Below are positions 1 to 38,887 of a DNA stretch of 38,887 nucleotides, one piece after another. The DNA is from a virus (lineage: Duplodnaviria; Heunggongvirae; Uroviricota; Caudoviricetes), in the IMG/VR virus record IMGVR_UViG_3300032070_000730. One strand, 5' to 3'. Positions within the stretch are counted from its first letter, which is position 1. The number at the start of each line of letters is the position of its first letter. Both the position numbers and the translations under genes were made by a program. The notes below the pieces were generated by a model. That model was not told the DNA's origin. It saw only the letters and a program-made list of their open reading frames with translations, and searched no databases.

Positions 1-2
1 GA

Positions 3-902
3 GTTTGGTATATAGAAAAATCAAACCCATATCCAAATCAAACAGTAACAGTCACTGTCAATACTACAGGTGGGGGTGCTTTAAAAGGAATTACTTATGG
101 TGGTGTTAAAATAACACATTTCTGGAATTTTGATTCTCCAGTTCTTTCAGTAAATAAAGAATTCAATACATTTGTCATATCATTTTTAGGAAGCATAACT
201 GGTTCTTATGGTTGCACCCAGACTCCATGTGATTACAATGGCACTGACCAATGGAATACGAGTGCTTGGGTAAATGATTATGTTTGGGAAGAAACTATAC
301 CATGCTCTACTTCCGCTTGGACACCAGATGCAAATTGTTATTATAACAATACAAGGAGATACACAAGATATGTCACTCCAGCAGGATGCGACAATGACAC
401 GAAATATGAATATGACCCAAATTGTGCGGGTGGTGGATGCACTCCACATTATCAGTGTTATAATTCGACTGAACTTGGGTATTATAATTCTTCTTGTGGA
501 TGGAGTTATCTACTATATTGCACTTACGGTTGCAATTCAACAGGCAACCCGCCACATTCTTGTTATGGGAGTCCAATATGTTCGCAATACTGCCAAAACC
601 CAGAAATGCATCAGAACCCATTCCCAGACTGTTCTTGTTCATGCACCAATTATTGTTTAGAATATCTAAATTTAAGTCAAAGTTGTGCTTGTTCTCCATA
701 CCCAGCCTTAAATTACTCACAACTACAAATCAATACTTCAGAATGGCAGAGAAACCCTGTCACGATATTCGCAGACATAACAAGCGGTATATTCGCATTA
801 GTCGGAAATATTTTAGTCCCGTTGATGATAATATTCTTGGCGATAGGTTTCGCTACAATCATAGTCATTATATTTAAGAAAGCAGTTCCAAGCGGAGTGT
901 GA
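3..902 (+). CDS. 5'-truncated Cys-rich secreted/surface protein with C-terminal TM helix
   Basis: Frame 3 is open from base 3 (VWYIEKSNPYPNQTVTV...) to TGA 900-902. It has many Cys and N-x-S/T sequons and a hydrophobic C-terminus. The ORF track shows only 606-902. Confidence 0.75.
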   Translation, partial: VWYIEKSNPYPNQTVTVTVNTTGGGALKGITYGGVKITHFWNFDSPVLSVNKEFNTFVISFLGSITGSYGCTQTPCDYNGTDQWNTSAWVNDYVWEETIPCSTSAWTPDANCYYNNTRRYTRYVTPAGCDNDTKYEYDPNCAGGGCTPHYQCYNSTELGYYNSSCGWSYLLYCTYGCNSTGNPPHSCYGSPICSQYCQNPEMHQNPFPDCSCSCTNYCLEYLNLSQSCACSPYPALNYSQLQINTSEWQRNPVTIFADITSGIFALVGNILVPLMIIFLAIGFATIIVIIFKKAVPSGV

Positions 903-1762
903 AAAAAATGAAAAGAATAATTCCAATTTTGCTGTTGAGTTTTTTGCTAATGTTAAGTCCGACTTTGGCAGACAATCCGACAATAAACGTATCTTCAGGA
1001 AATTTCATGGTCAATTACAGGATGTGGGTGTTGAATGAGACACAGTGCTATTCAAGTTATACCTGCCATGCAGACGGTTCTGCATGTTCGATACCGCCAG
1101 AATCATCCTGTTATAAATGCACGCTTCAAGGAAAATTATACTGGAACGGTTCTGCATACGCAAACATCACTTCAGCGAATGGGTGTTTAAATTACATAGT
1201 CGTTGATAATGTCGACAAGAAAAATTTCAATCTTCTTGTAAAAATCTTTCCAGAACCTTTTGACAGGTGTTATTCTGATAATCAAACCTGCAACATAACC
1301 GATTGGAATCCAGTCGCAAGTTTGAAACTACCAAATTCAGCATCATTGCAGACAGTGAGAGTTGATGTCGATACCACACAATGTTGGAACTGGTGGAATG
1401 CTTCGACTGAACAGGCAAAAGGAGAAAATGCATCACATTGCCCAGTCGCCTCGATATATGTTTCTTCCGATGAGGCATACAAAAGAATAGAATTTGACTG
1501 GGGAAGCGGAACTGGTGCTGATACTGATTATGAAATCATTTTCTTGGGTTATTCAACTTCAGTCGTGAACATAGAGCAGAAGATTTCACCTTCACTTTCA
1601 TCTGTAATGGCATCAGTCGCACAATTGATAAGCATCAATCTCGACATCTGGAAGGTTCTGTATTATCTGTTCTTGATAGGTGCGATAATCGTAGCAGTTA
1701 TAATCATAGTCGGAGTATTGCCATTGTCATTGAAATGGATACTTAAAAAAATAACGGCGTGA
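899..1762 (+). CDS. secreted protein with signal peptide and C-terminal TM anchor (putative virion/surface protein)
   Basis: MKRIIPILLLSFLLMLSPTLA signal, Cys pairs, C-terminal hydrophobic helix. Confidence 0.7.
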   Translation: MKKMKRIIPILLLSFLLMLSPTLADNPTINVSSGNFMVNYRMWVLNETQCYSSYTCHADGSACSIPPESSCYKCTLQGKLYWNGSAYANITSANGCLNYIVVDNVDKKNFNLLVKIFPEPFDRCYSDNQTCNITDWNPVASLKLPNSASLQTVRVDVDTTQCWNWWNASTEQAKGENASHCPVASIYVSSDEAYKRIEFDWGSGTGADTDYEIIFLGYSTSVVNIEQKISPSLSSVMASVAQLISINLDIWKVLYYLFLIGAIIVAVIIIVGVLPLSLKWILKKITA

Positions 1763-1766
1763 TGCA

Positions 1767-2012
1767 ATGAGTATATTAGAATTTCCAGAAGCGATTGCAA
1801 AAGCGATAACGAGCATAGGCGGATTCTTCGACAAGATTTATTGGTTGTTTGTGACGATTGGCTGGGCTTTGACATTTGTTTTTTATGTCGTGGGTTTCAT
1901 CGCACTGCAAATCATTTTCATCTACAGTTATTATAAACTGTTTCAAATAGCATTAGGATTAAAACCGAAAATAGACCAATTATTAAAAAGAGTTGATACG
2001 ATATTTCAATAA
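1767..2012 (+). CDS. small membrane protein
   Basis: 81 aa with a long hydrophobic core. Confidence 0.65.
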   Translation: MSILEFPEAIAKAITSIGGFFDKIYWLFVTIGWALTFVFYVVGFIALQIIFIYSYYKLFQIALGLKPKIDQLLKRVDTIFQ

Positions 2013-2020
2013 AAAATATT

Positions 2021-2590
2021 TTGCCGATGACAATTTTTTTTCTATTTTTATTTAGCATAGCAAACGCACAGCCACATTATGTCACTGTAGAATTCTGGCT
2101 TTCTCGTAACATGTCAACGAAATATTTTGATGATTTTCTCGTAGTCTATCTTCAGAACAAGACATACAAATCAGGGAGCATGGATTATACTTACAAATGC
2201 TATCATGCGAACTACACTGGTGGTTTAGTAAACATAACAGTCCCAGAAACAGAATATTTTGACTTGCTTTTCACGAATGGTGCTATCACTTGGAACGGAA
2301 CAAATGGATGTCCGTCTATGGTGGAAAATTATGAGGTATGGGCGACAGTCCAGAGCAATATATATGTTGACAGGAATCTCGATTTAGATTATTACATAAA
2401 CATCACAAGGTCGGGCGAACCGAGAGGGATTTTCTGGAACACACAGAGTTTCAAAGCGATATTGAGCATAATAACTTTATTGATAATAGTAGTTATAGCG
2501 GTCGGAGTCGCATACATAACAAAATCAGGAATAGCATGTCTGCTCGTATTCCTCGTCGGTTTAGCGGTAAAACTGATACTGGGAATATGA
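2021..2590 (+). CDS. secreted protein with two C-terminal TM helices
   Basis: Short signal peptide ending ANA, sequons, two hydrophobic C-terminal segments. Confidence 0.7.
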   Translation: MPMTIFFLFLFSIANAQPHYVTVEFWLSRNMSTKYFDDFLVVYLQNKTYKSGSMDYTYKCYHANYTGGLVNITVPETEYFDLLFTNGAITWNGTNGCPSMVENYEVWATVQSNIYVDRNLDLDYYINITRSGEPRGIFWNTQSFKAILSIITLLIIVVIAVGVAYITKSGIACLLVFLVGLAVKLILGI

Positions 2591-2710
2591 ATGGTCGAAC
2601 CGATGTGGGATTTGAATGAAGAGATTGGTGTAAAAAGATGGCATTTAGTCTTGCTTATAATAATTTTAACGCTTTGCATAGGGTTAATAGGGTTTTTCTT
2701 GCATCATTAA
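2591..2710 (+). CDS. 39-aa single-TM peptide overlapping the next gene (not in ORF track)
   Basis: ATG directly follows the TGA of the upstream gene; MVEPMWDLNEEIGVKRWHLVLLIIILTLCIGLIGFFLHH. Confidence 0.5.
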   Translation: MVEPMWDLNEEIGVKRWHLVLLIIILTLCIGLIGFFLHH

Positions 2711-4752
2711 TCGTTTCCACCGCTCTTTTATTTTTTTCATTTGTCAATGCAAAGGAACTTAAATCGATAGAATATAATGGTGGTTTCGTAGCGACAGCGA
2801 CAGCAAATGTGCCTTATAACAAGACGTTCATCTTCCAATCTCCAGATGGTTTTGATAAATTATATTATGCGAGGGGTTGGGTGAGGGCTGACATATCGAC
2901 AGCAGGGACGAGAATATATGCGAAAGTCGGAAGTAGTTATTGTGACCCGAATTATTATGATGTTCCAGTTGCGATAAGAGATTACAATATGTATTTCGAC
3001 TGCTCGAATGTTATAACAACTCAAGGAACTTATACTGCTGGGTTTCAGGCGAACAGGACTATAAACAATGTCTTCGTGGAATGGAAATTTACATATATGA
3101 ACAATCCCCCGTTTTCAGTCGCATCAATCGGTGGGACTGAATATTCCACAGATGAACCTGCAAGAGTTGTATTGCAGATTTTAGATAATCAAGGAAACCC
3201 AATAATCAATGGTAATTGTTATACAACAATCAGAGACAGTGCAGATAATATAAAAACAAACAATCAAACCTTGAATTTCATTTCTGGTTCAAACGGTCTT
3301 TATTATTATCAGTTTTTGACATCTCTTCCAGTCGGCGTATATTCGGCGGACAGTTATTGCGACATCAATGGAACGAAGATTTATTCTGGAGATACTTTTC
3401 ACGTTGCAGACTGGACGCAGGACATACAGGAAATAGCAAACAAGACAGTAGAATATGTTCTTACTTATGCAAGCGGAACAGAATATGCCATTGGTGAAAA
3501 CGGGACTGTTGCGATTCAATTTTTAAAAATTCAGGCTGGAAACCAGCAACCAGTTAACGATGGGAATTGTATTATAAGCATTTATTACCCGAATATGACC
3601 GCATTTATATTAAATCAATCACTGACGCTTTTGCCAAATTCGGTTGCAATCTATTATAGATATTTCACAGTCCCAGATATGACAGGTCTCTATACAACAA
3701 CAGCACTCTGCGAAAAATCTGGAATCAATATGCTCACTTCAGATTCTTTTCACGTTGGTGCGTGGACTGAAACGATAGGCAACATATCAAACAAAACTTC
3801 TGATTATAATTTAAGGTTTGCAGGTGGAACTGAATACACCACAAATGAGACAGGAACTTTTGTCATACAGTTTATGAGGACGATAGCAGGAAACCCTTCC
3901 CCGATAAACGATGCGGATTATTGCAACGGAACTTTATGGTTTCCAAACAAGACAAAATGGCTGAACAACAAAAGTTTTGTTCATTTAAACAACACCAATG
4001 GACTTTATTATTATAACACAACTACACCAAGCGAAGAAGGGGTGTATATAATAGATGCTATATGTGTGAAAGGTGGTATCATTGCCTATGACAGTGATAC
4101 GTTCCATATCGCAGGATGGGCTAACAGAATCGGGGGAAATGTCAGTTATGTAGCAAACGTAAGCAATGTAAGTTATGTAGAGGCAGTTGGATATGTCGCC
4201 GATGCGAACACTTCATTCTTTGATTTGAGGTATGCAGGTGCGACTGAATATAAGTCTGGAGAGACAGGGCATATCGCATTCCAATTCTTGCAGACTGTAG
4301 CGGGAAGCCCGAAACCAGTGAACGATGGGGAATGCAACACAACGATATGGTATCCTAATAAAACCAAATGGCTTAATAATGTGAATTTGACATACCTTAA
4401 TGGAAGCAATGCACTTTATTATTATCAGTTTAATACACCAACTACAGAAGGGGTATATGAGACTGATGTTGAATGCAAGAAAGGTGGAATAAAGACTTAT
4501 TCATCATCCACGTTCCACGTTGCAGTATGGGCTAACCAGATTTTCAATGTATCAGACCTGATAGTTTCCCACAACAATACAATCTACAATTTCTTGGTTC
4601 AGCACAATTCCACAGTGCATAGTTATCTCCAATCTATGAACACGACTATGACAAATTACTATCTTTCATTGAACCAGACCGCATACGACATAAAGACTAC
4701 ACTCGATGAGATTTATTCTTGGTTCGCTTCAAAGATAGCAGTAATAAGTTAA
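2638..4752 (+). CDS. 704-aa secreted protein with four ~115-aa GTEY...FHV Ig/macroglobulin-like repeats
   Basis: Repeats begin GGTEY/SGTEY/GGTEY/GATEY and end TFHV/SFHV/TFHI/TFHV, each with two conserved Cys. The fold assignment is inference. Confidence 0.7.
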   Translation: MAFSLAYNNFNALHRVNRVFLASLIVSTALLFFSFVNAKELKSIEYNGGFVATATANVPYNKTFIFQSPDGFDKLYYARGWVRADISTAGTRIYAKVGSSYCDPNYYDVPVAIRDYNMYFDCSNVITTQGTYTAGFQANRTINNVFVEWKFTYMNNPPFSVASIGGTEYSTDEPARVVLQILDNQGNPIINGNCYTTIRDSADNIKTNNQTLNFISGSNGLYYYQFLTSLPVGVYSADSYCDINGTKIYSGDTFHVADWTQDIQEIANKTVEYVLTYASGTEYAIGENGTVAIQFLKIQAGNQQPVNDGNCIISIYYPNMTAFILNQSLTLLPNSVAIYYRYFTVPDMTGLYTTTALCEKSGINMLTSDSFHVGAWTETIGNISNKTSDYNLRFAGGTEYTTNETGTFVIQFMRTIAGNPSPINDADYCNGTLWFPNKTKWLNNKSFVHLNNTNGLYYYNTTTPSEEGVYIIDAICVKGGIIAYDSDTFHIAGWANRIGGNVSYVANVSNVSYVEAVGYVADANTSFFDLRYAGATEYKSGETGHIAFQFLQTVAGSPKPVNDGECNTTIWYPNKTKWLNNVNLTYLNGSNALYYYQFNTPTTEGVYETDVECKKGGIKTYSSSTFHVAVWANQIFNVSDLIVSHNNTIYNFLVQHNSTVHSYLQSMNTTMTNYYLSLNQTAYDIKTTLDEIYSWFASKIAVIS

Positions 4753-4783
4753 AAAATTTTAAAAAATTAGAAAAATTTAAATA
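4753..4783 (+). promoter_or_regulatory. archaeal BRE/TATA promoter, shared motif
   Basis: aaaaattagaaaaaTTTAAATA; TATA at 4776-4783 just upstream of the 4805/4814 start. Confidence 0.6.
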
Positions 4784-4804
4784 CTTACTCCACTAAATAT
4801 TCTT

Positions 4805-5260
4805 TTGATTACTATGCAAAAAAAGAGAATCGCATTTCTTTTAACTTTACTGACAGTGTTCGGTTTAAGCGGATATTTTTATGTAAACGCAAATCCAGAG
4901 AAATTCGGTGGAACTGTATCATTCGTATCAGGAACAGAATATGCAAGTGGGGACAGTGCACAAACTATAGTCAGAGTCACGAATGCTTTAGGAATAGGAC
5001 TGACTGCTGATTGGTGCAATGTATCAATAGTCTATCCCAATAGAACATCGAATGTAACGACAAACACGGTGATGACAGCAAATGGTGTTGATGGAAGTTG
5101 GAACTATGGTTGGACTGCACCATCTGAATATGGTATCTATGAACAATATGCAGAATGCAAAGTTTCCAACAAGATAATAGCAAACTCAAAGGCATCTCAT
5201 GTATCAGAAACACTAACGCTAATCAATGAAACCAATCCTGTCGCAACAGTATTGACATAA
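4805..5260 (+). CDS. single GTEY-repeat protein with N-terminal TM
   Basis: SGTEY...CNVSIVYPN...C...SHV; paralogue of the 2638 repeats. Confidence 0.7.
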   Translation: MITMQKKRIAFLLTLLTVFGLSGYFYVNANPEKFGGTVSFVSGTEYASGDSAQTIVRVTNALGIGLTADWCNVSIVYPNRTSNVTTNTVMTANGVDGSWNYGWTAPSEYGIYEQYAECKVSNKIIANSKASHVSETLTLINETNPVATVLT

Positions 5261-5280
5261 GAGAAAATAAGTTTTTATTT

Positions 5281-6135
5281 TTAGATTTTCATATTCTTAC
5301 TTATGTGAAATGCTATGATAGATTTTCGTGGAATTGCTGGGTTTATTAGTTTTATGAATCGTTTTGTTTCTTTACTACCACCTAAAACCGATACATGAAA
5401 CATATCAACGCAATCTTTTCTTAAAGAAATTTTAAACCCTAACGAAACAATCAATTTCTTTATTATTGTTATCTTTTTTTCATTTTTTTGGGAGATAATT
5501 GCTCTATAATATCCCTCTTTTTTATATAAACAACCATCACCATCGAAAAATCCTTTTAAATAAAATATTTTACTGTTGTTATTTTTAAACCATGAAATGT
5601 TAAATTTTTTTATCCATTGAATCAAAAAAATTGAATTACATTCAATCAAATAACCAAACCCTTGTTTTATATTTATATCATTTTTTATACAAATGCGGGG
5701 GGTTAAACCTATATTTTTTAAACATTTTTTAAATTCATTAGCAAATTCTTTATCTTTTGTTAGTAATCCAATTTTATAATATTTTCTTTTTTTGAAATTT
5801 ATCCATCCATCACTATGAATAGCCCCCAAAACATAAAATAAATCCTTTGTTTTATCTAAATTAAAACTTACCTTCCATTTCATTTCACAGTATTTCGAGC
5901 AAAAATTATGTTTATTTCTTTTTTTGGCAGATGGCGGTCTATAAAAAAATTTTTTACAGAAATTACATTCAATACTTTCATTCCATCTCTTTGTTTTACT
6001 AATTTTTCTATCCCATTTGTTAAAACATTTGCTCGAACAGAAATTGTGTTTTAAACCCGATTGCTTTCGTTGTTTTATTGTAGATTTGCGTCTAACAAAA
6101 AGAATTTTACAGAAATCGCACCTTAAAATTGGCAT
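5281..6135 (-). CDS. free-standing LAGLIDADG homing endonuclease with N-terminal Cys motifs
   Basis: Two motifs, YVLGAIHSDG and YLKGFFDGDG; CxxC...FCS repeats; antisense insertion between two paralogous structural genes. Confidence 0.85.
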   Translation of the reverse strand: MPILRCDFCKILFVRRKSTIKQRKQSGLKHNFCSSKCFNKWDRKISKTKRWNESIECNFCKKFFYRPPSAKKRNKHNFCSKYCEMKWKVSFNLDKTKDLFYVLGAIHSDGWINFKKRKYYKIGLLTKDKEFANEFKKCLKNIGLTPRICIKNDINIKQGFGYLIECNSIFLIQWIKKFNISWFKNNNSKIFYLKGFFDGDGCLYKKEGYYRAIISQKNEKKITIIKKLIVSLGFKISLRKDCVDMFHVSVLGGSKETKRFIKLINPAIPRKSIIAFHISKNMKI

Positions 6136-6180
6136 AATTATTATTAAGAAGTAGTAAAATATTTAAATAGAAAATTTTTA

Positions 6181-6203
6181 AAAATTTTAGAAAATTTTAA
6201 ATC
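6181..6203 (+). promoter_or_regulatory. shared promoter motif
   Basis: aaaattttagaaaaTTTTAAATC about 24 nt before ATG 6227 (leaderless spacing). Confidence 0.6.
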
Positions 6204-6226
6204 TTTGTCATGTTAATAGTTTAATA

Positions 6227-7111
6227 ATGTCAATTATAAGAGATATATCGTTTTTGGCGTTGGGTATAATGATTACAGTATCGTTTTTAGTCGGTATTTA
6301 TTATACAATTTCACCAAAACCACAAGTGATTTATGAACAAAAAGACCCTTCTCAACCAATATTAGAAGTAGTCAGTAAAACCGAATATTATGCTGGCGAG
6401 AGTGGTCAGGTCATAATAAGAACGAGCGATTATCTTGGCAATCCATTGAATGCCACATGCAATGCTTCTATCATATTTCCGAACAAGACTTTCTGGTATA
6501 TCGATACTTCTCTTTCACCGTCTTCAATTACTGGGAATTATTACAAAGAAGTGACAATTCCAGATGTTCTTGGAGTCTATGAATATTCTTTTGTATGTGA
6601 TATAGATTTTTATGGAAAAAGCACGATAGTCAAGAGGTCTTCAAGTTTCCATGTATCAATCGCATACCAAAAGTTCCAAGAGATAATCGATAAACTCAAT
6701 GCGTTGAACAACACACTGATTCAAATCAATCAAACTAACTACGAGCAGTATCAGAATTTGACGTATATGATAAACAACCTTTCTTATAGTATGAATAACA
6801 ATTTTACCTATACCAATTCGCTGATTCAGAACATCTCTGTATATATAAACATGACAAATGTGACCGATGATATTAAAACCAACATAACAATACAGATTAA
6901 TGATTTGAAAAGTTGGACTGATAATTGGTTCAAGACGATAGAGACAGATATTTTCAATCTTGAGCAAAGATGGATAGACCTGCTTAACAATCTGTTGATG
7001 AAACTGCTTGGAACTTCAAAGTCACTACAAGATGTTGTGGGTCAGACTACTGGTGTAACCCCAACGCCAGACTGTTCTTTATTGAATAGAATACTTGGGA
7101 CTTGTCCGTAG
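6227..7111 (+). CDS. GTEY-repeat protein with N-terminal TM and C-terminal coiled coil
   Basis: KTEY...CNASIIFPN...SFHV followed by Asn/Ile-rich heptads. Confidence 0.7.
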   Translation: MSIIRDISFLALGIMITVSFLVGIYYTISPKPQVIYEQKDPSQPILEVVSKTEYYAGESGQVIIRTSDYLGNPLNATCNASIIFPNKTFWYIDTSLSPSSITGNYYKEVTIPDVLGVYEYSFVCDIDFYGKSTIVKRSSSFHVSIAYQKFQEIIDKLNALNNTLIQINQTNYEQYQNLTYMINNLSYSMNNNFTYTNSLIQNISVYINMTNVTDDIKTNITIQINDLKSWTDNWFKTIETDIFNLEQRWIDLLNNLLMKLLGTSKSLQDVVGQTTGVTPTPDCSLLNRILGTCP

Positions 7112-7121
7112 TGAAAAAAAA

Positions 7122-7313
7122 ATGTTAGAATTTCCTTATTGCCAAGCAAAAAATAGCATTATCGGAAATGTAAAAACAAAAAAATGTTACGTCACTGAAT
7201 CTGGAATCCCTTGTCAGGATTGTATCTATCATCAAAGTTTATTGCAATTGCAACTTCCTCAAAGATACTGGAACAAGATTAAGTATATAGCAAAATTTGC
7301 TATACATCGGTAA
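7122..7313 (+). CDS. small Cys-containing protein
   Basis: MLEFPYCQ...CY...CQDC; probable start at ATG 7122. Confidence 0.5.
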   Translation: MLEFPYCQAKNSIIGNVKTKKCYVTESGIPCQDCIYHQSLLQLQLPQRYWNKIKYIAKFAIHR

Positions 7314-7343
7314 ATTTAAATTTTTAAGGTTTAATTAAATATT

Positions 7344-7478
7344 ATGACAGATTATGAGGGAATGGCTAAAGTCATTATACTGATTATAGTCATACTTTTC
7401 CTTTTGACACTGCTTTGGAAGTTTTGGTCTATAATAGGGGTTTTCAGGAGTCTAAAGTGTGTTTTGTTGGGATGTTGA
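7344..7478 (+). CDS. 44-aa single-TM peptide (not in ORF track)
   Basis: MTDYEGMAKVIILIIVILFLLTLLWKFWSIIGVFRSLKCVLLGC. Confidence 0.6.
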   Translation: MTDYEGMAKVIILIIVILFLLTLLWKFWSIIGVFRSLKCVLLGC

Positions 7479-7545
7479 TAGGTATATTCTATAAGATAGA
7501 AAAGGTTATAAATCATTCTATAATTACTACTATTTAGGTGTAAAT

Positions 7546-8439
7546 GTGGTATGGAATAAAGGATTAAAAGGAGTTCAAATTGCGTGGAATAAAGGTAAGA
7601 AATGTGATTGGGTTACTAAAAGAAATTTAGAAGACAATCCTTCAAAAAAACCCAAAGTAAAAGAAAAAATATCAAAACATCATATTGATTATTATAAAAC
7701 ACATAAAAATCCGTTCGCTGGGAAAAAACATAAAAAATCAAGTAAAATAAAAATAGGTTTAGCAAATAAAGGAAGATTAGTTGGAGATAAAAACCCTTCA
7801 AAACGATTAGAAGTTAGAATTAAGATACAAGAAAAGAAAAAAGAATGGTGGAGAAAAATACGGAAAACTGAAAAATATGAACTATTCTGTGAAAAATTAA
7901 GAAAAAATAAAACTCGTGCAAAGAAAATTTCTAATGCTCTTTCAGGCGTTCCAAAATCAGAAGAAAGCACAGAAAAAAGAAGAAAGATTTTAAAAGATGG
8001 TTATGCAAATGGAGTTTATAAAATTTGGTGCGAGGGTCATACAAAAGAAAATGATAAACGCTTACAGATTAGTGGATTGAAATCAAGTAAAGCAAAAAAA
8101 GAATTTTTTAAAAAATACCCAGAAAAGCATCCTAATAGAATAATGGCAAAAAAGAAAGGAAAAGTATATATATCAAAACCACAGAGAAAATTGTTTGAAT
8201 TCATTAAGAAAAGATTTAATGATGCTGAATTGGAATTTACTATAAGAACAGAAGAAGGTGTAAGATTTGCTGACATTGGGATTCCAAGTTTGTTTATAGA
8301 TTTTGAATATAATGGTTATTATAAGCATTTCACTCCAGATGGCATAAAAAAAGATATGAAAAGAACAAGAGAAATTTCTAATTCTGGTTGGGGTGTTATA
8401 GTTTTTGAACCCGAAGATTTAGGTTTACGGAAAAACTAA
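7546..8439 (+). CDS. free-standing homing-type endonuclease (NUMOD3-like repeats + Vsr/DUF559-like nuclease)
   Basis: WNKG and NPS/NPF repeats; C-terminal RFADIGIP..IDFEYNGYYKH. Confidence 0.75.
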   Translation: MVWNKGLKGVQIAWNKGKKCDWVTKRNLEDNPSKKPKVKEKISKHHIDYYKTHKNPFAGKKHKKSSKIKIGLANKGRLVGDKNPSKRLEVRIKIQEKKKEWWRKIRKTEKYELFCEKLRKNKTRAKKISNALSGVPKSEESTEKRRKILKDGYANGVYKIWCEGHTKENDKRLQISGLKSSKAKKEFFKKYPEKHPNRIMAKKKGKVYISKPQRKLFEFIKKRFNDAELEFTIRTEEGVRFADIGIPSLFIDFEYNGYYKHFTPDGIKKDMKRTREISNSGWGVIVFEPEDLGLRKN

Positions 8440-8547
8440 ATCATTTCATTTTCTGCACCTTTTAAATATTTCTAAATTTTAATAAATTTTAGATGCTTAT
8501 AGAATCGCAAGATTCTATATAAAAAGGCATAAGATGAGGTGACACCA

Positions 8548-8767
8548 ATGGGTGCTTTGAACGATACTTTAAGCGACATTGGGTCTGGTATTGGTTCGCT
8601 CTTCACAGGAAAGTCTTAACGGATTGACCGAAAGACCCTGAATGGGGGCACCATTAGCCATTTTTGTCATACTGTTGGCAGTCGGAACAGGAATTGGATA
8701 GTTTTTGAAAAGGAAACCCAAAATTATCCTGTCATCGATTGGAAGACGTGTAGGGGCAAAAATTTAA
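8548..8767 (+). CDS. 54-aa coat-like membrane protein, spliced join(8548-8611,8643-8699,8724-8767)
   Basis: Spliced product MGALNDTLSDIGSGIGSLFTGMGAPLAIFVILLAVGTGIGFILSSIGRRVGAKI is colinear with the C-termini of 27222 and 34513. RBS gaggtga precedes the start. The coat function is inference. Confidence 0.85.
8612..8642 (+). other. 31-nt BHB intron
   Basis: Central helix CAGG(8606-09)/CCTG(8637-40), bulges AA|A and AA|T, inner stem GTCTT/AAGAC; contains the in-frame TAA. Confidence 0.9.
8700..8723 (+). other. 24-nt BHB intron
   Basis: Central helix TTGG(8694-97)/CCAA(8718-21), bulges AT|A and AA|T, inner stem GTTT/AAAC, outer CAGGA/TCCTG; removal destroys the TAG. Confidence 0.9.
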
Positions 8768-8834
8768 AGACCTGACGTTGTGTTTAGAGTTTAATACAAA
8801 AATGAAAGAACAAAAACAGGTTAAGAAATTCATA

Positions 8835-8881
8835 GAGTGTTTAATACACTCGAAGGCTTTTCTTTTTTTTCTTTTTTCTTT
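8835..8881 (+). terminator. hairpin plus oligo-T terminator after the coat-like gene
   Basis: GAGTGT-ttaat-ACACTC then a long T-rich tract. Confidence 0.55.
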
Positions 8882-8900
8882 ATATAGTTTCTTCTACCGT

Positions 8901-8924
8901 TAAATTTTTAGAAATATTTAAATA
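8901..8924 (+). promoter_or_regulatory. shared promoter motif
   Basis: taaatttttagaaataTTTAAATA, 21 nt before ATG 8946. Confidence 0.6.
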
Positions 8925-8945
8925 TTAAAAACAAATAATTTTCTC

Positions 8946-9629
8946 ATGGGTTGTTCAAAAAGACAGTCAATAGAAAATTTAGGTATATGTGCCAAAAAAG
9001 AGTTTCATCCGCCAACGGAATTTAAAAGGGGGTGTGTGGCTTGGAATAAGGGCAAAAAGGTAGATTATAATAATTCTAAATGGCTTAAATCCTTTTATCA
9101 AACACATGAGCATTGCAATAAAAGGAAAACACTTGAAGAAATTTGTGGAATAGAAAAAGCCGAAGAAATAAAAGAGAAGTCTCGTTTAAAAAAAGGTAAA
9201 ACTTACGAAGAACTTTATGGTATAGAAAAAGCCAACGAAATAAAGGAAAACATAAAGAAGGGCATCAAAAAATACAGAAAAAATCATCCAGAATGGAAGA
9301 AAAAATGCCTAAAAAGAAGAATCCCATCAAGTTTAGAAATAAAAATGATTGGGTTAATTAAAAAATTTAACTTACCTTATATTTTTGTTGGAAATGGTAA
9401 ATTCTGGATAGAAAATTGCAATCCAGATTTCATAAATTGTAATGGTGAAAAAAATGCCATAGAAGTTTTTAATAGAGAACACAAAGAGAAATTTAGGGGT
9501 GGAATTGATGAATGGAAAGTAAAAAGGGAGAAAATATTTAGAAAATATGGATGGAAAATTTTATTTTTTGATGAAACAGATGTCAATGAGAATATTATTG
9601 AAAAAATAAATATATACGGGGTGAGTTAA
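8946..9629 (+). CDS. homing-type endonuclease (KGKTYEELYG repeats + PD-(D/E)xK-like nuclease)
   Basis: AWNKG; KTLEEICG/KTYEELYG repeats; NPDFIN...AIEVF; GWKILFF. Confidence 0.7.
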   Translation: MGCSKRQSIENLGICAKKEFHPPTEFKRGCVAWNKGKKVDYNNSKWLKSFYQTHEHCNKRKTLEEICGIEKAEEIKEKSRLKKGKTYEELYGIEKANEIKENIKKGIKKYRKNHPEWKKKCLKRRIPSSLEIKMIGLIKKFNLPYIFVGNGKFWIENCNPDFINCNGEKNAIEVFNREHKEKFRGGIDEWKVKREKIFRKYGWKILFFDETDVNENIIEKINIYGVS

Positions 9630-10394
9630 ATTCCAGTCACAGTCGCAACAGAGCCAATTAAGCAACCGAGTATCATCGCCCAAATCGTAGTCCTTCTCGT
9701 TAAGTATTGGCTTATTGTTGTTGGGGTCTTTGCTCTCGCTGTCATCCTCGCTTTCGTCATAATCCTCTGGAAGCGGATGAAAAAAAGAGTAGACCCGTTC
9801 CAAGATATTTATCAAAAGACGAAGGCATTGTGCAAATTTCACAAAAATTCTATCATAAAACATGTCTACATGCTTTCTGACAATAAAATCCAGTATGTGG
9901 GAAAATATCTTGGGGAATGCATCACGCAGGACGGTTATGAAAATATAATGTTCTGGCGTGGGAAGAAATGGTATCTGTTTTGGATTCCTGCTCGTCTCGA
10001 TTTCTTGGATTTGGTAAAAGAGATTTTCATACTCAAATGCAATGTCAATAAAGATTACACCATGAGGGAATATGACCCAGAGACGAAGAAAACAAAAGAG
10101 ACAAAATATGATATAGCGAATGATTTGATTAGTGTTGATGGCGACAAGGTTCTTGTAAAAGGACTTGGGGTTGAAAGGGTAAAAAATTTCCTGTATCCAG
10201 TATTAAGGAATGATAAGGGGAACATCACTGACAAAAAAATGGAGATTTTCGACAGGCAGAGAACTCCAGCACTGATTGATACCATGTTCAGCCAAGTAGA
10301 AGACTTCGCAAACATAAGCAGGGAACTCATAAACATAAATCCTTCGGTCAGATTTAGCGTCAAGACGGGTGAGATACCGCCAAAGAGAGATTAA
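9630..10394 (+). CDS. membrane-anchored protein, probable ATT start
   Basis: Frame is open 49 codons upstream of ATG 9777 and encodes a TM helix; ATT abuts the upstream TAA behind RBS ggggtga. Confidence 0.6.
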   Translation: MPVTVATEPIKQPSIIAQIVVLLVKYWLIVVGVFALAVILAFVIILWKRMKKRVDPFQDIYQKTKALCKFHKNSIIKHVYMLSDNKIQYVGKYLGECITQDGYENIMFWRGKKWYLFWIPARLDFLDLVKEIFILKCNVNKDYTMREYDPETKKTKETKYDIANDLISVDGDKVLVKGLGVERVKNFLYPVLRNDKGNITDKKMEIFDRQRTPALIDTMFSQVEDFANISRELININPSVRFSVKTGEIPPKRD

Positions 10395-10450
10395 TTAATG
10401 TTTATTATTTCAATATATAATTTAATTAAAAAAATAAAGGGGGGATAAAT

Positions 10451-10552
10451 ATCGCACCAGAATGGGTGGGGCTTGCAACGATTGTCGTAATAATCGTAGC
10501 ATTGTTTTATTGGATGTATTATTTAAAACAAGGTCAGCAACAGAAGGTTTAG
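10451..10552 (+). CDS. 33-aa TM peptide, probable ATC (or ATA 10445) start
   Basis: (M)APEWVGLATIVVIIVALFYWMYYLKQGQQQKV after a GGGGGG RBS; no ATG/GTG/TTG upstream of the TM segment apart from an internal GTG. Confidence 0.45.
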   Translation: MAPEWVGLATIVVIIVALFYWMYYLKQGQQQKV

Positions 10553-10561
10553 GTCATAAGT

Positions 10562-10810
10562 ATGGAATCGAAGGAGAGCATACTTTTTGTAATTTTGATA
10601 CTGGTGATTGCGAACCTTGTTGTAGATTATTTTATAATAGACCAATTTGACAAAGGGATGATAGACCTGAAGAAGTTCATCTTCAATCATTCTCAAAGTT
10701 CATGCACATGCAATTGTTGCCAGAACGCAACTAATTCTACGAAGCCAATTCTTGTTTTTAACATTACAAACGAATCTACGCCGAGCATCGGCATACTTGG
10801 AGATGGTTAA
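10562..10810 (+). CDS. small membrane protein with CxCxCC
   Basis: N-terminal TM and CTCNCC. Confidence 0.6.
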   Translation: MESKESILFVILILVIANLVVDYFIIDQFDKGMIDLKKFIFNHSQSSCTCNCCQNATNSTKPILVFNITNESTPSIGILGDG

Positions 10811-11041
10811 ATGGGAAAGATTAAAATAGAATTTTCAAAAGAAGAACTGCTTGCACTGGACAAATTCTTCAGTTATTTTCCAAAGACAGAACTTGAACAA
10901 CGTTGCCCGACTGTATTGAAAGACAGACATTTCATCATGTTCTTGGGGAAGATGTATAAGGAAATCAATAAACTGAAAGGGGTGACAAAGGAAGAAGAAG
11001 TAGTTCTAAAAAGAAAAGCAAAAAGAATGTTGGGGTTGTAA
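10811..11041 (+). CDS. hypothetical protein
   Basis: Coupled ORF (TAA-ATG). Confidence 0.6.
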   Translation: MGKIKIEFSKEELLALDKFFSYFPKTELEQRCPTVLKDRHFIMFLGKMYKEINKLKGVTKEEEVVLKRKAKRMLGL

Positions 11042-11298
11042 TGGCGATATTTTTATTGGCGACAAAGGTTGGAGTGTGGGGGAAAAAACTCGGTAAAGAG
11101 CCAGTTAGCATAGAGATTACAGAAATGGAAATGGTCTCGCTTCTGAAGGCTCTCGGTCACTGGAATAAACCACTTTACAGAAAAATAAGAATCGGTCTGA
11201 TTGAGGAAGCAAAGAAAGATGGGTTTGAATTTGAGATGGCTGATGCACAGTTCATGGAAGTAACATGTCCGAAATGCGGAGAAAAGGTGAAAGTATGA
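11041..11298 (+). CDS. hypothetical protein with C-terminal CPKC
   Basis: TAATG overlap; VTCPKCG. Confidence 0.6.
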   Translation: MAIFLLATKVGVWGKKLGKEPVSIEITEMEMVSLLKALGHWNKPLYRKIRIGLIEEAKKDGFEFEMADAQFMEVTCPKCGEKVKV

Positions 11299-11711
11299 GT
11301 GCAGTGACTTGGCTGATTATGCATTGGGAATTAGTCCTCACGATACTTCTTGTGATTTTCATAGGGATTCCTTTCATGGTCGTCATGATAATTCCATCGA
11401 TAATCTATATTGCTTCGAGAAGAAAATGGATTCCGACGCTTGAATGGATGATACAATATTTTAAGGTCGATATAAACCAGCCACCATATTCAGAGTGGAT
11501 GGACAAGCATCCGCTTATTTTTGTCTGCCTGACTTCAGTGGAACTTTATATTTCGTATTATTTGATTCATCTGATTGATGGAATAAAATGGGGAGTGAAA
11601 AAAACAGTCGTCGGGACTTATAAAATATTGAAAATTTATGTCAAGCATCAATGGGGTTTGTATGAAAAATGGAATAAAGAGATAGAAAAAGAAGAAAAAA
11701 AGGCGAAATAA
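11295..11711 (+). CDS. membrane protein
   Basis: ATGA overlap with the upstream gene; hydrophobic N-terminal half. Confidence 0.6.
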   Translation: MSAVTWLIMHWELVLTILLVIFIGIPFMVVMIIPSIIYIASRRKWIPTLEWMIQYFKVDINQPPYSEWMDKHPLIFVCLTSVELYISYYLIHLIDGIKWGVKKTVVGTYKILKIYVKHQWGLYEKWNKEIEKEEKKAK

Positions 11712-12545
11712 ATGAAAAAATGTATCGATTGTGGTAATTTTATTCATGGTAAAAAATATTGTCTAAAATGTTATCTTAAAAATCATAATCCAGTTAAAAA
11801 AGGGGTTAAAATAACTTGGGGAGATAAAATTTCAGATAGTATAATGAAAAATCCAGTAGATATTGAAAGAAGAAGAATTCAAGGAAATAAAATGAGATTT
11901 ATAAATACGGGTAAAAAAAGAACAAAAAAAGCACGAAAAAAATATAGTCAAAATCTAACAAAAAATTGGCAAGACCCAGAATTTAGAGATAAAAGAGTAA
12001 AACAAATTAAAATAGGTAATTTGAAAAAGGATATGACCAAAGTAAAAGAAAGAATGTTAACAAATAATCCTATGAATAATCAGAAAATAAGAAAAAAACA
12101 TTTGAAAATAATGAGAAGCGAAAGGATGAGAAAAATAAAAAGGGAAAATGCACAAGAACGATGGAATGATGAAAATCAACGAGAAAAGTGGATAAAATCA
12201 ATATTGAAAATCTTATTTAAAAGACCAACAAAACTTGAAAAAGGTTTTATCAATTTTTTTGATACATATAATGTTCCATTTAATTATTGTGGGAATGGTT
12301 CTTTGATAATAGGTGGAAAATGTCCTGATTTTGTTGAAAGTAATGGAAAGAAAATATGTTTAGAAGTTGGAAATAAAAGAGAAAAATCTGTGCCAAGAAA
12401 AAATAGAATATATAAAAATTGGCAGGAATATGAACAACAAAGAATTTCTCACTTTGCTGGTTTTGGGTGGAAATGTTTAGTTTTATGGGAAAATGAATTG
12501 GAAAATGAAGTATTATTAAATAATAAAATCAAGAGGTGGTTATAA
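11712..12545 (+). CDS. homing-type endonuclease (CxxC...CxxC, NPM repeats, PD-(D/E)xK-like nuclease)
   Basis: KCPDFV...ICLEVG; GWKCLVLWENE. Confidence 0.7.
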   Translation: MKKCIDCGNFIHGKKYCLKCYLKNHNPVKKGVKITWGDKISDSIMKNPVDIERRRIQGNKMRFINTGKKRTKKARKKYSQNLTKNWQDPEFRDKRVKQIKIGNLKKDMTKVKERMLTNNPMNNQKIRKKHLKIMRSERMRKIKRENAQERWNDENQREKWIKSILKILFKRPTKLEKGFINFFDTYNVPFNYCGNGSLIIGGKCPDFVESNGKKICLEVGNKREKSVPRKNRIYKNWQEYEQQRISHFAGFGWKCLVLWENELENEVLLNNKIKRWL

Positions 12546-12775
12546 TTTTACTCAATTTTCATCTGTGGCTTTATTTAACCATGTCTTTGATATTCTGGGC
12601 TAAAGTTATAATCACTTTCAGACAGCACAGGCAAGACCCGAATGAAAGAAGATGGAATCTGATACTCAACAGTATTTTTGCTCTTTTATTTTCTTTTGCT
12701 TTTATTGATTTAGTTACAACGATACCCCAAATAATTAAAGTCCTGATAATGATTAGAGATATTGCGGGTGGTTAG
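12536..12775 (+). CDS. two-TM membrane protein
   Basis: Two hydrophobic segments. Confidence 0.6.
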   Translation: MVIILLNFHLWLYLTMSLIFWAKVIITFRQHRQDPNERRWNLILNSIFALLFSFAFIDLVTTIPQIIKVLIMIRDIAGG

Positions 12776-13228
12776 TTGCGTTACATCGAGACTTTGTTAC
12801 TTCAGTTTAGGAGTGAAACTGTGCGTAGCAATTATGGGGGAGTGTTGAATCTGGCGATGGATATAGTCAAAGGAGAAGATAGACCAAATCAGGTTCTTCT
12901 CCGTAAACTTGTATGGATAAAAAACAACACGACTGAAAAATTGAGGACTAACTACTATATTGTGATAAACACATTGGCAAGAAAAATACATCATAATCTT
13001 GATGCACCGATTGAGATTAAGGTCGGAAGAGGAAGAACTGTAGAATATTCTCTCGGAGAACTGATAGCAGAGATTGAAGAGGCACACATGAAAATAAACG
13101 ATGTCGTCAGGGAAGTCGCAAAGAAATATTCGCTTGATATTCCGTTCAGAAAATCTGGCGGTGAGTGGGAAATCCCAGATATAGAAAAGTTAATGAAAGA
13201 GAAAACGAATGAGAAATTAACTGGGTGA
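12776..13228 (+). CDS. hypothetical protein upstream of the ATPase
   Basis: TTG abuts the upstream TAG; 150-aa ORF. Confidence 0.65.
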   Translation: MRYIETLLLQFRSETVRSNYGGVLNLAMDIVKGEDRPNQVLLRKLVWIKNNTTEKLRTNYYIVINTLARKIHHNLDAPIEIKVGRGRTVEYSLGELIAEIEEAHMKINDVVREVAKKYSLDIPFRKSGGEWEIPDIEKLMKEKTNEKLTG

Positions 13229-13255
13229 TTTTAAAATGTATGAGGTGATATATGA

Positions 13256-14092
13256 TTGGTAGATAGTTTTGCATTGAAAGCATTTCCAGTATTGACACAA
13301 ATTTCAGCAGGCGACCTTGAATGGCATGTAGATTAATAATCTTAATTGGTTATTAAGCATAAATCCCGTTCAGGAAGACCAGATAGTAGATAAAATGCAA
13401 CAATCAGAGGCATTCGCAAAATGCATAAGCCTTAATAAAACTCCATTGTTCTTCGAGTTCTTGGATTATAAAACAAGATACAGGGAGAATGTTGGTGTAG
13501 AAGTAAAGGGCGGAAATAAGAATATCTTACCGCATCCCGAACAGGTAAGTCAACTGGCGTAACAGCATTATCAAAATATACATCACATTTGAGTTGCGTT
13601 CCATTTACTTTATGGCATGTATGTGCGAATGAAATAGAATATCTTGAGAAATTGAAGACTCCATCTTTGCCATACGGTTCTGTCTTCCAGATAGATGAGC
13701 AGACCGAAACACATACTGGTGCAGGGTCATATTCGGAAATGCAAGTATTGGAAGATATGTCTAATATCATCGCTAAAAATCAAATTCATACTTTTTGGTG
13801 CATGGAAGAGAATACAGTTATCAAAACATTAAATGGGTTAATTAAAATTAAAGATTTACCAAATCCAGAACCTTTTAGAGTATGGGGCTTTAATTTTGAT
13901 AAAAAAAGACCAGAACTGGATTTAGCAGTAAAAACATATAGCGGGGAAAAAGAGATTTTTAATATAGTAACAGAAACAGGCGAAGAAGTTAAAGCAACAA
14001 GAGAACATAGGTTTTTTATACTTAATGGCAGTAAAATACAAGAAAAGAAAGTAGATGAATTAAGAGTTGGGGATAAATTAGTGATGATATGA
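13256..14092 (+). CDS. P-loop ATPase N-half + N-intein, spliced join(13256-13331,13363-13515,13536-14092)
   Basis: TTG after gaggtga. The spliced product has VEVKGGTRTGKST (Walker A) and VFQIDE (Walker B), then a Hint domain from Cys at 13799. A packaging role is inference. Confidence 0.85.
13332..13362 (+). other. 31-nt BHB/BHL intron
   Basis: Central helix ATGT/GCAT (one G-U), bulges AG|A and AA|A, 9-bp inner stem TTAATAATC/GGTTATTAA (one G-U); 31 nt is exactly the frame shift needed (HVD-PVQ). Confidence 0.75.
13516..13535 (+). other. 20-nt BHB intron inside Walker A
   Basis: GG/CC outer pairs, central helix GCGG/CCGC, bulges AA|A and AT|C, inner stem TAAGA/TCTTA; removal gives GGC GGA ACC CGA ACA GGT AAG TCA. 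Confidence 0.93.
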
Positions 14093-14970
14093 AAAAAATA
14101 TTAAAAAGACCAAAACAATCTGAATTTATGCATAATACCCGTGCTAATCCAGATTCTCCTTATAACAAAAAATCATGTAGAGATAAGATAAGTAAAAATA
14201 CAACAAAACAATGGAAAAATGCATCTATAAGAGAAAAAATGATAGATGGTATTAAAAAAAGTTGGACTAAAGAAAGATGTAATAAAATGAAAGGCGATAA
14301 TAACCCCGCCAAATCATTACAGGCAAGAAATAAAATAAGCCAAAAATTAAGTGGAAAGAAAAAACCAAAATGGTTGATTGAAAATCTTGCTGAAATACAT
14401 AGAGGAAGACCAGTAAAAACAGCAATAAGAGAAAAAATAAGGAAAACACAATTAAAAAAAGCAGATGAATACAGAAAAAGAAAAATATTATTTCATCAAT
14501 TACACCCAGAAAAACATCCAAATATGTTATTAAGAAGAAATCATAAAACGAAAATTGAAGAAATTTTAATAAAAGAATTAAACAATCTTGGTTGTGTAGA
14601 AAAACAACAAATTAAAACATGTAAAAAATTAAAAGATTTTGTATTTAATTTTTACATAAAAACATATAATGGGTTTAGATTTCCAGATATTAACTTTCCT
14701 TTATTAAAAATAATAATAGAATGTGATGGAAATTATTGGCATAAAAATAAAAAATACGAAAGAAACAGGGATTTAGAATTTAAAAATTTAGGATATAAAA
14801 TATTGCATTTTTCTGGTTATGATATTAAAAATAATTTAAATGAGGTAAAAGATGTTGTGAGAACTGAAATAATAAAAAAAATAGAAAGAATTGGTGAAGG
14901 AAAAACATACGATATAACGACACAAAAAAATCATAATTTTATACTTGGAAATGGCATTTTAGCCCATAAT
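13799..14970 (+). mobile_element. split intein: IntN 13799-14092, endonuclease-IntC 14089-14970
   Basis: Starts CMEENT, has block B ATREHRF and ends YDITT..NHNFILGNGILAHN|C; halves are in different frames with an ATGA overlap and RBS-like gtgatga. Confidence 0.85.
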
Positions 14971-15579
14971 TGCCACCCGCATGAATTTGTGGGTCGTAAC
15001 TCCCAAACCATCTAAAGATGGGGGAAATTGGGTCTTGAGTGCTACGGAAAGAACTTTGAGTATAAATTAATCAGATGCATCCTTTATAATATTTCAGTGT
15101 CAACTCTATCAAAAGTTCCAATGGGCATCGTCGTAATTCCTATCGGTTGGCTTTTCAAGTGCGGTCTTTTTGCTGAACCGACGATTTACAATGGAAGAAA
15201 AACTATAATCACCTGTATAAAAGATGTCTGTCCGAGATACGGAAAGTGTCAGGAATTTATGGCACAGTATGAATACAAGAAAGACAATCAGATTGAATTG
15301 ATAAGGACAAGACAATTTGGTGAAAGAGAGTTTAATAGATTAGAAACAGCAGAAAAAATCGCAAAAGACAAGAACTTTCAGATGTGCAGGACAAAAGATG
15401 AAAGGATGTCAATTGCAAGACTTTTAGTTCAATTCGGGACTCCAGAAAAACTGATAGTAGAAAGCGTTGCTCTTGCAAGGGCTATCGATAAAGGAAGGGT
15501 CGATATTGATTCATTGAGGAAACTTGGCGGGAAAAGAACGACAGAAGGAAATGCTGAAGAAGAAAAGGCAGTCACCTAA
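14089..15579 (+). CDS. NUMOD3/DUF559-like endonuclease + C-intein + ATPase C-half, spliced join(14089-15006,15028-15579)
   Basis: RFPDINF..IIIECDGNYWH nuclease; the C-extein CHPHEFVGRNSQ joins LGLECYGK after intron removal. Confidence 0.8.
15007..15027 (+). other. 21-nt BHB intron
   Basis: Central helix TCCC/GGGA, bulges AA|A and AA|T, inner stem CCATC/GATGG; in frame and contains the TAA at 15013-15; outer helix weak. Confidence 0.85.
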
Positions 15580-15596
15580 TTCTGTGAATTTTTTAA

Positions 15597-15618
15597 AAAT
15601 TTTAGAAAAATTTAAATA
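15597..15618 (+). promoter_or_regulatory. shared promoter motif heading the X-His array
   Basis: aaattttagaaaaaTTTAAATA, TATA at 15611-15618. Confidence 0.65.
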
Positions 15619-15671
15619 GTTTAGTCTATATATAATTCTTATAGAAAATGCTTTAAAAGAGGTTAGTATAA

Positions 15672-15815
15672 ATGGCACACAAATATTTGAAACATAAGTT
15701 GACTAAACATAGGACTGTCTTCATCCCAGAGGGGTTTGAATTCGTAAAAGCAGAGCCAGACAAAGAACAACCAAACGTCGTAAAAGTTGTCTTTAAAAAA
15801 AGAGGTGCAAAATAA
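15672..15815 (+). CDS. array protein MAHK, 47 aa
   Basis: Hand-translated; RBS gaggt; not in ORF track. Confidence 0.7.
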   Translation: MAHKYLKHKLTKHRTVFIPEGFEFVKAEPDKEQPNVVKVVFKKRGAK

Positions 15816-16148
15816 GTGGTTCATAAATTCCATCTTGGAAGAGAATATGTGACTGAAAGATTCTACCCGCCAGAACTTTTCCATCCAAAAAGTTTCAGAA
15901 CAATAAAAAGCGGTGGATACAAATTTACAATCGGAGTCCCTAAACAGGCTTTAAAAGTAGACGGATATTTGCCATTGTTTAAGGGAAAGAAATTCACAGC
16001 AGGAACAAGAGTTCAAAGGATGCTCCATCCAGTCGGAAAGTTCGAGAGAAAATATCCGAGAATCTGGAAGGAATTGAAAGCATCCAAGACAAAACTTGTA
16101 ACAGCGACACCGACCCATGAGCCAAAATACGGTCTTGTGGCTGGTTGA
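15816..16148 (+). CDS. array protein MVHK, 110 aa
   Basis: GTG start abutting TAA. Confidence 0.75.
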   Translation: MVHKFHLGREYVTERFYPPELFHPKSFRTIKSGGYKFTIGVPKQALKVDGYLPLFKGKKFTAGTRVQRMLHPVGKFERKYPRIWKELKASKTKLVTATPTHEPKYGLVAG

Positions 16149-16190
16149 TTTTATTTTTGAGGGCAGTCGAAATGGGTAGAGGTAATTAGA

Positions 16191-16304
16191 TTGGCACATA
16201 AAATAATTAAAACAGTCACAAAAGATATAGTCCCAGAGGATTACTATCTGATAGATTGGTATAGAAAGAATAAGAAAATGGAATTGGTGTTTGAAAAGGG
16301 ATAA
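16191..16304 (+). CDS. array protein MAHK, 37 aa
   Basis: TTG start after gaggt; not in ORF track. Confidence 0.65.
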   Translation: MAHKIIKTVTKDIVPEDYYLIDWYRKNKKMELVFEKG

Positions 16305-16306
16305 TC

Positions 16307-16564
16307 ATGGTTCATAAGATGAAAACAGTTGGAGATGTATGGGAATTAGAATCGAGTAGTGAGACTGTTGCATCAGATGCATTGAGTAATATTTCTGCAC
16401 AGGCTTTGCACGGCGATAAAAAAATGGTCAATTTTCTTGAAAAGGTCTTTAAAGAAAACTGGAAAGATATCAAGCCAAAACTTGAGACCGAAGGAAGTGT
16501 TTGGTATGTTTGGTGGATGGATGGCGTTCATAGTTTCATGCGTATGCAGATTAAAAAGAGGTAA
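16307..16564 (+). CDS. array protein MVHK, 85 aa
   Basis: ORF with motif. Confidence 0.75.
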   Translation: MVHKMKTVGDVWELESSSETVASDALSNISAQALHGDKKMVNFLEKVFKENWKDIKPKLETEGSVWYVWWMDGVHSFMRMQIKKR

Positions 16565-16568
16565 TTGA

Positions 16569-16706
16569 ATGGTTCATAAAATTGTTCAAACAAAAAAGAA
16601 AAGATGGATAGTCTTCAAGCAAGTCCCAGAGAAAATAGGGAAGTTTGGAGAATGGAAAATCATTGGCAATAAGGCGACCGAAGCGGAAGCAAAAGCACTT
16701 ATTTAA
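16569..16706 (+). CDS. array protein MVHK, 45 aa
   Basis: Hand-translated; not in ORF track. Confidence 0.7.
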   Translation: MVHKIVQTKKKRWIVFKQVPEKIGKFGEWKIIGNKATEAEAKALI

Positions 16707-16720
16707 AGAGGAAGATGAAG

Positions 16721-16945
16721 ATGCATCTCTTCAAGAACATGTTTAAAGACACATACAAAGAAAGCAAGAAAGATTTAGATATGCAAGAAAAAATGAATCT
16801 TGCATTCATCAAAGGATTGCCAAAAACAAGTGGATTAACAGTAAAAGAATTCGGAAGAGAATCAGAAGAGTTTGCAGTGCCAGAAGTCATTCCGACAGAA
16901 AAAATAAAAAAATATAAAAAAAAGATGAAAATTCATGGTTCATAA
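16721..16945 (+). CDS. array protein MHL, 74 aa (alternative start 16715)
   Basis: ATG CAT CTC; ends HGS* inside the next motif. Confidence 0.6.
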   Translation: MHLFKNMFKDTYKESKKDLDMQEKMNLAFIKGLPKTSGLTVKEFGRESEEFAVPEVIPTEKIKKYKKKMKIHGS

Positions 16946-17258
16946 ACAAAAGAAAATGACAGAAGAAGAAAAAGAGTGGGCAAGACGAATGAAAGCATTC
17001 GGAGTAGACATAACAAAAGAATTGACACCAGAGCAAGAATATGAAAGAGAAAAAAAAGAATGGGAAAAAACTGCAAAAGAAGCCACGCAAATGTATGAGA
17101 CAGCACGAAGAATTGCAATCAAAGGAAGGGCAATGTTCAGAAAAGGAAAGAGAATGTTCAAAGAGAGATTCGAGGACAAAAGCAAGAGAAGACCGATAGC
17201 AGTATATGTCAGACCGAAAGATACTGGGAAAAAAGAAATAGTTTATGGTGAGTGGTAA
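16935..17258 (+). CDS. array protein MVHK, 107 aa
   Basis: ORF with motif. Confidence 0.75.
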   Translation: MVHKQKKMTEEEKEWARRMKAFGVDITKELTPEQEYEREKKEWEKTAKEATQMYETARRIAIKGRAMFRKGKRMFKERFEDKSKRRPIAVYVRPKDTGKKEIVYGEW

Positions 17259-17503
17259 TGGTTCACAAATTAAAGGAAGTTTATCGTCTCCAGTGGAGAC
17301 CTGTCAATCCAGATGGGAGTCTTCCAGTCGGAATGAAAGAAGAACAGTGGATTACAGACCCGACATTCAAACATATAAATGAAATGAATGCTTGGGATAA
17401 ATTCATGCAGTCGTCCAACCAAACTATCTATGCAGATATGCGTTTGGTTAAAGATGGAAAAGAAGTTTTTAAAAGATTATGGAAGGACAGAATTAAAAAA
17501 TAA
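17258..17503 (+). CDS. array protein MVHK, 81 aa
   Basis: TAATG overlap; CAC His codon. Confidence 0.75.
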   Translation: MVHKLKEVYRLQWRPVNPDGSLPVGMKEEQWITDPTFKHINEMNAWDKFMQSSNQTIYADMRLVKDGKEVFKRLWKDRIKK

Positions 17504-17515
17504 TGGCGATGATTG

Positions 17516-17884
17516 ATGGTTCATAAAATAAAAAAATCAACTGAAGATATTTGGGAGAAATTAGATAGTTTATATACAGAAGGCATTCCAAAATATTTGA
17601 AAGTAGTCAGCAAGAATAAAATCCAGATAAAAGCAGGAGAATGGGAAGGTGCTCCTGTAAGATGGATTACGGTAACTCCTAAAGATGTCATTGATTATTA
17701 CAGACCAAACAGGCGAATGGGGGCTTCAGAGATTATGAGTGGTGCAAGGACGCTTGCAGGTTTTACTACTGACTGGAGAATGGTTGATAATATGGCGAAA
17801 GAATCTCTTGAGATATTCAAAATTTTGAACAGAAGTGCATTGGAAAAAGAAGGCAAAAAATATGGGATGGAGTTGAAGGATTAA
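17516..17884 (+). CDS. array protein MVHK, 122 aa
   Basis: ORF with motif. Confidence 0.75.
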   Translation: MVHKIKKSTEDIWEKLDSLYTEGIPKYLKVVSKNKIQIKAGEWEGAPVRWITVTPKDVIDYYRPNRRMGASEIMSGARTLAGFTTDWRMVDNMAKESLEIFKILNRSALEKEGKKYGMELKD

Positions 17885-17885
17885 A

Positions 17886-18077
17886 ATGTCACATAAAATA
17901 TATCATGAACATATTAAATTGAACGATGGTAGTGTCCTCTCAATATTTTTTAACACGGAGAATAATCTTCTGGTAGTTGATAAAGTCAGGAAAGACGGGA
18001 CTGGTGGAAATGAATTTATAAGGATGGATGTTTCAGGGATAGAATTGCCATCTAAAAAGGAATTAAAAGGTAATTAA
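17886..18077 (+). CDS. array protein MSHK, 63 aa
   Basis: ORF with variant motif. Confidence 0.7.
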   Translation: MSHKIYHEHIKLNDGSVLSIFFNTENNLLVVDKVRKDGTGGNEFIRMDVSGIELPSKKELKGN

Positions 18078-18551
18078 ATGGTTCATAAGATAAAAAAATC
18101 AAAGAGAAATTTTATAGAATGGGGATTTGATTTAACGCAAGTCAACAGTGATAATGATTTTGTAAGTTTATTGAAAGAATTCGGGTTTAAAGAAGTCAGT
18201 AGCATGAAGCCAGAAGATAAAATAATGTTATCTGGTGGAAAACCAATCGACATGACATTTAAAAGCATGTATGGCGAGAGATTCACTTCTTATCATAATA
18301 CTTTCCAGAGTCCAGAAGGAATAAAAATCAAAGTCGAACACATGGGCGGGAAAAAGAACGGCGACGAAGGTTTTCTGGGTTATATTGGAATAAAAGCACC
18401 AAAATCTGCGATGCAAAAGTTAACAAGTTTTCTTTCAAGATTCAGAGGAAAAGAAGCAATAACTGCAACTGATTGGTCTGGAAGAAAGGGCATAGCAAGA
18501 TATGTGAAAGAAGAATCACCGAATGAGAGTAGATTCATCGGGGTGGAATAA
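18078..18551 (+). CDS. array protein MVHK, 157 aa
   Basis: TAA-ATG junction. Confidence 0.75.
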   Translation: MVHKIKKSKRNFIEWGFDLTQVNSDNDFVSLLKEFGFKEVSSMKPEDKIMLSGGKPIDMTFKSMYGERFTSYHNTFQSPEGIKIKVEHMGGKKNGDEGFLGYIGIKAPKSAMQKLTSFLSRFRGKEAITATDWSGRKGIARYVKEESPNESRFIGVE

Positions 18552-18962
18552 ATGGTTCATAAGATTTGGAAGAGCATAGATGCATGGAGAGGCTATTACA
18601 CTTACGAACCGACAATCGATGATGTAAAAATTGGAAGCGATGACGAGGCTCTTCTAACAGAATGTAATTTTGTTTCCCATGAAGACAATGAAAAGTTTGT
18701 CGATATAACTAAAAAGGCATTGAGAAAGCATTTCAATATAAGGATAAAACACGGGCAAACGAGTAATGTATTTTCTGGAAATGTCATAGTGCTGGCTAAA
18801 CCAAAGGCTGGCGGAAAATGGAATCACGGACTTAAAAAAATAGCAAAGCAGGCGGATGAAATTTTTGTCGATTATTATACTCGTGGTTTTTCGATATTCA
18901 GTGGGACTACGAGTCCGATTGATTTGAAAGAATATAAAGAAAAATTGAATTTGGTGGTTTAA
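18552..18962 (+). CDS. array protein MVHK, 136 aa
   Basis: TAA-ATG junction. Confidence 0.75.
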   Translation: MVHKIWKSIDAWRGYYTYEPTIDDVKIGSDDEALLTECNFVSHEDNEKFVDITKKALRKHFNIRIKHGQTSNVFSGNVIVLAKPKAGGKWNHGLKKIAKQADEIFVDYYTRGFSIFSGTTSPIDLKEYKEKLNLVV

Positions 18963-19133
18963 ATGGTTCATAAGACGCAGGAAACAGATTTGGAAATGAG
19001 TATTGATAATACGATAAAAAAATTGCAGAAACTGCTGAAAAAGAAAAAGAAACAGCAAGAGATAAGTGCATACAATGCTTTGAGGGCTGAAGAAGACCTT
19101 CAAGCGATGTCAAAGGAATATTTGAGGTTTTGA
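18963..19133 (+). CDS. array protein MVHK, 56 aa
   Basis: Hand-translated; not in ORF track. Confidence 0.7.
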   Translation: MVHKTQETDLEMSIDNTIKKLQKLLKKKKKQQEISAYNALRAEEDLQAMSKEYLRF

Positions 19134-19136
19134 TAA

Positions 19137-19415
19137 ATGCACAGGATAAAAAAAACTGATGATATAGAAATATTTGCAGTAATCAAGAAAGTATCATTTA
19201 TGGGCAAGCCTTATTATTTTTTAGCATATCCTCAAGGGAATTTCCTGTTCACAGAATCAGAATTTAAAAAATTGAAGACTGAAAAATTTGGCGAAAACAC
19301 TCATAAGATTACTGTTCCGTATTCAATCAGAGACAAGGGGTATTATAGAAACATTCATTTTATGGATGAACATCCAACATTCGCTAAAAAAATCAGCGAA
19401 TTAAAATTGTGGTGA
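19137..19415 (+). CDS. array protein MHR, 92 aa
   Basis: ORF with M-H variant. Confidence 0.7.
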   Translation: MHRIKKTDDIEIFAVIKKVSFMGKPYYFLAYPQGNFLFTESEFKKLKTEKFGENTHKITVPYSIRDKGYYRNIHFMDEHPTFAKKISELKLW

Positions 19416-19419
19416 TGAA

Positions 19420-19896
19420 ATGGTTCATAAAGTAACATTCATAGTCGGTGAAGGAAGTGGTCTTACAGTCACGACAAGAAAAGGTATTCATAAGACTTAT
19501 AATCATGATATTTGGAAGCAGGTAATGACTTTAGGAGAGAAGAAAGAACCAACATCAAGAGGAATTGAAAATAAGTTCGATGTTAATGATTTGACAACAA
19601 TAATCGCAACTATGGATTACTTCAATGCAAGCGAAAATTGGAAGAAGCAGACTTTCTGGGATTTGAATGTAGCAAAATACAGATTGTTCGACTGGCTCGC
19701 TATGTGTGTGATGGGAAGGAACGATGACAACAGGGAATTGAACAATGAAGCATTGAAAGTCCTTGTTCATTCTTATTTAAAGAGTGAAGGAGACCCGAAA
19801 AAGTTCATAGAGGATTTGAGATATACTGATTATGATGTTGATAGAAGTTGGGAGAAAATCCAAATAGATGTTGAGGAAAAGAAGGGGAAAGAGTAA
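19420..19896 (+). CDS. array protein MVHK, 158 aa
   Basis: RBS ggtga. Confidence 0.75.
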   Translation: MVHKVTFIVGEGSGLTVTTRKGIHKTYNHDIWKQVMTLGEKKEPTSRGIENKFDVNDLTTIIATMDYFNASENWKKQTFWDLNVAKYRLFDWLAMCVMGRNDDNRELNNEALKVLVHSYLKSEGDPKKFIEDLRYTDYDVDRSWEKIQIDVEEKKGKE

Positions 19897-20366
19897 TGGT
19901 TCATACAATAAGTAGACCAGTCCATGAAGGAATAAAACATGGTATTCATAGACATACTGTTGTCGAAGTCATGGGCACGCCGATTTCTTTTGATATAGAA
20001 GAGAGACCATTAACAAAAGAGAATGTCATGTATGTCGCTAATAAAGTTCTGGAAAAAACTCCAGAGATTTCAAAAGCAGTCGGGGAAAATTGGTATCCTG
20101 TCGGTGGTGCTCAATTAGTAGTCGCTGGAAAAAACCCATTGGTAAATCTGATGAAGAAAGAAGGAGTAAGAGACGGAGATTTTTATACACTTGGTAATGT
20201 AAGAATGATGAAAATTGAGAAGGGTTATTGGGTATATTTAAGATATGAAGGTCAGAGTGCGACAGAAGACCAGTCATTAAATTTCAAAGAGCCTTTACAC
20301 AGATTATTTAAATTTGGTCTGGAAGCACTTGGCGTGGAATCGTATGTCAATACTTATATTGATTAG
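19896..20366 (+). CDS. array protein MVHT, 156 aa
   Basis: TAATG overlap. Confidence 0.75.
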   Translation: MVHTISRPVHEGIKHGIHRHTVVEVMGTPISFDIEERPLTKENVMYVANKVLEKTPEISKAVGENWYPVGGAQLVVAGKNPLVNLMKKEGVRDGDFYTLGNVRMMKIEKGYWVYLRYEGQSATEDQSLNFKEPLHRLFKFGLEALGVESYVNTYID

Positions 20367-20375
20367 GTGAGATGA

Positions 20376-20579
20376 ATGGTTCACAGAAAAAAATCAAAAA
20401 TATATACAATTTTTCCAAAATGGAGCACTATTGAAAAAAGAATGGAGAAAACACCAAATAAAATAAAATTTGAAACAGTGGCAAAAGCAAAAAAGTTCTT
20501 GGAACAATTACAAAGTATTCATGACAAATATTCAAGAAGATATTATTGGAGAGAAGGAAAAACGGTTTATAGGGATTAA
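20376..20579 (+). CDS. array protein MVHR, 67 aa
   Basis: RBS aggtga. Confidence 0.7.
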   Translation: MVHRKKSKIYTIFPKWSTIEKRMEKTPNKIKFETVAKAKKFLEQLQSIHDKYSRRYYWREGKTVYRD

Positions 20580-20581
20580 AT

Positions 20582-20830
20582 ATGGTTCACAAATATGCAA
20601 AAAAGGTATTTGATAACAGCACGCTTATTGATAGGACTAAATTTCGTCATGATTTCAAATTTGATATAGATATAAAAGACCCAAGTGATGGCTGGGCATA
20701 TTTTGGTTCTGTAAATTCGATTAAAGAAGCAGAAGACAGGGCAAAAGATTTTAATGATGCAAGGATTGTCGAAGCGACTACAGGAAAAATAGTAAAACAG
20801 ATTACTGGGTATCAGGAGAAGGGATTGTAG
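20582..20830 (+). CDS. array protein MVHK, 82 aa
   Basis: ORF with motif. Confidence 0.75.
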   Translation: MVHKYAKKVFDNSTLIDRTKFRHDFKFDIDIKDPSDGWAYFGSVNSIKEAEDRAKDFNDARIVEATTGKIVKQITGYQEKGL

Positions 20831-20974
20831 ATGCATAAACTAAAAAAGAAAATGAGTTATGAGGATGTGGAAAAATTAGAGAGATTATTCAAGAAAGAAG
20901 TTGGAAGAAAACCAACGACAGTAGAATTAAATTGGATAATAGGCGTGGGTTATTTTAACCCGCTTGAGTGGTGA
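20831..20974 (+). CDS. array protein MHK, 47 aa
   Basis: TAG-ATG junction; not in ORF track. Confidence 0.65.
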   Translation: MHKLKKKMSYEDVEKLERLFKKEVGRKPTTVELNWIIGVGYFNPLEW

Positions 20975-20981
20975 TGAATGA

Positions 20982-21191
20982 ATGCATACAATTAGTGGAA
21001 GTCTTTCAGAAGTCGGCTCTGGAATGGGCGGTCTATTTGGTGGAATGGCTACAGTTCCGATTTCAACTGCGATAATGAAACATGGGGCAGAACCAGTGAA
21101 AGGTGCAATGAAGAGAGCAGGAAAAGAGATTGCGGGGAAGAAAAAAACAAAGAAAAAAGTCGCTAAAAAAGGAAAGAAGAAAAAAAGATGA
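20982..21191 (+). CDS. array protein MHT, 69 aa, with coat-like helix and Lys-rich tail
   Basis: SLSEVGSGMGGLFGGM resembles TLSDIGSGIGSLFTGM of 8548. Confidence 0.7.
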   Translation: MHTISGSLSEVGSGMGGLFGGMATVPISTAIMKHGAEPVKGAMKRAGKEIAGKKKTKKKVAKKGKKKKR

Positions 21192-21195
21192 TTCG

Positions 21196-21360
21196 ATGGT
21201 TCATACTTTGCAAGGAAAAAAGAATCAAATGATTACTGTCAGGGCTGAAGATGGAAAACTCGTCTATGAATTTTGGAGAAAATTAGCCGAAGTGTCAAAG
21301 CCAAAAAATGGAAGCCTTGCACCATCGGCAATCATAAGGAGAGATGATTATGGTTCATAA
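21196..21360 (+). CDS. array protein MVHT, 54 aa
   Basis: Start reassigned to the motif. Confidence 0.7.
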   Translation: MVHTLQGKKNQMITVRAEDGKLVYEFWRKLAEVSKPKNGSLAPSAIIRRDDYGS

Positions 21361-21634
21361 AATTAAGGGGAAATATTTATTCACTTCAGATGCAAGTCAT
21401 GGGTGGATAAAAGTTCCAAGAGAAGAATTAAAGGGACTTGGTATAGAAGATAAAATAACAGGATTTAGTTATCAAAGTTCAGATGGTAAATTTGCATATT
21501 TGGAAGAAGATATGGATGCTACAATCTTTGTTGACGCATTCAAAAAAAGATTTAACAAAGAACCAGAATTTAAATCAAAATCAGTTAATTACAGTTCAAT
21601 TAGAAATCTTCCAAGTTATAAAAAGGGGGTATAA
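21350..21634 (+). CDS. array protein MVHK, 94 aa, with HGW...YLEED motif
   Basis: SDASHGWIKV...AYLEEDMD recalls a small uncharacterised phage/plasmid family (from memory, not searched). Confidence 0.7.
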   Translation: MVHKIKGKYLFTSDASHGWIKVPREELKGLGIEDKITGFSYQSSDGKFAYLEEDMDATIFVDAFKKRFNKEPEFKSKSVNYSSIRNLPSYKKGV

Positions 21635-22221
21635 TGGTTCATAAAGTTGGCGAAGAAATAAAAAAATTCGATTCAGCATTTCCTTCTAATCATAAGGCTG
21701 GTCTTCATACTTTAGATTCTGTTAATGGTGCGAGTAATTGGCTCGATGAGATGGATGCTGAATTTGAAGCAAGAGCAAGAGAAATTGATGAGATAAATGC
21801 AGAACTTGATAAAAGATACAAAGAGCAGGAAGATGAACAAAAAGAATGGGAAGACAGGCAAGAATTGGAAAAACAAAAAATAGACCTTGAAGCACAGAAA
21901 GATGAGATAGAAAGGCAGAGAGATGAAATACATGAATTGAGGACTACTTTATTGCAAAAACAAATAGAAACAAAACCAACTGCAATAGCACCAACTGTTG
22001 TAACACCAAGTATGCCAGATGGTGAAGTCGTGATGGAACTTCCAAGAGGAAAATCAATAACTGAAGAGATAAAAGAAAGAGCACCGAAAATAACTGAAAG
22101 CCTTAAAAAAACAGGAAGGTTGATAGAGTCTATACCAAAAAGATTGTTTCCAGAACCGAAGAAAAAACAAAATCAAGAATGGGAAAAGTTTAAAGAAGGA
22201 AGTAAAATAAGGTGGATTTAA
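21634..22221 (+). CDS. array protein MVHK, 195 aa, acidic coiled coil
   Basis: E/Q/K-rich heptad region. Confidence 0.75.
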   Translation: MVHKVGEEIKKFDSAFPSNHKAGLHTLDSVNGASNWLDEMDAEFEARAREIDEINAELDKRYKEQEDEQKEWEDRQELEKQKIDLEAQKDEIERQRDEIHELRTTLLQKQIETKPTAIAPTVVTPSMPDGEVVMELPRGKSITEEIKERAPKITESLKKTGRLIESIPKRLFPEPKKKQNQEWEKFKEGSKIRWI

Positions 22222-22352
22222 TGGTTCATAAAATGGAATTATTTTCATTGAAAGAAAGAAAAAAAGTGTTCAATGCATTTTGGAGAGCGGAAATAAAAGG
22301 TCATTCATCTATCAATCTGGCAGGCAGTAAATATAAAATAAAGAAAATGTGA
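22221..22352 (+). CDS. array protein MVHK, 43 aa
   Basis: TAATG overlap; not in ORF track. Confidence 0.7.
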   Translation: MVHKMELFSLKERKKVFNAFWRAEIKGHSSINLAGSKYKIKKM

Positions 22353-22356
22353 GGAT

Positions 22357-22494
22357 ATGGTTCATAAAATAAAGTTTGGAGATTGGGGGCAGATATACAA
22401 TCGTAGAGGAGATGCGATAGGAAGGCGAAGATTAATTTTAGGAACTGAAGAATATGAAGAGGAATATTGGGGAAGTCCAAGTGAGGAATGGTAA
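22357..22494 (+). CDS. array protein MVHK, 45 aa
   Basis: RBS gagga; not in ORF track. Confidence 0.7.
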   Translation: MVHKIKFGDWGQIYNRRGDAIGRRRLILGTEEYEEEYWGSPSEEW

Positions 22495-22496
22495 TT

Positions 22497-22706
22497 ATGG
22501 TTCATAAACTACCAACAATAAAATTCAAAAACAAGGAATATATTTATGATTACAGGCTTTCTGAACTCCGAACTGCTGGAGAAAAATCACCAATAAAATT
22601 CATAGCACTTAATAACACCGAAAACGAACTGCTTGATTATGCTATTAAAAATCAGGACAAAAGCCTGATAAAAATAAATATGAAAGATTTGGAGTGGAAG
22701 TTATAG
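22497..22706 (+). CDS. array protein MVHK, 69 aa
   Basis: Start reassigned to the motif. Confidence 0.75.
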   Translation: MVHKLPTIKFKNKEYIYDYRLSELRTAGEKSPIKFIALNNTENELLDYAIKNQDKSLIKINMKDLEWKL

Positions 22707-22918
22707 TGGTTCACAAAGTCGAAGTAGAAAAAAAACCAGAACAAGATTGGATTGTATGGTTCGGTCATTTGATTACTGAAGAGGCTGGTTGGACTCCTGA
22801 ACAGATAACAAAAATGGCGAAAGAAGGAACGATTTCATTCGAGACCTATAAACCAGATTTCATAAAAATAACTGATGTCGATGATAATGTATTACATGGA
22901 GAAATGTTGGGTGAGTAA
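22706..22918 (+). CDS. array protein MVHK, 70 aa
   Basis: TAGTG overlap, GTG start. Confidence 0.7.
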   Translation: MVHKVEVEKKPEQDWIVWFGHLITEEAGWTPEQITKMAKEGTISFETYKPDFIKITDVDDNVLHGEMLGE

Positions 22919-23101
22919 ATGTTCAAAAAAATATTTAATTTATTTAAGAAAGACAAAACAGTAAAATCAAAAAGAGAACTTATAATAGATTTTTTAGGAT
23001 TTGACCCTGTTGAAATGGGGTTAATATCAGAGGAATTTTTTAATTTTAATCAAACAAAATTAAGTGAATTTTTTATTAATGGTGATAAAAATGGTTCATA
23101 A
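22919..23101 (+). CDS. 60-aa ORF inside the array lacking the motif (MFKK)
   Basis: TAA-ATG junction; ends NGS* inside the next motif. Confidence 0.6.
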   Translation: MFKKIFNLFKKDKTVKSKRELIIDFLGFDPVEMGLISEEFFNFNQTKLSEFFINGDKNGS

Positions 23102-23366
23102 ATTGAAAGAACAAATCATGTCACATCTCGAAGAAGACATAAAAGAGGCAGAAGCAGGAATAAAAAAAGACCAAGAACTCATGGCACAATTAAAGAATTT
23201 AGAGAAACCAGCAGAGCAAAAACCAGTAGAAGAAGATGAAGGAGATATAATGGATGATTATGCTGAAACAATGGACGAGTTCATAGATTCGCTTGGTAGT
23301 GCTCATAAAGATGAGCCGAAGACAGACAAAGAGAAAGAAGTAGAAGAGATGCGAGCGTTGGGTTGA
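23091..23366 (+). CDS. array protein MVHK, 91 aa, acidic
   Basis: RBS ggtga. Confidence 0.75.
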   Translation: MVHKLKEQIMSHLEEDIKEAEAGIKKDQELMAQLKNLEKPAEQKPVEEDEGDIMDDYAETMDEFIDSLGSAHKDEPKTDKEKEVEEMRALG

Positions 23367-23367
23367 T

Positions 23368-23500
23368 ATGCATAGAATTCATAAAAATGTGGATTTGGAT
23401 TGAGGGGATTTGAAAGAAAACATGGAAATGTTGCAGAAGATGCTATGACCCAGAGAATCTGCATCCAGATTATTGCTCATGCTTATGTCACGAGAGGTAA
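23368..23500 (+). pseudogene. possibly broken array member: MHRIHKNVDLD* followed by a start-less Cys-rich frame
   Basis: 11-aa ORF 23368-23403; another frame reads KKTWKCCRRCYDPENLHPDYCSCLCHER* to 23500. Confidence 0.3.
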
Positions 23501-23505
23501 TTTGA

Positions 23506-23628
23506 TTGGTTCATAAAATCAAAGAAAAAAATATTATGATGCAAAGACTTACGGAGTATGGATACTCCTTGAAGACTGCGAAACAACTTGCACATCAATT
23601 CATAAGAGGTAAGTTTTATGGTTCATAA
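23506..23628 (+). CDS. array protein MVHK, 40 aa
   Basis: TTG start after gaggt; not in ORF track. Confidence 0.65.
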   Translation: MVHKIKEKNIMMQRLTEYGYSLKTAKQLAHQFIRGKFYGS

Positions 23629-23923
23629 GTGGAAACCGAGCAAGTCAGACATCGAATGGACACTGAATACGGTCAAATCTTTGAAAGTCGGTGGAATCTG
23701 GGGAACTTCATTCGCCAGTTTCAAAAAAGTCTCTGAAAACAAGTTCATCATCGAACAGATAAACCCAGACCCGAAAGTTAATGCTGTTGAAAATATAGAG
23801 AAGGTTGAAAAGGTCTTCAAGACTCTTGGAATTCAACTTGAAGGAAAATATGATTTCATTCTTGCTTCAGCAGTTCCAAAACACGAATTTTTCATCGGTA
23901 TGAAAAAGAAGAAGTTGATTTGA
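23618..23923 (+). CDS. array protein MVHK, 101 aa
   Basis: RBS gaggt. Confidence 0.75.
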   Translation: MVHKWKPSKSDIEWTLNTVKSLKVGGIWGTSFASFKKVSENKFIIEQINPDPKVNAVENIEKVEKVFKTLGIQLEGKYDFILASAVPKHEFFIGMKKKKLI

Positions 23924-24231
23924 TGGTTCACAAGCATGAAGGGAAGAAACTTGCAATGGCTTATAGGATTTATATTAATTTTCCATACGGTGCTTTAAAG
24001 GACAAATGGTTTCCAATGCTCGAACAGAGAAAATTCCTCGATGATATAGAAGGGGATGAATGGATATTGAACAAGAATCCCATGTTGGCAAAGATTGGAA
24101 TGAGGTCAAAGATAGTCTATGAACCAGCAGAGGCTACAGAGATGCTTGAAAGAAAAATGTTTAGAAAACTTGGTTGGGAAAAACAATCGATGAAACGTGG
24201 TCTTCTGGAAAGTATGCTCGTTTTCTATTAG
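23923..24231 (+). CDS. array protein MVHK, 102 aa
   Basis: TGATG overlap. Confidence 0.75.
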   Translation: MVHKHEGKKLAMAYRIYINFPYGALKDKWFPMLEQRKFLDDIEGDEWILNKNPMLAKIGMRSKIVYEPAEATEMLERKMFRKLGWEKQSMKRGLLESMLVFY

Positions 24232-24262
24232 ATATTTAAAAATTGAGTCCCTATTATATATC

Positions 24263-24397
24263 ATGCATTTGATTGAAAAATCGAAAGAGACTTTGAAGGG
24301 TCTGGTAAAAAACGACCCGTTGATAAAAAAGTTTTCTCCTGTAAAGGAAGAGGATGTGTATGCACAAGATAGAGGAAAACCAGCAACAGAACGATAA
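24263..24397 (+). CDS. array protein MHL, 44 aa
   Basis: ATG CAT TTG; no clear RBS. Confidence 0.5.
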   Translation: MHLIEKSKETLKGLVKNDPLIKKFSPVKEEDVYAQDRGKPATER

Positions 24398-24524
24398 TGT
24401 CTTTGTCGAAGGATTGAATGGATGGAAGAGCATTATCTCTAAAGTAAGTGAAATCAGGAAGAAGCCAGAAGCAGAACAGCAACAGCCACAAAAACCACCA
24501 AAGAAAGAGGGGTGGAGTATTTAA
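24360..24524 (+). CDS. array protein MHK, 54 aa
   Basis: RBS gagga; MHKIEENQQQ...; not in ORF track. Confidence 0.65.
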   Translation: MHKIEENQQQNDNVFVEGLNGWKSIISKVSEIRKKPEAEQQQPQKPPKKEGWSI

Positions 24525-24557
24525 GCCTATATGAAAACTAAATTATTTAATTTTTTG

Positions 24558-24580
24558 AAAATTTTAGAAATATTTAAATA
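24558..24580 (+). promoter_or_regulatory. shared promoter motif
   Basis: aaaattttagaaataTTTAAATA, TATA at 24573-24580. Confidence 0.65.
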
Positions 24581-24620
24581 GTTTATTCACCTAAATATCC
24601 TTTATTGAAGGTGTAAACAA

Positions 24621-25133
24621 ATGGATAAAAAAATTTTAGCAGGGTTTATATCTGCTTTAGCAATGACTTTGCCATTTTTGGCGATTTCAGTAAGTGCAGT
24701 GGACTCGTATGTTAAGGTTACAGTAACAGGATATTGTTCTACAACCCTATCTTCTGGGTTTACGGGCAATGTAAGTTTTGGCAGTCTTGGTCAAGGAACA
24801 ACCAATAATCCAGCGACCTCAAACGGTGACGGTGAAACAACCAATTCGTCATATTTGGTGACGACATCAAGCAATACAAACTGTAATGTGACATATTCTG
24901 CAACGGACTTTTCTGGTGCAGGAACGATTGCAAAGGCAAATCTGAAGATGAATGTGACCAAATTCGCAGATGGTTATGCGGGTAATGGCACAAGCACATT
25001 CGCAAGCGACATAAAAGTTGCAAGTGTTGGAGATGGAGAAGAATTGTATTCAAACTTCTTTTTGACTATTCCAGCATTGCAGGCAAAGGGTGGGTATCAG
25101 TCAGAGTTGACCGTATCAACGCTTGAAGCATAA
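24621..25133 (+). CDS. secreted beta-rich pilin/fibre-like subunit A
   Basis: Signal peptide; NVSFGSL...SYLV...NVTYSATDF...FLTIP..Q..GGYQSELTVS. Confidence 0.55.
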   Translation: MDKKILAGFISALAMTLPFLAISVSAVDSYVKVTVTGYCSTTLSSGFTGNVSFGSLGQGTTNNPATSNGDGETTNSSYLVTTSSNTNCNVTYSATDFSGAGTIAKANLKMNVTKFADGYAGNGTSTFASDIKVASVGDGEELYSNFFLTIPALQAKGGYQSELTVSTLEA

Positions 25134-25161
25134 AACCATTAATAGCAAAGAGGAAAGCAGA

Positions 25162-25683
25162 ATGAAATCTTTAGTCATAGGTAGCATTTTTTTTCTTTTA
25201 TTTAGTTTTTTTGCTCTATCAATGCCGACTGTAGAACCTGCAACGGCATACGCCACGCTTACTGTGGGGACTTATGCCTCGATTACTTTGTCTTCTGGTT
25301 TTTTGAGTAATATAACTTTTCCAATAACAGCACCGAACACTTTGGCGACTGCGACTGGAAACGGGAACGGTAGTTCTTATCCAAGTTATTATGTGACATT
25401 TTCTGGAAATGTTCAAGGGAACATAACTTATTCAGCGACAAATTTTACTTCTGGCGGTTCATATAATATACCAAATTCTAATTTCGCAATGAACACCACA
25501 AAAAACAATTATCCTTCAGCAAATAATGAATTGAACGAAACTTTTGCTTCTAACAGGACTTATGCATTTACAAACAATGCAGACAAATTATATACCAATT
25601 TTTGGGTCTTTGCACCCTCTGGTGCTGGCAGTGGGACAGTGGATTTGGTTTCCACTATGACAATTTCTGTCATAGAGGCATGA
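25162..25683 (+). CDS. secreted pilin/fibre-like subunit B, paralogue of A
   Basis: Shares TLSSGF..N..F, NITYSATNF, LYTNF and terminal EA with 24621. Confidence 0.55.
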   Translation: MKSLVIGSIFFLLFSFFALSMPTVEPATAYATLTVGTYASITLSSGFLSNITFPITAPNTLATATGNGNGSSYPSYYVTFSGNVQGNITYSATNFTSGGSYNIPNSNFAMNTTKNNYPSANNELNETFASNRTYAFTNNADKLYTNFWVFAPSGAGSGTVDLVSTMTISVIEA

Positions 25684-25721
25684 TGTGAAATTATTTAAAT
25701 TTAAAAAGATTAATTATTAGC

Positions 25722-26264
25722 ATGAAACATCTGAAAATGTTTGTCTTTTTGTTAATAATGCTGAACATCTCCTCGAATATCGTCCTCGCAAAGACTATAG
25801 GAATAGGAGCATCGCCGATGAAAATAGAAGTCGGTCTTGGAAATGAGACCAATGCGACTAATAACATAGAATATGATTTTACGATTTACAACACAGGAGA
25901 GATGCGGATAAGAGTGACTCCAGATTATATCGATGCGAACATGAAAAATTTCAGCAGACCTTTAATCAATGAAATAATAATACAACCGAATTCCACAGAA
26001 AAGTTTCCCGTAATATTTTTCAGGAATGGAACTGGATACAAAGCATACAATGGGACTTTAAGATTTATCGCAGAACCAAATGAGACGATGGAATCTGGTA
26101 TGTTTGCAGTCAGACCAGCGACAGACATAAGAATAAGTATATTTCAAATGACAACAATCTCACCGACACAAACTAACAACAAATGGCTTGCAATAATCCT
26201 TGCTATAACCGTAATCTTGTTTATGGTATTAGTCGGATGGTTCGTAACTTCCAGAAGGAAATGA
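25722..26264 (+). CDS. secreted Ig-like protein with C-terminal TM
   Basis: IGIGASPMKIE...IYNTG; TM followed by RRK. Confidence 0.55.
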   Translation: MKHLKMFVFLLIMLNISSNIVLAKTIGIGASPMKIEVGLGNETNATNNIEYDFTIYNTGEMRIRVTPDYIDANMKNFSRPLINEIIIQPNSTEKFPVIFFRNGTGYKAYNGTLRFIAEPNETMESGMFAVRPATDIRISIFQMTTISPTQTNNKWLAIILAITVILFMVLVGWFVTSRRK

Positions 26265-26299
26265 AATCTATAAATCCTGATTCAAACAATTATTAAAGC

Positions 26300-27178
26300 A
26301 TGAGAAGACTAATCCCAGTGCTATTATTCTTTCTGTTCATAATCCCGAATGCACATGCAACTATAGGCATAGGAATAACCCCAACAAAACTTGAATTATC
26401 TTTCGGGAACGAGGATGAGCAGACAATCAATGCTAAAATTATAAATAGCGGAAACATGAATCTTTATATAAACATAACCTCTAACCTGACGATAATACCA
26501 AGCAAAAATAATTTCATTCTTTCCTCATGTTCATGCAAGAACTATTGCGACATACATGTGGTTGAATGCAGTGCGTTATATCCACCAGAAGATATAACAA
26601 TCAGGGTAAAGAATCCGAAAAAACCAACTATAGAATACATAAGATTTTCTGGTTCTATGGTTGGGGGTAGTGATAACATTATTGCAGTCGGAGTATCAGC
26701 AGAAATGAGATTGAATATATCATACAATGGAAAAGTCCCGACGCAAAAAGATGATGTAAAAAATAATGAAAATACAATCGTCCTTACATCCATACCACCA
26801 ACAAATCTTCCAAAAACAACGACTACACAGCAATCGACAACTACAGTTCAGCCGACTACGGCACAATCAGTAGTTGAGCCATCAGACCAGCAAAAGCCAA
26901 AAAGTGGTGGATTGATTGTCCAAGAAGCAATCGAGAGTATTCCTTTAGGAAAATGGATTGAAGACAATCAACTTCTTGTGGCAACTCCTATATTAATAGC
27001 ATCTGCTTCTATAGGTGGTGTTTTTTTAATAAAAAGAAAGAAGAACAACGAACCACAGAAATTTGATAAAATTCAGCAACTACCTGTCTATGTTGAAACC
27101 ATAGGAAATCCAAGAGTCGGGATGTCATATTCGACCGACCAAGAGCCCATAATAATAGACGAAACGAAGGAAAAGTAA
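26300..27178 (+). CDS. secreted Ig-like protein with Thr-rich stalk and TM, paralogue of 25722
   Basis: IGIGITPTKLE...INSG; TTTQQSTTT stalk; TM followed by KRKK. Confidence 0.55.
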   Translation: MRRLIPVLLFFLFIIPNAHATIGIGITPTKLELSFGNEDEQTINAKIINSGNMNLYINITSNLTIIPSKNNFILSSCSCKNYCDIHVVECSALYPPEDITIRVKNPKKPTIEYIRFSGSMVGGSDNIIAVGVSAEMRLNISYNGKVPTQKDDVKNNENTIVLTSIPPTNLPKTTTTQQSTTTVQPTTAQSVVEPSDQQKPKSGGLIVQEAIESIPLGKWIEDNQLLVATPILIASASIGGVFLIKRKKNNEPQKFDKIQQLPVYVETIGNPRVGMSYSTDQEPIIIDETKEK

Positions 27179-27199
27179 ATTTTTAGAAAATTTTAAATA
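27178..27199 (+). promoter_or_regulatory. shared promoter motif
   Basis: aatttttagaaaatTTTAAATA, 22 nt before ATG 27222. Confidence 0.65.
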
Positions 27200-27221
27200 T
27201 TTTAACATTTAAATATCATTC

Positions 27222-27524
27222 ATGTATAAAAAACTTTTTTTAGTCTATGCTTCATTTTTCTTCTTATTCATGCCAGCAGTTCTGGCTGATGACGTGTTTG
27301 CTCATATCAGGATACAATTCGAGACTGTATTGGGCGACATAGGTGCGGGTATTGGCTCTTTATTTACTGGCATGGGGGCTGGGCTTACTATATTCATAAT
27401 ACTTCTTGCTGTCGCTGGAATGATTGCTTTTATAATATCAGCAATAGCAAAGAGGGCTGGATATGGAGAAGACGGTTATCAATCTCCGCCACCAGAAGGC
27501 GACGGTTATCAGAGACCCGTTTAA
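27222..27524 (+). CDS. intron-less coat-like paralogue with signal peptide and (E/G)DGYQ-repeat tail
   Basis: LGDIGAGIGSLFTGMGAGLTIFIILLAV..MIAFIISAIAKR. Confidence 0.75.
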   Translation: MYKKLFLVYASFFFLFMPAVLADDVFAHIRIQFETVLGDIGAGIGSLFTGMGAGLTIFIILLAVAGMIAFIISAIAKRAGYGEDGYQSPPPEGDGYQRPV

Positions 27525-28123
27525 ACTTGATGAGAATTATACCATTTATAAAAAACAGTTTCAAATGTTCTTTTAATAGTTTTTTCTGGGACATAATCTC
27601 TAACTAAATCATACAAAACTTTTCGATATATGTGATTTTCAACAAAACCATGATTTTTTCTGTCTATTTTAATAACTTTTTTTCCACCTAATTCTCGTGG
27701 AACAATATGATGTTGAAGAAATTTAGAACTATTTCTTTTTAGTTTTTCTCTATATTCTTTACTATTAAAAACAGAATTTGGGTCTTTCCACAATTCTTTC
27801 ATTCTTTTTGTTCTTGTTTCTCTTAATAAACTAATGTGATATTCATCGAGTTTTCTATGCAAAAACGGATGCGGGTTTTCTTTGAGCCATTTCTTCATTA
27901 TTTCACTATGCAAATTTTTGTATTCTTTTGTATTATATTTGGAATATGGGTCTTTCCATTCTCTAATTTTAGCGATTTTTAATTTTTCCTTCACTTCTGG
28001 TCTTTTTGAGGGGTTGTTATCGCTTGAAAATCTAATCCTTAATTTGTTTTTTATTCCTTTCGCTCTCTTTTTTCCATATATTTCTTCAAGTGTCTTTCCC
28101 TTCCTCTGTCTTCTTTTGTCCAT
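27521..28123 (-). CDS. HNH homing-type endonuclease with KGKTLEEIYG/NPS repeats
   Basis: QHHIVPRELGG...NHGFVENH. Confidence 0.7.
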   Translation of the reverse strand: MDKRRQRKGKTLEEIYGKKRAKGIKNKLRIRFSSDNNPSKRPEVKEKLKIAKIREWKDPYSKYNTKEYKNLHSEIMKKWLKENPHPFLHRKLDEYHISLLRETRTKRMKELWKDPNSVFNSKEYREKLKRNSSKFLQHHIVPRELGGKKVIKIDRKNHGFVENHIYRKVLYDLVRDYVPEKTIKRTFETVFYKWYNSHQV

Positions 28124-28382
28124 TTCGTTCCCTTATTTTATTTAAAAATGTTATTAAGTCATCAAGATATTCGATTTTTAGACTTATTCCTTTTCTACTC
28201 CATCCCTGATAGCGTTCCCCATGAAGAAATTTTCTTATATCGATATATTTGTTTCCTTTGAAATCGGTAACTCTTACAATAATATCTGCTGTCGCTCCAG
28301 TTATCCTTCCAATCTCATTGCCAGATTCTGTCGGCGTTGCTTCCCCTTCCTCAATCTTTGCATCAGCGTATTCATCTTCCAT
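28086..28382 (-). CDS. PC4-like ssDNA-binding protein
   Basis: VRVTDFKGNKYIDIRKF...WSRKGISL matches the PC4 family pattern. Confidence 0.8.
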   Translation of the reverse strand: MEDEYADAKIEEGEATPTESGNEIGRITGATADIIVRVTDFKGNKYIDIRKFLHGERYQGWSRKGISLKIEYLDDLITFLNKIRERNGQKKTEEGKDT

Positions 28383-28383
28383 A

Positions 28384-28629
28384 TTAACCTATCTCAATTA
28401 TTATTCTCTTTATCTTTTTGGCTATAAACCTTAAATGGTTTCTCTTTCTTCCAAGTCTTTTGCCGTTTTTTGTCGTTGGTCTTGTCAATCCAAGCAGTTT
28501 CTTGTAATTTTGTGCAGTGTCAAATTTGATTCTCATTTTCTTTGCTACCTGTCTTGCATTTAATCCAGATTTGAATAGTTTCCTTGCTGTCTTCAATCGC
28601 TCTTCAATAATGCCTTTTTTTAATCTCAT
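28384..28629 (-). CDS. HTH DNA-binding protein
   Basis: LFKSGLNARQVAKKMRIKFDTAQNY. Confidence 0.65.
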   Translation of the reverse strand: MRLKKGIIEERLKTARKLFKSGLNARQVAKKMRIKFDTAQNYKKLLGLTRPTTKNGKRLGRKRNHLRFIAKKIKRIIIEIG

Positions 28630-28734
28630 CTATTTAATCACCTGATAATAATTAAAGAATGTTAAAATATTTAAACGTTTAAAGTTTAAAGTTTTCTAAA
28701 TTATTTATATTAATTATGCCATATTATATCTCCT

Positions 28735-28926
28735 ATGAGAACCAAGAATTTCAGCCTTTACATCAGGGAAAGAGAGATGTTTAGAGAAAGGAATAAGGAT
28801 GCTAAAACAATCATGGCTAAAACGAAACTCTCTCCAAACTTGAAGATAAATCTGCTCAAGAACTATGGGTTTGATGTAGTTGACAAGACCGAAAACTTAA
28901 TTTTTGAAAAAATTAAAAAAATTTAA
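28735..28926 (+). CDS. hypothetical protein
   Basis: 63-aa ORF divergent from the HTH gene. Confidence 0.45.
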   Translation: MRTKNFSLYIREREMFRERNKDAKTIMAKTKLSPNLKINLLKNYGFDVVDKTENLIFEKIKKI

Positions 28927-28972
28927 ATAATTGAGTCTTCTAATATATATCATAAACATTTTCAGTGAAATC

Positions 28973-31516
28973 ATGAAAAACAGACTGTTTTTAGGTTTGA
29001 GTATATTTATTTTGCTGTCTTTGATACCGTCAACTCTTGCCGTGACTGTAGAAGAGAAGACTAATGTATGGGGCAAAGCATACTTGCAGGTAGAGCCAGA
29101 GTTCAATATTACTTTCAACACGTTAAAAAACATTCAAAGAGATGGCAACTGCATTGAGATGACAGATTGGGACGGGTATTTTTCTGCCATAGGCGGAAAT
29201 GCGACTTATACTGACAAATATATCGGTGTCACTGATAATGATACGCTTTCAGGGGGTTGGCTTGCTTATAGGAATCTTGATGGTTCTAATCCTCAAAACA
29301 TAACGAGTTGGACTTATAAGGATAATCATACTTATTGGAACAATGATACTCACGGGAATAATCAAAGTTATTATTTTAATAATGTCTATTATTACAAGTT
29401 CGCTACAATCCCGAACGGGACTGAAAAGAATTTCAGATTCAAGGTCTGTTTCAATTCAAGACCAGATTTCTTCGTTCTCTATTTTGGTAGCGGTTCAACT
29501 GCTGTTCAAATAACACAAGGAACTTTTACGAACATAACAAATGGCGTATTTAATATGACAATTGATACGACACAGGGATATGCACAAACTCTTTATTCTC
29601 CAAGCGGTGACATTCAAACACAGGGGAGCGGTTATGAAGGTTGGTTGCATGGTGACTTTGCATTCGGCGGTGGAAGAGTAGCAATAGGATTTCATCAGGA
29701 TGGTCTTGAAGCAACGGTAAATAAAGGTCAAGTAACATTTAATTTTATTACACCGCCAATGGCTCTATTTCACATGTGGGCTAATCAAACTCCAGTTGGT
29801 TATAGCAATGCAGGTTATAGAGATGTCATTATACTCGGTGGTGAAACTTTTTTCTATGATTATTTGTATATGGCTACAAATAGAACAGGTGCTTATTGGT
29901 CAATTGCTTCAAATATGTATACAGCACAAGACTCTTGGTGGCTTGGTGGAAATGCAAATCAAACATATTCATGTGGGGGTGGGGCTTTAAAAACAGCATC
30001 AACTACTGCTGGATTGACAATCTTTAAGAACGATGCATCAAAAGACCAGTTCATAATCACATGGGACAGGCTTACTGATAACCTTGATAAGTGGGCATGT
30101 GAAAGTTCTACATTCATGTATCAAGGAGTGGGTTCTTTATGGACTACAGTTATTCCAAATAACACTGCTGTATATTATAGGACTGGATGGGTCAAAAAAA
30201 CGGACATAAATTATACAAATGCCTTTAATGTTGTCAATAAATATTATTCGATATTAAAAGGGACTTCTACAATAACAAACAAGACTGGTGGGTGCGTTCA
30301 GGGAATGTATCAAATAATTACTTCTGATTTGTTCACTTGTGATGTTTCATCTGGGGCACTGAATGTGACAATAACACCTTTTGCAAATGTAACATCTGGG
30401 TCTAATATTTATTTGAAAACAGGGAACTGGACTACTGGTGCAGATAAGAAAATATATATTTACAAGAATTCGACTGGCACTCCAACAAAAGATAATTTAC
30501 TCATACACCTTGTCAATGAAAGCGGTGTGTGGAAATATGTGAATGATGGAAGCCTAACACCGACAAATGCGACAATAGATGCAGGAACTTACAATTACAC
30601 TGGTATAGTTGATAGTGGTTCTCAATTCTTTTTGATATTGCAAACAAATGTAAGTTCTGATGTCAATCTGATTGTAACTAATATTTCATTAACGCCAGAA
30701 GTAATTCCAACCCCATCAAGCCAATCACAATCATCTAATTCAATATCAGTCGGGCAGAACAATACTCTCTCTGCCAATTGGACGAATGTTGTTAGTGGTT
30801 ATGCTTGGCTTTCGACAAACGAGACAGGAAGTTGGCAGAATAAAACAGGAGTTTATAATTCTCCGATAACTTTTGGCGGGGGTTCTTGGAGTAATTTCAC
30901 TTGGAACAATTCTTCTATGACATCATCTATCGTGGGATGGAAGGTTTATGCTAATAATTCAGATGGAAAAGAAGGTGTGACAAATGTTATGACATTTATT
31001 ATAGGATTTAATAAGCCAGTAGTCAATACGATTCAATGTTATAGAAATGCGACTGAATGGACGAACTGTAATCAGACTATCTGGAATAATAACATCACTC
31101 AAGTTAGAATCAATTGCACAGACCCAGACAATGACCATATAAATTCAATCGCAGTTTCGCTCTTTGATGAATATGATAATCATATAAGATTCCAAAATCA
31201 GAACTTTACATCTTATGCAGGTGAATTGTTTGTCTATGATTGTGCAGACCAGAACATAGACCAGAGCGGTTATTGGAACATAACAGCGACATGTTCGGAT
31301 GCTTATAATACATCTTTATCAATTTATACGAGATGGTTGGTTGCATGGGGGCATCTTGAAGTCACATTAAATGCTCCATCTTCATATACAAAAGTCCAGC
31401 AAAATGCAACATTTTGGATGAACGGGACTGTTACATGCGTTGGCGGAGAATGTGCGAGTGTTGGATTGTCAGAAGTAGTTAAGTTGTGGGCAGACCCAAC
31501 AAAAGTTTATCGGTGA
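28973..31516 (+). CDS. large secreted beta-rich adhesin/spike-like protein
   Basis: Signal MKNRLFLGLSIFILLSLIPSTLA; many sequons; promoter motif at 28908-28929. Confidence 0.7.
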   Translation: MKNRLFLGLSIFILLSLIPSTLAVTVEEKTNVWGKAYLQVEPEFNITFNTLKNIQRDGNCIEMTDWDGYFSAIGGNATYTDKYIGVTDNDTLSGGWLAYRNLDGSNPQNITSWTYKDNHTYWNNDTHGNNQSYYFNNVYYYKFATIPNGTEKNFRFKVCFNSRPDFFVLYFGSGSTAVQITQGTFTNITNGVFNMTIDTTQGYAQTLYSPSGDIQTQGSGYEGWLHGDFAFGGGRVAIGFHQDGLEATVNKGQVTFNFITPPMALFHMWANQTPVGYSNAGYRDVIILGGETFFYDYLYMATNRTGAYWSIASNMYTAQDSWWLGGNANQTYSCGGGALKTASTTAGLTIFKNDASKDQFIITWDRLTDNLDKWACESSTFMYQGVGSLWTTVIPNNTAVYYRTGWVKKTDINYTNAFNVVNKYYSILKGTSTITNKTGGCVQGMYQIITSDLFTCDVSSGALNVTITPFANVTSGSNIYLKTGNWTTGADKKIYIYKNSTGTPTKDNLLIHLVNESGVWKYVNDGSLTPTNATIDAGTYNYTGIVDSGSQFFLILQTNVSSDVNLIVTNISLTPEVIPTPSSQSQSSNSISVGQNNTLSANWTNVVSGYAWLSTNETGSWQNKTGVYNSPITFGGGSWSNFTWNNSSMTSSIVGWKVYANNSDGKEGVTNVMTFIIGFNKPVVNTIQCYRNATEWTNCNQTIWNNNITQVRINCTDPDNDHINSIAVSLFDEYDNHIRFQNQNFTSYAGELFVYDCADQNIDQSGYWNITATCSDAYNTSLSIYTRWLVAWGHLEVTLNAPSSYTKVQQNATFWMNGTVTCVGGECASVGLSEVVKLWADPTKVYR

Positions 31517-32886
31517 TAATTATTGGCAGTAAAAAAAAAACCAAAGTCGAGAGAAAGAGAAAAGTTAAAGGAAGGACTTTCCAAAAAAAGAAAATGTTCG
31601 TCCTGCTCTTGTTGCTCATCTTGATACCAACATCAATAGCATACTACGATTCTGCGTGGAATTTAATTTCAACTGTCGCTGGTGCAATTCCATTTTGGAT
31701 TAATGGGACTTTATATCCACAGCCAAATACAACTACAGGTCTGACAAACAATCAGAATTTTATAACAAGTTGGTTGGTGAATGCAACTGGAAAGGGTATT
31801 TATAGAATAAGAATCTTATCGAACACGACAAATCCAAACGTTGCCGATAATATATCATCTTATACAGAAATCGAGATTTTTTCTAAAGATATAATTCACA
31901 ACAATACATACATAGTCGAAGATGATATGGGAAGTTCTAATAGCGGTTGTTCAAATGCTTATGATATGGATTGGAACACTTATTGTAGTGGGACTGGAAC
32001 AATAAATGTTTATGAAAATTATACTATACCAAAACCGCTTACAAATGCGAACTTAACATATAAATATGAGACTGCCGACAGTCTAATACTTCAAATATTC
32101 TGTTGGAATTATTCATCTGGAGATTGGACACGATTTGTAAACAGTAATACAGGTGGAACACTTATTGTTGTAATTCCATTAGATTGCTATATTAATCAAG
32201 ACAAATACTTACAAAAAGTAATAATTCCACCTTCTGCTTTTGCTATCGGTAGATTTTACGAAGATAAAGTGACTTGGAACGGAACAAGATTATATGGAGA
32301 CCCATTTTATATGGATAGCGGAGACACCACAAATCCAAAGGCATGTGTCGGATTAACTGCTGGTCAATCATGTTCCTTTGCATCCAAACTTTATGCAATC
32401 GGTGCTTATGGAAATTATAGTATCTACTTCTTTTCAAACGGGACAAATCCAAATATTGTTAGGAATGACAGTTCATCACAAATAGTCGAGATAACACAAG
32501 AGACAGCAACGTGCAATATATCATTGAACTATTCAAATGTTGAATTTAGTAGCATCGCTCATAATACAACTAACAATCCAGCACAAAACAATTATTCAGT
32601 CTCGGCTAACACAACATCGCTCTGCAACGGATATTTAACGTGGTCGATTCCAAGCCCAATATTGACATATTTATCTTATACGATAGCGAACAACAACTTA
32701 AAATTGAATTATACTCTTAATACACAAGGGAATTCGACTTTGAATTTAAGGGATGCAAATGTTATCGTAACAGTCGGAACAAGTGCACAGAGTAAAATAT
32801 ATCCGCAATATTGGCTTGATGTTCCAAACCAGCAACATACAGGAGATTATCAAGGACAAGAAGTCATAAGTTGCGGTTGTCCATAA
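31513..32886 (+). CDS. secreted protein with internal duplication and C-terminal pilin-like domain
   Basis: GTGA overlap; repeated PF(W/Y)...N(A/S)..G.Y.I...SN.TNPN; C-terminal YWLDVP.Q..GDYQG resembles 24621. Confidence 0.6.
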   Translation: MIIIGSKKKTKVERKRKVKGRTFQKKKMFVLLLLLILIPTSIAYYDSAWNLISTVAGAIPFWINGTLYPQPNTTTGLTNNQNFITSWLVNATGKGIYRIRILSNTTNPNVADNISSYTEIEIFSKDIIHNNTYIVEDDMGSSNSGCSNAYDMDWNTYCSGTGTINVYENYTIPKPLTNANLTYKYETADSLILQIFCWNYSSGDWTRFVNSNTGGTLIVVIPLDCYINQDKYLQKVIIPPSAFAIGRFYEDKVTWNGTRLYGDPFYMDSGDTTNPKACVGLTAGQSCSFASKLYAIGAYGNYSIYFFSNGTNPNIVRNDSSSQIVEITQETATCNISLNYSNVEFSSIAHNTTNNPAQNNYSVSANTTSLCNGYLTWSIPSPILTYLSYTIANNNLKLNYTLNTQGNSTLNLRDANVIVTVGTSAQSKIYPQYWLDVPNQQHTGDYQGQEVISCGCP

Positions 32887-32902
32887 AGTTTATAAAAAAA
32901 AA

Positions 32903-33457
32903 TTAAGCCTTGAGTTTTTCATAGTATCTTTGTTTCTTTTTCCATTTCTTTAACAGAGTTTGACATCGTTTAGTTCTTGTTTCAAATTCTCTGACTTTCT
33001 TCAGGGTCTTTTCATATCTTTCAGTCTTCAGGTTTCTTGGTTCTTTTGGTATAGCACTGATTATCTTTCCATTCTCGAATTTCAATCCATCTTTCAGGTT
33101 CACTTTGAATTCCTTCGCCCAAGCCATTTCAAAATCGCTTATGTTTACCATTTCATCATGGTGCAGTCCTCTATTATGTCCGAGTTCATGAGTGAATATT
33201 TCTGCGAACAGCACACTGTCAAATTCTCTTAATTTCTTTTTGATTTCATTCCCTTCATTGTATTCTACTACTGGTTTCAATACGAACATCCTTATCCAGT
33301 TGCCATTGATAGATGCTAATCCATGAGTCGTGCAAAATCTTTTGCTGTATTCTATTATCACTATCCTGTGGTTATCCATTCCTTCTCTTCTGACGCATTC
33401 ATTCATTAATTTTTGCAGGTCTCTCGTGTTCCATTGCGTATAATTTTTGATTTTCAT
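32903..33457 (-). CDS. zincin-type metalloprotease-like protein
   Basis: HELGHNRGLHH (HExxH plus a third His). Confidence 0.7.
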   Translation of the reverse strand: MKIKNYTQWNTRDLQKLMNECVRREGMDNHRIVIIEYSKRFCTTHGLASINGNWIRMFVLKPVVEYNEGNEIKKKLREFDSVLFAEIFTHELGHNRGLHHDEMVNISDFEMAWAKEFKVNLKDGLKFENGKIISAIPKEPRNLKTERYEKTLKKVREFETRTKRCQTLLKKWKKKQRYYEKLKA

Positions 33458-33534
33458 ATAGATTCCCAGTTTTTTATTTCTTCTTCAGTTTCAATCACTA
33501 CGGGTTTTTCTTCTTCTATTTTCTTTTTTCTCAT
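33454..33534 (-). CDS. 26-aa peptide
   Basis: RBS gaggtga; ATGA overlap with 33457. Confidence 0.45.
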   Translation of the reverse strand: MRKKKIEEEKPVVIETEEEIKNWESI

Positions 33535-33701
33535 TTCATCACCTCTCTTTACTATATTTAGGAAAATAGAGATTTAAAAGTATCCATGAAAAGAAGACGT
33601 TTCCATACCCCATTTTAAGAAAAAATCATATATGCTGTCATATCTAATACAAAATAATAATTTTCCTGCCTTTTCGATTTATGGTAGTCTGATTTTGATT
33701 G

Positions 33702-33938
33702 CTACCATTTTTTCTTCAGTCTTATTATCAATCTCTTCAGTCTTTCATCTGCGATAGAATTCATATCTCCCTGAAAACCTTGCCTTGAAACTCTCGGATG
33801 ATAATTTCTATAATGTTCGACCAAATCCTTTCCATCTATAGAACGAAAACCACAGCCACATTTTACCGCACCTTTACTTTTCTCTGGCTTGTATTTTCCT
33901 TTGGCAGAATATTTTTTAACATCTTTTGCTTTTCTCAA
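33702..33938 (-). CDS. C2H2-like zinc-finger protein
   Basis: KCGCGF...LVEHYRNYH. Confidence 0.6.
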   Translation of the reverse strand: MRKAKDVKKYSAKGKYKPEKSKGAVKCGCGFRSIDGKDLVEHYRNYHPRVSRQGFQGDMNSIADERLKRLIIRLKKKW

Positions 33939-34221
33939 TCTCGAAATTCAAAACACCTAAAAGTCCTGCCCGTTTCTGTCGGGCTCACTTTTAGTCGAGC
34001 AAAATTAGATTATTCATAAGAAGATTTCTGGTATGCATATAGAAATAGTTTTCGGTCTCAACCTTCTCTTTTTATTTCTTCCCTTCCACTATGAATAATG
34101 ATTGGTGTCACAACTCTTCCTTTACAGAAAGCCACCTGTGCGATGATGAATCCTTTTTTCTCTATCATATTTTTTATGAACTCTTCATGAAATTTTACAA
34201 TGTCTTGTATTTTCTCTGTCT

Positions 34222-34404
34222 TCAAAAGAACATCCCCATATATATTTTAGCAATCTCCCATATAAAAAAGATTAAGAATATTATGCTAAAGGCTTTGCAC
34301 AGAAAATCGATTACCCTATTATTTGTCCATTTCTTTATATGTATTTTGCTCTTGAGGGTAGACCAATTGACTCTAACTTGAGTAAGTTTCAATATTGTCA
34401 TCAC
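34222..34404 (-). CDS. small membrane protein
   Basis: C-terminal hydrophobic helix. Confidence 0.45.
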   Translation of the reverse strand: MMTILKLTQVRVNWSTLKSKIHIKKWTNNRVIDFLCKAFSIIFLIFFIWEIAKIYMGMFF

Positions 34405-34467
34405 TGAAAGATAATAATTTTATGTATTTAAGGTTTTCTCCAATCTATAATATAATACAATTCGGTG

Positions 34468-34490
34468 AAATTTTTAGAAAATTTTAAATA
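34468..34490 (+). promoter_or_regulatory. shared promoter motif
   Basis: aaatttttagaaaatTTTAAATA, 22 nt before ATG 34513. Confidence 0.65.
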
Positions 34491-34512
34491 ATTGGCTTTC
34501 TATTATATATGT

Positions 34513-35382
34513 ATGAGAAAAATCCTTTTGCTTTTGGTCATGTTTCTATTTGTTCTTACTTTTCAGCAGGTCAAATCATCATCTTTAATTAATTGGTGGA
34601 AATTTGATGAATGTTCTGGAGATTTAGTCGCTGATAGTGTCGGAGTAAGTGATGGAACAAGGTATAATTTTGATAATGGCTGGGTTTCTGGTGTAAGTGG
34701 TTGTGCTTTGGAGTTTGATGGAACAGATGATTATGTTAGTATGAATAATGATTCTTCGTTGAATTTTGGTTTAAATAATTTTTCAGTTTCATTTTGGATT
34801 AGAATTGATAATGAAGATTTTTATGGAGATGTTGTTCACAAATCAGGCGGTGAGTTTGGTGATATTGGATGGGGATTCTATACAACATCATCAGATGTAA
34901 TGAGTTTTTTTGCTCAAGATACGGATGAAATAGGGTATATAGACCTTGAATCGTCAGTAGATATACAAGGAACTGGATGGCATTATATAACAGCAACAAG
35001 AGAAGGAAACACATTTAAACTTTATATTGATGGTAATTTGGATATTTTTGATGACACGCAGACAGTTGGTGATTTAGATGTAGTAGATAATTTAACAATA
35101 GGAACACCTTCACTGCTTCGTGCATATTTTAATGGGTCAATAGATGAAGTCAAATTTTATGACTATTATTTATCTGGTAATGAAATCATAGCAGAATATA
35201 ACAGTTATTTTCCACATTATCACCCTTTAAATGATACTTTATCTGATGTTGGTCAAGGTGTTGGAAATCTTTTGTTGAATATGTCACCACCACTCACAAT
35301 CTTAATTATAATCCTTGCTGTTGTAAGTATGGTCGGGTTCATAATATCGTCAGTCGGAAGAAGAATTGGAGAGAAGATATAA
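34513..35382 (+). CDS. LamG/concanavalin-A-like domain fused to a coat-like C-terminal module
   Basis: WWKFDE...ALEFDGTDDYV...FSVSFWI...WHYIT...LYIDG...FNGSIDEVKFY, then LNDTLSDVGQGVGNLL...GFIISSVGRRIGEKI. Confidence 0.85.
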   Translation: MRKILLLLVMFLFVLTFQQVKSSSLINWWKFDECSGDLVADSVGVSDGTRYNFDNGWVSGVSGCALEFDGTDDYVSMNNDSSLNFGLNNFSVSFWIRIDNEDFYGDVVHKSGGEFGDIGWGFYTTSSDVMSFFAQDTDEIGYIDLESSVDIQGTGWHYITATREGNTFKLYIDGNLDIFDDTQTVGDLDVVDNLTIGTPSLLRAYFNGSIDEVKFYDYYLSGNEIIAEYNSYFPHYHPLNDTLSDVGQGVGNLLLNMSPPLTILIIILAVVSMVGFIISSVGRRIGEKI

Positions 35383-35543
35383 AATGGATGATTATCAGGA
35401 AAAGAAAGAGAAGATGTTGGAATATCCAGACATGCCTGATGATGTCTATATACCACCAAAACCATATAGAAAAAAGAAAAGAAGATGATTAACAATCATC
35501 ATCCCCATCGTCTTCCGAATCAAAGAATTTGTTTTTTCTGCCG

Positions 35544-36146
35544 TCATCGGCAAGAACTTTTCTCATTGCTCCTCTGACTGTTTTGCATACCATTATTTTC
35601 ACCTCGCCATTTTTTTTTCAATAAAGGGAATCCATTTTCCCAATTATCTATAATGCTATCCCAAACCCCTTTTTTAATTATCTTTTTTCTGATAATTCGT
35701 GTCGGGATTATAACACCAAAATATTCTCCTTCAAATTCTCCAAGAATTATTCTTTTTTTTCTTGCATCTCGTGTTCTTTCTGATTTATCAAGCAAATTGC
35801 CATTGCACCAAGTCAAATCGATGACTTTTCCATTTATTAGATTCCAAGAATGTCCAACAGGTATTAATCCCTTTCCTTTAGCAAATCCTTCAACATATAG
35901 TATTTTATCATTTGACAAAGAAAGTTTCTGTGAATTTCTGTAGCATTCTCTCACTTTGCAGTCTATGTATTCCTTTTCAATCAGTTCGGTCACAAGTTCT
36001 TCCTCTTCTTTACTTAATGGTTGTGACTTAAATTTTCTACCATTCAGTAATACAAATTCCTCTATACTTCTATAAAAAAACTCGCAGTTTAGTTTATTTG
36101 AGTTCCTTATTAAATCTGCTGTTTTTTTAAGATAATTTTCGAGCAA
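35544..36146 (-). CDS. transglutaminase/papain-like fold protein
   Basis: Putative triad: ECYRNS, GHSWN, IDLTW. Confidence 0.55.
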   Translation of the reverse strand: MLENYLKKTADLIRNSNKLNCEFFYRSIEEFVLLNGRKFKSQPLSKEEEELVTELIEKEYIDCKVRECYRNSQKLSLSNDKILYVEGFAKGKGLIPVGHSWNLINGKVIDLTWCNGNLLDKSERTRDARKKRIILGEFEGEYFGVIIPTRIIRKKIIKKGVWDSIIDNWENGFPLLKKKWRGENNGMQNSQRSNEKSSCR

Positions 36147-36296
36147 TCAAATCACTTGATAAATATAATTATTACAAACATCGCACCATGTATGCTCACA
36201 GCAAAAATTCCAAGCCCATGTCTCATTGCACGGCGAATAATTATGTTCATCTACAAGATGTTTTTCTATTTCTTCAAAAGTTATTTTCTTTTCCAT
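36147..36296 (-). CDS. 49-aa Cys/His-rich protein (not in ORF track)
   Basis: MEKKITFEE...FCCEHTWCDVCNN. Confidence 0.5.
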   Translation of the reverse strand: MEKKITFEEIEKHLVDEHNYSPCNETWAWNFCCEHTWCDVCNNYIYQVI

Positions 36297-36424
36297 AAAT
36301 CTCGCCTAAACATTCTTTCAGTTTTGCCACATTTTGGGCAACACCAACAAGCATCTTTGTGATAAAGCATATTTCCTAATTTGCCTTCTATAATCATTTC
36401 AGTAGCATCATTTGGACATTTCAT
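36281..36424 (-). CDS. 47-aa zinc-ribbon protein (not in ORF track)
   Basis: MKCPND...WCCPKCG. Confidence 0.55.
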   Translation of the reverse strand: MKCPNDATEMIIEGKLGNMLYHKDACWCCPKCGKTERMFRRDLWKRK

Positions 36425-36427
36425 ATC

Positions 36428-36664
36428 TTAACCCTTTTGTTTTTCTTCTAATTCTTTCCATTCTTTCAAATTCTTCTTAATCAAATCTAAAAGTGGTCTT
36501 AATTCTTCTTTATGCCCGCATTCATAGTGAGCATTGATGATAACTGCTATTATGTGCCAAAGTAAATTTATTTTTTGATGATTATTAAATTTGGATATTT
36601 CTTCATCAGTATCAAGAAAGTTCGTTAATCTATGACAAATTTCTGAATATTTTTCTTCTTTCAT
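36428..36664 (-). CDS. hypothetical protein
   Basis: Coupled ORF. Confidence 0.55.
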   Translation of the reverse strand: MKEEKYSEICHRLTNFLDTDEEISKFNNHQKINLLWHIIAVIINAHYECGHKEELRPLLDLIKKNLKEWKELEEKQKG

Positions 36665-37044
36665 GGTTTCAACTCTTCCTTTTCTAAATTTAAGATTCTT
36701 GAATTTAAATCAAAAATCTTTCTATAAATACCAATTTCATCCTTAAACTCTCCCAAAATATCATGTAAGTCAGATAATTTGATTTCGATGAAAACCAGTT
36801 TGTCTAATGGGGAATCTTCATCAAGAATCAACTTCCTTAATTTCTCATAATCAGTGATATTCTTATGCGGTTCTAATAGTTCTTCCTTAATTTTTGAGAT
36901 AAATTTCTCTAAATTGGATTCTGCGATTTTCTTATAGAATTCCTTATCCCTTTTAAGAGTAAATATAGTTGCTCTTATAATGGGCTTTAGACTCCTTCGT
37001 TTTATTTTTATCGTCTTTAATGAATCTTTCAATTCTTCTTTCAT
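36661..37044 (-). CDS. hypothetical protein
   Basis: Coupled ORF. Confidence 0.55.
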   Translation of the reverse strand: MKEELKDSLKTIKIKRRSLKPIIRATIFTLKRDKEFYKKIAESNLEKFISKIKEELLEPHKNITDYEKLRKLILDEDSPLDKLVFIEIKLSDLHDILGEFKDEIGIYRKIFDLNSRILNLEKEELKP

Positions 37045-37772
37045 AATCTATTCAGCCTCTCGACAAATTCTATGTATTTACTGCTTGGTAGTTTCGGAAT
37101 CGAAGGATTAATATTCGGGTTTCTTGTTCCCCATATAAACACATTAGCCTTCGGAAACTGTGTCTTGAAATCACCGAATGCCGTGAGCATATCTCCCGTC
37201 ACGTTTCTTTTTTCGTCGTTTCCAGCGATGCCTTCTCCATCGTCACCTCTCACCCACAAGTCAAGGATAATCGTATCATATTTTCCCCTTTTCCATTTAT
37301 CGTCAAATATGCTACCGAGATGTATCTTTGTCTTTGTTTTAGGGATTAAAGGCTCTATCAATTCTATGACATCTTGATTATATTCTACGACATCAATGCT
37401 TTCAACGTTTGGATTCTTTTCAAGATAATGAACTATGATACCAAGACCAAGACCGCCGAGAAGAACTTTGCCAGAGGAACATTCAGCCAACTTCTTCATA
37501 CCTATTTCATGTAAAGGGTCATTTAACATCACACCCTTTTCATTTATCTTCAGAATTGTAATCGGTATTCTTTTTTTTACCCAGAAAAAATCATAACCAT
37601 CGACACCTTCCATAAGATACAAACCTTCACGATATTCGTCTTTGCATATCTTTGCAGAGACAATTTCTTTTGATGGATAATTGGTCGATGGAGTAGTCCA
37701 ATCATCTGAAATTTCCAATATTTTAAACCCAGTTTTCTTCATCAGACATAAAAATTCTTTATCGATTGGCAT
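37041..37772 (-). CDS. class I SAM-dependent methyltransferase (spermidine-synthase-like)
   Basis: KVLLGGLGLG motif I, IDVVEYN, YDTIILDLW. Confidence 0.8.
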   Translation of the reverse strand: MPIDKEFLCLMKKTGFKILEISDDWTTPSTNYPSKEIVSAKICKDEYREGLYLMEGVDGYDFFWVKKRIPITILKINEKGVMLNDPLHEIGMKKLAECSSGKVLLGGLGLGIIVHYLEKNPNVESIDVVEYNQDVIELIEPLIPKTKTKIHLGSIFDDKWKRGKYDTIILDLWVRGDDGEGIAGNDEKRNVTGDMLTAFGDFKTQFPKANVFIWGTRNPNINPSIPKLPSSKYIEFVERLNRL

Positions 37773-37887
37773 TCAATATCAGTTCCTCTATATCTTTTTT
37801 AGTTACACCGAACTTGCCAGTAATCCAACTATGCTTCTTACCTGCATAGTGCCATTTCAAAATTTCTGTCTTTTGTTCTGGTGTCAT
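37759..37887 (-). CDS. 42-aa HTH-like peptide (not in ORF track)
   Basis: MTPEQKTEILKWHYAGKKHSWITGKFGVTKKDIEEL. Confidence 0.45.
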   Translation of the reverse strand: MTPEQKTEILKWHYAGKKHSWITGKFGVTKKDIEELILNANR

Positions 37888-38739
37888 TTATTTCATCTCT
37901 TCCAAAACTTCGAGTAGTGATTCAAAATATTTAATTTGTTCTTTCTTCTTTTTTTCAGGTAAATTTTTCCATCTAATTGCTTCTTTTAATGTATTCATTT
38001 GTTTTTTTGTTATTATGGGTCTTATTTTATCAAAGAAATCTTCTCCATCCATATTATAATACAAAATTTTAGTTCCACTTTTTTTAATTTCTATTCCAGA
38101 ATCTATATTATCATTTCCAGTTTTCCATCCAAAAAAAGCCATCGCATTTCTTACTTTTCTTAAAAATCGAGAATCTTCATGTTTAAATCCAATCCTTTCT
38201 CCTATGCCCTGTAAATTTTTATCCTTTTTTATATAATAAAATCCAAATCCTATCCACACTTTTCTTATAAAATTAGCAACTTCTTCTTCGGATAAATTAA
38301 TTTTTTGAAAATTTATAGTTTTGAATTCTCTTAAAATAATTCCATTTTTTGTTATGCTCAATACAAATAATCTATATTTTGGATGGAATTTTTTATTATT
38401 TGAAATTTTTTTTATAACTGAAATTATTTCCTTTAAAACATCTTCATCTTCTATGAGTGCTTCTTTACCTGTTCTTAAATTTTTATCATATTTATCGATT
38501 AAAATTTCAACTAAACATAATCTATTATGATAATCTATTGCAACTATATCAGGTTTTTTTAATAGTTTCCCAAATCCCAGAAAACCTTCAGAATTTAATT
38601 TTTTCATTCCCTTTTCAAGGAAATCAGGATTATTATAATAATATTCAACACTTTTCTCATGTCTCAAAATGCGGGGGAATCTAAAAAAATCTTCTCCCTT
38701 AATTTTTCTTTTTCTTATAGATTCTAACATATTAATCAC
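37888..38739 (-). CDS. putative nuclease (PD-(D/E)xK-like N-terminal part, LAGLIDADG-like C-terminal part)
   Basis: KPDIVAID...LVEI; C-terminal pattern only suggestive. Confidence 0.45.
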   Translation of the reverse strand: MINMLESIRKRKIKGEDFFRFPRILRHEKSVEYYYNNPDFLEKGMKKLNSEGFLGFGKLLKKPDIVAIDYHNRLCLVEILIDKYDKNLRTGKEALIEDEDVLKEIISVIKKISNNKKFHPKYRLFVLSITKNGIILREFKTINFQKINLSEEEVANFIRKVWIGFGFYYIKKDKNLQGIGERIGFKHEDSRFLRKVRNAMAFFGWKTGNDNIDSGIEIKKSGTKILYYNMDGEDFFDKIRPIITKKQMNTLKEAIRWKNLPEKKKKEQIKYFESLLEVLEEMK

Positions 38740-38887
38740 TAAACAATAATAAAAAGATAAGTATTTAAACTTTATTATTTTCGATTAACTCGTAAATTAA
38801 TATTAGTCGTAACATAAAATAATACTAAATACCTTCAACTGCCTTCTTTCGCCCCCGTAGTGCCCGTAAAATTGACGAGAGAGAGAG

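What the first reader, a model, noticed from the sequence alone, without database searches (positions are those of the whole stretch)
8548..15579. System of BHB micro-introns in mRNAs of a putative archaeal virus
Seen: five 20-31 nt inserts in two genes. Each folds into a 4-bp helix flanked by 3-nt bulges on opposite strands plus an inner hairpin. Cutting after the second nt of each bulge gives exactly the length needed to restore the frame in 5/5 cases (31, 24, 31, 20, 21 nt). All five begin with A; the 5' bulges are A-N-A and the 3' bulges A-W-N. Known: this is the substrate geometry and cut rule of the archaeal tRNA-splicing endonuclease EndA, with ligation by RtcB; mRNA examples I know are essentially the crenarchaeal cbf5 intron. 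Inference: the element makes its coat-like and ATPase genes dependent on host tRNA splicing. This could act as a late-gene or host-range gate, or as insertions that break CRISPR or homing-endonuclease targets without changing the protein. Standard gene callers miss or fragment these genes.
Basis: partly seen in the sequence, partly recalled or inferred. Interest (0 to 1): 0.97.

Follow-up and report, generated by a model that had tools for sequence, protein, structure and literature searches.

The report
tRNA-type micro-introns riddling archaeal virus genes
Two conserved genes of an uncultured archaeal virus-like element are broken by tiny (20-31 base) inserts shaped like the introns archaea cut out of tRNAs. 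Removing them exactly where that enzyme would cut rebuilds the proteins that intron-free sister strains encode, so this element very probably needs host tRNA-splicing enzymes to express them.

Summary
Five inserts (8612-8642, 8700-8723, 13332-13362, 13516-13535, 15007-15027) all fold the same way: a 4-bp helix, a 3-nt A-rich 5' bulge, an inner hairpin, and a 3' cut site 2 nt past the helix.

Cutting after the second bulge nucleotide gives a 54-aa membrane ("coat-like") protein. It is gapless and 94% identical to an uninterrupted ORF in a relative. The same rule gives ATPase junctions WHVD|PVQ, GGTRTGKST and NSQ|LGLE, which intron-free DNA alleles encode in sister strains from other sediment metagenomes.

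Across 13 related contigs I catalogued about 39 such introns of 14-37 nt. About 35 meet strict geometry at boundaries defined by homology alone, against 0.05% of shifted controls. All have one orientation. Lengths show no bias to multiples of three, and nearly all carry stops. Flanking exons are under strong purifying selection (dN/dS about 0.07).

The motif is mostly the relaxed HBh' form, because the outer helix is weak or absent.

Archaeal affiliation is supported by Hjc and histone genes next to the same block in a 92%-identical strain. RNA-level splicing remains inferred, since no RNA data were available. The proposed gate or immunity functions are untested.

This scan has noted similar introns before, including elsewhere on this genome. 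I found no publication describing them in viral protein genes.

The parts
8548..8611 (+). coat-like gene, exon 1 (MGALNDTLSDIGSGIGSLFTG + first base of the Met codon)
   Evidence: A GAGGTGA ribosome-binding site lies upstream. The spliced product matches L004:1296-1457.
8612..8642 (+). micro-intron 1, 31 nt, phase 1, contains TAA
   Evidence: Helix CAGG/CCTG, bulges AAA and AAT, inner stem 5 bp. The homology-only boundary agrees.
8643..8699 (+). coat-like gene, exon 2
8700..8723 (+). micro-intron 2, 24 nt, phase 1, contains TAG
   Evidence: Helix TTGG/CCAA, bulges ATA and AAT, inner stem 6 bp. The homology-only solution is unique.
8724..8767 (+). coat-like gene, exon 3 with stop. The spliced protein is 54 aa.
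   Evidence: Gapless and 94% identical to the uninterrupted L004 ORF. Identical over the aligned part to strain L020's product.
13253..13331 (+). ATPase exon 1 (TTG start, GAGGTGAT ribosome-binding site 6 nt upstream)
   Evidence: The N-extension ...LEWHVD is conserved and contiguous with the ATPase in L002 and L005.
13332..13362 (+). micro-intron 3, 31 nt, phase 1
   Evidence: Helix ATGT/GCAT, inner stem 9 bp. An intron-free DNA allele in run X3 reads WHVDPVQ.
13363..13515 (+). ATPase exon 2
13516..13535 (+). micro-intron 4, 20 nt, phase 1, inside the Walker A codons
   Evidence: Helix GCGG/CCGC, inner stem 5 bp, outer helix 2 bp. The unique homology-only solution gives GGTRTGKST, as encoded without interruption in strain L020. 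The insert is absent from X3/X4 DNA.
13536..13798 (+). ATPase exon 3 (Walker A to ...IHTFW)
13799..14092 (+). N-terminal half of an intein (Hint domain), ending at TGA
   Evidence: Pfam Intein_splicing, E 8e-12.
14089..14970 (+). ORF starting at an ATGA overlap: DUF559/Vsr-like endonuclease fused to the intein C-terminal half (ends ...HN before Cys)
   Evidence: Pfam DUF559 and Intein_splicing; NCBIfam intein_Cterm. No BHB lies at the frame change, and L001 and L002 have the same arrangement.
14971..15006 (+). ATPase exon 4 (CHPHEFVGRNSQ)
15007..15027 (+). micro-intron 5, 21 nt, phase 0, contains TAA
   Evidence: Helix TCCC/GGGA, inner stem 5 bp. An X3 DNA allele lacks both the intein and this intron and reads FWCHPHEFVGRNSQLGLE.
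15028..15579 (+). ATPase exon 5 (C-terminal half, usually called as a separate 183-aa ORF)
   Evidence: dN/dS 0.07-0.08 against L002, L003 and L004. Aligns to residues 141-303 of the uninterrupted homologue P0008.
7546..8439 (+). free-standing endonuclease-like ORF upstream of the coat gene
   Evidence: Its C-terminal third resembles the DUF559 nuclease inside the intein.
8946..9629 (+). free-standing DUF559/Vsr-like endonuclease ORF downstream of the coat gene
   Evidence: Precisely absent from X3/X4 and L020. Homologue in L004.
11712..12545 (+). free-standing endonuclease-like ORF
   Evidence: Precisely absent from X3/X4 and L020. Related to the ORF at 8946-9629.

Best explanation
The five inserts are archaeal endonuclease-type (bulge-helix-bulge) introns of the relaxed HBh' kind, sitting in the mRNAs of a virus-like element of an uncultured sediment archaeon.

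Proposed mechanism:
1. After transcription, the last four exon bases lying two bases upstream of each insert pair with four bases near the insert's 3' end. This leaves a 3-nt A-rich bulge next to an intron-internal hairpin.
2. The host tRNA-splicing endonuclease cuts after the second bulge base on each side.
3. An RtcB-type ligase joins the exons.

The result is an intact 54-aa membrane protein. It also yields an ATPase message that still needs protein splicing of a split intein.

Evolutionary behaviour: the introns turn over quickly and are probably mobile. Sister strains carry them at different codons or lack them precisely. They crowd into the most conserved stretches, which also hold inteins.

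What is shown: the geometry, the exact boundaries, the DNA presence/absence polymorphism, selection on the exons, and the archaeal context.

What is inferred: RNA-level excision, the enzymes involved, and any function beyond being tolerated selfish inserts.
For: - Uniform architecture in all five inserts, recovered independently by minimum-energy folding.
- A homology-only search for the best stop-free deletion gives the BHB-rule boundaries at 27 junctions in the first set and 17 more later. 31 of 35 curated introns pass strict geometry, against 2 of 3888 shifted controls. Four further introns also fit.
- The spliced coat protein is gapless against the uninterrupted ORF L004:1296-1457.
- Strain L020 (86-97% nt identity) encodes the same protein through two other BHB introns at other codons, and has an uninterrupted GGTRTGKST.
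- Intron-free DNA alleles in independent metagenomes read exactly the predicted junctions. The intron-bearing alleles are reproduced in other runs.
- Intron lengths are spread over all residues mod 3 (14, 12 and 9 introns). 34 of 35 carry stop codons. 33 of 35 start with A.
- Four of the five window introns split a codon.
- Compensatory stem changes occur between homologous introns, for example TAAGA/TCTTA against TAAGT/ACTTA, and AATTTG/CAAATT against AATTCA/TGAATT.
- Exons downstream of the stops have dN/dS of 0.03-0.08.
- Hjc and an archaeal histone-fold gene lie beside the same block in L020.
- Cleavage between the 2nd and 3rd bulge bases, and processing of relaxed motifs by broad-specificity EndA (including DPANN types), are established (PMC2738675, PMC5829648).
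Against: - There is no RNA evidence. No RNA run holds this DNA.
- In three of the five introns no outer helix closes the 3' bulge, so cleavage there needs a broad-specificity enzyme of an unidentified host.
- The relaxed motif by itself is frequent by chance in this A+T-rich DNA.
- One composite 56-59-nt insert in relatives (L003, L006, L010) cannot be resolved by the rule.
- Two curated introns have only 3 of 4 helix pairs.
- The host and its EndA and RtcB genes were not seen.
Confidence: 0.8

Rival explanations
1. The inserts are excised from the RNA, but by an enzyme other than host EndA/RtcB. One candidate is a nuclease and ligase encoded by the element itself, which recognise the same helix-bulge-hairpin.
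For: The element is rich in nucleases of unknown specificity. The strictly single orientation and A-rich bulges could reflect a dedicated enzyme. Only part of the 104-kb contig was visible to me.
Against: The geometry and cut positions are those of EndA substrates (PMC2738675, PMC5829648). No EndA- or RtcB-like Pfam hit appears in the gene tables of the related contigs. The visible nucleases are DNA homing-endonuclease families.
Confidence: 0.08
2. Ribosomes hop over the inserts (translational bypassing, as in phage T4 gene 60 or the yeast mitochondrial byps), so no RNA cutting is needed.
For: The inserts are short, hold a stop codon near their start and contain a hairpin. These are features of known bypass elements (my own knowledge). 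Short nucleotide repeats at both borders give 1-5 equivalent cut positions.
Against: Four of the five window inserts split a codon, and the junction codon (ATG, TTT, GAT, ACC) is built from both sides. Hopping from a take-off codon to a matching landing codon cannot do this. For 13516-13535 only one deletion fits. The conserved 4-bp exon-intron helix with fixed 3-nt and 2-nt spacing is unexplained by hopping.
Confidence: 0.03
3. The inserts are never removed. The genes are decaying pseudogenes or are expressed as separate fragments, and the hairpins are small DNA-level mobile elements or repair scars.
For: Gene callers see only fragments. Inserts come and go at the DNA level between strains. 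The 183-aa C-terminal ORF has its own possible TTG start.
Against: Exons on both sides of every insert are under strong purifying selection with saturated synonymous change. Fragments such as a 7-codon or 12-codon exon cannot function alone. Walker A is split in mid-motif. The same two genes are interrupted in at least 13 contigs from many samples, yet always restorable by one rule.
Confidence: 0.04
4. Sequencing or assembly artefacts.
For: None found.
Against: Identical intron-bearing alleles occur in independent runs and studies. Homologous introns occur in JGI, ENA and Logan assemblies.
Confidence: 0.01

Closest known systems
BHB intron in the cbf5 pre-mRNA of Desulfurococcales and Sulfolobales (Watanabe 2002; Yokobori 2009, PMC2738675)
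   Same: A short intron in a protein-coding message with a relaxed bulge-helix-bulge. The predicted cuts lie between the 2nd and 3rd bulge bases. It is gained and lost among relatives and sits at a conserved catalytic codon.
   Different: cbf5 has one intron in one cellular gene of Crenarchaeota. Here there are two or three per gene in a virus-like element, about 39 introns at about 24 codon sites in two genes, sizes down to 14 nt, and different sites in strains that are about 90% identical. For cbf5, splicing was shown by cDNA and in vitro cleavage; here it was not.
Non-canonical (HBh'/BHL) tRNA introns of Crenarchaeota, Nanoarchaeota and ARMAN, cut by broad-specificity EndA (PMC5829648, PMC4090602)
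   Same: The same relaxed motif and the same orientation as the canonical tRNA intron: the exon strand of the central helix lies 5' and the intron supplies the complement. There are multiple introns per gene, small sizes and evidence of transposition.
   Different: The substrate is mRNA with no mature tRNA body. The reading frame must be restored exactly.
12-bp insertion/deletion elements in rudivirus SIRV1 variants, discussed as putative introns (cited in PMC2738675)
   Same: Very short inserts that come and go inside ORFs of an archaeal virus.
   Different: Those are multiples of three, carry no demonstrated BHB, and may stay in the protein. The present inserts have any length mod 3, carry stops and fit the BHB rule.
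Collaborative homing of an endonuclease-free group I intron with a free-standing homing endonuclease in cyanophage psbA (Zeng, Bonocora and Shub 2009; from my own knowledge)
   Same: Introns in conserved phage genes flanked by free-standing endonuclease genes. An intron could protect the carrier allele from cutting.
   Different: The intron type is different (self-splicing ribozyme against protein-spliced micro-intron). No link between a given endonuclease and a given intron was found here, and L004 is a counter-example.

Membership tests
Archaeal endonuclease-type (BHB) introns | Central 4-bp helix flanked by two 3-nt bulges on opposite strands (hBHBh'), or an accepted relaxed form (HBh', BHL) | tested here: met
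   All five have the 4-bp helix, the 5' bulge and the inner helix. The outer helix is 0-2 bp, which is the HBh' form. Some relatives have the full form, for example L020 16177-16199 with a 7-bp outer helix.
Archaeal endonuclease-type (BHB) introns | Cutting between the 2nd and 3rd bulge nucleotides gives the exact functional junction | tested here: met
   The junctions equal the homology-only optimum at 5 of 5 window sites and in about 35 of 39 introns overall. They match intron-free DNA alleles.
Archaeal endonuclease-type (BHB) introns | Structure, not sequence, is conserved; compensatory changes occur in the helices | tested here: met
   Homologous introns at the Walker A, NSQ|LGL and WCH|PHE sites keep their stems through double changes. 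The helix complement differs with each exon site. The sample per site is small (2-3 sequences).
Archaeal endonuclease-type (BHB) introns | Cleavage by EndA and ligation by RtcB, with the intron released (often circular) | not testable with these tools
   No RNA run was available. This needs an in vitro assay.
Archaeal endonuclease-type (BHB) introns | Host is an archaeon (or eukaryote) with a splicing endonuclease | tested here: inconclusive
   Hjc (E 3e-8) and archaeal histone-fold genes lie in strain L020 next to the same block. The host itself and its EndA were not identified, and there was no hit in species genomes.
Translational bypass elements (T4 gene 60 type) | Matching take-off and landing codons at codon boundaries | tested here: not met
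   Four of five inserts split a codon, and the junction codons are chimeric.
Self-splicing group I / group II introns | Ribozyme core of hundreds of nucleotides | tested here: not met
   The inserts are 14-37 nt. There is no Rfam family in the window.
Inteins (for the 13799-14970 element only) | Hint N- and C-terminal splicing blocks, ending HN followed by Cys | tested here: met
   Pfam Intein_splicing on both halves and NCBIfam intein_Cterm. The two halves lie in different frames joined by an ATGA overlap, so it is a split arrangement.

The most novel reading that the evidence does not exclude
The micro-introns are a population of mobile RNA-level elements that move between conserved sites of viral genes. 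Each carries a 4-nt guide complementary to the exon just upstream of its insertion point. They are kept because they break the DNA recognition sites of the many homing endonucleases and inteins, or of CRISPR spacers, that target the same hyper-conserved codons. On this reading, host tRNA splicing is co-opted as an immunity layer in a conflict among selfish elements inside a virus genome.
Probability: 0.3. Interest if true: 0.93.

Novelty: new variant of a known kind. Interest (0 to 1): 0.88.

Why it matters
In the literature I could search, protein-spliced (BHB) introns in protein-coding messages are documented only for cbf5 of some Crenarchaeota.

Here a virus-like element of an uncultured archaeon carries them in bulk. 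There are two or three per gene, down to 14 nt, and they differ between near-identical strains.

If spliced as predicted, this has several consequences:
- Expression of a structural gene and an ATPase gene depends on host EndA and RtcB. That would be a new host-dependency factor for archaeal viruses.
- One ATPase needs both RNA splicing and protein splicing.
- Standard gene callers systematically mis-annotate such genomes. Many members of this ATPase family in the databases are fragments.
- The precise gain and loss seen between strains offers a natural system for studying how endonuclease-type introns move. This has been an open question since tRNA intron transposition was proposed.

Tried and rejected
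- A strict hBHBh' scan requiring an outer helix of at least 2 bp found only one of the five introns. The requirement was dropped once it was clear that the motif is the relaxed form.
- Counting the motif in the window against shuffles is not discriminating (33 against about 14), so I did not use it as evidence.
- The mirror orientation (helix between the intron 5' end and the 3' exon) was never found at a junction.
- A BHB at the frame change inside the intein (14089) was rejected. Only a weak A/U-rich candidate exists, and nothing is conserved in L001 or L002.
- The upstream ORF MYEVIYDW as ATPase start was rejected, because it overlaps the ribosome-binding site of the TTG start at 13253.
- Pfam, PHROGs, NCBIfam and PDB sequence searches leave the ATPase unnamed. 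Its fold is a generic RecA-like P-loop with weak likeness to archaeal-virus ATPases.
- There were no relatives in IMG/VR or in species genomes.
- Protection from the neighbouring endonuclease 8946-9629 is not supported by L004.
- The composite 56-59-nt insert in L003, L006 and L010 could not be resolved.
- An all-against-all search for frame-breaking inserts in other genes of these contigs found essentially none with BHB.
- I could not search the related contigs for EndA or RtcB genes.

Full report
**What is in the window.** Bases 6.2-25.7 kb form a block of small + strand genes with strong GC skew. Almost none of them matches Pfam, PHROGs or NCBIfam. No tRNA gene or Rfam family is present.

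Two genes are visibly broken:
- A small gene starting at 8548 stops after 23 codons, continues in another frame, and then meets an in-frame TAG.
- A P-loop ATPase gene (13253-15579) changes frame twice before an intein. It changes frame again inside the intein and has an in-frame TAA at 15013.

**Check of the observation.** I wrote a scanner for the two possible bulge-helix-bulge orientations.
- The four exon bases at -6..-3 pair with the four intron bases at -6..-3 counted from the intron's 3' end.
- The three bases around the 5' cut are bulged.
- An inner hairpin of 5-9 bp follows directly.
- The 3' cut lies two bases past the helix.

RNAfold gives this same architecture as the minimum-energy fold for all five. 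The outer exon-exon helix is only 0-2 bp. The motif is therefore the relaxed HBh' (bulge-helix-loop-like) form rather than the canonical one.

The relaxed motif is not rare by chance in this A+T-rich DNA: there are 33 hits on the + strand against about 14 in shuffles. The real test is whether it falls exactly where homology says the insert begins and ends.

**Homology-defined boundaries.** The C-terminal ATPase ORF found relatives in metagenomes. I fetched their contigs.

One relative, L005 (protein P0008, 319 aa), has an uninterrupted ATPase. Another, L004, has an uninterrupted 54-codon coat-like ORF.

For each junction I searched all deletions of 6-95 nt for the stop-free product that best aligns to the uninterrupted reference, using no structural information. 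The optimum, or one of its nucleotide-equivalent ties, was the BHB-rule intron at all five window sites and at almost every site in the relatives.

The resulting junctions are:
- The spliced coat protein is gapless and 94% identical to L004:1296-1457.
- The ATPase junctions read WHVD|PVQ (contiguous in L002 and L005), GGTRTGKST and NSQ|LGLE.
- For the Walker A intron the solution is unique.

**Catalogue.** Across the window and 12 related contigs I curated 35 distinct introns of 14-37 nt. Four more were added later.
- 31 of 35 have 4 of 4 helix pairs and an inner stem of at least 4 bp at the homology-compatible position. Only 2 of 3888 controls pass when the same intervals are shifted by 7-60 nt.
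- 33 of 35 begin with A.
- The first base of the 5' bulge is A in 29 of 35. The first base of the 3' bulge is A in 32 of 35.
- 34 of 35 contain a stop codon.
- Lengths fall evenly over the three residues mod 3 (14, 12 and 9 introns), as expected if they are never translated.
- All are in one orientation, the orientation of the canonical tRNA intron.
- Homologous introns at one site keep their stems through compensatory changes (Walker A, NSQ|LGL and WCH|PHE sites).

**DNA-level polymorphism.** Contigs of independent sediment metagenomes were laid on the region.
- Runs X5 and X2 reproduce the window's intron-bearing alleles without a difference, so the inserts are not assembly errors.
- Runs X3 and X4 hold sister strains with intron-free alleles. 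One joint replaces intron 3 and reads WHVDPVQ. About 20 nt are missing at intron 4. One contig lacks both the intein and intron 5 and reads FWCHPHEFVGRNSQLGLE.

Contig L020 is 86-97% identical to the window over 12 kb. It has an uninterrupted GGTRTGKST. It encodes the same coat-like protein through two other BHB introns, at codons 7/8 and 30/31 instead of 21/22 and 40/41. One of these has a 7-bp outer helix, which is the full canonical motif.

**Selection.** The exon downstream of the TAA-bearing intron has dN/dS of 0.07-0.08 against three relatives, with saturated synonymous change. The spliced coat gene has dN 0.07 and dS 2.0 against L004. The pieces are therefore parts of working genes.

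**Archaeal context.** Directly left of the region shared with the window, L020 carries two archaeal marker genes:
- A Holliday junction resolvase Hjc (Pfam E 3e-8, above the curated cut-off).
- An archaeal histone-fold protein (27.6 bits against a cut-off of 21.4).

Earlier notes of this scan describe Orc1/Cdc6, MCM and PCNA further upstream on the same 104-kb contig. I could not read that part.

The habitat is sediment. The host is unknown. No EndA or RtcB domain appears in the gene tables of the related contigs, which is consistent with dependence on host enzymes.

**Mechanism.** The literature establishes the following:
- EndA cuts between the second and third bulge bases (PMC2738675).
- Relaxed motifs lacking one closed bulge are processed by broad-specificity EndA types carrying an inserted loop. 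These are common in TACK and DPANN lineages (PMC5829648).
- RtcB joins the halves (named from my own knowledge).

From these facts I infer that host EndA and RtcB excise the inserts from the viral mRNAs. The step is not shown, because no RNA run holds this DNA.

**Rivals.**
- Translational bypassing fails because four of the five inserts split a codon and the junction codon is chimeric.
- Pseudogenes and artefacts are excluded by selection and by independent assemblies.
- An element-encoded RNA nuclease cannot be excluded.

**Function.** The intron sites crowd into ATPase codons about 124-166 and the Walker A loop. These are the places where relatives carry inteins. The two genes are also flanked by free-standing DUF559/Vsr-like endonuclease genes that are precisely absent from sister strains.

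This pattern fits selfish spread into conserved sites, and possibly protection of those sites from DNA endonucleases. However, L004 keeps a homologue of the 8946-9629 endonuclease next to an intron-free coat gene. No specific partnership is therefore shown. The gate and CRISPR-evasion ideas are untested.

**Novelty.** My literature searches found only three related items: the cbf5 case, non-canonical tRNA introns, and 12-bp indels in a rudivirus discussed as putative introns. None describes BHB introns in viral protein genes.

This scan has reported similar micro-introns before. They were noted in DPANN and other archaeal genes, in two other viral contigs, and once elsewhere on this genome.

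**Other points.**
- The ATPase belongs to an unnamed family with 152 cluster representatives at E up to 0.001, many of them fragments.
- Its model (pLDDT 87) is a RecA-like P-loop fold with only weak likeness to archaeal-virus ATPases.
- The intein is split at an ATGA overlap, with the endonuclease fused to the C-terminal half. L001 and L002 share this arrangement.

Noticed in passing
window 13799-14970: The intein in the ATPase is split into two ORFs at an ATGA overlap (14089). The N-half ends at a stop, and a DUF559/Vsr-like endonuclease is fused in frame to the C-half. L001 and L002 have the same layout with different endonuclease bodies.
   Followed up: partly
window 7546-8439, 8946-9629, 11712-12545: Three free-standing endonuclease-like ORFs sit between conserved genes. 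The latter two are cleanly absent from sister strains (X3, X4, L020), as expected of mobile homing-endonuclease genes.
   Followed up: partly
window 27330-27461, 35227-35379, 20982-21047: The 54-aa coat-like sequence recurs as the C-terminal membrane-anchor module of larger proteins, including a Laminin_G_3 lectin-fold protein (34492-35382). It may therefore be a shared anchoring module rather than a coat protein proper.
   Followed up: partly
L003 6785-6843; L006; L010 1128-1183: A composite 56-59-nt insert with two hairpin units lies at the WHVD|P codon. The first unit fits the BHB rule, but the whole cannot be removed by it. It may be an intron within or next to an intron, or a decayed N-extension.
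   Followed up: partly
L017 2607-2620: This is the smallest intron seen, at 14 nt. It has a 4-bp helix and 3-bp outer helix but almost no inner stem.
   Followed up: no
window 5281-6135 (- strand): A LAGLIDADG endonuclease with an N-terminal zf-FCS zinc finger, on the opposite strand at the left edge of the + strand gene block.
   Followed up: no
L020 5955-6284 (-), 619-840 (+): Hjc resolvase and an archaeal histone-fold gene lie in the strain that is 92% identical to the window's left end. They are useful markers of archaeal affiliation.
   Followed up: yes
ATPase family (P0008 and relatives): An unnamed P-loop ATPase family with 152 cluster representatives at E up to 0.001. Many database members are 70-220-aa fragments or 600-800-aa intein-bearing forms. 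This suggests interruption by introns and inteins is common across the family.
   Followed up: partly

What the first reader, a model, noticed from the sequence alone, without database searches (positions are those of the whole stretch)
8548..8767. Hidden 54-aa coat-like gene rebuilt by two introns and validated by in-window paralogues
Unspliced, the ORF stops after 23 codons. Removing 8612-8642 and 8700-8723 creates junction codons A|TG (Met) and T|TT (Phe). These reproduce SLFTG-M-G as in 27222 (SLFTGMGAG) and G-F-I as in 34513 (GFIISSVGRRIGEKI versus GFILSSIGRRVGAKI), with no gap. The gene has a strong RBS and its own terminator, as expected for a highly expressed structural gene.
Basis: seen in the sequence. 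Interest (0 to 1): 0.9.

Follow-up and report, generated by a model that had tools for sequence, protein, structure and literature searches.

The report
Two tRNA-type mini-introns split gene
A tiny 54-residue membrane-protein gene of an uncultivated archaeal virus-like element is broken by two very short inserts that have the exact shape cut out by the archaeal tRNA-splicing enzyme; relatives carry intact copies or other such inserts at five sites, so this is very probably a rare case of messenger-RNA splicing in archaea.

Summary
Removing 8612-8642 (31 nt) and 8700-8723 (24 nt) gives a 54-residue protein. It aligns without gaps to the C-terminal module of the genes at 34513 and 27222.

New evidence:
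- Uninterrupted 54-residue orthologues (72-94% identical) exist in other metagenomes. Against them the window has exactly these two pure insertions.
- Both inserts sit in a canonical bulge-helix-bulge (BHB) motif.
- Ten inserts in six alleles, at five sites of this 162-nt gene, plus an eleventh in raw contigs, follow the same rule. Nine of 10 meet the strict test, against a chance rate of 0.0035 per placement.
- The helices show compensatory changes.
- The spliced frame stayed under strong purifying selection after intron gain (dN/dS 0.02-0.07).
- Translational bypass, pseudogene and other intron types fail their tests.

No RNA data exist, so splicing itself is inferred.

"Coat-like" is unsupported. 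The product is a two-helix, single-pass membrane protein with no family match.

Nuclease (homing-endonuclease-like) genes flank most intron-bearing alleles. A low-divergence tract surrounds the shared intron. Both hint at DNA-level mobility.

This scan has noted similar BHB micro-introns before, in this genome and in at least 12 other genomes.

The parts
8448..8470 (+). Promoter-like box with TATA-like TTTAAATA (8461-8468)
   Evidence: Conserved almost letter for letter in alleles L010 and L014 (alignment A4). The same kind of box precedes the genes at 8946, 27222 and 34513. Function is inferred.
8498..8519 (+). 5'-leader hairpin: 9-bp stem TATAGAATC / GATTCTATA, loop GCAA
   Evidence: Read from the sequence. 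The stem is kept in L010 and L014 with changed bases (A4). Role unknown.
8536..8542 (+). Shine-Dalgarno-like GAGGTGA, 5 nt before the start codon
   Evidence: The GGTGA core is conserved in intron-less alleles (A1).
8548..8611 (+). Exon 1 (codons 1-21 plus the first base of Met22)
   Evidence: It ends with central-helix strand CAGG (8606-8609) and bulge bases AA (8610-8611).
8612..8642 (+). Intron B, 31 nt, BHB type
   Evidence: Central helix CAGG 8606-09 / CCTG 8637-40. Bulges AA|A and AA|T. Inner helix GTCTT/AAGAC plus CGG/CCG. Outer helix 4 of 5 pairs. The unconstrained minimum-energy fold reproduces the motif, z = -2.7. It is a pure 31-nt insertion relative to intron-less orthologues. A homologous intron is in L010 with CCTG changed to CTTG, which keeps a G-U pair.
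8643..8699 (+). Exon 2 (last two bases of Met22 to the first base of Phe41)
8700..8723 (+). Intron E, 24 nt, BHB type; the unspliced message has an in-frame TAG at 8699-8701
   Evidence: Central helix TTGG 8694-97 / CCAA 8718-21. Bulges AT|A and AA|T. Inner helix of 6 bp, GTTTTT/GGAAAC. Outer helix ACAGGA/TCCTGT with one or two unpaired bases. It is a pure 24-nt insertion relative to orthologues. The cut gives Phe, as in orthologue P0003.
8724..8767 (+). Exon 3 (last two bases of Phe41 to stop TAA 8765-8767)
8835..8882 (+). Hairpin (8835-8851) plus oligo-T run (8858-8882): terminator-like
   Evidence: Read from the sequence. Not called by the bacterial-type scan. Inferred.
7546..8439 (+). Flanking free-standing nuclease gene (WNKGKK repeats, C-terminal DUF559/Vsr-like domain); absent at this place in intron-less allele L001
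   Evidence: The C-terminal 105 residues are 42% identical (E 2e-23) to the L015 neighbour, which matches Pfam DUF559. Synteny.
8946..9629 (+). Flanking gene with a WNKGKK motif; possible homing-endonuclease-like gene, unverified
   Evidence: No Pfam match. Only motif-level likeness to the 7546 gene. Also present next to intron-less alleles L001-L005.
27222..27524 (+). Paralogue: signal peptide, the same module, then an acidic/proline tail
35224..35382 (+). Paralogous module forming the C-terminal anchor of the LamG-domain protein 34513-35382

Best explanation
The locus is a functional gene for a 54-residue protein with one predicted membrane helix, carried by an uncultivated archaeal virus-like or mobile element. 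Its coding sequence is interrupted by two archaeal bulge-helix-bulge (BHB) micro-introns. In the transcript, each intron pairs 4 nt near its 3' end with 4 nt of the upstream exon. This makes a 4-bp helix flanked by two 3-nt bulges. The host tRNA-splicing endonuclease (EndA) would cut between the second and third base of each bulge. An RtcB-type ligase would then join the exons, creating codons ATG (Met22) and TTT (Phe41). Shown here: the gene family, the exact insertion boundaries, the BHB geometry, covariation in related introns, and selection on the spliced frame. Inferred: the cutting and joining in vivo, and which enzymes do it. Neither enzyme is encoded in the window. The introns are polymorphic among relatives and probably move at DNA level, possibly together with the neighbouring nuclease genes.
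For: (1) Twelve full-length uninterrupted orthologues (53-66 residues, most exactly 54), 72-94% identical over 94-100% of the spliced product. DNA alignment shows the window has exactly a 31-nt and a 24-nt insertion and no deletion. The junction residues Met and Phe/Tyr match the orthologues.
The cut rule 'between second and third bulge residue' is the published one for cbf5 (PMC2738675).
(3) It generalises. Ten inserts of 23-79 nt, in six alleles at five sites, all have the motif at the frame-restoring placement. Nine of 10 meet the strict test. Controls: 1 of 160 shifted placements, 2 of 170 in mirror geometry, null 0.0035 per placement. An eleventh 35-nt variant sits at site A in contigs of two further samples.
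(4) Covariation at site A: the central and inner helices are 100% paired. Four of 5 inner pairs show double-sided changes. One exon synonymous change is matched by an intron change. Slid controls give 32-63% paired.
(5) All five complete intron-bearing alleles splice to an intact 54-residue ORF; L014 is cut by its contig end. dN/dS is 0.067 for window vs L010, which share intron B. It is 0.015 for L013 vs L015, which share site C and have identical proteins with 29 synonymous differences.
(6) Unconstrained folding recovers the motif.
(7) A second gene in the window has a canonical 20-nt BHB insert at 13516-13535. Its removal restores a Walker A motif.
Against: There is no RNA evidence. No RNA run holding the locus could be listed, so excision and ligation are not demonstrated. 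The host and its endonuclease type are unknown, and the window encodes no EndA or RtcB. For the window's own two introns, structure support is weaker than for site A. Intron B shows only one-sided G-C to G-U changes in relatives. Intron E has no close homologue, and its fold is no better than shuffles (z = -0.75). Its 3' bulge and outer helix are slightly irregular. A loose BHB pattern alone is common: about 800 chance hits per strand in the window. The significance therefore rests on the coincidence with independently defined boundaries.
Confidence: 0.85

Rival explanations
1. The locus is a decaying pseudogene copy of the membrane-anchor module. The two inserts are random insertions, and the restored frame is a coincidence of homology.
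For: Unspliced, the ORF dies after 23 codons. Two intact paralogous modules exist in the same window. The gene lies between mobile nuclease genes.
Against: The exons carry no other defect. Five complete intron-bearing alleles all splice to an intact 54-residue ORF with dN/dS of 0.015-0.07. Random insertions would not carry a BHB at the exact frame-restoring bond in 10 of 10 cases when the null is 0.0035-0.024 per placement. Compensatory changes keep the helices.
Confidence: 0.03
2. The inserts are coding gaps skipped by the ribosome (programmed translational bypassing), as in phage T4 gene 60 or the yeast mitochondrial 'byp' elements.
For: The inserts are short, hairpin-forming, and carry stops or frameshifts in a mobile-element gene next to nuclease genes. 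That is the same overall picture as the MobA/gene 60 cassette (10.1101/2022.08.31.505936). In the window both gaps follow a GGA codon, and intron E starts at a TAG stop, as in gene 60.
Against: Bypassing needs matched take-off and landing codons. None of the 10 inserts has a matching codon pair at the offset that yields the colinear protein. The best case is GGA/TGA. Seven of 10 inserts split a codon, so hopping cannot produce the conserved junction residue (Phe/Tyr41). The BHB rule predicts all boundaries to the base.
Confidence: 0.03
3. The BHB motifs are real endonuclease sites but act as processing or regulatory sites. They would give mRNA cleavage, or release of small circular RNAs, without productive exon ligation, so little or no 54-residue protein is made from this allele.
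For: Archaeal splicing endonuclease also processes rRNA precursors and other BHB-bearing RNAs (PMC7714728 abstract). Ligation efficiency for an mRNA is unknown.
Against: The downstream exons stay in register and under strong purifying selection in alleles that have carried the introns long enough to saturate synonymous sites. That requires a translated, joined product.
Confidence: 0.06
4. The inserts are assembly artefacts, or a small DNA transposon (MITE-like) family unrelated to RNA splicing.
For: The sequence comes from metagenome assembly. The inner hairpins resemble short inverted repeats.
Against: The same inserts appear in independent assemblies and samples from JGI, ENA and Logan. The insert sequences are mostly unrelated to each other and do not recur elsewhere in the window. 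Only intron B could be read as having a target duplication, a 3-nt GAA repeat; the L013 insert has a 1-nt ambiguity and the other eight have none. Part of each helix is made of exon bases, so each insert is fitted to its site.
Confidence: 0.02

Closest known systems
BHB intron in cbf5 pre-mRNA of Crenarchaeota (Watanabe 2002; Yokobori 2009, PMC2738675)
   Same: A protein-coding archaeal gene interrupted by a short intron in a bulge-helix-bulge motif. The cut lies between the second and third bulge residues. There is lineage-specific presence and absence.
   Different: cbf5 has one intron, in one cellular housekeeping gene of cultivated hyperthermophiles, and splicing was shown by cDNA. Here the gene is a 54-codon gene of an uncultivated mobile element or virus. 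It has two introns in the window, up to three per allele, and five sites across alleles. The introns are as short as 23-24 nt, nuclease genes lie alongside, and there are no RNA data.
BHB introns of archaeal tRNA and rRNA genes (EndA plus RtcB pathway)
   Same: Same motif geometry, the same predicted cut positions and the same size range as tRNA introns. Some rRNA introns are mobile through homing endonucleases (established knowledge; reviews PMC4090602, PMC6379350).
   Different: The substrate is an mRNA, and the exon strands of the helices must also encode protein. Any nuclease gene lies beside the gene, not inside the intron.
Phage T4 gene 60 bypass cassette with the MobA homing endonuclease (10.1101/2022.08.31.505936)
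   Same: A short non-coding insert in a conserved gene of a virus, neutralised during gene expression, and linked to a neighbouring free-standing nuclease. In T4 the insert protects the carrier from its own nuclease. Relatives with and without the insert exist.
   Different: T4 neutralises the insert by ribosome hopping between matched GGA codons. Here the matched-codon rule fails and the neutralising step is predicted RNA splicing. Protection from the nuclease is untested here.
Collaborative homing of group I introns with free-standing endonucleases in phages (term and context in PMC2790892 and PMC3984707)
   Same: An intron that interrupts a target gene while an endonuclease gene sits outside it. 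Flanking exon sequence is co-converted. Here a low-divergence tract surrounds the shared intron B.
   Different: Those introns are self-splicing ribozymes of hundreds of bases in bacteria. These are 23-79 nt and depend on host enzymes.
Putative 12-bp introns in protein genes of the archaeal rudivirus SIRV1 (Peng et al., as cited in PMC2738675)
   Same: Very short polymorphic inserts in protein-coding genes of an archaeal virus, proposed to be introns without RNA proof.
   Different: Those inserts are 12 bp, so they preserve the frame. According to the citing paper neither splicing nor the insertion mechanism was shown. Here the inserts break the frame and have full BHB motifs with covariation.

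Membership tests
Archaeal BHB (splicing-endonuclease) intron | 4-bp central helix flanked by two 3-nt bulges on opposite strands | tested here: met
   Intron B: CAGG/CCTG with bulges AAA and AAT. Intron E: TTGG/CCAA with bulges ATA and AAT. The minimum-energy folds agree. Intron E's 3' bulge region is slightly relaxed.
Archaeal BHB (splicing-endonuclease) intron | Cutting between the 2nd and 3rd bulge base on both strands yields the functional exon junction | tested here: met
   The predicted cuts equal the insertion boundaries defined independently by intron-less orthologues. The rule is from PMC2738675. It holds for 10 of 10 inserts in six alleles.
Archaeal BHB (splicing-endonuclease) intron | Flanking helices (h and h') that stabilise the motif | tested here: met
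   Inner helices are 5 bp (B) and 6 bp (E). Outer helices are 4 of 5 pairs (B), and 3 of 5 contiguous or 6 bp with a 1-nt bulge (E).
Archaeal BHB (splicing-endonuclease) intron | Structure maintained in evolution by compensatory changes | tested here: inconclusive
   Clear for the related site-A introns: 4 of 5 inner pairs and 1 central pair show double-sided changes. For the window's intron B only one-sided G-C to G-U changes are seen. Intron E has no alignable homologue.
Archaeal BHB (splicing-endonuclease) intron | Excision and exon ligation observed in RNA | not testable with these tools
   No RNA run holding the locus could be listed.
Archaeal BHB (splicing-endonuclease) intron | Host encodes EndA and an RtcB-type ligase | not testable with these tools
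   No genome is held for the window. No relative was found in species genomes. Neither enzyme is in the window.
Programmed translational bypass (T4 gene 60 / mitochondrial byp) | Matched take-off and landing codons at the edges of the gap | tested here: not met
   0 of 10 inserts have a matching pair at the colinear offset. Seven of 10 split a codon.
Group I, group II or spliceosomal-type introns | Ribozyme core, or GT..AG boundaries | tested here: not met
   No Rfam family is found in the window. Inserts of 24-31 nt are too short for a ribozyme. None of the inserts starts GT and ends AG.
   No Pfam or PHROG hit. PDB profile search gave only E > 1. BFVD fold search gave 0 matches. The best atlas scores are 0.80-0.85, below the 0.9 lead threshold.
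   Two helices, 2-20 and 23-53, pLDDT 86. The hydrophobic core is about residues 24-47. This feature is not specific to coat proteins.

The most novel reading that the evidence does not exclude
BHB micro-introns form a mobile, site-fitted intron system in an archaeal virus-like element. A tiny, probably highly expressed gene has gained them repeatedly at five or more sites. Each intron recognises its site by base pairing with 4 exon bases. Sites D and E share the exon context ATTGGA and the intron strand CCAA. The introns spread between genomes by gene conversion, together with or in response to neighbouring free-standing nucleases. They may break the nucleases' target sites, which would be an RNA-splicing counterpart of the T4 MobA/bypass cassette.
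Probability: 0.35. Interest if true: 0.9.

Novelty: new variant of a known kind. Interest (0 to 1): 0.8.

Why it matters
In the literature searched here, endonuclease-type splicing of an archaeal mRNA has been confirmed for one gene only, cbf5. This locus shows the same mechanism very probably acting on a mobile-element or viral gene. It acts at a density of up to three introns in 165 nt and with natural intron-plus and intron-minus alleles.

That has three consequences:
- Gene callers miss such genes. Here they produced 23-, 38- and 40-residue fragments.
- The allele series is a ready-made experimental system for how BHB introns are gained, lost and moved.
- The link to flanking nucleases offers a testable reason why such introns exist.

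Tried and rejected
- RNA evidence: no RNA holder was listed for the 4-kb stretch or for the gene alone. Only DNA contigs could be laid.
- Window-wide search for BHB hits that rescue broken ORFs: uninformative. It gave 121 canonical against 127 mirror-geometry hits. A loose BHB pattern occurs about 800 times per strand by chance.
- Relatives in IMG/VR viral contigs and in species-representative genomes: none confirmed, so neither host nor virus family could be named.
- No whole genome is held for the window. Cluster look-up gave no names.
- Function of the 54-residue protein: Pfam, PHROGs, PDB profile, BFVD fold search and protein atlas gave nothing usable.
- The 12-nt repeat ATAGTTTTTGAA (8398 and 8698) looked like a link between intron E and the upstream nuclease gene. 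A repeat of that length arises in 136 of 2000 shuffles, so I treat it as chance.
- TAG read-through across intron E would add 8 mostly charged residues inside the membrane helix. It does not mend intron B, so I rejected it.
- The bacterial promoter and terminator scan is not informative for an archaeal element.
- No tRNA genes or Rfam families were found in the window.

Full report
**Observation.** From ATG 8548 the reading frame ends after 23 codons. Deleting 8612-8642 (31 nt) and 8700-8723 (24 nt) produces a 165-nt ORF of 54 codons with junction codons A|TG and T|TT. The product aligns without gaps to the last 52 residues of the LamG-domain protein at 34513-35382. It also aligns to residues 34-85 of the 100-residue protein at 27222-27524, at 58-60% identity.

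**The gene is real and the inserts are pure insertions.** A search with the spliced product found 14 proteins. Twelve are full-length, uninterrupted orthologues of 53-66 residues, most exactly 54. They are 72-94% identical over 94-100% of the query. They come from JGI, NCBI, ENA and Logan assemblies, on contigs up to about 100 kb.
- DNA alignment with the intron-less locus L001 shows that the window differs by exactly a 31-nt and a 24-nt insertion, with no loss of reference bases.
- The orthologues have Met at the first junction and Phe (P0003, P0004) or Tyr at the second.
- Two further hits were ORF fragments of 40 and 38 residues that stop or start at the same places. This showed that other alleles are interrupted too.

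**The inserts are BHB introns by geometry.** In the archaeal bulge-helix-bulge motif, the splicing endonuclease cuts between the second and third residue of each 3-nt bulge (PMC2738675).
- Intron B: exon bases CAGG (8606-8609) pair with intron bases CCTG (8637-8640). The bulges are AA|A and AA|T. The inner helix is GTCTT/AAGAC, and the outer helix has 4 of 5 pairs.
- Intron E: TTGG (8694-8697) pairs with CCAA (8718-8721). The bulges are AT|A and AA|T. A 6-bp inner helix and an outer helix ACAGGA/TCCTGT flank them.
- Unconstrained folding recovers the motif for both. The energy z-score is -2.7 for B and only -0.75 for E.

A loose BHB pattern is common by chance, about 800 hits per strand. The weight therefore lies in the coincidence with boundaries fixed independently by the orthologues.

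**The rule generalises.** A metagenome scan plus the fragment look-ups gave six interrupted alleles with ten inserts of 23-79 nt at five sites of this 162-nt coding sequence.
- The sites are: A, after nt 20; B, after nt 64; C, after nt 72; D, after nt 109; E, after nt 121 or 122.
- L015 carries three introns.
- All ten inserts have the motif at a placement that restores the frame and the family sequence. Nine of 10 meet the strict criterion.
- Controls: 1 of 160 shifted placements, 2 of 170 placements in mirror-image geometry, and a null frequency of 0.0035 per placement.
- Laying contigs of four further samples on the window revealed an eleventh case. It is a 35-nt insert after 8567 (site A) in a near-identical background, again with CGAT/GTCG and a new inner helix TTCAT/ATGAA. 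The contig from run X5 that carries it also has intron B but lacks intron E.

**Covariation and selection.**
- For the four site-A introns, the central and inner helices are 100% paired.
- Four of five inner pairs show changes on both sides.
- One synonymous exon change (C to T) is matched by an intron change (G to A).
- Sliding the partners drops pairing to 32-63%.
- All five complete interrupted alleles splice to an intact 54-residue ORF.
- The window and L010 share intron B, so they diverged after its gain. Their dS is about 1 and their dN/dS is 0.067.
- L013 and L015 share site C. They encode identical proteins despite 29 synonymous differences.

A dead gene would not behave so.

**Rivals.**
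- Translational bypass requires matched take-off and landing codons. None of ten inserts has them, and seven split a codon.
- Group I, group II and spliceosomal-type introns are excluded by size, by the absence of Rfam hits and by boundaries.
- Assembly artefact is excluded by recurrence in independent assemblies.
- A transposon family is unlikely. The inserts are mostly unrelated in sequence, do not recur in the window and include exon bases in their helices.
- What remains open is whether cleavage is followed by efficient ligation. The selection data argue that it is.

**What the protein is.** The model has two helices, 2-20 and 23-53, with pLDDT 86. The hydrophobic core is about residues 24-47 and the C-terminal end is basic. 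No family, solved structure or viral model matches. The same module anchors a signal-peptide LamG protein and a second secreted protein of the element.

Upstream lie three proteins that share a repeated domain. Some relatives carry two tandem copies of the 54-residue gene. A virion or membrane structural role is a reasonable guess; I put it at about 0.3. It is not shown.

**Mobility hints.**
- Genes for HNH or DUF559/Vsr-type nucleases lie directly beside the interrupted alleles of four of five lineages: the window, L010/L014, L006/L007 and L015.
- Among five intron-less lineages, only one has a neighbour of uncertain nuclease nature.
- Between the window and L010, an 87-nt tract centred on intron B differs at 4 positions. 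The rest of the gene differs at 31 of 109 (Fisher p = 9e-6).
- The intron-less L001 shows no such dip.

This fits transfer of the intron with flanking exon sequence. It parallels nuclease-linked cassettes in phages, but the sample is small.

**Context and novelty.** The literature searched reports confirmed mRNA BHB splicing only for cbf5, and unproven 12-bp inserts in a rudivirus. A second gene in this window (13516-13535) has a canonical BHB insert whose removal restores a Walker A motif. Earlier notes of this scan report similar micro-introns in this genome and in at least 12 others, several beside homing-endonuclease genes. Those are unverified leads, not evidence.

I class this locus as a new variant of a known kind. 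The mechanism is known. The setting, density, polymorphism and nuclease linkage are new.

Noticed in passing
window 13516-13535: A 20-nt insert with a canonical BHB: GCGG/CCGC, bulges AAA and ATC, 5-bp inner helix. Its removal restores a Walker A motif (GGTRTGKST) in an ATPase gene that also carries an intein.
   Followed up: partly
L015:1237-1497: An orthologue with three BHB introns (36, 37 and 23 nt) in one 165-nt coding sequence. The exons are 20, 52, 37 and 56 nt.
   Followed up: yes
L013:784-862: A 79-nt intron at the same site (C) as a 37-nt intron in L015. The two alleles encode identical proteins.
   Followed up: partly
L014:1621-1632 (contig end): After the codons for Ile-Phe-Val the sequence turns into TGAGTT and the contig ends. 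This may be a sixth intron site and cannot be checked.
   Followed up: no
window 8498-8519; L010 and L014 in alignment A4: A hairpin in the 5' leader, between the promoter-like box and the ribosome-binding site. The stem is kept with changed bases in relatives. Function unknown.
   Followed up: no
L016:6001-6165 and 6257-6421: Two tandem copies of the 54-residue gene (P0007 and P0008) in an NCBI metagenome assembly, both uninterrupted.
   Followed up: no
window 2638-4752, 4805-5260, 6227-7111: The three proteins upstream of the small gene share a repeated domain with each other (cross-hits in tblastn). In L001 the large one carries a Laminin_G_3 domain.
   Followed up: no
window 5281-6135 (-): A LAGLIDADG plus zf-FCS endonuclease-like gene on the opposite strand. 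It sits between two genes that are adjacent in relatives L001 and L016.
   Followed up: no
L020:572-979: In one relative, the gene next to the 54-residue gene has an RNA polymerase Rpb5 C-terminal domain. This is an archaeal/eukaryotic-type feature.
   Followed up: no
window 28086-28382 (-): A small protein with a PC4 (transcriptional coactivator p15) domain, E 1.8e-8.
   Followed up: no
window 27181-27200, 34471-34490, 8904-8926: A near-identical box, TTTTTAGAAA(A/T)(T/A)TTTAAATA, about 24-31 nt before the start codons of three genes. This suggests a shared promoter and leaderless transcripts.
   Followed up: no
W intron E (8700-8723) and L015:1419-1441: Introns at two different sites (E and D) share the exon context ATTGGA, the pairing strand CCAA and about 58% of their letters by eye. 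This may be transposition of one intron between look-alike sites.
   Followed up: no

What the first reader, a model, noticed from the sequence alone, without database searches (positions are those of the whole stretch)
13503..13552. 20-nt intron sits inside the Walker A loop of the ATPase
The insert splits GGC GGA A|CC CGA ACA GGT AAG TCA. Only canonical BHB excision of 13516-13535 yields GxxxxGKS (GGTRTGKS). A near-perfect BHB at the most conserved motif suggests either targeting of conserved sites by a mobile intron or protection of the sequence most likely to be hit by spacers or homing nucleases (inference).
Basis: partly seen in the sequence, partly recalled or inferred. Interest (0 to 1): 0.88.

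Follow-up and report, generated by a model that had tools for sequence, protein, structure and literature searches.

The report
tRNA-type mini-intron splitting viral ATPase P-loop
A 20-base insert breaks the ATP-binding loop of an ATPase gene on an uncultured sediment virus-like element. It has the shape that the archaeal tRNA-splicing enzyme cuts, and relatives show it is a real, recently gained or lost intron, a kind reported in print for the coding part of only one cellular gene.

Summary
Bases 13516-13535 interrupt an ATPase gene (13395-15579, + strand) inside the Walker A codons. The insert folds as a strict bulge-helix-bulge motif: 4-bp helix GCGG/CCGC, bulges AAA and ATC, a 5-bp inner hairpin and a 2-bp outer helix. 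Cutting after the second base of each bulge gives VKGGTRTGKST.

Evidence that this is RNA splicing of a live gene:
- It is the best-scoring of all 20-nt deletions and frameshift variants against a profile of 33 homologues.
- It matches the family consensus G-x-T-R-S/T-G-K-S.
- Contigs about 98-99% identical, from two other sediment studies, lack exactly these 20 bases.
- Relatives carry 20- and 22-nt versions at the same junction, so one conserved frameshift cannot explain it.
- Substitutions switch codon phase across the insert.

No RNA data were listed, and the host, presumably an archaeon, is unknown. Splicing is therefore inferred.

In relatives the same gene carries about 16 such mini-intron sites and 5 intein sites, including an intein and a second, independent intron in the same P-loop.

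The protection-or-targeting idea is suggestive only.

This scan noted such introns before, in this genome and in others.

The parts
13395..13515 (+). Exon 1 of the ATPase gene (Met1 to the first base of the Thr codon, ...VEVKGG + A)
   Evidence: ORF list. tblastn to the uninterrupted homologue P0008. All 8 substitutions against L009 fall on third codon positions.
13516..13535 (+). 20-nt BHB intron: A + TAAGA-ATA-TCTTA hairpin + CCGC + AT
   Evidence: Absent from contigs about 98-99% identical in runs X3 and X4. Versions of 20 or 22 nt sit at the same junction in L009, L005/L008 and L013.
13508..13538 (+). The whole hBHBh' motif: outer helix 13508-09/13537-38, central helix 13510-13/13530-33, bulges 13514-16 and 13534-36, inner hairpin 13517-29. 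Predicted cuts are after 13515 and after 13535.
   Evidence: Sequence, fold, geometric scan. The cleavage rule 'between the second and third bulge residues' is from PMC2738675.
13536..13798 (+). Exon 2: CC of the Thr codon, RTGKST (rest of Walker A), Walker B VFQIDEQTE, up to Trp before the intein
   Evidence: Substitutions against L009 are 6/2/27 by codon position in the spliced phase.
13799..14970 (+). Intein (Cys1 ... His-Asn) with a DUF559/Vsr-like nuclease. It is read as two ORFs that overlap at ATGA 14089-14092.
   Evidence: Pfam Intein_splicing and DUF559. The same two-ORF layout is seen in L002, L003/L004 and L009. An intein-less allele appears in run X3 (joint 13800>15026).
14971..15006 (+). 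Exon 3 (CHPHEFVGRNSQ)
   Evidence: tblastn
15007..15027 (+). Second BHB intron, 21 nt, holding an in-frame TAA. Central helix TCCC/GGGA, bulges AAA/AAT, hairpin CCATC-TAAA-GATGG, no outer helix.
   Evidence: L005/L008 carry a 31-nt version at the same site with a compensatory change. It is absent in L001, L002, L003, L006 and L007.
15028..15579 (+). Exon 4 (LGLECYGK... to the stop codon)

Best explanation
Bases 13516-13535 are an archaeal-type bulge-helix-bulge (BHB) intron in the pre-mRNA of a P-loop ATPase gene on an uncultured virus-like element from sediment. The last exon-1 bases (GCGG) pair with CCGC at the 3' end of the intron to form the 4-bp central helix. A 5-bp hairpin inside the intron and a 2-bp exon-exon helix flank it, leaving two 3-nt bulges. 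The host's tRNA-splicing endonuclease (EndA) would cut after the second base of each bulge, and an RtcB-type ligase would join the exons. That makes the Thr codon A|CC and an intact Walker A, GGTRTGKS. Shown here: the structure, the exact junction, the presence/absence and length polymorphism, and purifying selection on both exons in their own frames. Inferred: that excision happens at the RNA level, by EndA plus a ligase, in an archaeal host. The intron is one of a population. Across relatives the gene has about 16 BHB mini-intron sites and 5 intein sites.
For: (1) Geometry: a strict hBHBh' motif whose rule-based cuts give exactly 20 nt. The cutting rule was checked in PMC2738675.
(2) Junction: the uninterrupted homologues P0008/L001, L002, L006, L007, L014, L016, L017, L018 and L022 read G-x-T-R-S/T-G-K-S without a gap. 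L002, L006, L016 and L017 read VKGGTRTGKST or IKGGTRTGKST. Thirty-three homologues carry the motif.
(3) Profile test: deleting 13516-13535 ranks first of about 60 possible 20-nt deletions and all -1/+2 shift products, at 176.4 bits. Shift products score about 161 bits, and the separate ORFs 119.6 and 41.7 bits.
(4) Population polymorphism: contigs from two other studies (X3, 23 mismatches over 1361 nt; X4, 21 over about 2200 nt) show a net loss of exactly 20 nt at 13504-13538. They read E V K G G T R T G K S, and the X4 contig keeps the intein and the 21-nt intron.
(5) Length variants: L009 (92% identical protein) has 22 nt (loop AAATA), L005/L008 have 22 nt (TAAG-TAAAAAA-CTTA), and L013 has 20 nt with G-C changed to G-U. 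All sit at the same junction GGA A|..|CC, so the frame shift needed is -1 in some and +1 in others.
(6) Selection: against L009, exon 1 substitutions are 0/0/8 by codon position. Exon 2 substitutions are 6/2/27 in the spliced phase but 2/27/6 if the insert were translated. Variants in X3/X4 switch from positions of residue 2 mod 3 to residue 1 mod 3 across the insert.
(7) The same rule explains every other break in the gene family that I examined, except one relaxed case in L019. Compensatory changes occur: AATTTG/CAAATT versus AATTCA/TGAATT in L006/L007, and CCATC/GATGG versus CTATCT/AGATAG in the window/L005.
(8) Chance: a BHB of this quality at a fixed position and length occurs in 1.7e-5 of cases.
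Against: There is no direct RNA evidence of any kind, so splicing is inferred from DNA comparison alone. No host genome is held, so the presence of EndA and a ligase, and even the archaeal nature of the host, rest on the motif itself and on unchecked earlier notes. The outer helix is only 2 bp, and 1 bp in L005. The hairpin's folding energy is not unusual (z = -0.68). A loose BHB pattern is frequent by chance.
Confidence: 0.85

Rival explanations
1. Programmed ribosomal frameshifting: the ribosome slips from frame 0 to frame -1 somewhere in the 13520-13559 overlap, and the insert is translated.
For: Both frames are open over 13520-13559, so a -1 shift would give one polypeptide.
Against: The products score about 15 bits lower than the spliced form and destroy the GxxxxGKS spacing. 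There is no slippery heptamer in the overlap. L009 and L005/L008 have 22-nt versions that would need +1, not -1. Near-identical strains lack the 20 nt altogether. The second insert, 15007-15027, holds an in-frame TAA that no shift explains.
Confidence: 0.02
2. Translational bypassing (ribosome hopping), as in T4 gene 60 or the mitochondrial 'byp' elements: the ribosome takes off at GGA and lands 20 nt downstream.
For: Short hairpin-forming inserts in coding sequence are what byp elements look like. A hairpin sits right after the GGA codon.
Against: The junction lies inside a codon (A|CC). No landing codon matches GGA before CGA, and no stop codon follows the take-off codon. Hopping does not predict a 4-bp helix with two 3-nt bulges placed so that the 'cut after the second bulge base' rule gives the exact ends in nearly all of some 20 other inserts.
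Confidence: 0.03
3. Decaying pseudogene: the ATPase gene is dead, and the inserts are debris from repeated endonuclease attack.
For: The gene looks shattered: two small inserts, plus an intein read as two ORFs in the window. Homing endonuclease genes lie nearby at 11712-12545 and 5281-6135.
Against: The exons have no stops. Substitutions are overwhelmingly at third codon positions in each exon's own frame. Every insert has a length and position that restore the frame under one structural rule. The same interrupted layout persists in many diverged relatives.
Confidence: 0.05
4. The insert is removed at the RNA level, but by something other than the host EndA pathway, for example an element-encoded nuclease that recognises the same hairpin.
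For: The element is full of nuclease genes. No host genome or EndA gene could be examined.
Against: The geometry is exactly the EndA substrate, including the cut position. No RNA ligase or RNA endonuclease family was seen among the window ORFs scanned, but only 18 were scanned.
Confidence: 0.05

Closest known systems
BHB intron in the cbf5 pre-mRNA of Desulfurococcales and Sulfolobales (Watanabe 2002; Yokobori 2009, PMC2738675)
   Same: It is a protein-coding gene interrupted by a short intron with a bulge-helix-bulge motif. Cuts fall between the second and third bulge residues. The intron sits inside a codon of the catalytic motif (the catalytic Asp in cbf5, the P-loop Thr here). There is presence/absence polymorphism among relatives.
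   Different: This one is in a virus-like mobile element, not a cellular housekeeping gene. It is much shorter (20 nt) and has a strict rather than a relaxed motif. It is one of two introns in this copy and about 16 sites in the gene family, side by side with inteins. cbf5 splicing was shown by cDNA; here there is no RNA evidence.
Archaeal tRNA and rRNA BHB introns (Marck and Grosjean 2003), including rRNA introns that carry LAGLIDADG homing endonuclease genes
   Same: The hBHBh' architecture is the same: a 4-bp helix, two 3-nt bulges, and exon sequence forming one strand of the central helix. Homing endonuclease genes are in the neighbourhood.
   Different: The substrate is an mRNA coding region, so the length and phase must restore a reading frame. 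The intron carries no ORF.
BHB intron in the 5' UTR of Haloferax volcanii HVO_1309 mRNA (PMC7714728)
   Same: An mRNA processed by the splicing endonuclease, shown there in vivo and in vitro.
   Different: That intron is in an untranslated leader and does not interrupt codons.
Collaborative or intron-protected homing in phages: free-standing homing endonucleases whose target is disrupted by a nearby intron (from my own knowledge, e.g. cyanophage psbA and T-even phages; not checked here)
   Same: An intron sits within a few bases of a homing target in a conserved catalytic motif, with endonuclease genes next door.
   Different: Those are self-splicing group I introns in bacteriophages. Here the intron depends on host protein enzymes, and the protective role is only a hypothesis.

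Membership tests
Archaeal BHB (splicing-endonuclease) intron | Two 3-nt bulges on opposite strands, separated by a 4-bp helix | tested here: met
   GCGG/CCGC with bulges AAA and ATC
Archaeal BHB (splicing-endonuclease) intron | Flanking helices h and h' of at least 2 bp (strict hBHBh') | tested here: met
   Outer helix GG/CC is 2 bp and inner helix TAAGA/TCTTA is 5 bp. In L005 the outer helix is only 1 bp.
Archaeal BHB (splicing-endonuclease) intron | Cutting between the second and third bulge residues gives a functional product | tested here: met
   It gives VKGGTRTGKST, the top-scoring variant, identical to intron-less alleles. The rule is from PMC2738675.
Archaeal BHB (splicing-endonuclease) intron | A spliced RNA exists; cleavage by EndA and joining by an RtcB-type ligase | not testable with these tools
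Archaeal BHB (splicing-endonuclease) intron | The host is an archaeon encoding EndA | not testable with these tools
   No genome is held for the window, and no relative was found in reference genomes.
P-loop NTPase (Walker A/B) | GxxxxGK[ST], followed by hhhhDE | tested here: met
   GGTRTGKS after splicing and VFQIDEQ. The model has a RecA-like core, with Z 8-9 to RecA/Rad51.
Terminase large subunit / named packaging ATPase | A match to a terminase or packaging-ATPase family, or a specific fold match | tested here: inconclusive
   No Pfam or PHROGs hit for P0008. Fold matches are generic only: RecA, Zot, B204, phi8 P4.
Programmed -1 ribosomal frameshift site | A slippery heptamer, and the same shift direction in relatives | tested here: not met
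   No heptamer. Relatives would need +1.
Translational bypass element (T4 gene 60 / byp) | Matching take-off and landing codons, and a codon-to-codon jump | tested here: not met
   The junction is inside a codon and there is no matching landing codon.
Group I / group II self-splicing intron | A ribozyme core of hundreds of bases | tested here: not met
   The insert is 20 nt, and there is no Rfam family in the window.

The most novel reading that the evidence does not exclude
The mini-introns are players in an arms race with homing endonucleases. They sit within 1-7 nt of the five intein insertion sites of this gene. The window's intron is 5 nt from the P-loop site that a LAGLIDADG intein occupies in relatives. 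By splitting the endonuclease recognition sequence at the DNA level while being erased at the RNA level by the host tRNA-splicing enzyme, they would make the allele immune to intein invasion. Alternatively, they are the scars of such attacks that survived because they happened to be spliceable. This would be a new biological role for BHB introns, and an explanation of why they land in the most conserved motifs.
Probability: 0.25. Interest if true: 0.9.

Novelty: new variant of a known kind. Interest (0 to 1): 0.8.

Why it matters
In print, endonuclease-spliced introns inside archaeal coding sequence are known for a single gene, cbf5, plus one 5' UTR case. My literature searches found none reported in a virus.

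Here a virus-like element relies on the host tRNA-splicing machinery to rebuild the catalytic loop of an ATPase. The same gene family holds a whole population of such mini-introns interleaved with inteins.

- For annotation: 'broken' genes in archaeal viruses and mobile elements may be intact, so gene callers need a BHB step.
- For biology: the system ties virus gene expression to a host RNA-processing enzyme. It also offers a natural setting to study how BHB introns are gained and lost, because strains about 98-99% identical differ by this intron, and whether they interact with homing endonucleases.

The scan has flagged the same phenomenon on other DNA, so it may be widespread.

Tried and rejected
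- No RNA holder was listed for the gene, so expression and splicing could not be observed.
- No whole genome is held for the window.
- IMG/VR scans with two exon peptides found no relative.
- tblastn against GenBank phages found nothing.
- A scan of reference prokaryote genomes found no relative.
- Pfam and PHROGs gave no family for the ATPase, either as pieces or as the full-length homologue.
- Fold searches (PDB Foldseek, BFVD, VIA-align wide) gave only generic RecA/ASCE matches, so I do not call it a terminase. The atlas search gave viral 'hypothetical' and Zot-like clusters, which are leads only.
- MFE folding alone does not distinguish the site, and a loose BHB scan is swamped by chance hits. 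I dropped both as stand-alone evidence.
- I looked for a link between the P-loop intron and a free-standing DUF559 endonuclease gene just upstream of the ATPase. The window and L005/L008 have both. L006 has the endonuclease gene without the intron, and L009 has an HNH gene instead. I rejected this as unsupported.
- Strict mutual exclusion of introns and neighbouring inteins fails in L019.
- The intron is single-copy in the window, so it is not a repeated mini-element there.

Full report
**What is at the coordinates.** The + strand reads GGC GGA A, then ATAAGAATATCTTACCGCAT (13516-13535), then CC CGA ACA GGT AAG TCA. An ORF starting at 13395 runs in one frame to a TAA at 13560-62. A second frame is open from 13520 and continues to 14092. 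Removing the 20 bases joins them and gives ...VEVKGG-T-RTGKSTGV..., with the Thr codon made across the junction (A|CC).

The stretch has this structure:
- a 4-bp helix, 13510-13 GCGG with 13530-33 CCGC
- a 3-nt bulge AAA (13514-16) on the 5' strand
- a 3-nt bulge ATC (13534-36) on the 3' strand
- an inner hairpin TAAGA-ATA-TCTTA
- two outer G-C pairs (13508-09 with 13537-38)

RNAfold recovers the central and inner helices and the first bulge. [quoted passage not shown] That is exactly the 20 nt.

**Is it more than chance?** Not by the fold alone. The energy z-score is -0.68. A permissive BHB pattern occurs 343 times on the + strand and about 620 times per simulated window on both strands. The meaningful test is whether a BHB sits exactly at an insert whose ends are defined independently. 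Only 1.7e-5 of all (position, length 16-35) pairs in the window reach this motif's quality, and 8.5e-4 reach a loose definition.

**Independent definition of the insert.** A word-index search with the C-terminal exon found eight relatives, one of them (P0008, 319 aa) uninterrupted. An exhaustive phmmer search with exon 2 found 43 homologues. Thirty-three of them carry G-x-(T/V)-R-(S/T/G)-G-K-(S/T), mostly GxTRSGKS, and P0040 has exactly GGTRTGKS. The alignments to the window's exon 2 begin at query residues 4-7, at or just before the Arg of RTGKS, and do not extend into the read-through intron residues.

I built a profile from the 33 homologues and scored every stop-free 20-nt deletion starting between 13498 and 13555, plus every -1 or +2 shift in the overlap.
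- The BHB deletion 13516-13535 ranks first, at 176.4 bits.
- Neighbouring deletions that also make a GxxxxGKS motif score 173-174 bits.
- Shift products score about 161 bits.
- The two unspliced ORFs score 119.6 and 41.7 bits.

The claim that only this excision gives GxxxxGKS is too strong.

**Relatives' DNA.**
- Intron-less P-loops, contiguous: L001, L002, L006, L007 (the same record as L012, and matching L011), L010, L014, L016, L017, L018 and L022. For example, L006 reads GGC GGA ACA CGA ACA GGT AAA TCC.
- The same intron at the same junction GGA A|..|CC: L009 (92% identical protein; 22 nt, loop AAATA instead of ATA), L005/L008 (22 nt; TAAG-TAAAAAA-CTTA) and L013 (20 nt; CCGT, so G-C becomes G-U).

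Because the lengths are 20 or 22 nt, a translated insert would need a -1 shift in some genomes and a +1 shift in others. BHB excision restores the frame in all of them.

**Population data.**
- Contigs in two other sediment studies match the window at about 98-99%: X3, 23 mismatches over 1361 nt; X4, 21 over about 2200 nt.
- Both show a net loss of exactly 20 nt at 13504-13538. Reconstructed, they read GAA GTC AAA GGG GGG ACA AGA ACA GGA AAA TCA, which is E V K G G T R T G K S.
- The X4 contig spans the intein and the second intron with no gap listed there, so it keeps both. The P-loop intron was therefore gained or lost recently.
- The listed differences concentrate within roughly 150 nt either side of the insert, and none is listed over the next kilobase. 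That mosaic would fit recombinational gain or loss, though nine rows of that table were not shown.

**Selection.** Against L009, exon 1 substitutions are 0/0/8 by codon position. Exon 2 substitutions are 6/2/27 in the spliced phase and 2/27/6 in the phase that translating the insert would impose. The X3/X4 variants switch from positions of residue 2 mod 3 before the insert to residue 1 mod 3 after it. Both exons are therefore under purifying selection, each in its own frame. This argues against a pseudogene.

**The wider picture.** The same 'cut after the second bulge base' rule explains the other breaks I examined in this gene family. One 16-nt insert in L019 is the exception; it has only a relaxed, 3-bp central helix.
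- The window's 21-nt insert 15007-15027 has central helix TCCC/GGGA and an in-frame TAA. L005 carries a 31-nt version with a compensatory C-G to U-A change in the hairpin.
- L006 (34 nt) and L007 (32 nt) are interrupted at TGT CA|T, with the doubly compensated helices AATTTG/CAAATT and AATTCA/TGAATT.
- L005 has further introns of 29, 22 and 21 nt.
- L002 has introns of 26 and 19 nt.
- L003 has introns of 34, 29 and 21 nt.
- L017 (21 nt), L018 (30 nt) and L022 (24 nt) have one each.
- L019 has several more, including a 22-nt intron in the P-loop at ACC AGA A|GT. This is a second, independent insertion, 6 nt from the window's site.

The gene is also an intein hot spot, with five insertion sites:
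- in the P-loop between R and T/S (L003/L004, L015; LAGLIDADG type)
- at Walker B (L002, L003, L016, L019)
- after GVG (L010)
- after AKK (L010)
- after W (window, L009, L010, L019)

Nine of 15 intron sites lie within 7 nt of an intein site. Under a uniform null over the region, p is about 0.003. The window's intron is 5 nt upstream of the P-loop intein site. It is not decisive, because both kinds of element may simply prefer conserved DNA, and because L019 has a 16-nt intron 4 nt from its own intein.

**What the gene is.** Neither the pieces nor P0008 hit any Pfam or PHROGs family. An AlphaFold model of P0008 (pLDDT 76) has a RecA-like ASCE core. It matches RecA/Rad51/UvsX at Z 8-9, with phi8 P4, STIV2 B204, VirB4 and Zot at Z 7-8. 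Atlas neighbours are viral 'hypothetical' and Zot-like clusters. I call it a P-loop NTPase of an unassigned viral family, not a terminase.

**Context.** Runs holding the DNA are all sediment metagenomes. The window has no tRNA and no Rfam hit, and most ORFs have no family. Earlier notes of this scan call the element archaeal; I did not verify that independently.

**Rivals.**
- Frameshifting is contradicted by the 20/22-nt variants, by the intron-less alleles and by the in-frame stop in the second insert.
- Ribosome hopping lacks matched take-off and landing codons, and it does not predict the BHB geometry.
- A pseudogene is contradicted by the codon-phase data.
- Self-splicing introns are excluded by size.
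- A non-EndA RNA-level mechanism cannot be excluded without biochemistry.

**Known or new.** In the literature I could search, BHB introns within coding sequence are reported only for cbf5. One more sits in a Haloferax 5' UTR. No paper on such introns in archaeal viruses turned up. Within this scan the phenomenon was noted before, in this genome and in several others. This case adds near-identical strains with and without the intron, two independent introns and an intein in one P-loop, and a gene family saturated with both kinds of element.

**Verdict.** The best explanation is a BHB intron removed by the host tRNA-splicing pathway (confidence 0.85). The role in conflicts with homing endonucleases remains an open hypothesis, at about 0.25.

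Noticed in passing
window 13799-14970: The intein with a DUF559/Vsr-like nuclease is read as two ORFs that overlap at ATGA (14089-14092), next to an A-run. The same two-ORF layout recurs in L002, L003/L004 and L009. It is either a naturally split intein with the nuclease fused to the C-half, or a recoding site.
   Followed up: partly
window 15007-15027: A second BHB mini-intron (21 nt, holding an in-frame TAA) lies between NSQ and LGL of the same ATPase. It has no outer helix. L005/L008 have a 31-nt version with a compensatory change.
   Followed up: yes
window 13800-15026 (run X3): A low-depth contig in another sediment study joins 13800 to 15026 with 32 other letters between. That is an allele lacking both the intein and the 21-nt intron.
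   Followed up: partly
L003:2314-5561, L004, L015, L010, L019: Relatives carry up to three inteins in this one ATPase gene, including a LAGLIDADG intein in the P-loop. L010 comes from an NCBI assembly (GCA_964490155.1).
   Followed up: partly
L019:2770-2790: A 16-nt insert between DIQQ and ICAK restores the frame but has only a relaxed BHB: 3 of 4 central pairs and a weak inner helix.
   Followed up: partly
window 11712-12545 and 5281-6135 (- strand): Free-standing homing-endonuclease-like genes. The first is a 277-aa ORF with a zinc-finger-like N-terminus and a Vsr/PD-(D/E)xK-like C-terminus (read by eye). The second is a LAGLIDADG_3 + zf-FCS protein.
   Followed up: partly
window 34492-35382: A 296-aa ORF has a concanavalin-A-like lectin domain (Laminin_G_3, E 2e-22) and PHROG hits to virion and baseplate proteins. 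It is a likely receptor-binding or virion protein.
   Followed up: no
window 15672-16148 and downstream: Small ORFs start with M-A/V-H-K (MAHKYLK, MVHKFHL). This matches the shared 'start box' that earlier notes describe for this genome.
   Followed up: no

Follow-up and report, generated by a model that had tools for sequence, protein, structure and literature searches.

The stretch of viral DNA analysed here (38,887 nt, hereafter the window) probably encodes a genuine, selectively maintained split intein, which resides in a conserved, putative P-loop ATPase gene and is divided at the canonical endonuclease-insertion point. Its N-terminal half (IntN) ends in a stop codon that overlaps the start of a second open reading frame (ORF2), in which a nuclease is fused to the C-terminal half (IntC), and we propose that the two precursor proteins are joined by trans-splicing. 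The same gene carries three short inserts predicted to be archaeal BHB introns. All genes, exons and introns of the window described below lie on the plus strand.

The putative ATPase gene and its interruptions

Five exons make up the host gene. Exon 1 (13256..13331) opens with a TTG start 9 nt after GAGGT and 6 nt after the full GAGGTGAT; the related locus L002 uses the same start for an uninterrupted 261-aa ORF. Exon 2 (13363..13515) ends within the Walker A codons, and exon 3 (13536..13798) supplies the remainder of Walker A, Walker B (FQIDEQ) and the ...IHTFW that closes the 164-aa N-extein. On the far side of the intein, the 195-aa C-extein is encoded by exon 4 (14971..15006; CHPHEFVGRNSQ), whose Cys+1 is native in most uninterrupted homologues, and by exon 5 (15028..15579), which runs through the stop. 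In-silico removal of the three BHB introns and the intein yielded a product of 359 aa (164+195), so that the length of the mature protein given in the earlier note, and the three RNA excisions plus protein splicing that it called for, were reproduced exactly. When this product was aligned with uninterrupted homologues (315-361 aa), all four junctions were free of internal gaps. Removal of the intein gives ...IHTFW-CHPHEFVGR..., the same pattern as in these homologues, with ...IHTFWCHPHEFVGR... as the predicted splice-junction peptide. Walker A (GGTRTGKST after intron removal) and Walker B (VFQIDEQ) are both invariant in the homologues, and from these motifs alone the protein was assigned as a putative P-loop ATPase. 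Profile searches of Pfam, PHROG and PDB returned no match to a family, and the AF2 model of the protein was poor (pLDDT 50). The ATPase is presumably essential, and the host of this uncultivated virus-like element is probably archaeal.

The three inserts all fit the hBHBh' form, with a 4-bp central helix, two 3-nt bulges and a cut after the second bulge nucleotide, and are on this basis predicted to be archaeal introns; their outer helices comprise only 0-3 bp, and the third has no standard outer pair. Micro-intron 1 (13332..13362, 31 nt; atgt/aga/24-nt hairpin/gcat/aaa) is precisely missing from L002, which reads EWHVDPVQED, and its removal restores the frame. Micro-intron 2 (13516..13535, 20 nt; gcgg/aaa/13-nt hairpin/ccgc/atc), which was detected by a strict BHB scan, is precisely missing from L002, L003 and L004, all of which read KGGTRTGKST. 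Micro-intron 3 (15007..15027, 21 nt; tccc/aaa/ccatctaaagatgg/ggga/aat) contains an in-frame TAA at 15013-15, and its removal gives NSQ-LGLE, as in homologues; at this site the relative L005 carries a 31-nt version with a compensatory change in the hairpin (ctatc/gatag). Because Rfam searches of the window at the gathering threshold, and of 12500-16500 at E<=10, detected neither a group I or II intron nor any other family, the RNA excisions would not be those of ribozyme introns.

BHB introns were reportedly described by Yokobori in 2009 in archaeal protein-coding genes, in cbf5 of Crenarchaeota. The inserts resemble these cbf5-type introns in their 4-bp helix, two 3-nt bulges, fixed cut per bulge and restoration of the frame, and differ in that a single viral-type gene contains three of them, of 20-31 nt, together with an intein. 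L005 carries further inserts: one of 22 nt and one of 21 nt at VH|PH fit BHB, and for a third of about 29 nt, which neighbours the 22-nt insert and directly follows IDEQTE, canonical BHB cut sites were not derivable.

The split intein and the nuclease fused to IntC

IntN (13799..14092, 97 aa plus stop) starts at Cys1 (TGC, 13799-13801), has its coding part at 13799-14089, and ends in ...GDKLVMI followed by TGA at 14090-14092. It was matched by the Pfam model Intein_splicing (E 8e-12; 45.7 bits, cut-off 35.8), and C1 (13799) and the block B motif T-R-E-H could be read from the sequence. The stop overlaps the ATG of ORF2 at 14089 as ATGA, in a different frame. ORF2 (14089-15015, 308 aa) encodes the nuclease and, in one and the same frame, a 38-aa IntC ending in HN|C, with His-Asn as residues 293-294 (N codon 14968-70) and Cys+1 at 14971. 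All intein splicing residues are thus present (C1, T..H, H293-N294 and C+1). The coordinates and frames claimed for this junction in the earlier note, a 97-aa IntN that ends at TGA 14090-92 and a new ATG at 14089 with ATGA overlap, were confirmed, and the ORF2 frame also bore out its 294 aa of nuclease plus IntC ending in HN|C.

Residues 1-256 of ORF2 (14089..14856) comprise a Lys-rich helical N-region and a nuclease core of the Vsr/I-Bth0305I type (DUF559), as indicated by a Pfam match and by the predicted fold. The nuclease had been described beforehand as NUMOD3/DUF559-like; the DUF559 part of this description stood (E 4.6e-7, 30.1 bits, cut-off 20.6), and the NUMOD3 part did not, as the Pfam search of ORF2 gave no such match at E<=1. 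AF2 modelled the core with pLDDT mostly at least 90, and the best PDB fold match was 3R3P, the catalytic domain of I-Bth0305I (prob 1.00, TMt 0.86, rmsd 2.1), with further matches to 3HRL and Vsr (1CW0). Among 20 family members, D200 and E211 are invariant and D213 and H218 occur in at least 90%; ORF2 has all four residues and may well be an active nuclease. Its nuclease is 61% identical in amino acids to a free-standing nuclease of L005, and this homology extends from the first residues on, which argues that ORF2 has a gene start of its own. At the nucleotide level the N-half of the nuclease is 88% identical to L005, compared to 70-72% in the flanks. An SD-like GTGAT lies just 3 nt upstream of the ATG at 14089, and translation of the two ORFs could be coupled at the ATGA overlap; a second ATG at 14128 corresponds to the start chosen for the L005 nuclease by the gene caller.

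IntC (14857..14970; blocks F/G, DITTQKNHNF...ILAHN) was recognized by Intein_splicing at E 4.7e-6 with 26.9 bits, below the cut-off of 35.8, and matches C-segments of DnaX and DnaE inteins in PDB. Alone, it is disordered in the AF2 model (pLDDT <50). When IntN was modelled together with ORF2 residues 150-308, the complex scored 0.89 (best control, 0.03), passing a mark that 51 of 78 solved complexes and 2 of 108 mismatched pairs attain; as split-intein complexes have already been solved, this pass may reflect likeness to known complexes. The runs agreed in at least 84% of contacts with a partner pLDDT of at least 84, and the predicted interface with IntN is restricted to residues 256-295, involving no other part of ORF2. 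IntN and IntC are therefore predicted to associate into one HINT fold.

In the pathway that we propose, precursor 1 would consist of the N-extein (164 aa) and IntN (97 aa), with two BHB introns excised from its message, and a translation restart at the ATGA overlap would produce precursor 2, that is, the Vsr/I-Bth0305I-type homing nuclease followed by IntC and the C-extein. The latter would be incomplete unless the tRNA-splicing machinery of the host removed the 21-nt BHB intron to give all 195 aa. Pairing of IntN and IntC through the usual HINT fold would then allow trans-splicing of the two precursors into the 359-aa protein with its native ...IHTFW-CHPHEF... junction, and the non-covalent complex of IntN and nuclease-IntC thereby released may act as a homing enzyme on intein-less alleles.

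Alternative readings of the locus

The intein might instead be contiguous, the break then being either an assembly or sequencing error or one that is bridged by TGA read-through, ribosomal frameshifting or an additional BHB intron spanning 14074-14092. An A7 run (14092-14098) does adjoin the junction, and the element restores frames by micro-introns elsewhere. However, an identical ORF2, overlapped over 4 nt by the upstream IntN ORF, was found on at least six contigs from different samples, and L002-L004, despite 3-10% divergence in their flanks, match the junction base for base. Since no contig with exactly the present layout differs across the intein, it is relatives carrying other nucleases or sites that provide the evolutionary support for the split. 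In four lineages (the present locus, L007, L009 and L010), which are about 50% diverged and have differing junction geometries, IntN stops at one and the same residue and alignment column; this common end is followed by a 68-nt spacer in L007 and by a complete, separate nuclease ORF in L010. The A7 run lies at or downstream of the IntN stop, and since a TAA at 14074-76 closes the ORF2 frame upstream, which is open only from 14077, any frame switch is confined to the 13 nt of 14077-14089 (attagtgatgata), where neither a homopolymer run nor an X_XXY_YYZ slippery site was found. Reading TGA 14090-92 as a sense codon was rejected, as translation would run into a TAA four codons later. No candidate spanning the junction emerged from the strict BHB scan, and the best one from a relaxed scan (14065-14084, 20 nt) lacks an outer helix, has weak A/U pairs only and would remove the conserved GDKLV strand. 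We therefore regard a contiguous intein as very improbable. The relaxed scan over the junction returned many weak chance candidates in this AT-rich sequence, none of them with a complete central helix as well as inner and outer helices, or with a sensible product. A 29-nt candidate from the strict scan (14020-14048) was discarded because its shifted frame meets the TAA at 14074-76 and conserved intein residues are lost. A search for longer proteins with the C-extein found no ORF of at least 374 aa, which is weak evidence. The scenarios that the earlier note had raised against a split were thus not supported: a one-base read error is at odds with identical junctions in independent assemblies and with a shared IntN end at differing junctions, while ribosomal frameshifting lacks a slippery site and is impossible across the L007 spacer. 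The worry about a homopolymer error at 14085-14097 does not apply given the position of the A7 run, and the claim of a genuine split at the canonical endonuclease-insertion point holds.

Two further readings accept the split and question its function. The locus could be decaying selfish DNA that does not splice, so that the ATPase would be a pseudogene, or its halves would form a non-covalent two-piece enzyme held by the intein halves; four interruptions in one gene would fit such decay, and some fractured genes assemble without splicing, as is the case for Aeh1 NrdA according to work cited within PMC2677866. We consider this unlikely, as the splicing residues are intact, the spliced product agrees with uninterrupted homologues at each of its four junctions, residue for residue, and the same layout is retained in several lineages and sites. 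In addition, dN/dS was 0.19-0.38 for IntN and 0.05-0.23 for IntC (0.29 for the N-half of the nuclease; dS across comparisons 0.3-1.6), and these values (0.05-0.38), well under 1 across lineages with saturated dS, indicate that both intein halves are under purifying selection. A less remote but still doubtful possibility is a conventional split intein, in which the C-precursor is produced from an internal GTG and full-length ORF2 is mainly a nuclease with an IntC tail made redundant by stop loss. An in-frame, SD-like GAGGT with a 10-nt spacer precedes a GTG at codon 257 (14842..14859, GTG at 14857), genes of the window have GAGGT(G) 6-9 nt upstream of their starts, and the predicted interface begins at residue 256. 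In the alignment, this GTG coincides exactly with the GTG at which the separate IntC ORF of L010 starts, itself preceded by GGTGA 8 nt upstream, and the nuclease-IntC fusion at L010 'site-1' likewise has AGGTGA and GTG ahead of IntC. Given this match, IntC might also be made alone, without the nuclease, and in that case splicing might rely mainly on a partner other than the fusion protein. On the other hand, the 10-nt spacing exceeds that of the other listed genes, and this AT-rich coding sequence abounds in Val codons and purine-rich stretches, so that the motif could be a relic or a chance occurrence. Moreover, L007 and L009 have no SD-like motif or equivalent start ahead of IntC, and there the fused protein must be the splicing partner. 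An internal start overlaps with trans-splicing of the fused protein, which we favour, and both products may exist.

Layouts in relatives and comparison with known systems

Relatives of the locus display the same components in other arrangements. At the same intein site, L010 has the classic layout of IntN, a TTGA overlap, a free-standing nuclease and a separate IntC ORF, while in L007 the nuclease that follows the spacer is of the HEG2 type and is fused to IntC. The same gene has a second intein site (IDEQ|TETH), which in L009 and L010 holds a Vsr-type nuclease joined to IntC. HEG2 itself is a free-standing nuclease gene of this second type in the window (11712..12545); it is missing from L002 and L003, and its relatives include the free-standing nuclease that separates IntN from IntC in L010 (E 4e-13) and the IntC-fused nuclease of L007 (E 5e-14). 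Two further candidates for fusions, P0116/L011 (GC-rich) and P0019/L008 (LAGLIDADG plus IntC), have ORFs that are open to the contig start and could therefore not be scored as split or contiguous. Blastn against a phage collection and an IMG/VR search returned no relatives.

In the 26 fractured-gene loci of Dassa 2009 (PMC2677866), the nuclease has an ORF and a stop to itself, and in 15 of the 26 this ORF shares 6-69 bp with an IntC that has its own start. The present locus shares with them the order N-extein-IntN, nuclease, IntC-C-extein within one locus, the split at the canonical endonuclease-insertion point, a Vsr-like nuclease, the viral setting and ORF overlaps at junctions. In contrast to these loci, its nuclease is not free-standing and forms one ORF with IntC, a difference already drawn in the earlier note and upheld here; in addition, its host is probably archaeal and the gene also holds BHB introns. 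Step IIIa of the Dassa model (loss of the flanks of the nuclease gene) predicts a fused form, of which that study reports none. The nuclease-IntC fusion is this predicted half-way form, and we found no published description of it: in the literature that we searched, no natural split intein was reported to have a nuclease fused to one of its halves. In evolutionary terms, the locus may show a free-standing nuclease gene halfway through being absorbed into an intein, a process in which the 3' stop of the nuclease would have been lost and its 5' stop/start boundary retained.

I-Bth0305I, an EDxHD (Vsr-like, DUF559) homing endonuclease, is encoded in a group I intron (Taylor 2011, PMC3239194; PDB 3R3P). 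ORF2 resembles it in the fold of the catalytic core, in the conserved acidic and His residues and in an extended N-terminal, putative DNA-binding region ahead of the C-terminal catalytic domain, but is fused to an intein half and is just 17% identical in sequence to 3R3P. In maxi inteins such as PI-SceI, the nuclease occupies the same topological position in HINT, between block B and block F, and the excised complex of IntN and nuclease-IntC would equal such an intein; here, unlike in maxi inteins, a chain break separates IntN from the nuclease, so that splicing would have to occur in trans. Contiguous inteins with DUF559-type nucleases occur in the database (P0045, P0108 and P0124). In common with the split inteins Npu/Ssp DnaE and gp41-1, the present one has halves of 97 and 38 aa and an IntC that is disordered alone and predicted to fold against IntN. 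The IntC of those inteins has no N-terminal domain, however, and the DnaE halves are located at distant loci.

Accounts of endonuclease acquisition by inteins and of the origin of split inteins have rested largely on a model from the 2009 fractured-gene loci, and the half-fused intermediate that it predicts is provided by the present locus and its relatives. Together these loci also allow natural comparisons at one intein site, with the nuclease free-standing, fused, different or absent. A natural IntC with a 256-aa N-terminal cargo bears on split-intein engineering, and a single gene that would need removal of three tRNA-type introns plus protein trans-splicing could serve as a compact archaeal test bed for both. 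More tentatively, one virus lineage might keep the stages of absorption side by side, with the nuclease free outside the gene, free between IntN and IntC, or fused to IntC (two nuclease families, two sites); the fused protein would then form an active homing enzyme together with IntN, and nearby BHB micro-introns may be immunity elements that break nuclease targets. Although we consider this combination doubtful, an immunity role of micro-introns would, if true, tie archaeal mRNA introns to homing-endonuclease conflict.

A tract around the intein (13679..15779) is 100% identical between the window and the diverged strains L002, L003 and L004, and is a candidate homing or co-conversion tract. 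Not one difference falls within its 2.1 kb, compared to 3-30 per 100 nt outside. On the upstream side, mismatches end at 13666-13678; downstream, they resume at 15780 in L002 and beyond 16000 in L003. Such a pattern is consistent with recent homing of the intein, of which the 88% nucleotide identity of the nuclease N-half to L005, a lineage with flanks just 70% identical, may be a second indirect sign. BHB micro-introns sit within a few codons of intein sites, and in L005 a 21-nt BHB intron lies 6 nt from an empty intein site.

The two intein halves and the break between them

Re-reading of the sequence returned exactly the coordinates and lengths of the earlier note, which had proposed a split intein with an endonuclease fused to its C-terminal half. 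On the + strand, the 97-aa N-terminal half (IntN) follows ...IHTFW with Cys1 at 13799, carries a block B of T-R-E-H, ends in ...VDELRVGDKLVMI and is closed by TGA 14090-14092; its Pfam score (E 8e-12) exceeds the Pfam cut-off. This stop overlaps ATG 14089 as ATGA, and the ATG, one base back in frame, opens a 308-aa ORF (ORF2, 14089-15015), in which the nuclease and the C-terminal half (IntC) run up to the intein end ...YDITTQKNHNFILGNGILAHN|C (N294 codon at 14968-70).

A one-base error in a contiguous intein, or ribosomal frameshifting, would turn the two halves into a single chain. Because TAA 14074-76 closes the ORF2 frame upstream and TGA 14090-92 the IntN frame, such an event is possible only within 14077-14089 ('attagtgatgata'), and this interval contains neither a homopolymer nor a slippery heptamer, which argues against both; an A7 run starts at the final base of the IntN stop. 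Sequencing error is further contradicted by three diverged contigs of relatives (L002-L004), whose junction is base-identical to that of the window, with flanks 3-10% different. An identical ORF2 with an upstream IntN ORF and a 4-nt overlap is recorded on 8 contigs, at least 6 of which come from different samples. Reading TGA as a sense codon leads to a TAA four codons on. Because the element uses tRNA-type micro-introns, the junction was also scanned for bulge-helix-bulge (BHB) motifs: a strict scan found none bridging it, and a relaxed scan returned only weak A/U-rich candidates, which lack outer helices and would remove conserved residues of the intein.

In four lineages that share only about 35-75% identity, IntN stops at one and the same alignment column. 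Its dN/dS is 0.19-0.38 and that of IntC 0.05-0.23 (dS 0.8-1.6), which marks the split state as old and under purifying selection. This rules out a recent frameshift as the origin of the break and speaks against decay.

The nuclease and its fusion to IntC

Vsr-like homing endonucleases, whose founding member is I-Bth0305I, were first seen in fractured genes. An AlphaFold model of ORF2, made with 20 relatives, has a confident core (pLDDT mostly at least 90 across about 150-265) with the I-Bth0305I catalytic domain as top PDB match (3R3P; prob 1.00, TMt 0.86, rmsd 2.1), and D200, E211, D213 and H218 are conserved family-wide. NUMOD3, also suggested for the nuclease, was not confirmed. Residues 271-308 (IntC) lack structure in the monomer model, as expected of a split-intein C-piece.

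L005, a relative's contig, has a free-standing nuclease gene, with no IntC at its end, ahead of an ATPase gene that lacks the intein; the nuclease is 61% identical to ORF2, beginning at the first residues (...QILKRPEH... vs MKKILKRP...). The N-terminal nuclease half shares 88% DNA identity with this gene as against 70-72% for the flanking host genes, and its dN/dS is 0.29, which points to a functional, recently exchanged module. The 88% identity is confined to the N-terminal, putative DNA-binding half (14096-14523), and the catalytic half (14524-14856) has no blastn match to the L005 gene, suggesting module shuffling inside the nuclease.

Complex prediction of IntN plus 5 extein residues with ORF2 150-308 scored 0.89 (best control, 0.03; of 78 solved complexes 51 score that high, and of 108 mismatched pairs 2 do), a value that expresses likeness to the solved split-intein complexes in the PDB rather than binding. 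Contacts agreed between runs to at least 84%, with a partner pLDDT of at least 84. The confident interface comprises ORF2 residues 256-295 only, so that in the predicted complex the nuclease core would not intrude on IntN pairing. This interface begins at an in-frame GTG (14857, codon 257) that falls, in the alignment, precisely on the initiation codon of a separate IntC ORF in another relative (L010) and lies 10 nt after GAGGT (14842-46); the element's genes typically have GAGGT(G) 6-9 nt ahead of the start. An additional, nuclease-free IntC precursor may thus be made from GTG 14857. No similar signal precedes IntC in the contigs L007 and L009.

The 26 loci of Dassa et al. (PMC2677866) have a free-standing nuclease, often overlapping a separately started IntC, in agreement with the contrast drawn in the earlier note; in the window, nuclease and IntC instead form one ORF. 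Step IIIa of their proposal is that losing the nuclease-gene flanks could bring the nuclease in frame within the intein, and the window would be this step half done, with the 3' nuclease boundary lost and that at the 5' end still present. The database also contains contiguous inteins that carry DUF559-type nucleases (proteins P0045, P0108 and P0124), and no published description of a natural split intein with a nuclease fused to one half was found in the literature. The split intein with a nuclease fused to its C-terminal half is confirmed as an observation and supported as a reading; removal of the inserts from RNA, trans-splicing and DNA cutting by the nuclease are predictions for this locus, and either C-precursor may be the one that splices.

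The host gene and its short inserts

Three short inserts in the host gene (13256-15579, +) each fit a 4-bp helix between two 3-nt bulges, with the predicted cut behind the second base of a bulge: 13332-13362 (31 nt, missing from L002), 13516-13535 (20 nt, inside Walker A; missing from L002-L004, which read KGGTRTGKST) and 15007-15027 (21 nt with an in-frame TAA; its 31-nt L005 counterpart has a compensatory stem change). In silico removal of these inserts and the intein gave 164 + 195 = 359 aa, as expected from three RNA excisions plus protein splicing, and aligned to uninterrupted homologues (315-361 aa) with zero internal gaps at all four junctions. Cys+1 is native in most of these homologues. 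Walker A and B are invariant, the protein had no family match in Pfam, PHROG or PDB and the structure model was poor; 'ATPase' is therefore a motif-based call.

In the intein-less L005 allele, a canonical 21-nt BHB insert (6353-6373; gtgc|ata|14-nt hairpin|gcac|aac) sits 6 nt 3' of the position equivalent to the window's insertion site, and its removal yields W-VHPHEF, as in the uninterrupted L009 gene. So near the site, it would break a homing-nuclease target and may confer immunity. Two more L005 inserts (6200-6290; about 29 and 22 nt) surround the TETHAGAGSY codons, the second intein site (IDEQ|TETH) of L009 and L010; the 22-nt insert obeys the BHB rule (removal gives GAGSYTEM), and no canonical cuts could be fitted to the one of about 29 nt.

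Relatives, mobility and neighbouring genes

Relatives were collected by a full HMMER search with ORF2 and retrieval of the encoding contigs. At the window's site (W|CHPHE), 68 nt separate IntN of L007 from a nuclease that is fused to IntC and is of another type, akin to the window's free-standing 11712-12545 gene (E 5e-14). In L010, IntN overlaps by TTGA with a free-standing nuclease that also belongs to this second type (E 4e-13 to 11712-12545); next comes a 47-aa IntC ORF of its own, with a GGTGA and GTG start, overlapping the nuclease by 11 nt. This L010 layout matches the classic 'fractured gene' described by Dassa et al. in 2009. L008 joins a LAGLIDADG domain and the same IntC in one ORF whose 5' end lies beyond the contig, and L005 and L009 are intein-less here. 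At IDEQ|TETH (Walker B, same gene), L009 and L010 carry a related split intein with a zinc-finger and Vsr-type nuclease fused to IntC (10-nt overlap in L009). A single L010 ATPase gene (266-2312) thus holds two related split inteins of unlike layout, a nuclease-IntC fusion at IDEQ|TETH and a free-standing nuclease with separate IntC ORF at W|CHPHE.

All IntC-bearing ORFs of the family (window 14971-15015; L007:1398-2027; L008:245-640; L009:2501-3340; L010:266-1006 and 2169-2312) stop about 5-14 codons past the +1 residue, so that a short insert seems always to follow shortly 3' of the intein. A search for longer proteins, which gives weak evidence, turned up none of at least 374 aa that contains the C-extein.

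The window and L002-L004 show zero differences across about 13679-15779 (to about 16000 in L003), with 3-30 differences per 100 nt on both flanks and 9-11 in the 52 nt directly upstream. Homing with co-conversion leaves identical tracts like this one on either side of an element that encodes a nuclease; general recombination would also yield it. Nuclease genes are abundant and variably present in the region, and L002 and L003 lack precisely the 11712-12545 gene. This second-type nuclease gene (GC about 0.25, CPDF...E motif at the C-terminus) has relatives in W|CHPHE-site inteins of L010 (free) and L007 (fused). The short spacer upstream of the ATPase start (~13229-13255), empty in the window and filled by an HNH gene in L003 (1611-2180) and by the Vsr-type nuclease gene in L005 (4953-5741), resembles a landing site at which nuclease genes insert.

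Elsewhere in the window, a 284-aa ORF at 5281-6135 (-) with an N-terminal zf-FCS zinc finger and LAGLIDADG_3 domains is a probable further homing endonuclease, and small ORFs beginning M-(V/A/S)-H-K form a series at 15672-17886 and beyond. A 296-aa ORF at 34492-35382 (+) has a Laminin_G_3/concanavalin-A-like lectin domain (E 1.9e-22), a stretch also matching Pfam Toxin_R_bind_N (E 2.5e-13), and is possibly a receptor-binding protein.

Follow-up and report, generated by a model that had tools for sequence, protein, structure and literature searches.

A candidate N-terminal X-His tag common to 34 unrelated small proteins of a virus-like, probably archaeal element

Introduction

What would lead dozens of unrelated small proteins, encoded side by side in one viral operon, to begin with almost the same residues? 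The question is raised by an uncultivated, virus-like and probably archaeal element of roughly 40 kb from sediment, of which a stretch of 38,887 nucleotides, hereafter the window, was analysed. An initial annotation had proposed that, under the rule for Met removal, all of these proteins end up with His at mature position 2, that selection acts on the processed protein, and that the shared end may serve as a sorting or packaging tag. No published description of such an N-terminal tag was found in the literature.

Results

An array of unrelated small proteins with His near the N-terminus

The array consists of tightly packed ORFs, all but one of them tagged (Table 1), with inter-ORF gaps of -38 to +139 nt, most of them between -11 and +14 nt, and with a Shine-Dalgarno sequence of the GGTG/GAGG type 5–12 nt upstream of most ORFs. 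The ORFs are coding, because their differences to close relatives lie mostly at third codon positions (48 of 77); the sequence was present in none of the RNA runs searched. Together, the 34 tagged proteins represent a coding capacity of about 2,850 residues.

Recounting the starts between 15672 and 24524 reproduced exactly the tally of the initial annotation (24 MVH, 7 MH including an 11-codon mini-ORF, 2 MAH and 1 MSH), and likewise the residues following His (Lys in 26, Thr in 3, Arg in 3 and Leu in 2), the variation in start codon (ATG/GTG/TTG) and the use of both His codons, CAT and CAC. That the array also holds one tagless ORF had gone unmentioned. All 24 MVH starts read NTG-GTT-CAY. His accounts for 1.4% of residues in the array gene bodies, and chance alone would place it as residue 2 or 3 in about one of the 34 starts. 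Among the gene starts in the rest of the window there is none of the M-(small)-H type; MKH starts occur at 25123 and 25722. The members are indeed unrelated, as all-against-all BLASTP gave no real paralogy, the best match (E = 1e-4) falling in K/E-rich stretches, and Pfam and PHROG searches returned no match for the array proteins.

Table 1 Coordinates of the array members and of the promoter-like elements in the window.
Coordinates	Strand	N-terminus	Length (aa)	Remarks
15672..24524	+			Entire array of 35 closely spaced ORFs, 34 with the tag and 1 without
15597..15623	+			Promoter-like 27-mer with TTTAAATA box, 49 nt upstream of first array gene
15672..15815	+	MAHK	47	98% identical in L049
15816..16148	+	MVHK	110	GTG start; homologue in L001
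16191..16304	+	MAHK	37	TTG start
16307..16564	+	MVHK	85	
16569..16706	+	MVHK	45	L049 homology stops 13 nt past start
16721..16945	+	MHL	74	L066 homologue begins MSHK
16935..17258	+	MVHK	107	
17258..17503	+	MVHK	81	
17516..17884	+	MVHK	122	
17886..18077	+	MSHK	63	
18078..18551	+	MVHK	157	WGFDLT-domain family, most widespread member; residues 1-7 predicted disordered
18552..18962	+	MVHK	136	
18963..19133	+	MVHK	56	
19137..19415	+	MHR	92	
19420..19896	+	MVHK	158	
19896..20366	+	MVHT	156	
20376..20579	+	MVHR	67	
20582..20830	+	MVHK	82	
20831..20974	+	MHK	47	
20982..21191	+	MHT	69	Poly-Lys tail and Gly-rich hydrophobic stretch
21196..21360	+	MVHT	54	
21350..21634	+	MVHK	94	Single cassette common to L048, homology 21335-21624 only
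21634..22221	+	MVHK	195	Coiled-coil-like
22221..22352	+	MVHK	43	
22357..22494	+	MVHK	45	
22497..22706	+	MVHK	69	
22706..22918	+	MVHK	70	GTG start; cassette common to L029, homology from 22707
22919..23101	+	MFKK	60	Sole untagged ORF of array
23091..23366	+	MVHK	91	
23368..23403	+	MHR		Mini-ORF, 11 codons, within 139-nt gap; possibly a decayed array member
23506..23628	+	MVHK	40	TTG start
23618..23923	+	MVHK	101	
23923..24231	+	MVHK	102	
24263..24397	+	MHL	44	No clear Shine-Dalgarno; weakest ORF call
24360..24524	+	MHK	54	
24559..24585	+			Promoter-like 27-mer, second copy, ahead of signal-peptide-protein operon (24621 onward)
27178..27204				Promoter-like 27-mer, further near-identical copy

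Related lineages keep the peptide and lose the DNA word

In the array genes of lineages L002–L004, the tag reads M-[T/S/A/P]-H-[A/S/T/K/L/R]-R and is spelt with eight second codons (ACT, ACG, ACA, TCA, AGT, AGC, GCA or CCA) and four Arg codons (AGA, AGG, CGA, CGT), so that Ser and Arg are each drawn from both of their codon families. Lineage L068 has M-G-S/Q-H-[T/K], and L073 has both MTHK and MVHK. Across the four MVHK lineages, information content is high only at ATGGTTCAYAAR, with little upstream; within it the His and Lys wobble positions fall to about 1 bit, and nucleotide conservation is limited to the four tag codons. The test set beforehand was a search for relatives that retain the DNA word without His, and the opposite was found, L002–L004 retaining His and losing the word, in agreement with the proposed selection on the protein. 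This comparison of gene starts supports a tag selected at the amino-acid level and not as a DNA word.

The placement of His at mature position 2 stood in part: in every lineage with His as precursor residue 3, residue 2 is Met-removal-permissive (V/A/S/T/P) or absent, which fits this placement, and in L068 M-G-S/Q-H would put His at mature position 3. Homologues of the protein encoded at 18078, at 44–97% identity, are mostly tagged; the exceptions, P0009 and P0010, lack His, and their neighbours are readable for one 2-kb contig only (L065). Remote homologues are untagged, as is the L071 array adjoining one of them. Judging from these starts, the comparison shows the tag as a lineage-specific add-on, with a dialect of its own in each lineage.

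The same comparison bears on two other explanations. Were the tag a neutral relic, one ancestral 5' end spread by duplication or 5'-end capture and functionless now, the identity of the word in many members of one contig would follow; this is very improbable, given that the gene bodies are unrelated, that the tag is kept between lineages with orthologues 44–60% identical while the residues just after it vary freely, and that the dialects differ by lineage with His kept in all. Alternatively, the first codons or residues might make (re)initiation or the first steps of elongation efficient in a long, coupled operon, which would suit the tight gene coupling and the A-rich Lys codons after the tag, expected to keep the start unstructured. 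We consider a translational optimum of this kind quite unlikely: an RNA signal should hold its register, whereas the invariant His may be codon 2, 3 or 4; members behind long gaps (16191, 23506) are still tagged, the distant relative L071 has an untagged array, and Rfam returned no match.

Restriction-site avoidance and the Val codon

The Val codon of the tag is always GTT, a regularity that the initial annotation missed, and GTT is invariant at the tag both in the window and in L001 though just 26% of the Val residues in the gene bodies are encoded by it. Two short sites are absent from the window, GTAC (0 vs 46.7 expected) and GGWCC (0 vs about 20 expected), and are likewise avoided in L001, L005 and L066. 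Because these sites are banned genome-wide, GTA and GTC before CAY are forbidden, and with the amino-acid constraint added, the usable Val codons are GTT or GTG only. The tags of L005 have GTT in 21 cases, GTG in 10 and GTC or GTA never. The invariance of GTT would thus be mostly a side effect of restriction-site avoidance. A bias beyond the banned sites is still seen (GTT:GTG 24:0 at starts vs 38:18 in gene bodies, about 1e-4), and therefore some nucleotide-level or hitch-hiking effect remains; GTG as the tag codon would add an SD-like GGTG at the gene start. Read from these codon choices, the near-invariant 12-nt word ATGGTTCAYAAR is a consequence of the amino-acid constraint and the banned sites, and not the cause of the tag.

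Cassette borders coincide with the word

Strains differ by cassettes of a single gene, and the 12-nt word marks the borders of these differences. Stretches homologous to L049, L048 and L029 set in within -15 to +1 nt of a gene start and stop either at +13 nt or at -10 to -42 nt relative to the next one; strain contigs break at 17256, 20587, 21350, 21362, 22508 and 23517, and one strain joint runs word to word from 17269 to 18982. In L005, two word haplotypes, GTG-CAT and GTT-CAY, are clustered. These borders, the clustered haplotypes and the invariant GTT are what might be expected if the word served mainly for recombination in the shuffling of cassettes, the peptide being a tolerated by-product. 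This is nevertheless an unlikely origin, as the conserved stretch coincides exactly with whole codons and loosens just where His and Lys allow wobble, the word has dissolved in L002–L004 with the peptide retained, the register is different in the MH and MGSH variants, and the banned sites largely explain the GTT invariance. Moreover, any mosaic of genes under selection would be expected to break between genes, and aligners run on across a word common to both sequences. With a protein-level tag as the primary constraint, the repeated word may act secondarily as in-register microhomology at the borders of single-gene cassette swaps.

Comparable repeats are found in the boundary sequences of lambdoid phages and, as reportedly described by Arbiol et al. 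2010, in the PeSL (promoter-early stem-loop) cassettes of T4-type phages. Like the word, they are short repeats bordering ORFan genes in a hyperplastic region that is mosaic, gene by gene, from one relative to another; PeSLs are, however, intergenic, about 50–70 bp long and contain a promoter and a hairpin, whereas the word is coding, follows codon degeneracy and has neither hairpin nor promoter. Apart from the start word and a weak SD, no repeats occur. A PeSL-type cassette was rejected, the conserved block being 12 nt and coding, promoter-like sites being unenriched (43 vs 45 expected) and local inverted repeats being absent. Integron cassettes were also rejected, with no attC-like inverted repeats and no integrase domain in the ORFs scanned.

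A metal-chelating end as the main rival

By analogy, the tag might be a metal-chelating end, in which NH2-X-His (GHK-like) or NH2-X-X-His (ATCUN) would coordinate Cu(II)/Ni(II) with the imidazole, the free amine and a backbone amide as ligands. This is the main rival, and a rather unlikely one; such an end might serve, for example, metal-bridged docking, protection of the N-terminus or exploitation of the host nickel pool. ATCUN and GHK-type X-His ends, including the nickel sites of HypA (Met-His-Glu) and RcnR (Ser-His), would resemble the tag, if its Met is removed before small residues, in having a free amine followed by His as residue 2 or 3, but are known from single proteins or peptides and not from dozens of viral proteins. 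Assuming Met removal before V/A/S/T/P/G and a free amine, as inferred from the MetAP rule, the pattern would fit all dialects, with His at mature position 2 or 3 in each; it is the sole explanation that tolerates the L068 register shift without an altered reader, and Lys follows His in the classic peptides GHK and DAHK as well. On the other hand, M-K-H, M-E-H and M-L-H (ATCUN with Met kept) would be equally suitable, yet head no array gene read, and metal binding does not require the small residue 2 to which the tag is restricted. Neither His (2.4% vs 1.4%, p = 0.17) nor Cys is enriched near the tag, the 34 proteins contain only 2 Cys, and free Cu/Ni should be scarce if the sediments are sulfidic, which is an assumption. 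Nor is there an apparent reason for 34 unrelated proteins to need metal.

Promoter-like element, coat genes and the N-terminal arm

A search with the promoter-like 27-mer gave three matches with ≤3 mismatches, against 0 expected (100 shuffles), lying upstream of the array, the secreted-protein operon and a coat-like gene alike; it is a putative archaeal TATA/BRE promoter. In L005 and L066, tagged genes adjoin coat-domain genes. The common 27-mer and this adjacency are weak hints at a link to the virion. In the AF2 model of the 18078 family, residues 1–7 have pLDDT <50 and residue 12 is the first of the fold, placing the tag on a predicted disordered N-terminal arm. From H+3 to H+9 of the tags, Lys occurs more often than any other residue.

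Discussion

The reading we prefer, to which we give close to an even chance, is that of a short N-terminal tag under selection at the protein level, consisting of a free amino end, a small residue (or retained Met), His and usually Lys/Arg, set on a flexible basic arm before folds that are otherwise unrelated, and conferring a shared fate. Met aminopeptidase would expose the X-His end, and a single partner of viral or host origin would recognise it, with the same outcome for all tagged proteins. Our leading guess for this outcome is recruitment to the assembling virion, and timed turnover or N-terminal modification are variants. Somewhat below even is the chance we give to the broader proposal that X-His(-Lys), an N-terminus of two to three residues produced by Met excision, constitutes a new viral protein address, directing dozens of unrelated proteins in an archaeal virus group to one fate, for instance entry into the virion or binding to one receptor of the host or the virus. 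The dialects VHK, [T/S/A/P]-H-x-R and G-S-H would then track a co-evolving reader, and the tag, by fixing 12 nt at every gene start, would make the accessory-gene set freely shufflable in register.

The internal proteins of phage T4 (IP locus) are said, in work by Mullaney & Black and by Repoila et al., to carry a capsid targeting sequence (CTS). The CTS resembles the tag as a short N-terminal sequence common to unrelated, fast-changing small proteins of a variable locus, and its carriers share the fate of being loaded into the head. It differs in being about 10 residues long and in having a conserved Glu after which the prohead protease cuts, whereas the tag has 2–4 residues; the CTS has a handful of carriers compared with 34 here, which are candidates for packaging. 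At H+1 to H+13 of 168 tags, we found no conserved Glu or hydrophobic-x-Glu (L/I-x-E) of the T4 type, only K-richness.

Further parallels are provided by tetrapeptide N-termini, namely IAP-binding motifs (Reaper/Hid/Grim/Smac, A-V-P-I type), N-degrons and the X-Pro-Lys substrates of NTMT1. As is proposed for the tag, they comprise a free alpha-amine and 2–4 defined residues on unrelated proteins; they are read by one pocket and require a Met-removal-permissive residue 2, and the NTMT1 motif shares the basic third position. These systems are eukaryotic and cellular, whereas the tag carriers all lie in one viral operon, and mature residue 2 is His in the tag vs Pro or Val in the NTMT1/IAP-type ends. 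An NTMT1-type substrate was rejected on this residue; Lys is the third mature residue in 26 of the 34 proteins. The analysis turned up no gene resembling NTMT, and the ORF at 37041–37772 has only a sub-threshold match to the spermine-synthase fold.

Some observations weigh against the preferred reading. Thirty-four different proteins are much cargo for the particle of such an element, the His register of L068 would require a co-evolved reader, the GTT bias is not fully accounted for by the banned sites, and P0009 and P0010, close homologues of the 18078 protein, lack His.

If so small a tag does direct a whole class of viral accessory proteins to one fate, archaeal viruses would have a sorting or recognition principle that is new; the tag would by itself find the accessory (cargo/host-interaction) proteome of uncultivated viruses from sequence, and could be used as a minimal portable tag. 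Protein constraint and restriction-site avoidance would, in addition, jointly make the DNA microhomology that organises gene-by-gene mosaicism. The variants of the word recorded so far, at 16318 and 18089, alter Lys codons synonymously.

The array and its shared N-terminus

The plus-strand array at 15672–24524 comprises 35 tightly packed open reading frames (ORFs) of 11–195 codons each. The initial annotation had reported 34 small proteins here that begin with Met, a small residue and His, or with Met-His (24 MVH, 2 MAH, 1 MSH and 7 MH; next residue Lys in 26, Thr in 3, Arg in 3 and Leu in 2), and our recount returned exactly these numbers, a single ORF of the 35 being untagged. Because His makes up only 1.4% of residues in the array gene bodies, about one such start would be expected by chance, and no gene start in the rest of the window encodes M-(small)-H. 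Additional His enrichment close to the tag was not significant. The array ORFs of at least 37 aa, 34 in number (the 11-codon mini-ORF left out), add up to 2,853 residues and contain just two Cys.

The members had also been described as unrelated, and indeed no paralogy was detected among them. Searches against Pfam (20 array proteins) and PHROG (the 10 longest) gave no credible match, only coiled-coil noise; Rfam gave none, and the window sequence was found in none of the RNA runs. The array ORFs are real genes, as indicated by third codon positions, which take 48 of 77 differences from near-identical relatives, together with homologues of several members on other contigs.

Features of the window
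Feature	Position	Strand	Details
Mini-ORF with the seventh MH start	23368-23403	+	11 codons
Untagged array ORF	start 22919	+	begins MFKK
Promoter-like 27-mer with TTTAAATA box	15597-15623, 24559-24585, 27178-27204	+	three copies in window
PC4-like single-stranded-DNA-binding domain	28086-28382	-	PF02229, E = 1.8e-8
Protein with metzincin-type motif	32903-33457	-	184 aa; HELGHNRGLHH (HExxHxxGxxH); sub-threshold Reprolysin_3 match

Selection on the peptide

In the window, the 12-nt start DNA coding for MVHK (hereafter the word) reads NTG-GTT-CAY-AAR. Related contigs (L numbers) were collected through homologues of the 157-aa product of gene 18078, a WGFDLT-domain protein, and by a pattern scan of metagenomes. 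On three of them (L002–L004; orthologue 44% identical), a run of 16 array genes includes 15 that begin M-[T/S/A/P]-H-[A/S/T/K/L/R], with Arg coming next in 11 of the 15. Their second codon is ACT, ACG, ACA, TCA, AGT, AGC, GCA or CCA and their Arg codons are AGA, AGG, CGA or CGT, such that Ser and Arg are each drawn from both codon families while His stays constant. Arrays with a tag of this kind exist in relatives, and there the peptide is kept while the DNA word is gone; the outcome that would have spoken against a peptide tag, a retained word with His lost, was looked for and its opposite was seen. These contigs also contradict a DNA junction as the primary function of the word, which we consider distinctly unlikely.

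Further dialects occur on L073, which mixes MTHK and MVHK, and on L068, where four M-G-S-H-[T/K] starts and one M-G-Q-H start shift the register of His. Such a shifting register contradicts an optimum at the level of translation, an explanation that we judge improbable. Across four MVHK lineages, high information content is confined to the 12 nt of the four tag codons, dropping to about 1 bit precisely at the His and Lys wobble positions, and information upstream is low except for a floating Shine-Dalgarno (SD) sequence. Judged from these comparisons, selection acts on amino acids and maintains (small)-His-(basic) right at the N-terminal end, the dialects being what reveals protein-level selection; the tag is confined to a single class of genes.

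Within the 18078 family, the close clade is mostly tagged, with two homologues (P0009 and P0010) lacking His; a third apparent exception, P0006, was rejected as a miscalled start, MVHK lying four codons upstream. Remote homologues start MTKIEW, MAKW or MALPKR, and in the one remote case with readable neighbours (L071) the gene sits among small genes without His. On this distribution, the tag is an add-on specific to one clade. Neutral shared descent of the tag we regard as very improbable.

At three sites, L001 ~8596 and L075 ~1475 and ~2768, ATA or TTA stands where ATG is expected (I-V-H-K, I-V-H-I, L-V-H-K); they represent non-canonical starts or else members in decay, in which an upstream ATG has turned the tag into an internal sequence. 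Other candidate explanations were discarded: AUG...CAU self-pairing or initiator-anticodon mimicry is ruled out by the commonness of CAC, a T-loop-like GGTTCRA misfits at position 58, and a polyprotein cleavage site is ruled out by differing frames and intervening stops. In the window, the TAA within CATAAA of the word also terminates, in another frame, the gene before it (ends 16945, 21360, 23101 and 23628), so that neighbouring genes repeatedly overlap by 11 nt and the upstream products finish in Gly-Ser.

Banned palindromes and the invariant valine codon

The Val codon of the tag is GTT in 24 of 24 window cases, compared with 26% of Val codons within the same genes, a bias that at first sight resembles a signal in the DNA. 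Eight of the 16 four-base palindromes (AGCT, CCGG, CGCG, CTAG, GATC, GCGC, GGCC and GTAC) have no copy in the 38.9-kb window, where 19–120 of each are expected; GGWCC (~20 expected) and the six-base CATATG, CTTAAG, TTCGAA and TACGTA (~13 expected each) are likewise missing from it. Most of these bans are common to L001, L003, L005 and L066, with GATC tolerated in L005 (90 copies). In the context ATG-GTN-CAY, GTA makes GTAC and GTC makes GGTCC, so that GTT and GTG alone are permitted, matching usage in L005 (GTT 21, GTG 10). The Ala codons GCC and GCG are similarly excluded by the bans, and GCA is the one observed.

Arithmetic on codon counts shows the leftover preference for GTT over GTG to be non-random (~1e-4 in the window, ~2e-7 in L001). 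With GTG, the start codon would become part of an SD-like GGTG, and GGTG is only mildly depleted outside SD positions (18 seen, ~24 expected); avoidance of GGTG is one possible cause of the leftover bias, and hitch-hiking during cassette exchange is another. L005 (278–9355) carries two word haplotypes, GTG being followed by CAT in 10 of 10 cases and GTT mostly by CAC, and its GTG-type words are grouped in two clusters, a hint that the blocks differ in origin.

Mosaic strains

Aligned with the window, related strains are mosaic gene by gene. The homology of L049 (94% identity) stops 13 nt inside gene 16569, L048 shares only 21335–21624, and L029 shares 22707–22877 together with a 37-nt stretch over the start word at 20582. 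In four further sediment runs, contig breaks fall at 17256, 20587, 21350, 21362, 22508 and 23517, and one strain joint, from 17269 to 18982, runs word-to-word and removes four genes. As selection leaves gene-border breaks in any mosaic and aligners extend through the shared word, these comparisons locate cassette ends and do not imply that the word catalyses exchange. Repeats within the array consist only of the word and a weak SD, and neither attC-like inverted repeats nor hairpins nor internal promoters were found in it.

Predicted maturation and a possible reader of the tag

Methionine aminopeptidase removes Met before Val, Ala, Ser, Thr, Pro and Gly, and leaves it before His. By this specificity, window-type tags would all mature to X-His, and the L068 tags would mature to G-S-H. 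M-(bulky)-H is absent among the array gene starts read in the window and its relatives, which supports the register rule of X-His maturation. In an AlphaFold2 model of the 18078 family (pLDDT 80.7), residues 1–7 are disordered and the fold starts at residue 12, while in the family alignment the 6–9 residues past the tag vary freely; the tag is thus predicted to lie on a flexible arm. Foldseek matched this model to nothing in the PDB or the AFDB clusters at E ≤0.001.

We propose that the mature N-terminus would act as a short linear motif recognised by one partner, a chain of steps that is our best reading and is advanced tentatively. Its main rival, a Cu/Ni-chelating X-His or ATCUN end, fits all registers and leaves the small residue 2 unexplained; we think it unlikely.

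Shared promoter-like element and structural genes

Copies of the 27-mer precede the first array gene (by 49 nt), a signal-peptide-protein operon (24621) and a coat-like membrane protein (27222), and this repetition accounts for strain-contig joints leading from the array end back to its start. The 15-nt core, GAAANATTTAAATAG, recurs in L071 (56–70), L072 (31–45) and L049 (1334–1348, minus strand), including a site upstream of an untagged WGFDLT-domain gene in a distant relative. Since the 27-mer is common to array and structural operons, the array appears to form a single operon under joint control with structural genes, which makes virion recruitment our leading guess for a common fate of motif-bearing products.

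Genes with a coat-like C-terminal domain lie immediately beside tagged genes in L005 and L066. The untagged genes of the L005 array (2579 and 4120) encode hydrophobic N-termini that resemble signal peptides or TM segments; the tag accordingly marks soluble cytoplasmic products. In a distant T4-portal virus (L006, IMGVR_UViG_3300047476_002081), the WGFDLT domain of the 18078 family makes up the C-terminal portion of a 256-aa protein (9545–10315) encoded immediately after the portal gene, a weak hint, from position, of head association.

Novelty and further features of the element

The phage collection gave no match, and neither IMG/VR close-relative scans with two proteins nor a profile scan of genome contigs found any; an Atlas search with the C-terminal half of the ATPase added no information. 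Those IMG/VR word-pair pattern matches that were inspected proved to be tandem repeats, collagen-like or of other kinds, read in a different frame, as did metagenome match L063; the only true relatives among metagenome word-pair matches are L029, L034, L048, L049 and L058. No published description of such a tag was found in the literature searched. The nearest known systems (the T4 CTS, IAP-binding or X-P-K N-terminal motifs, ATCUN and PeSL cassettes) each miss defining features. New here are the tag dialects, the restriction-avoidance account of the invariant GTT, the L068 register shift, the untagged remote homologues and the promoter-like element common to array and structural operons.

An archaeal virus or plasmid from sediment would be consistent with the TATA-like promoter, the use of SD sites, the palindrome bans and the inteins, which come with nucleases of LAGLIDADG or Vsr type. 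For the protein with the metzincin-type motif, a candidate small zinc peptidase, no homologue turned up in the partial related contigs. L049, with flanks 92–94% identical, lacks 13801–15025 (intein and nuclease) and has 32 nt in its place; at the Walker-A site, the window has 25 nt (13516–13540) where L049 has ~1.1 kb, so that strains are polymorphic for the mobile insertions of this ATPase gene.
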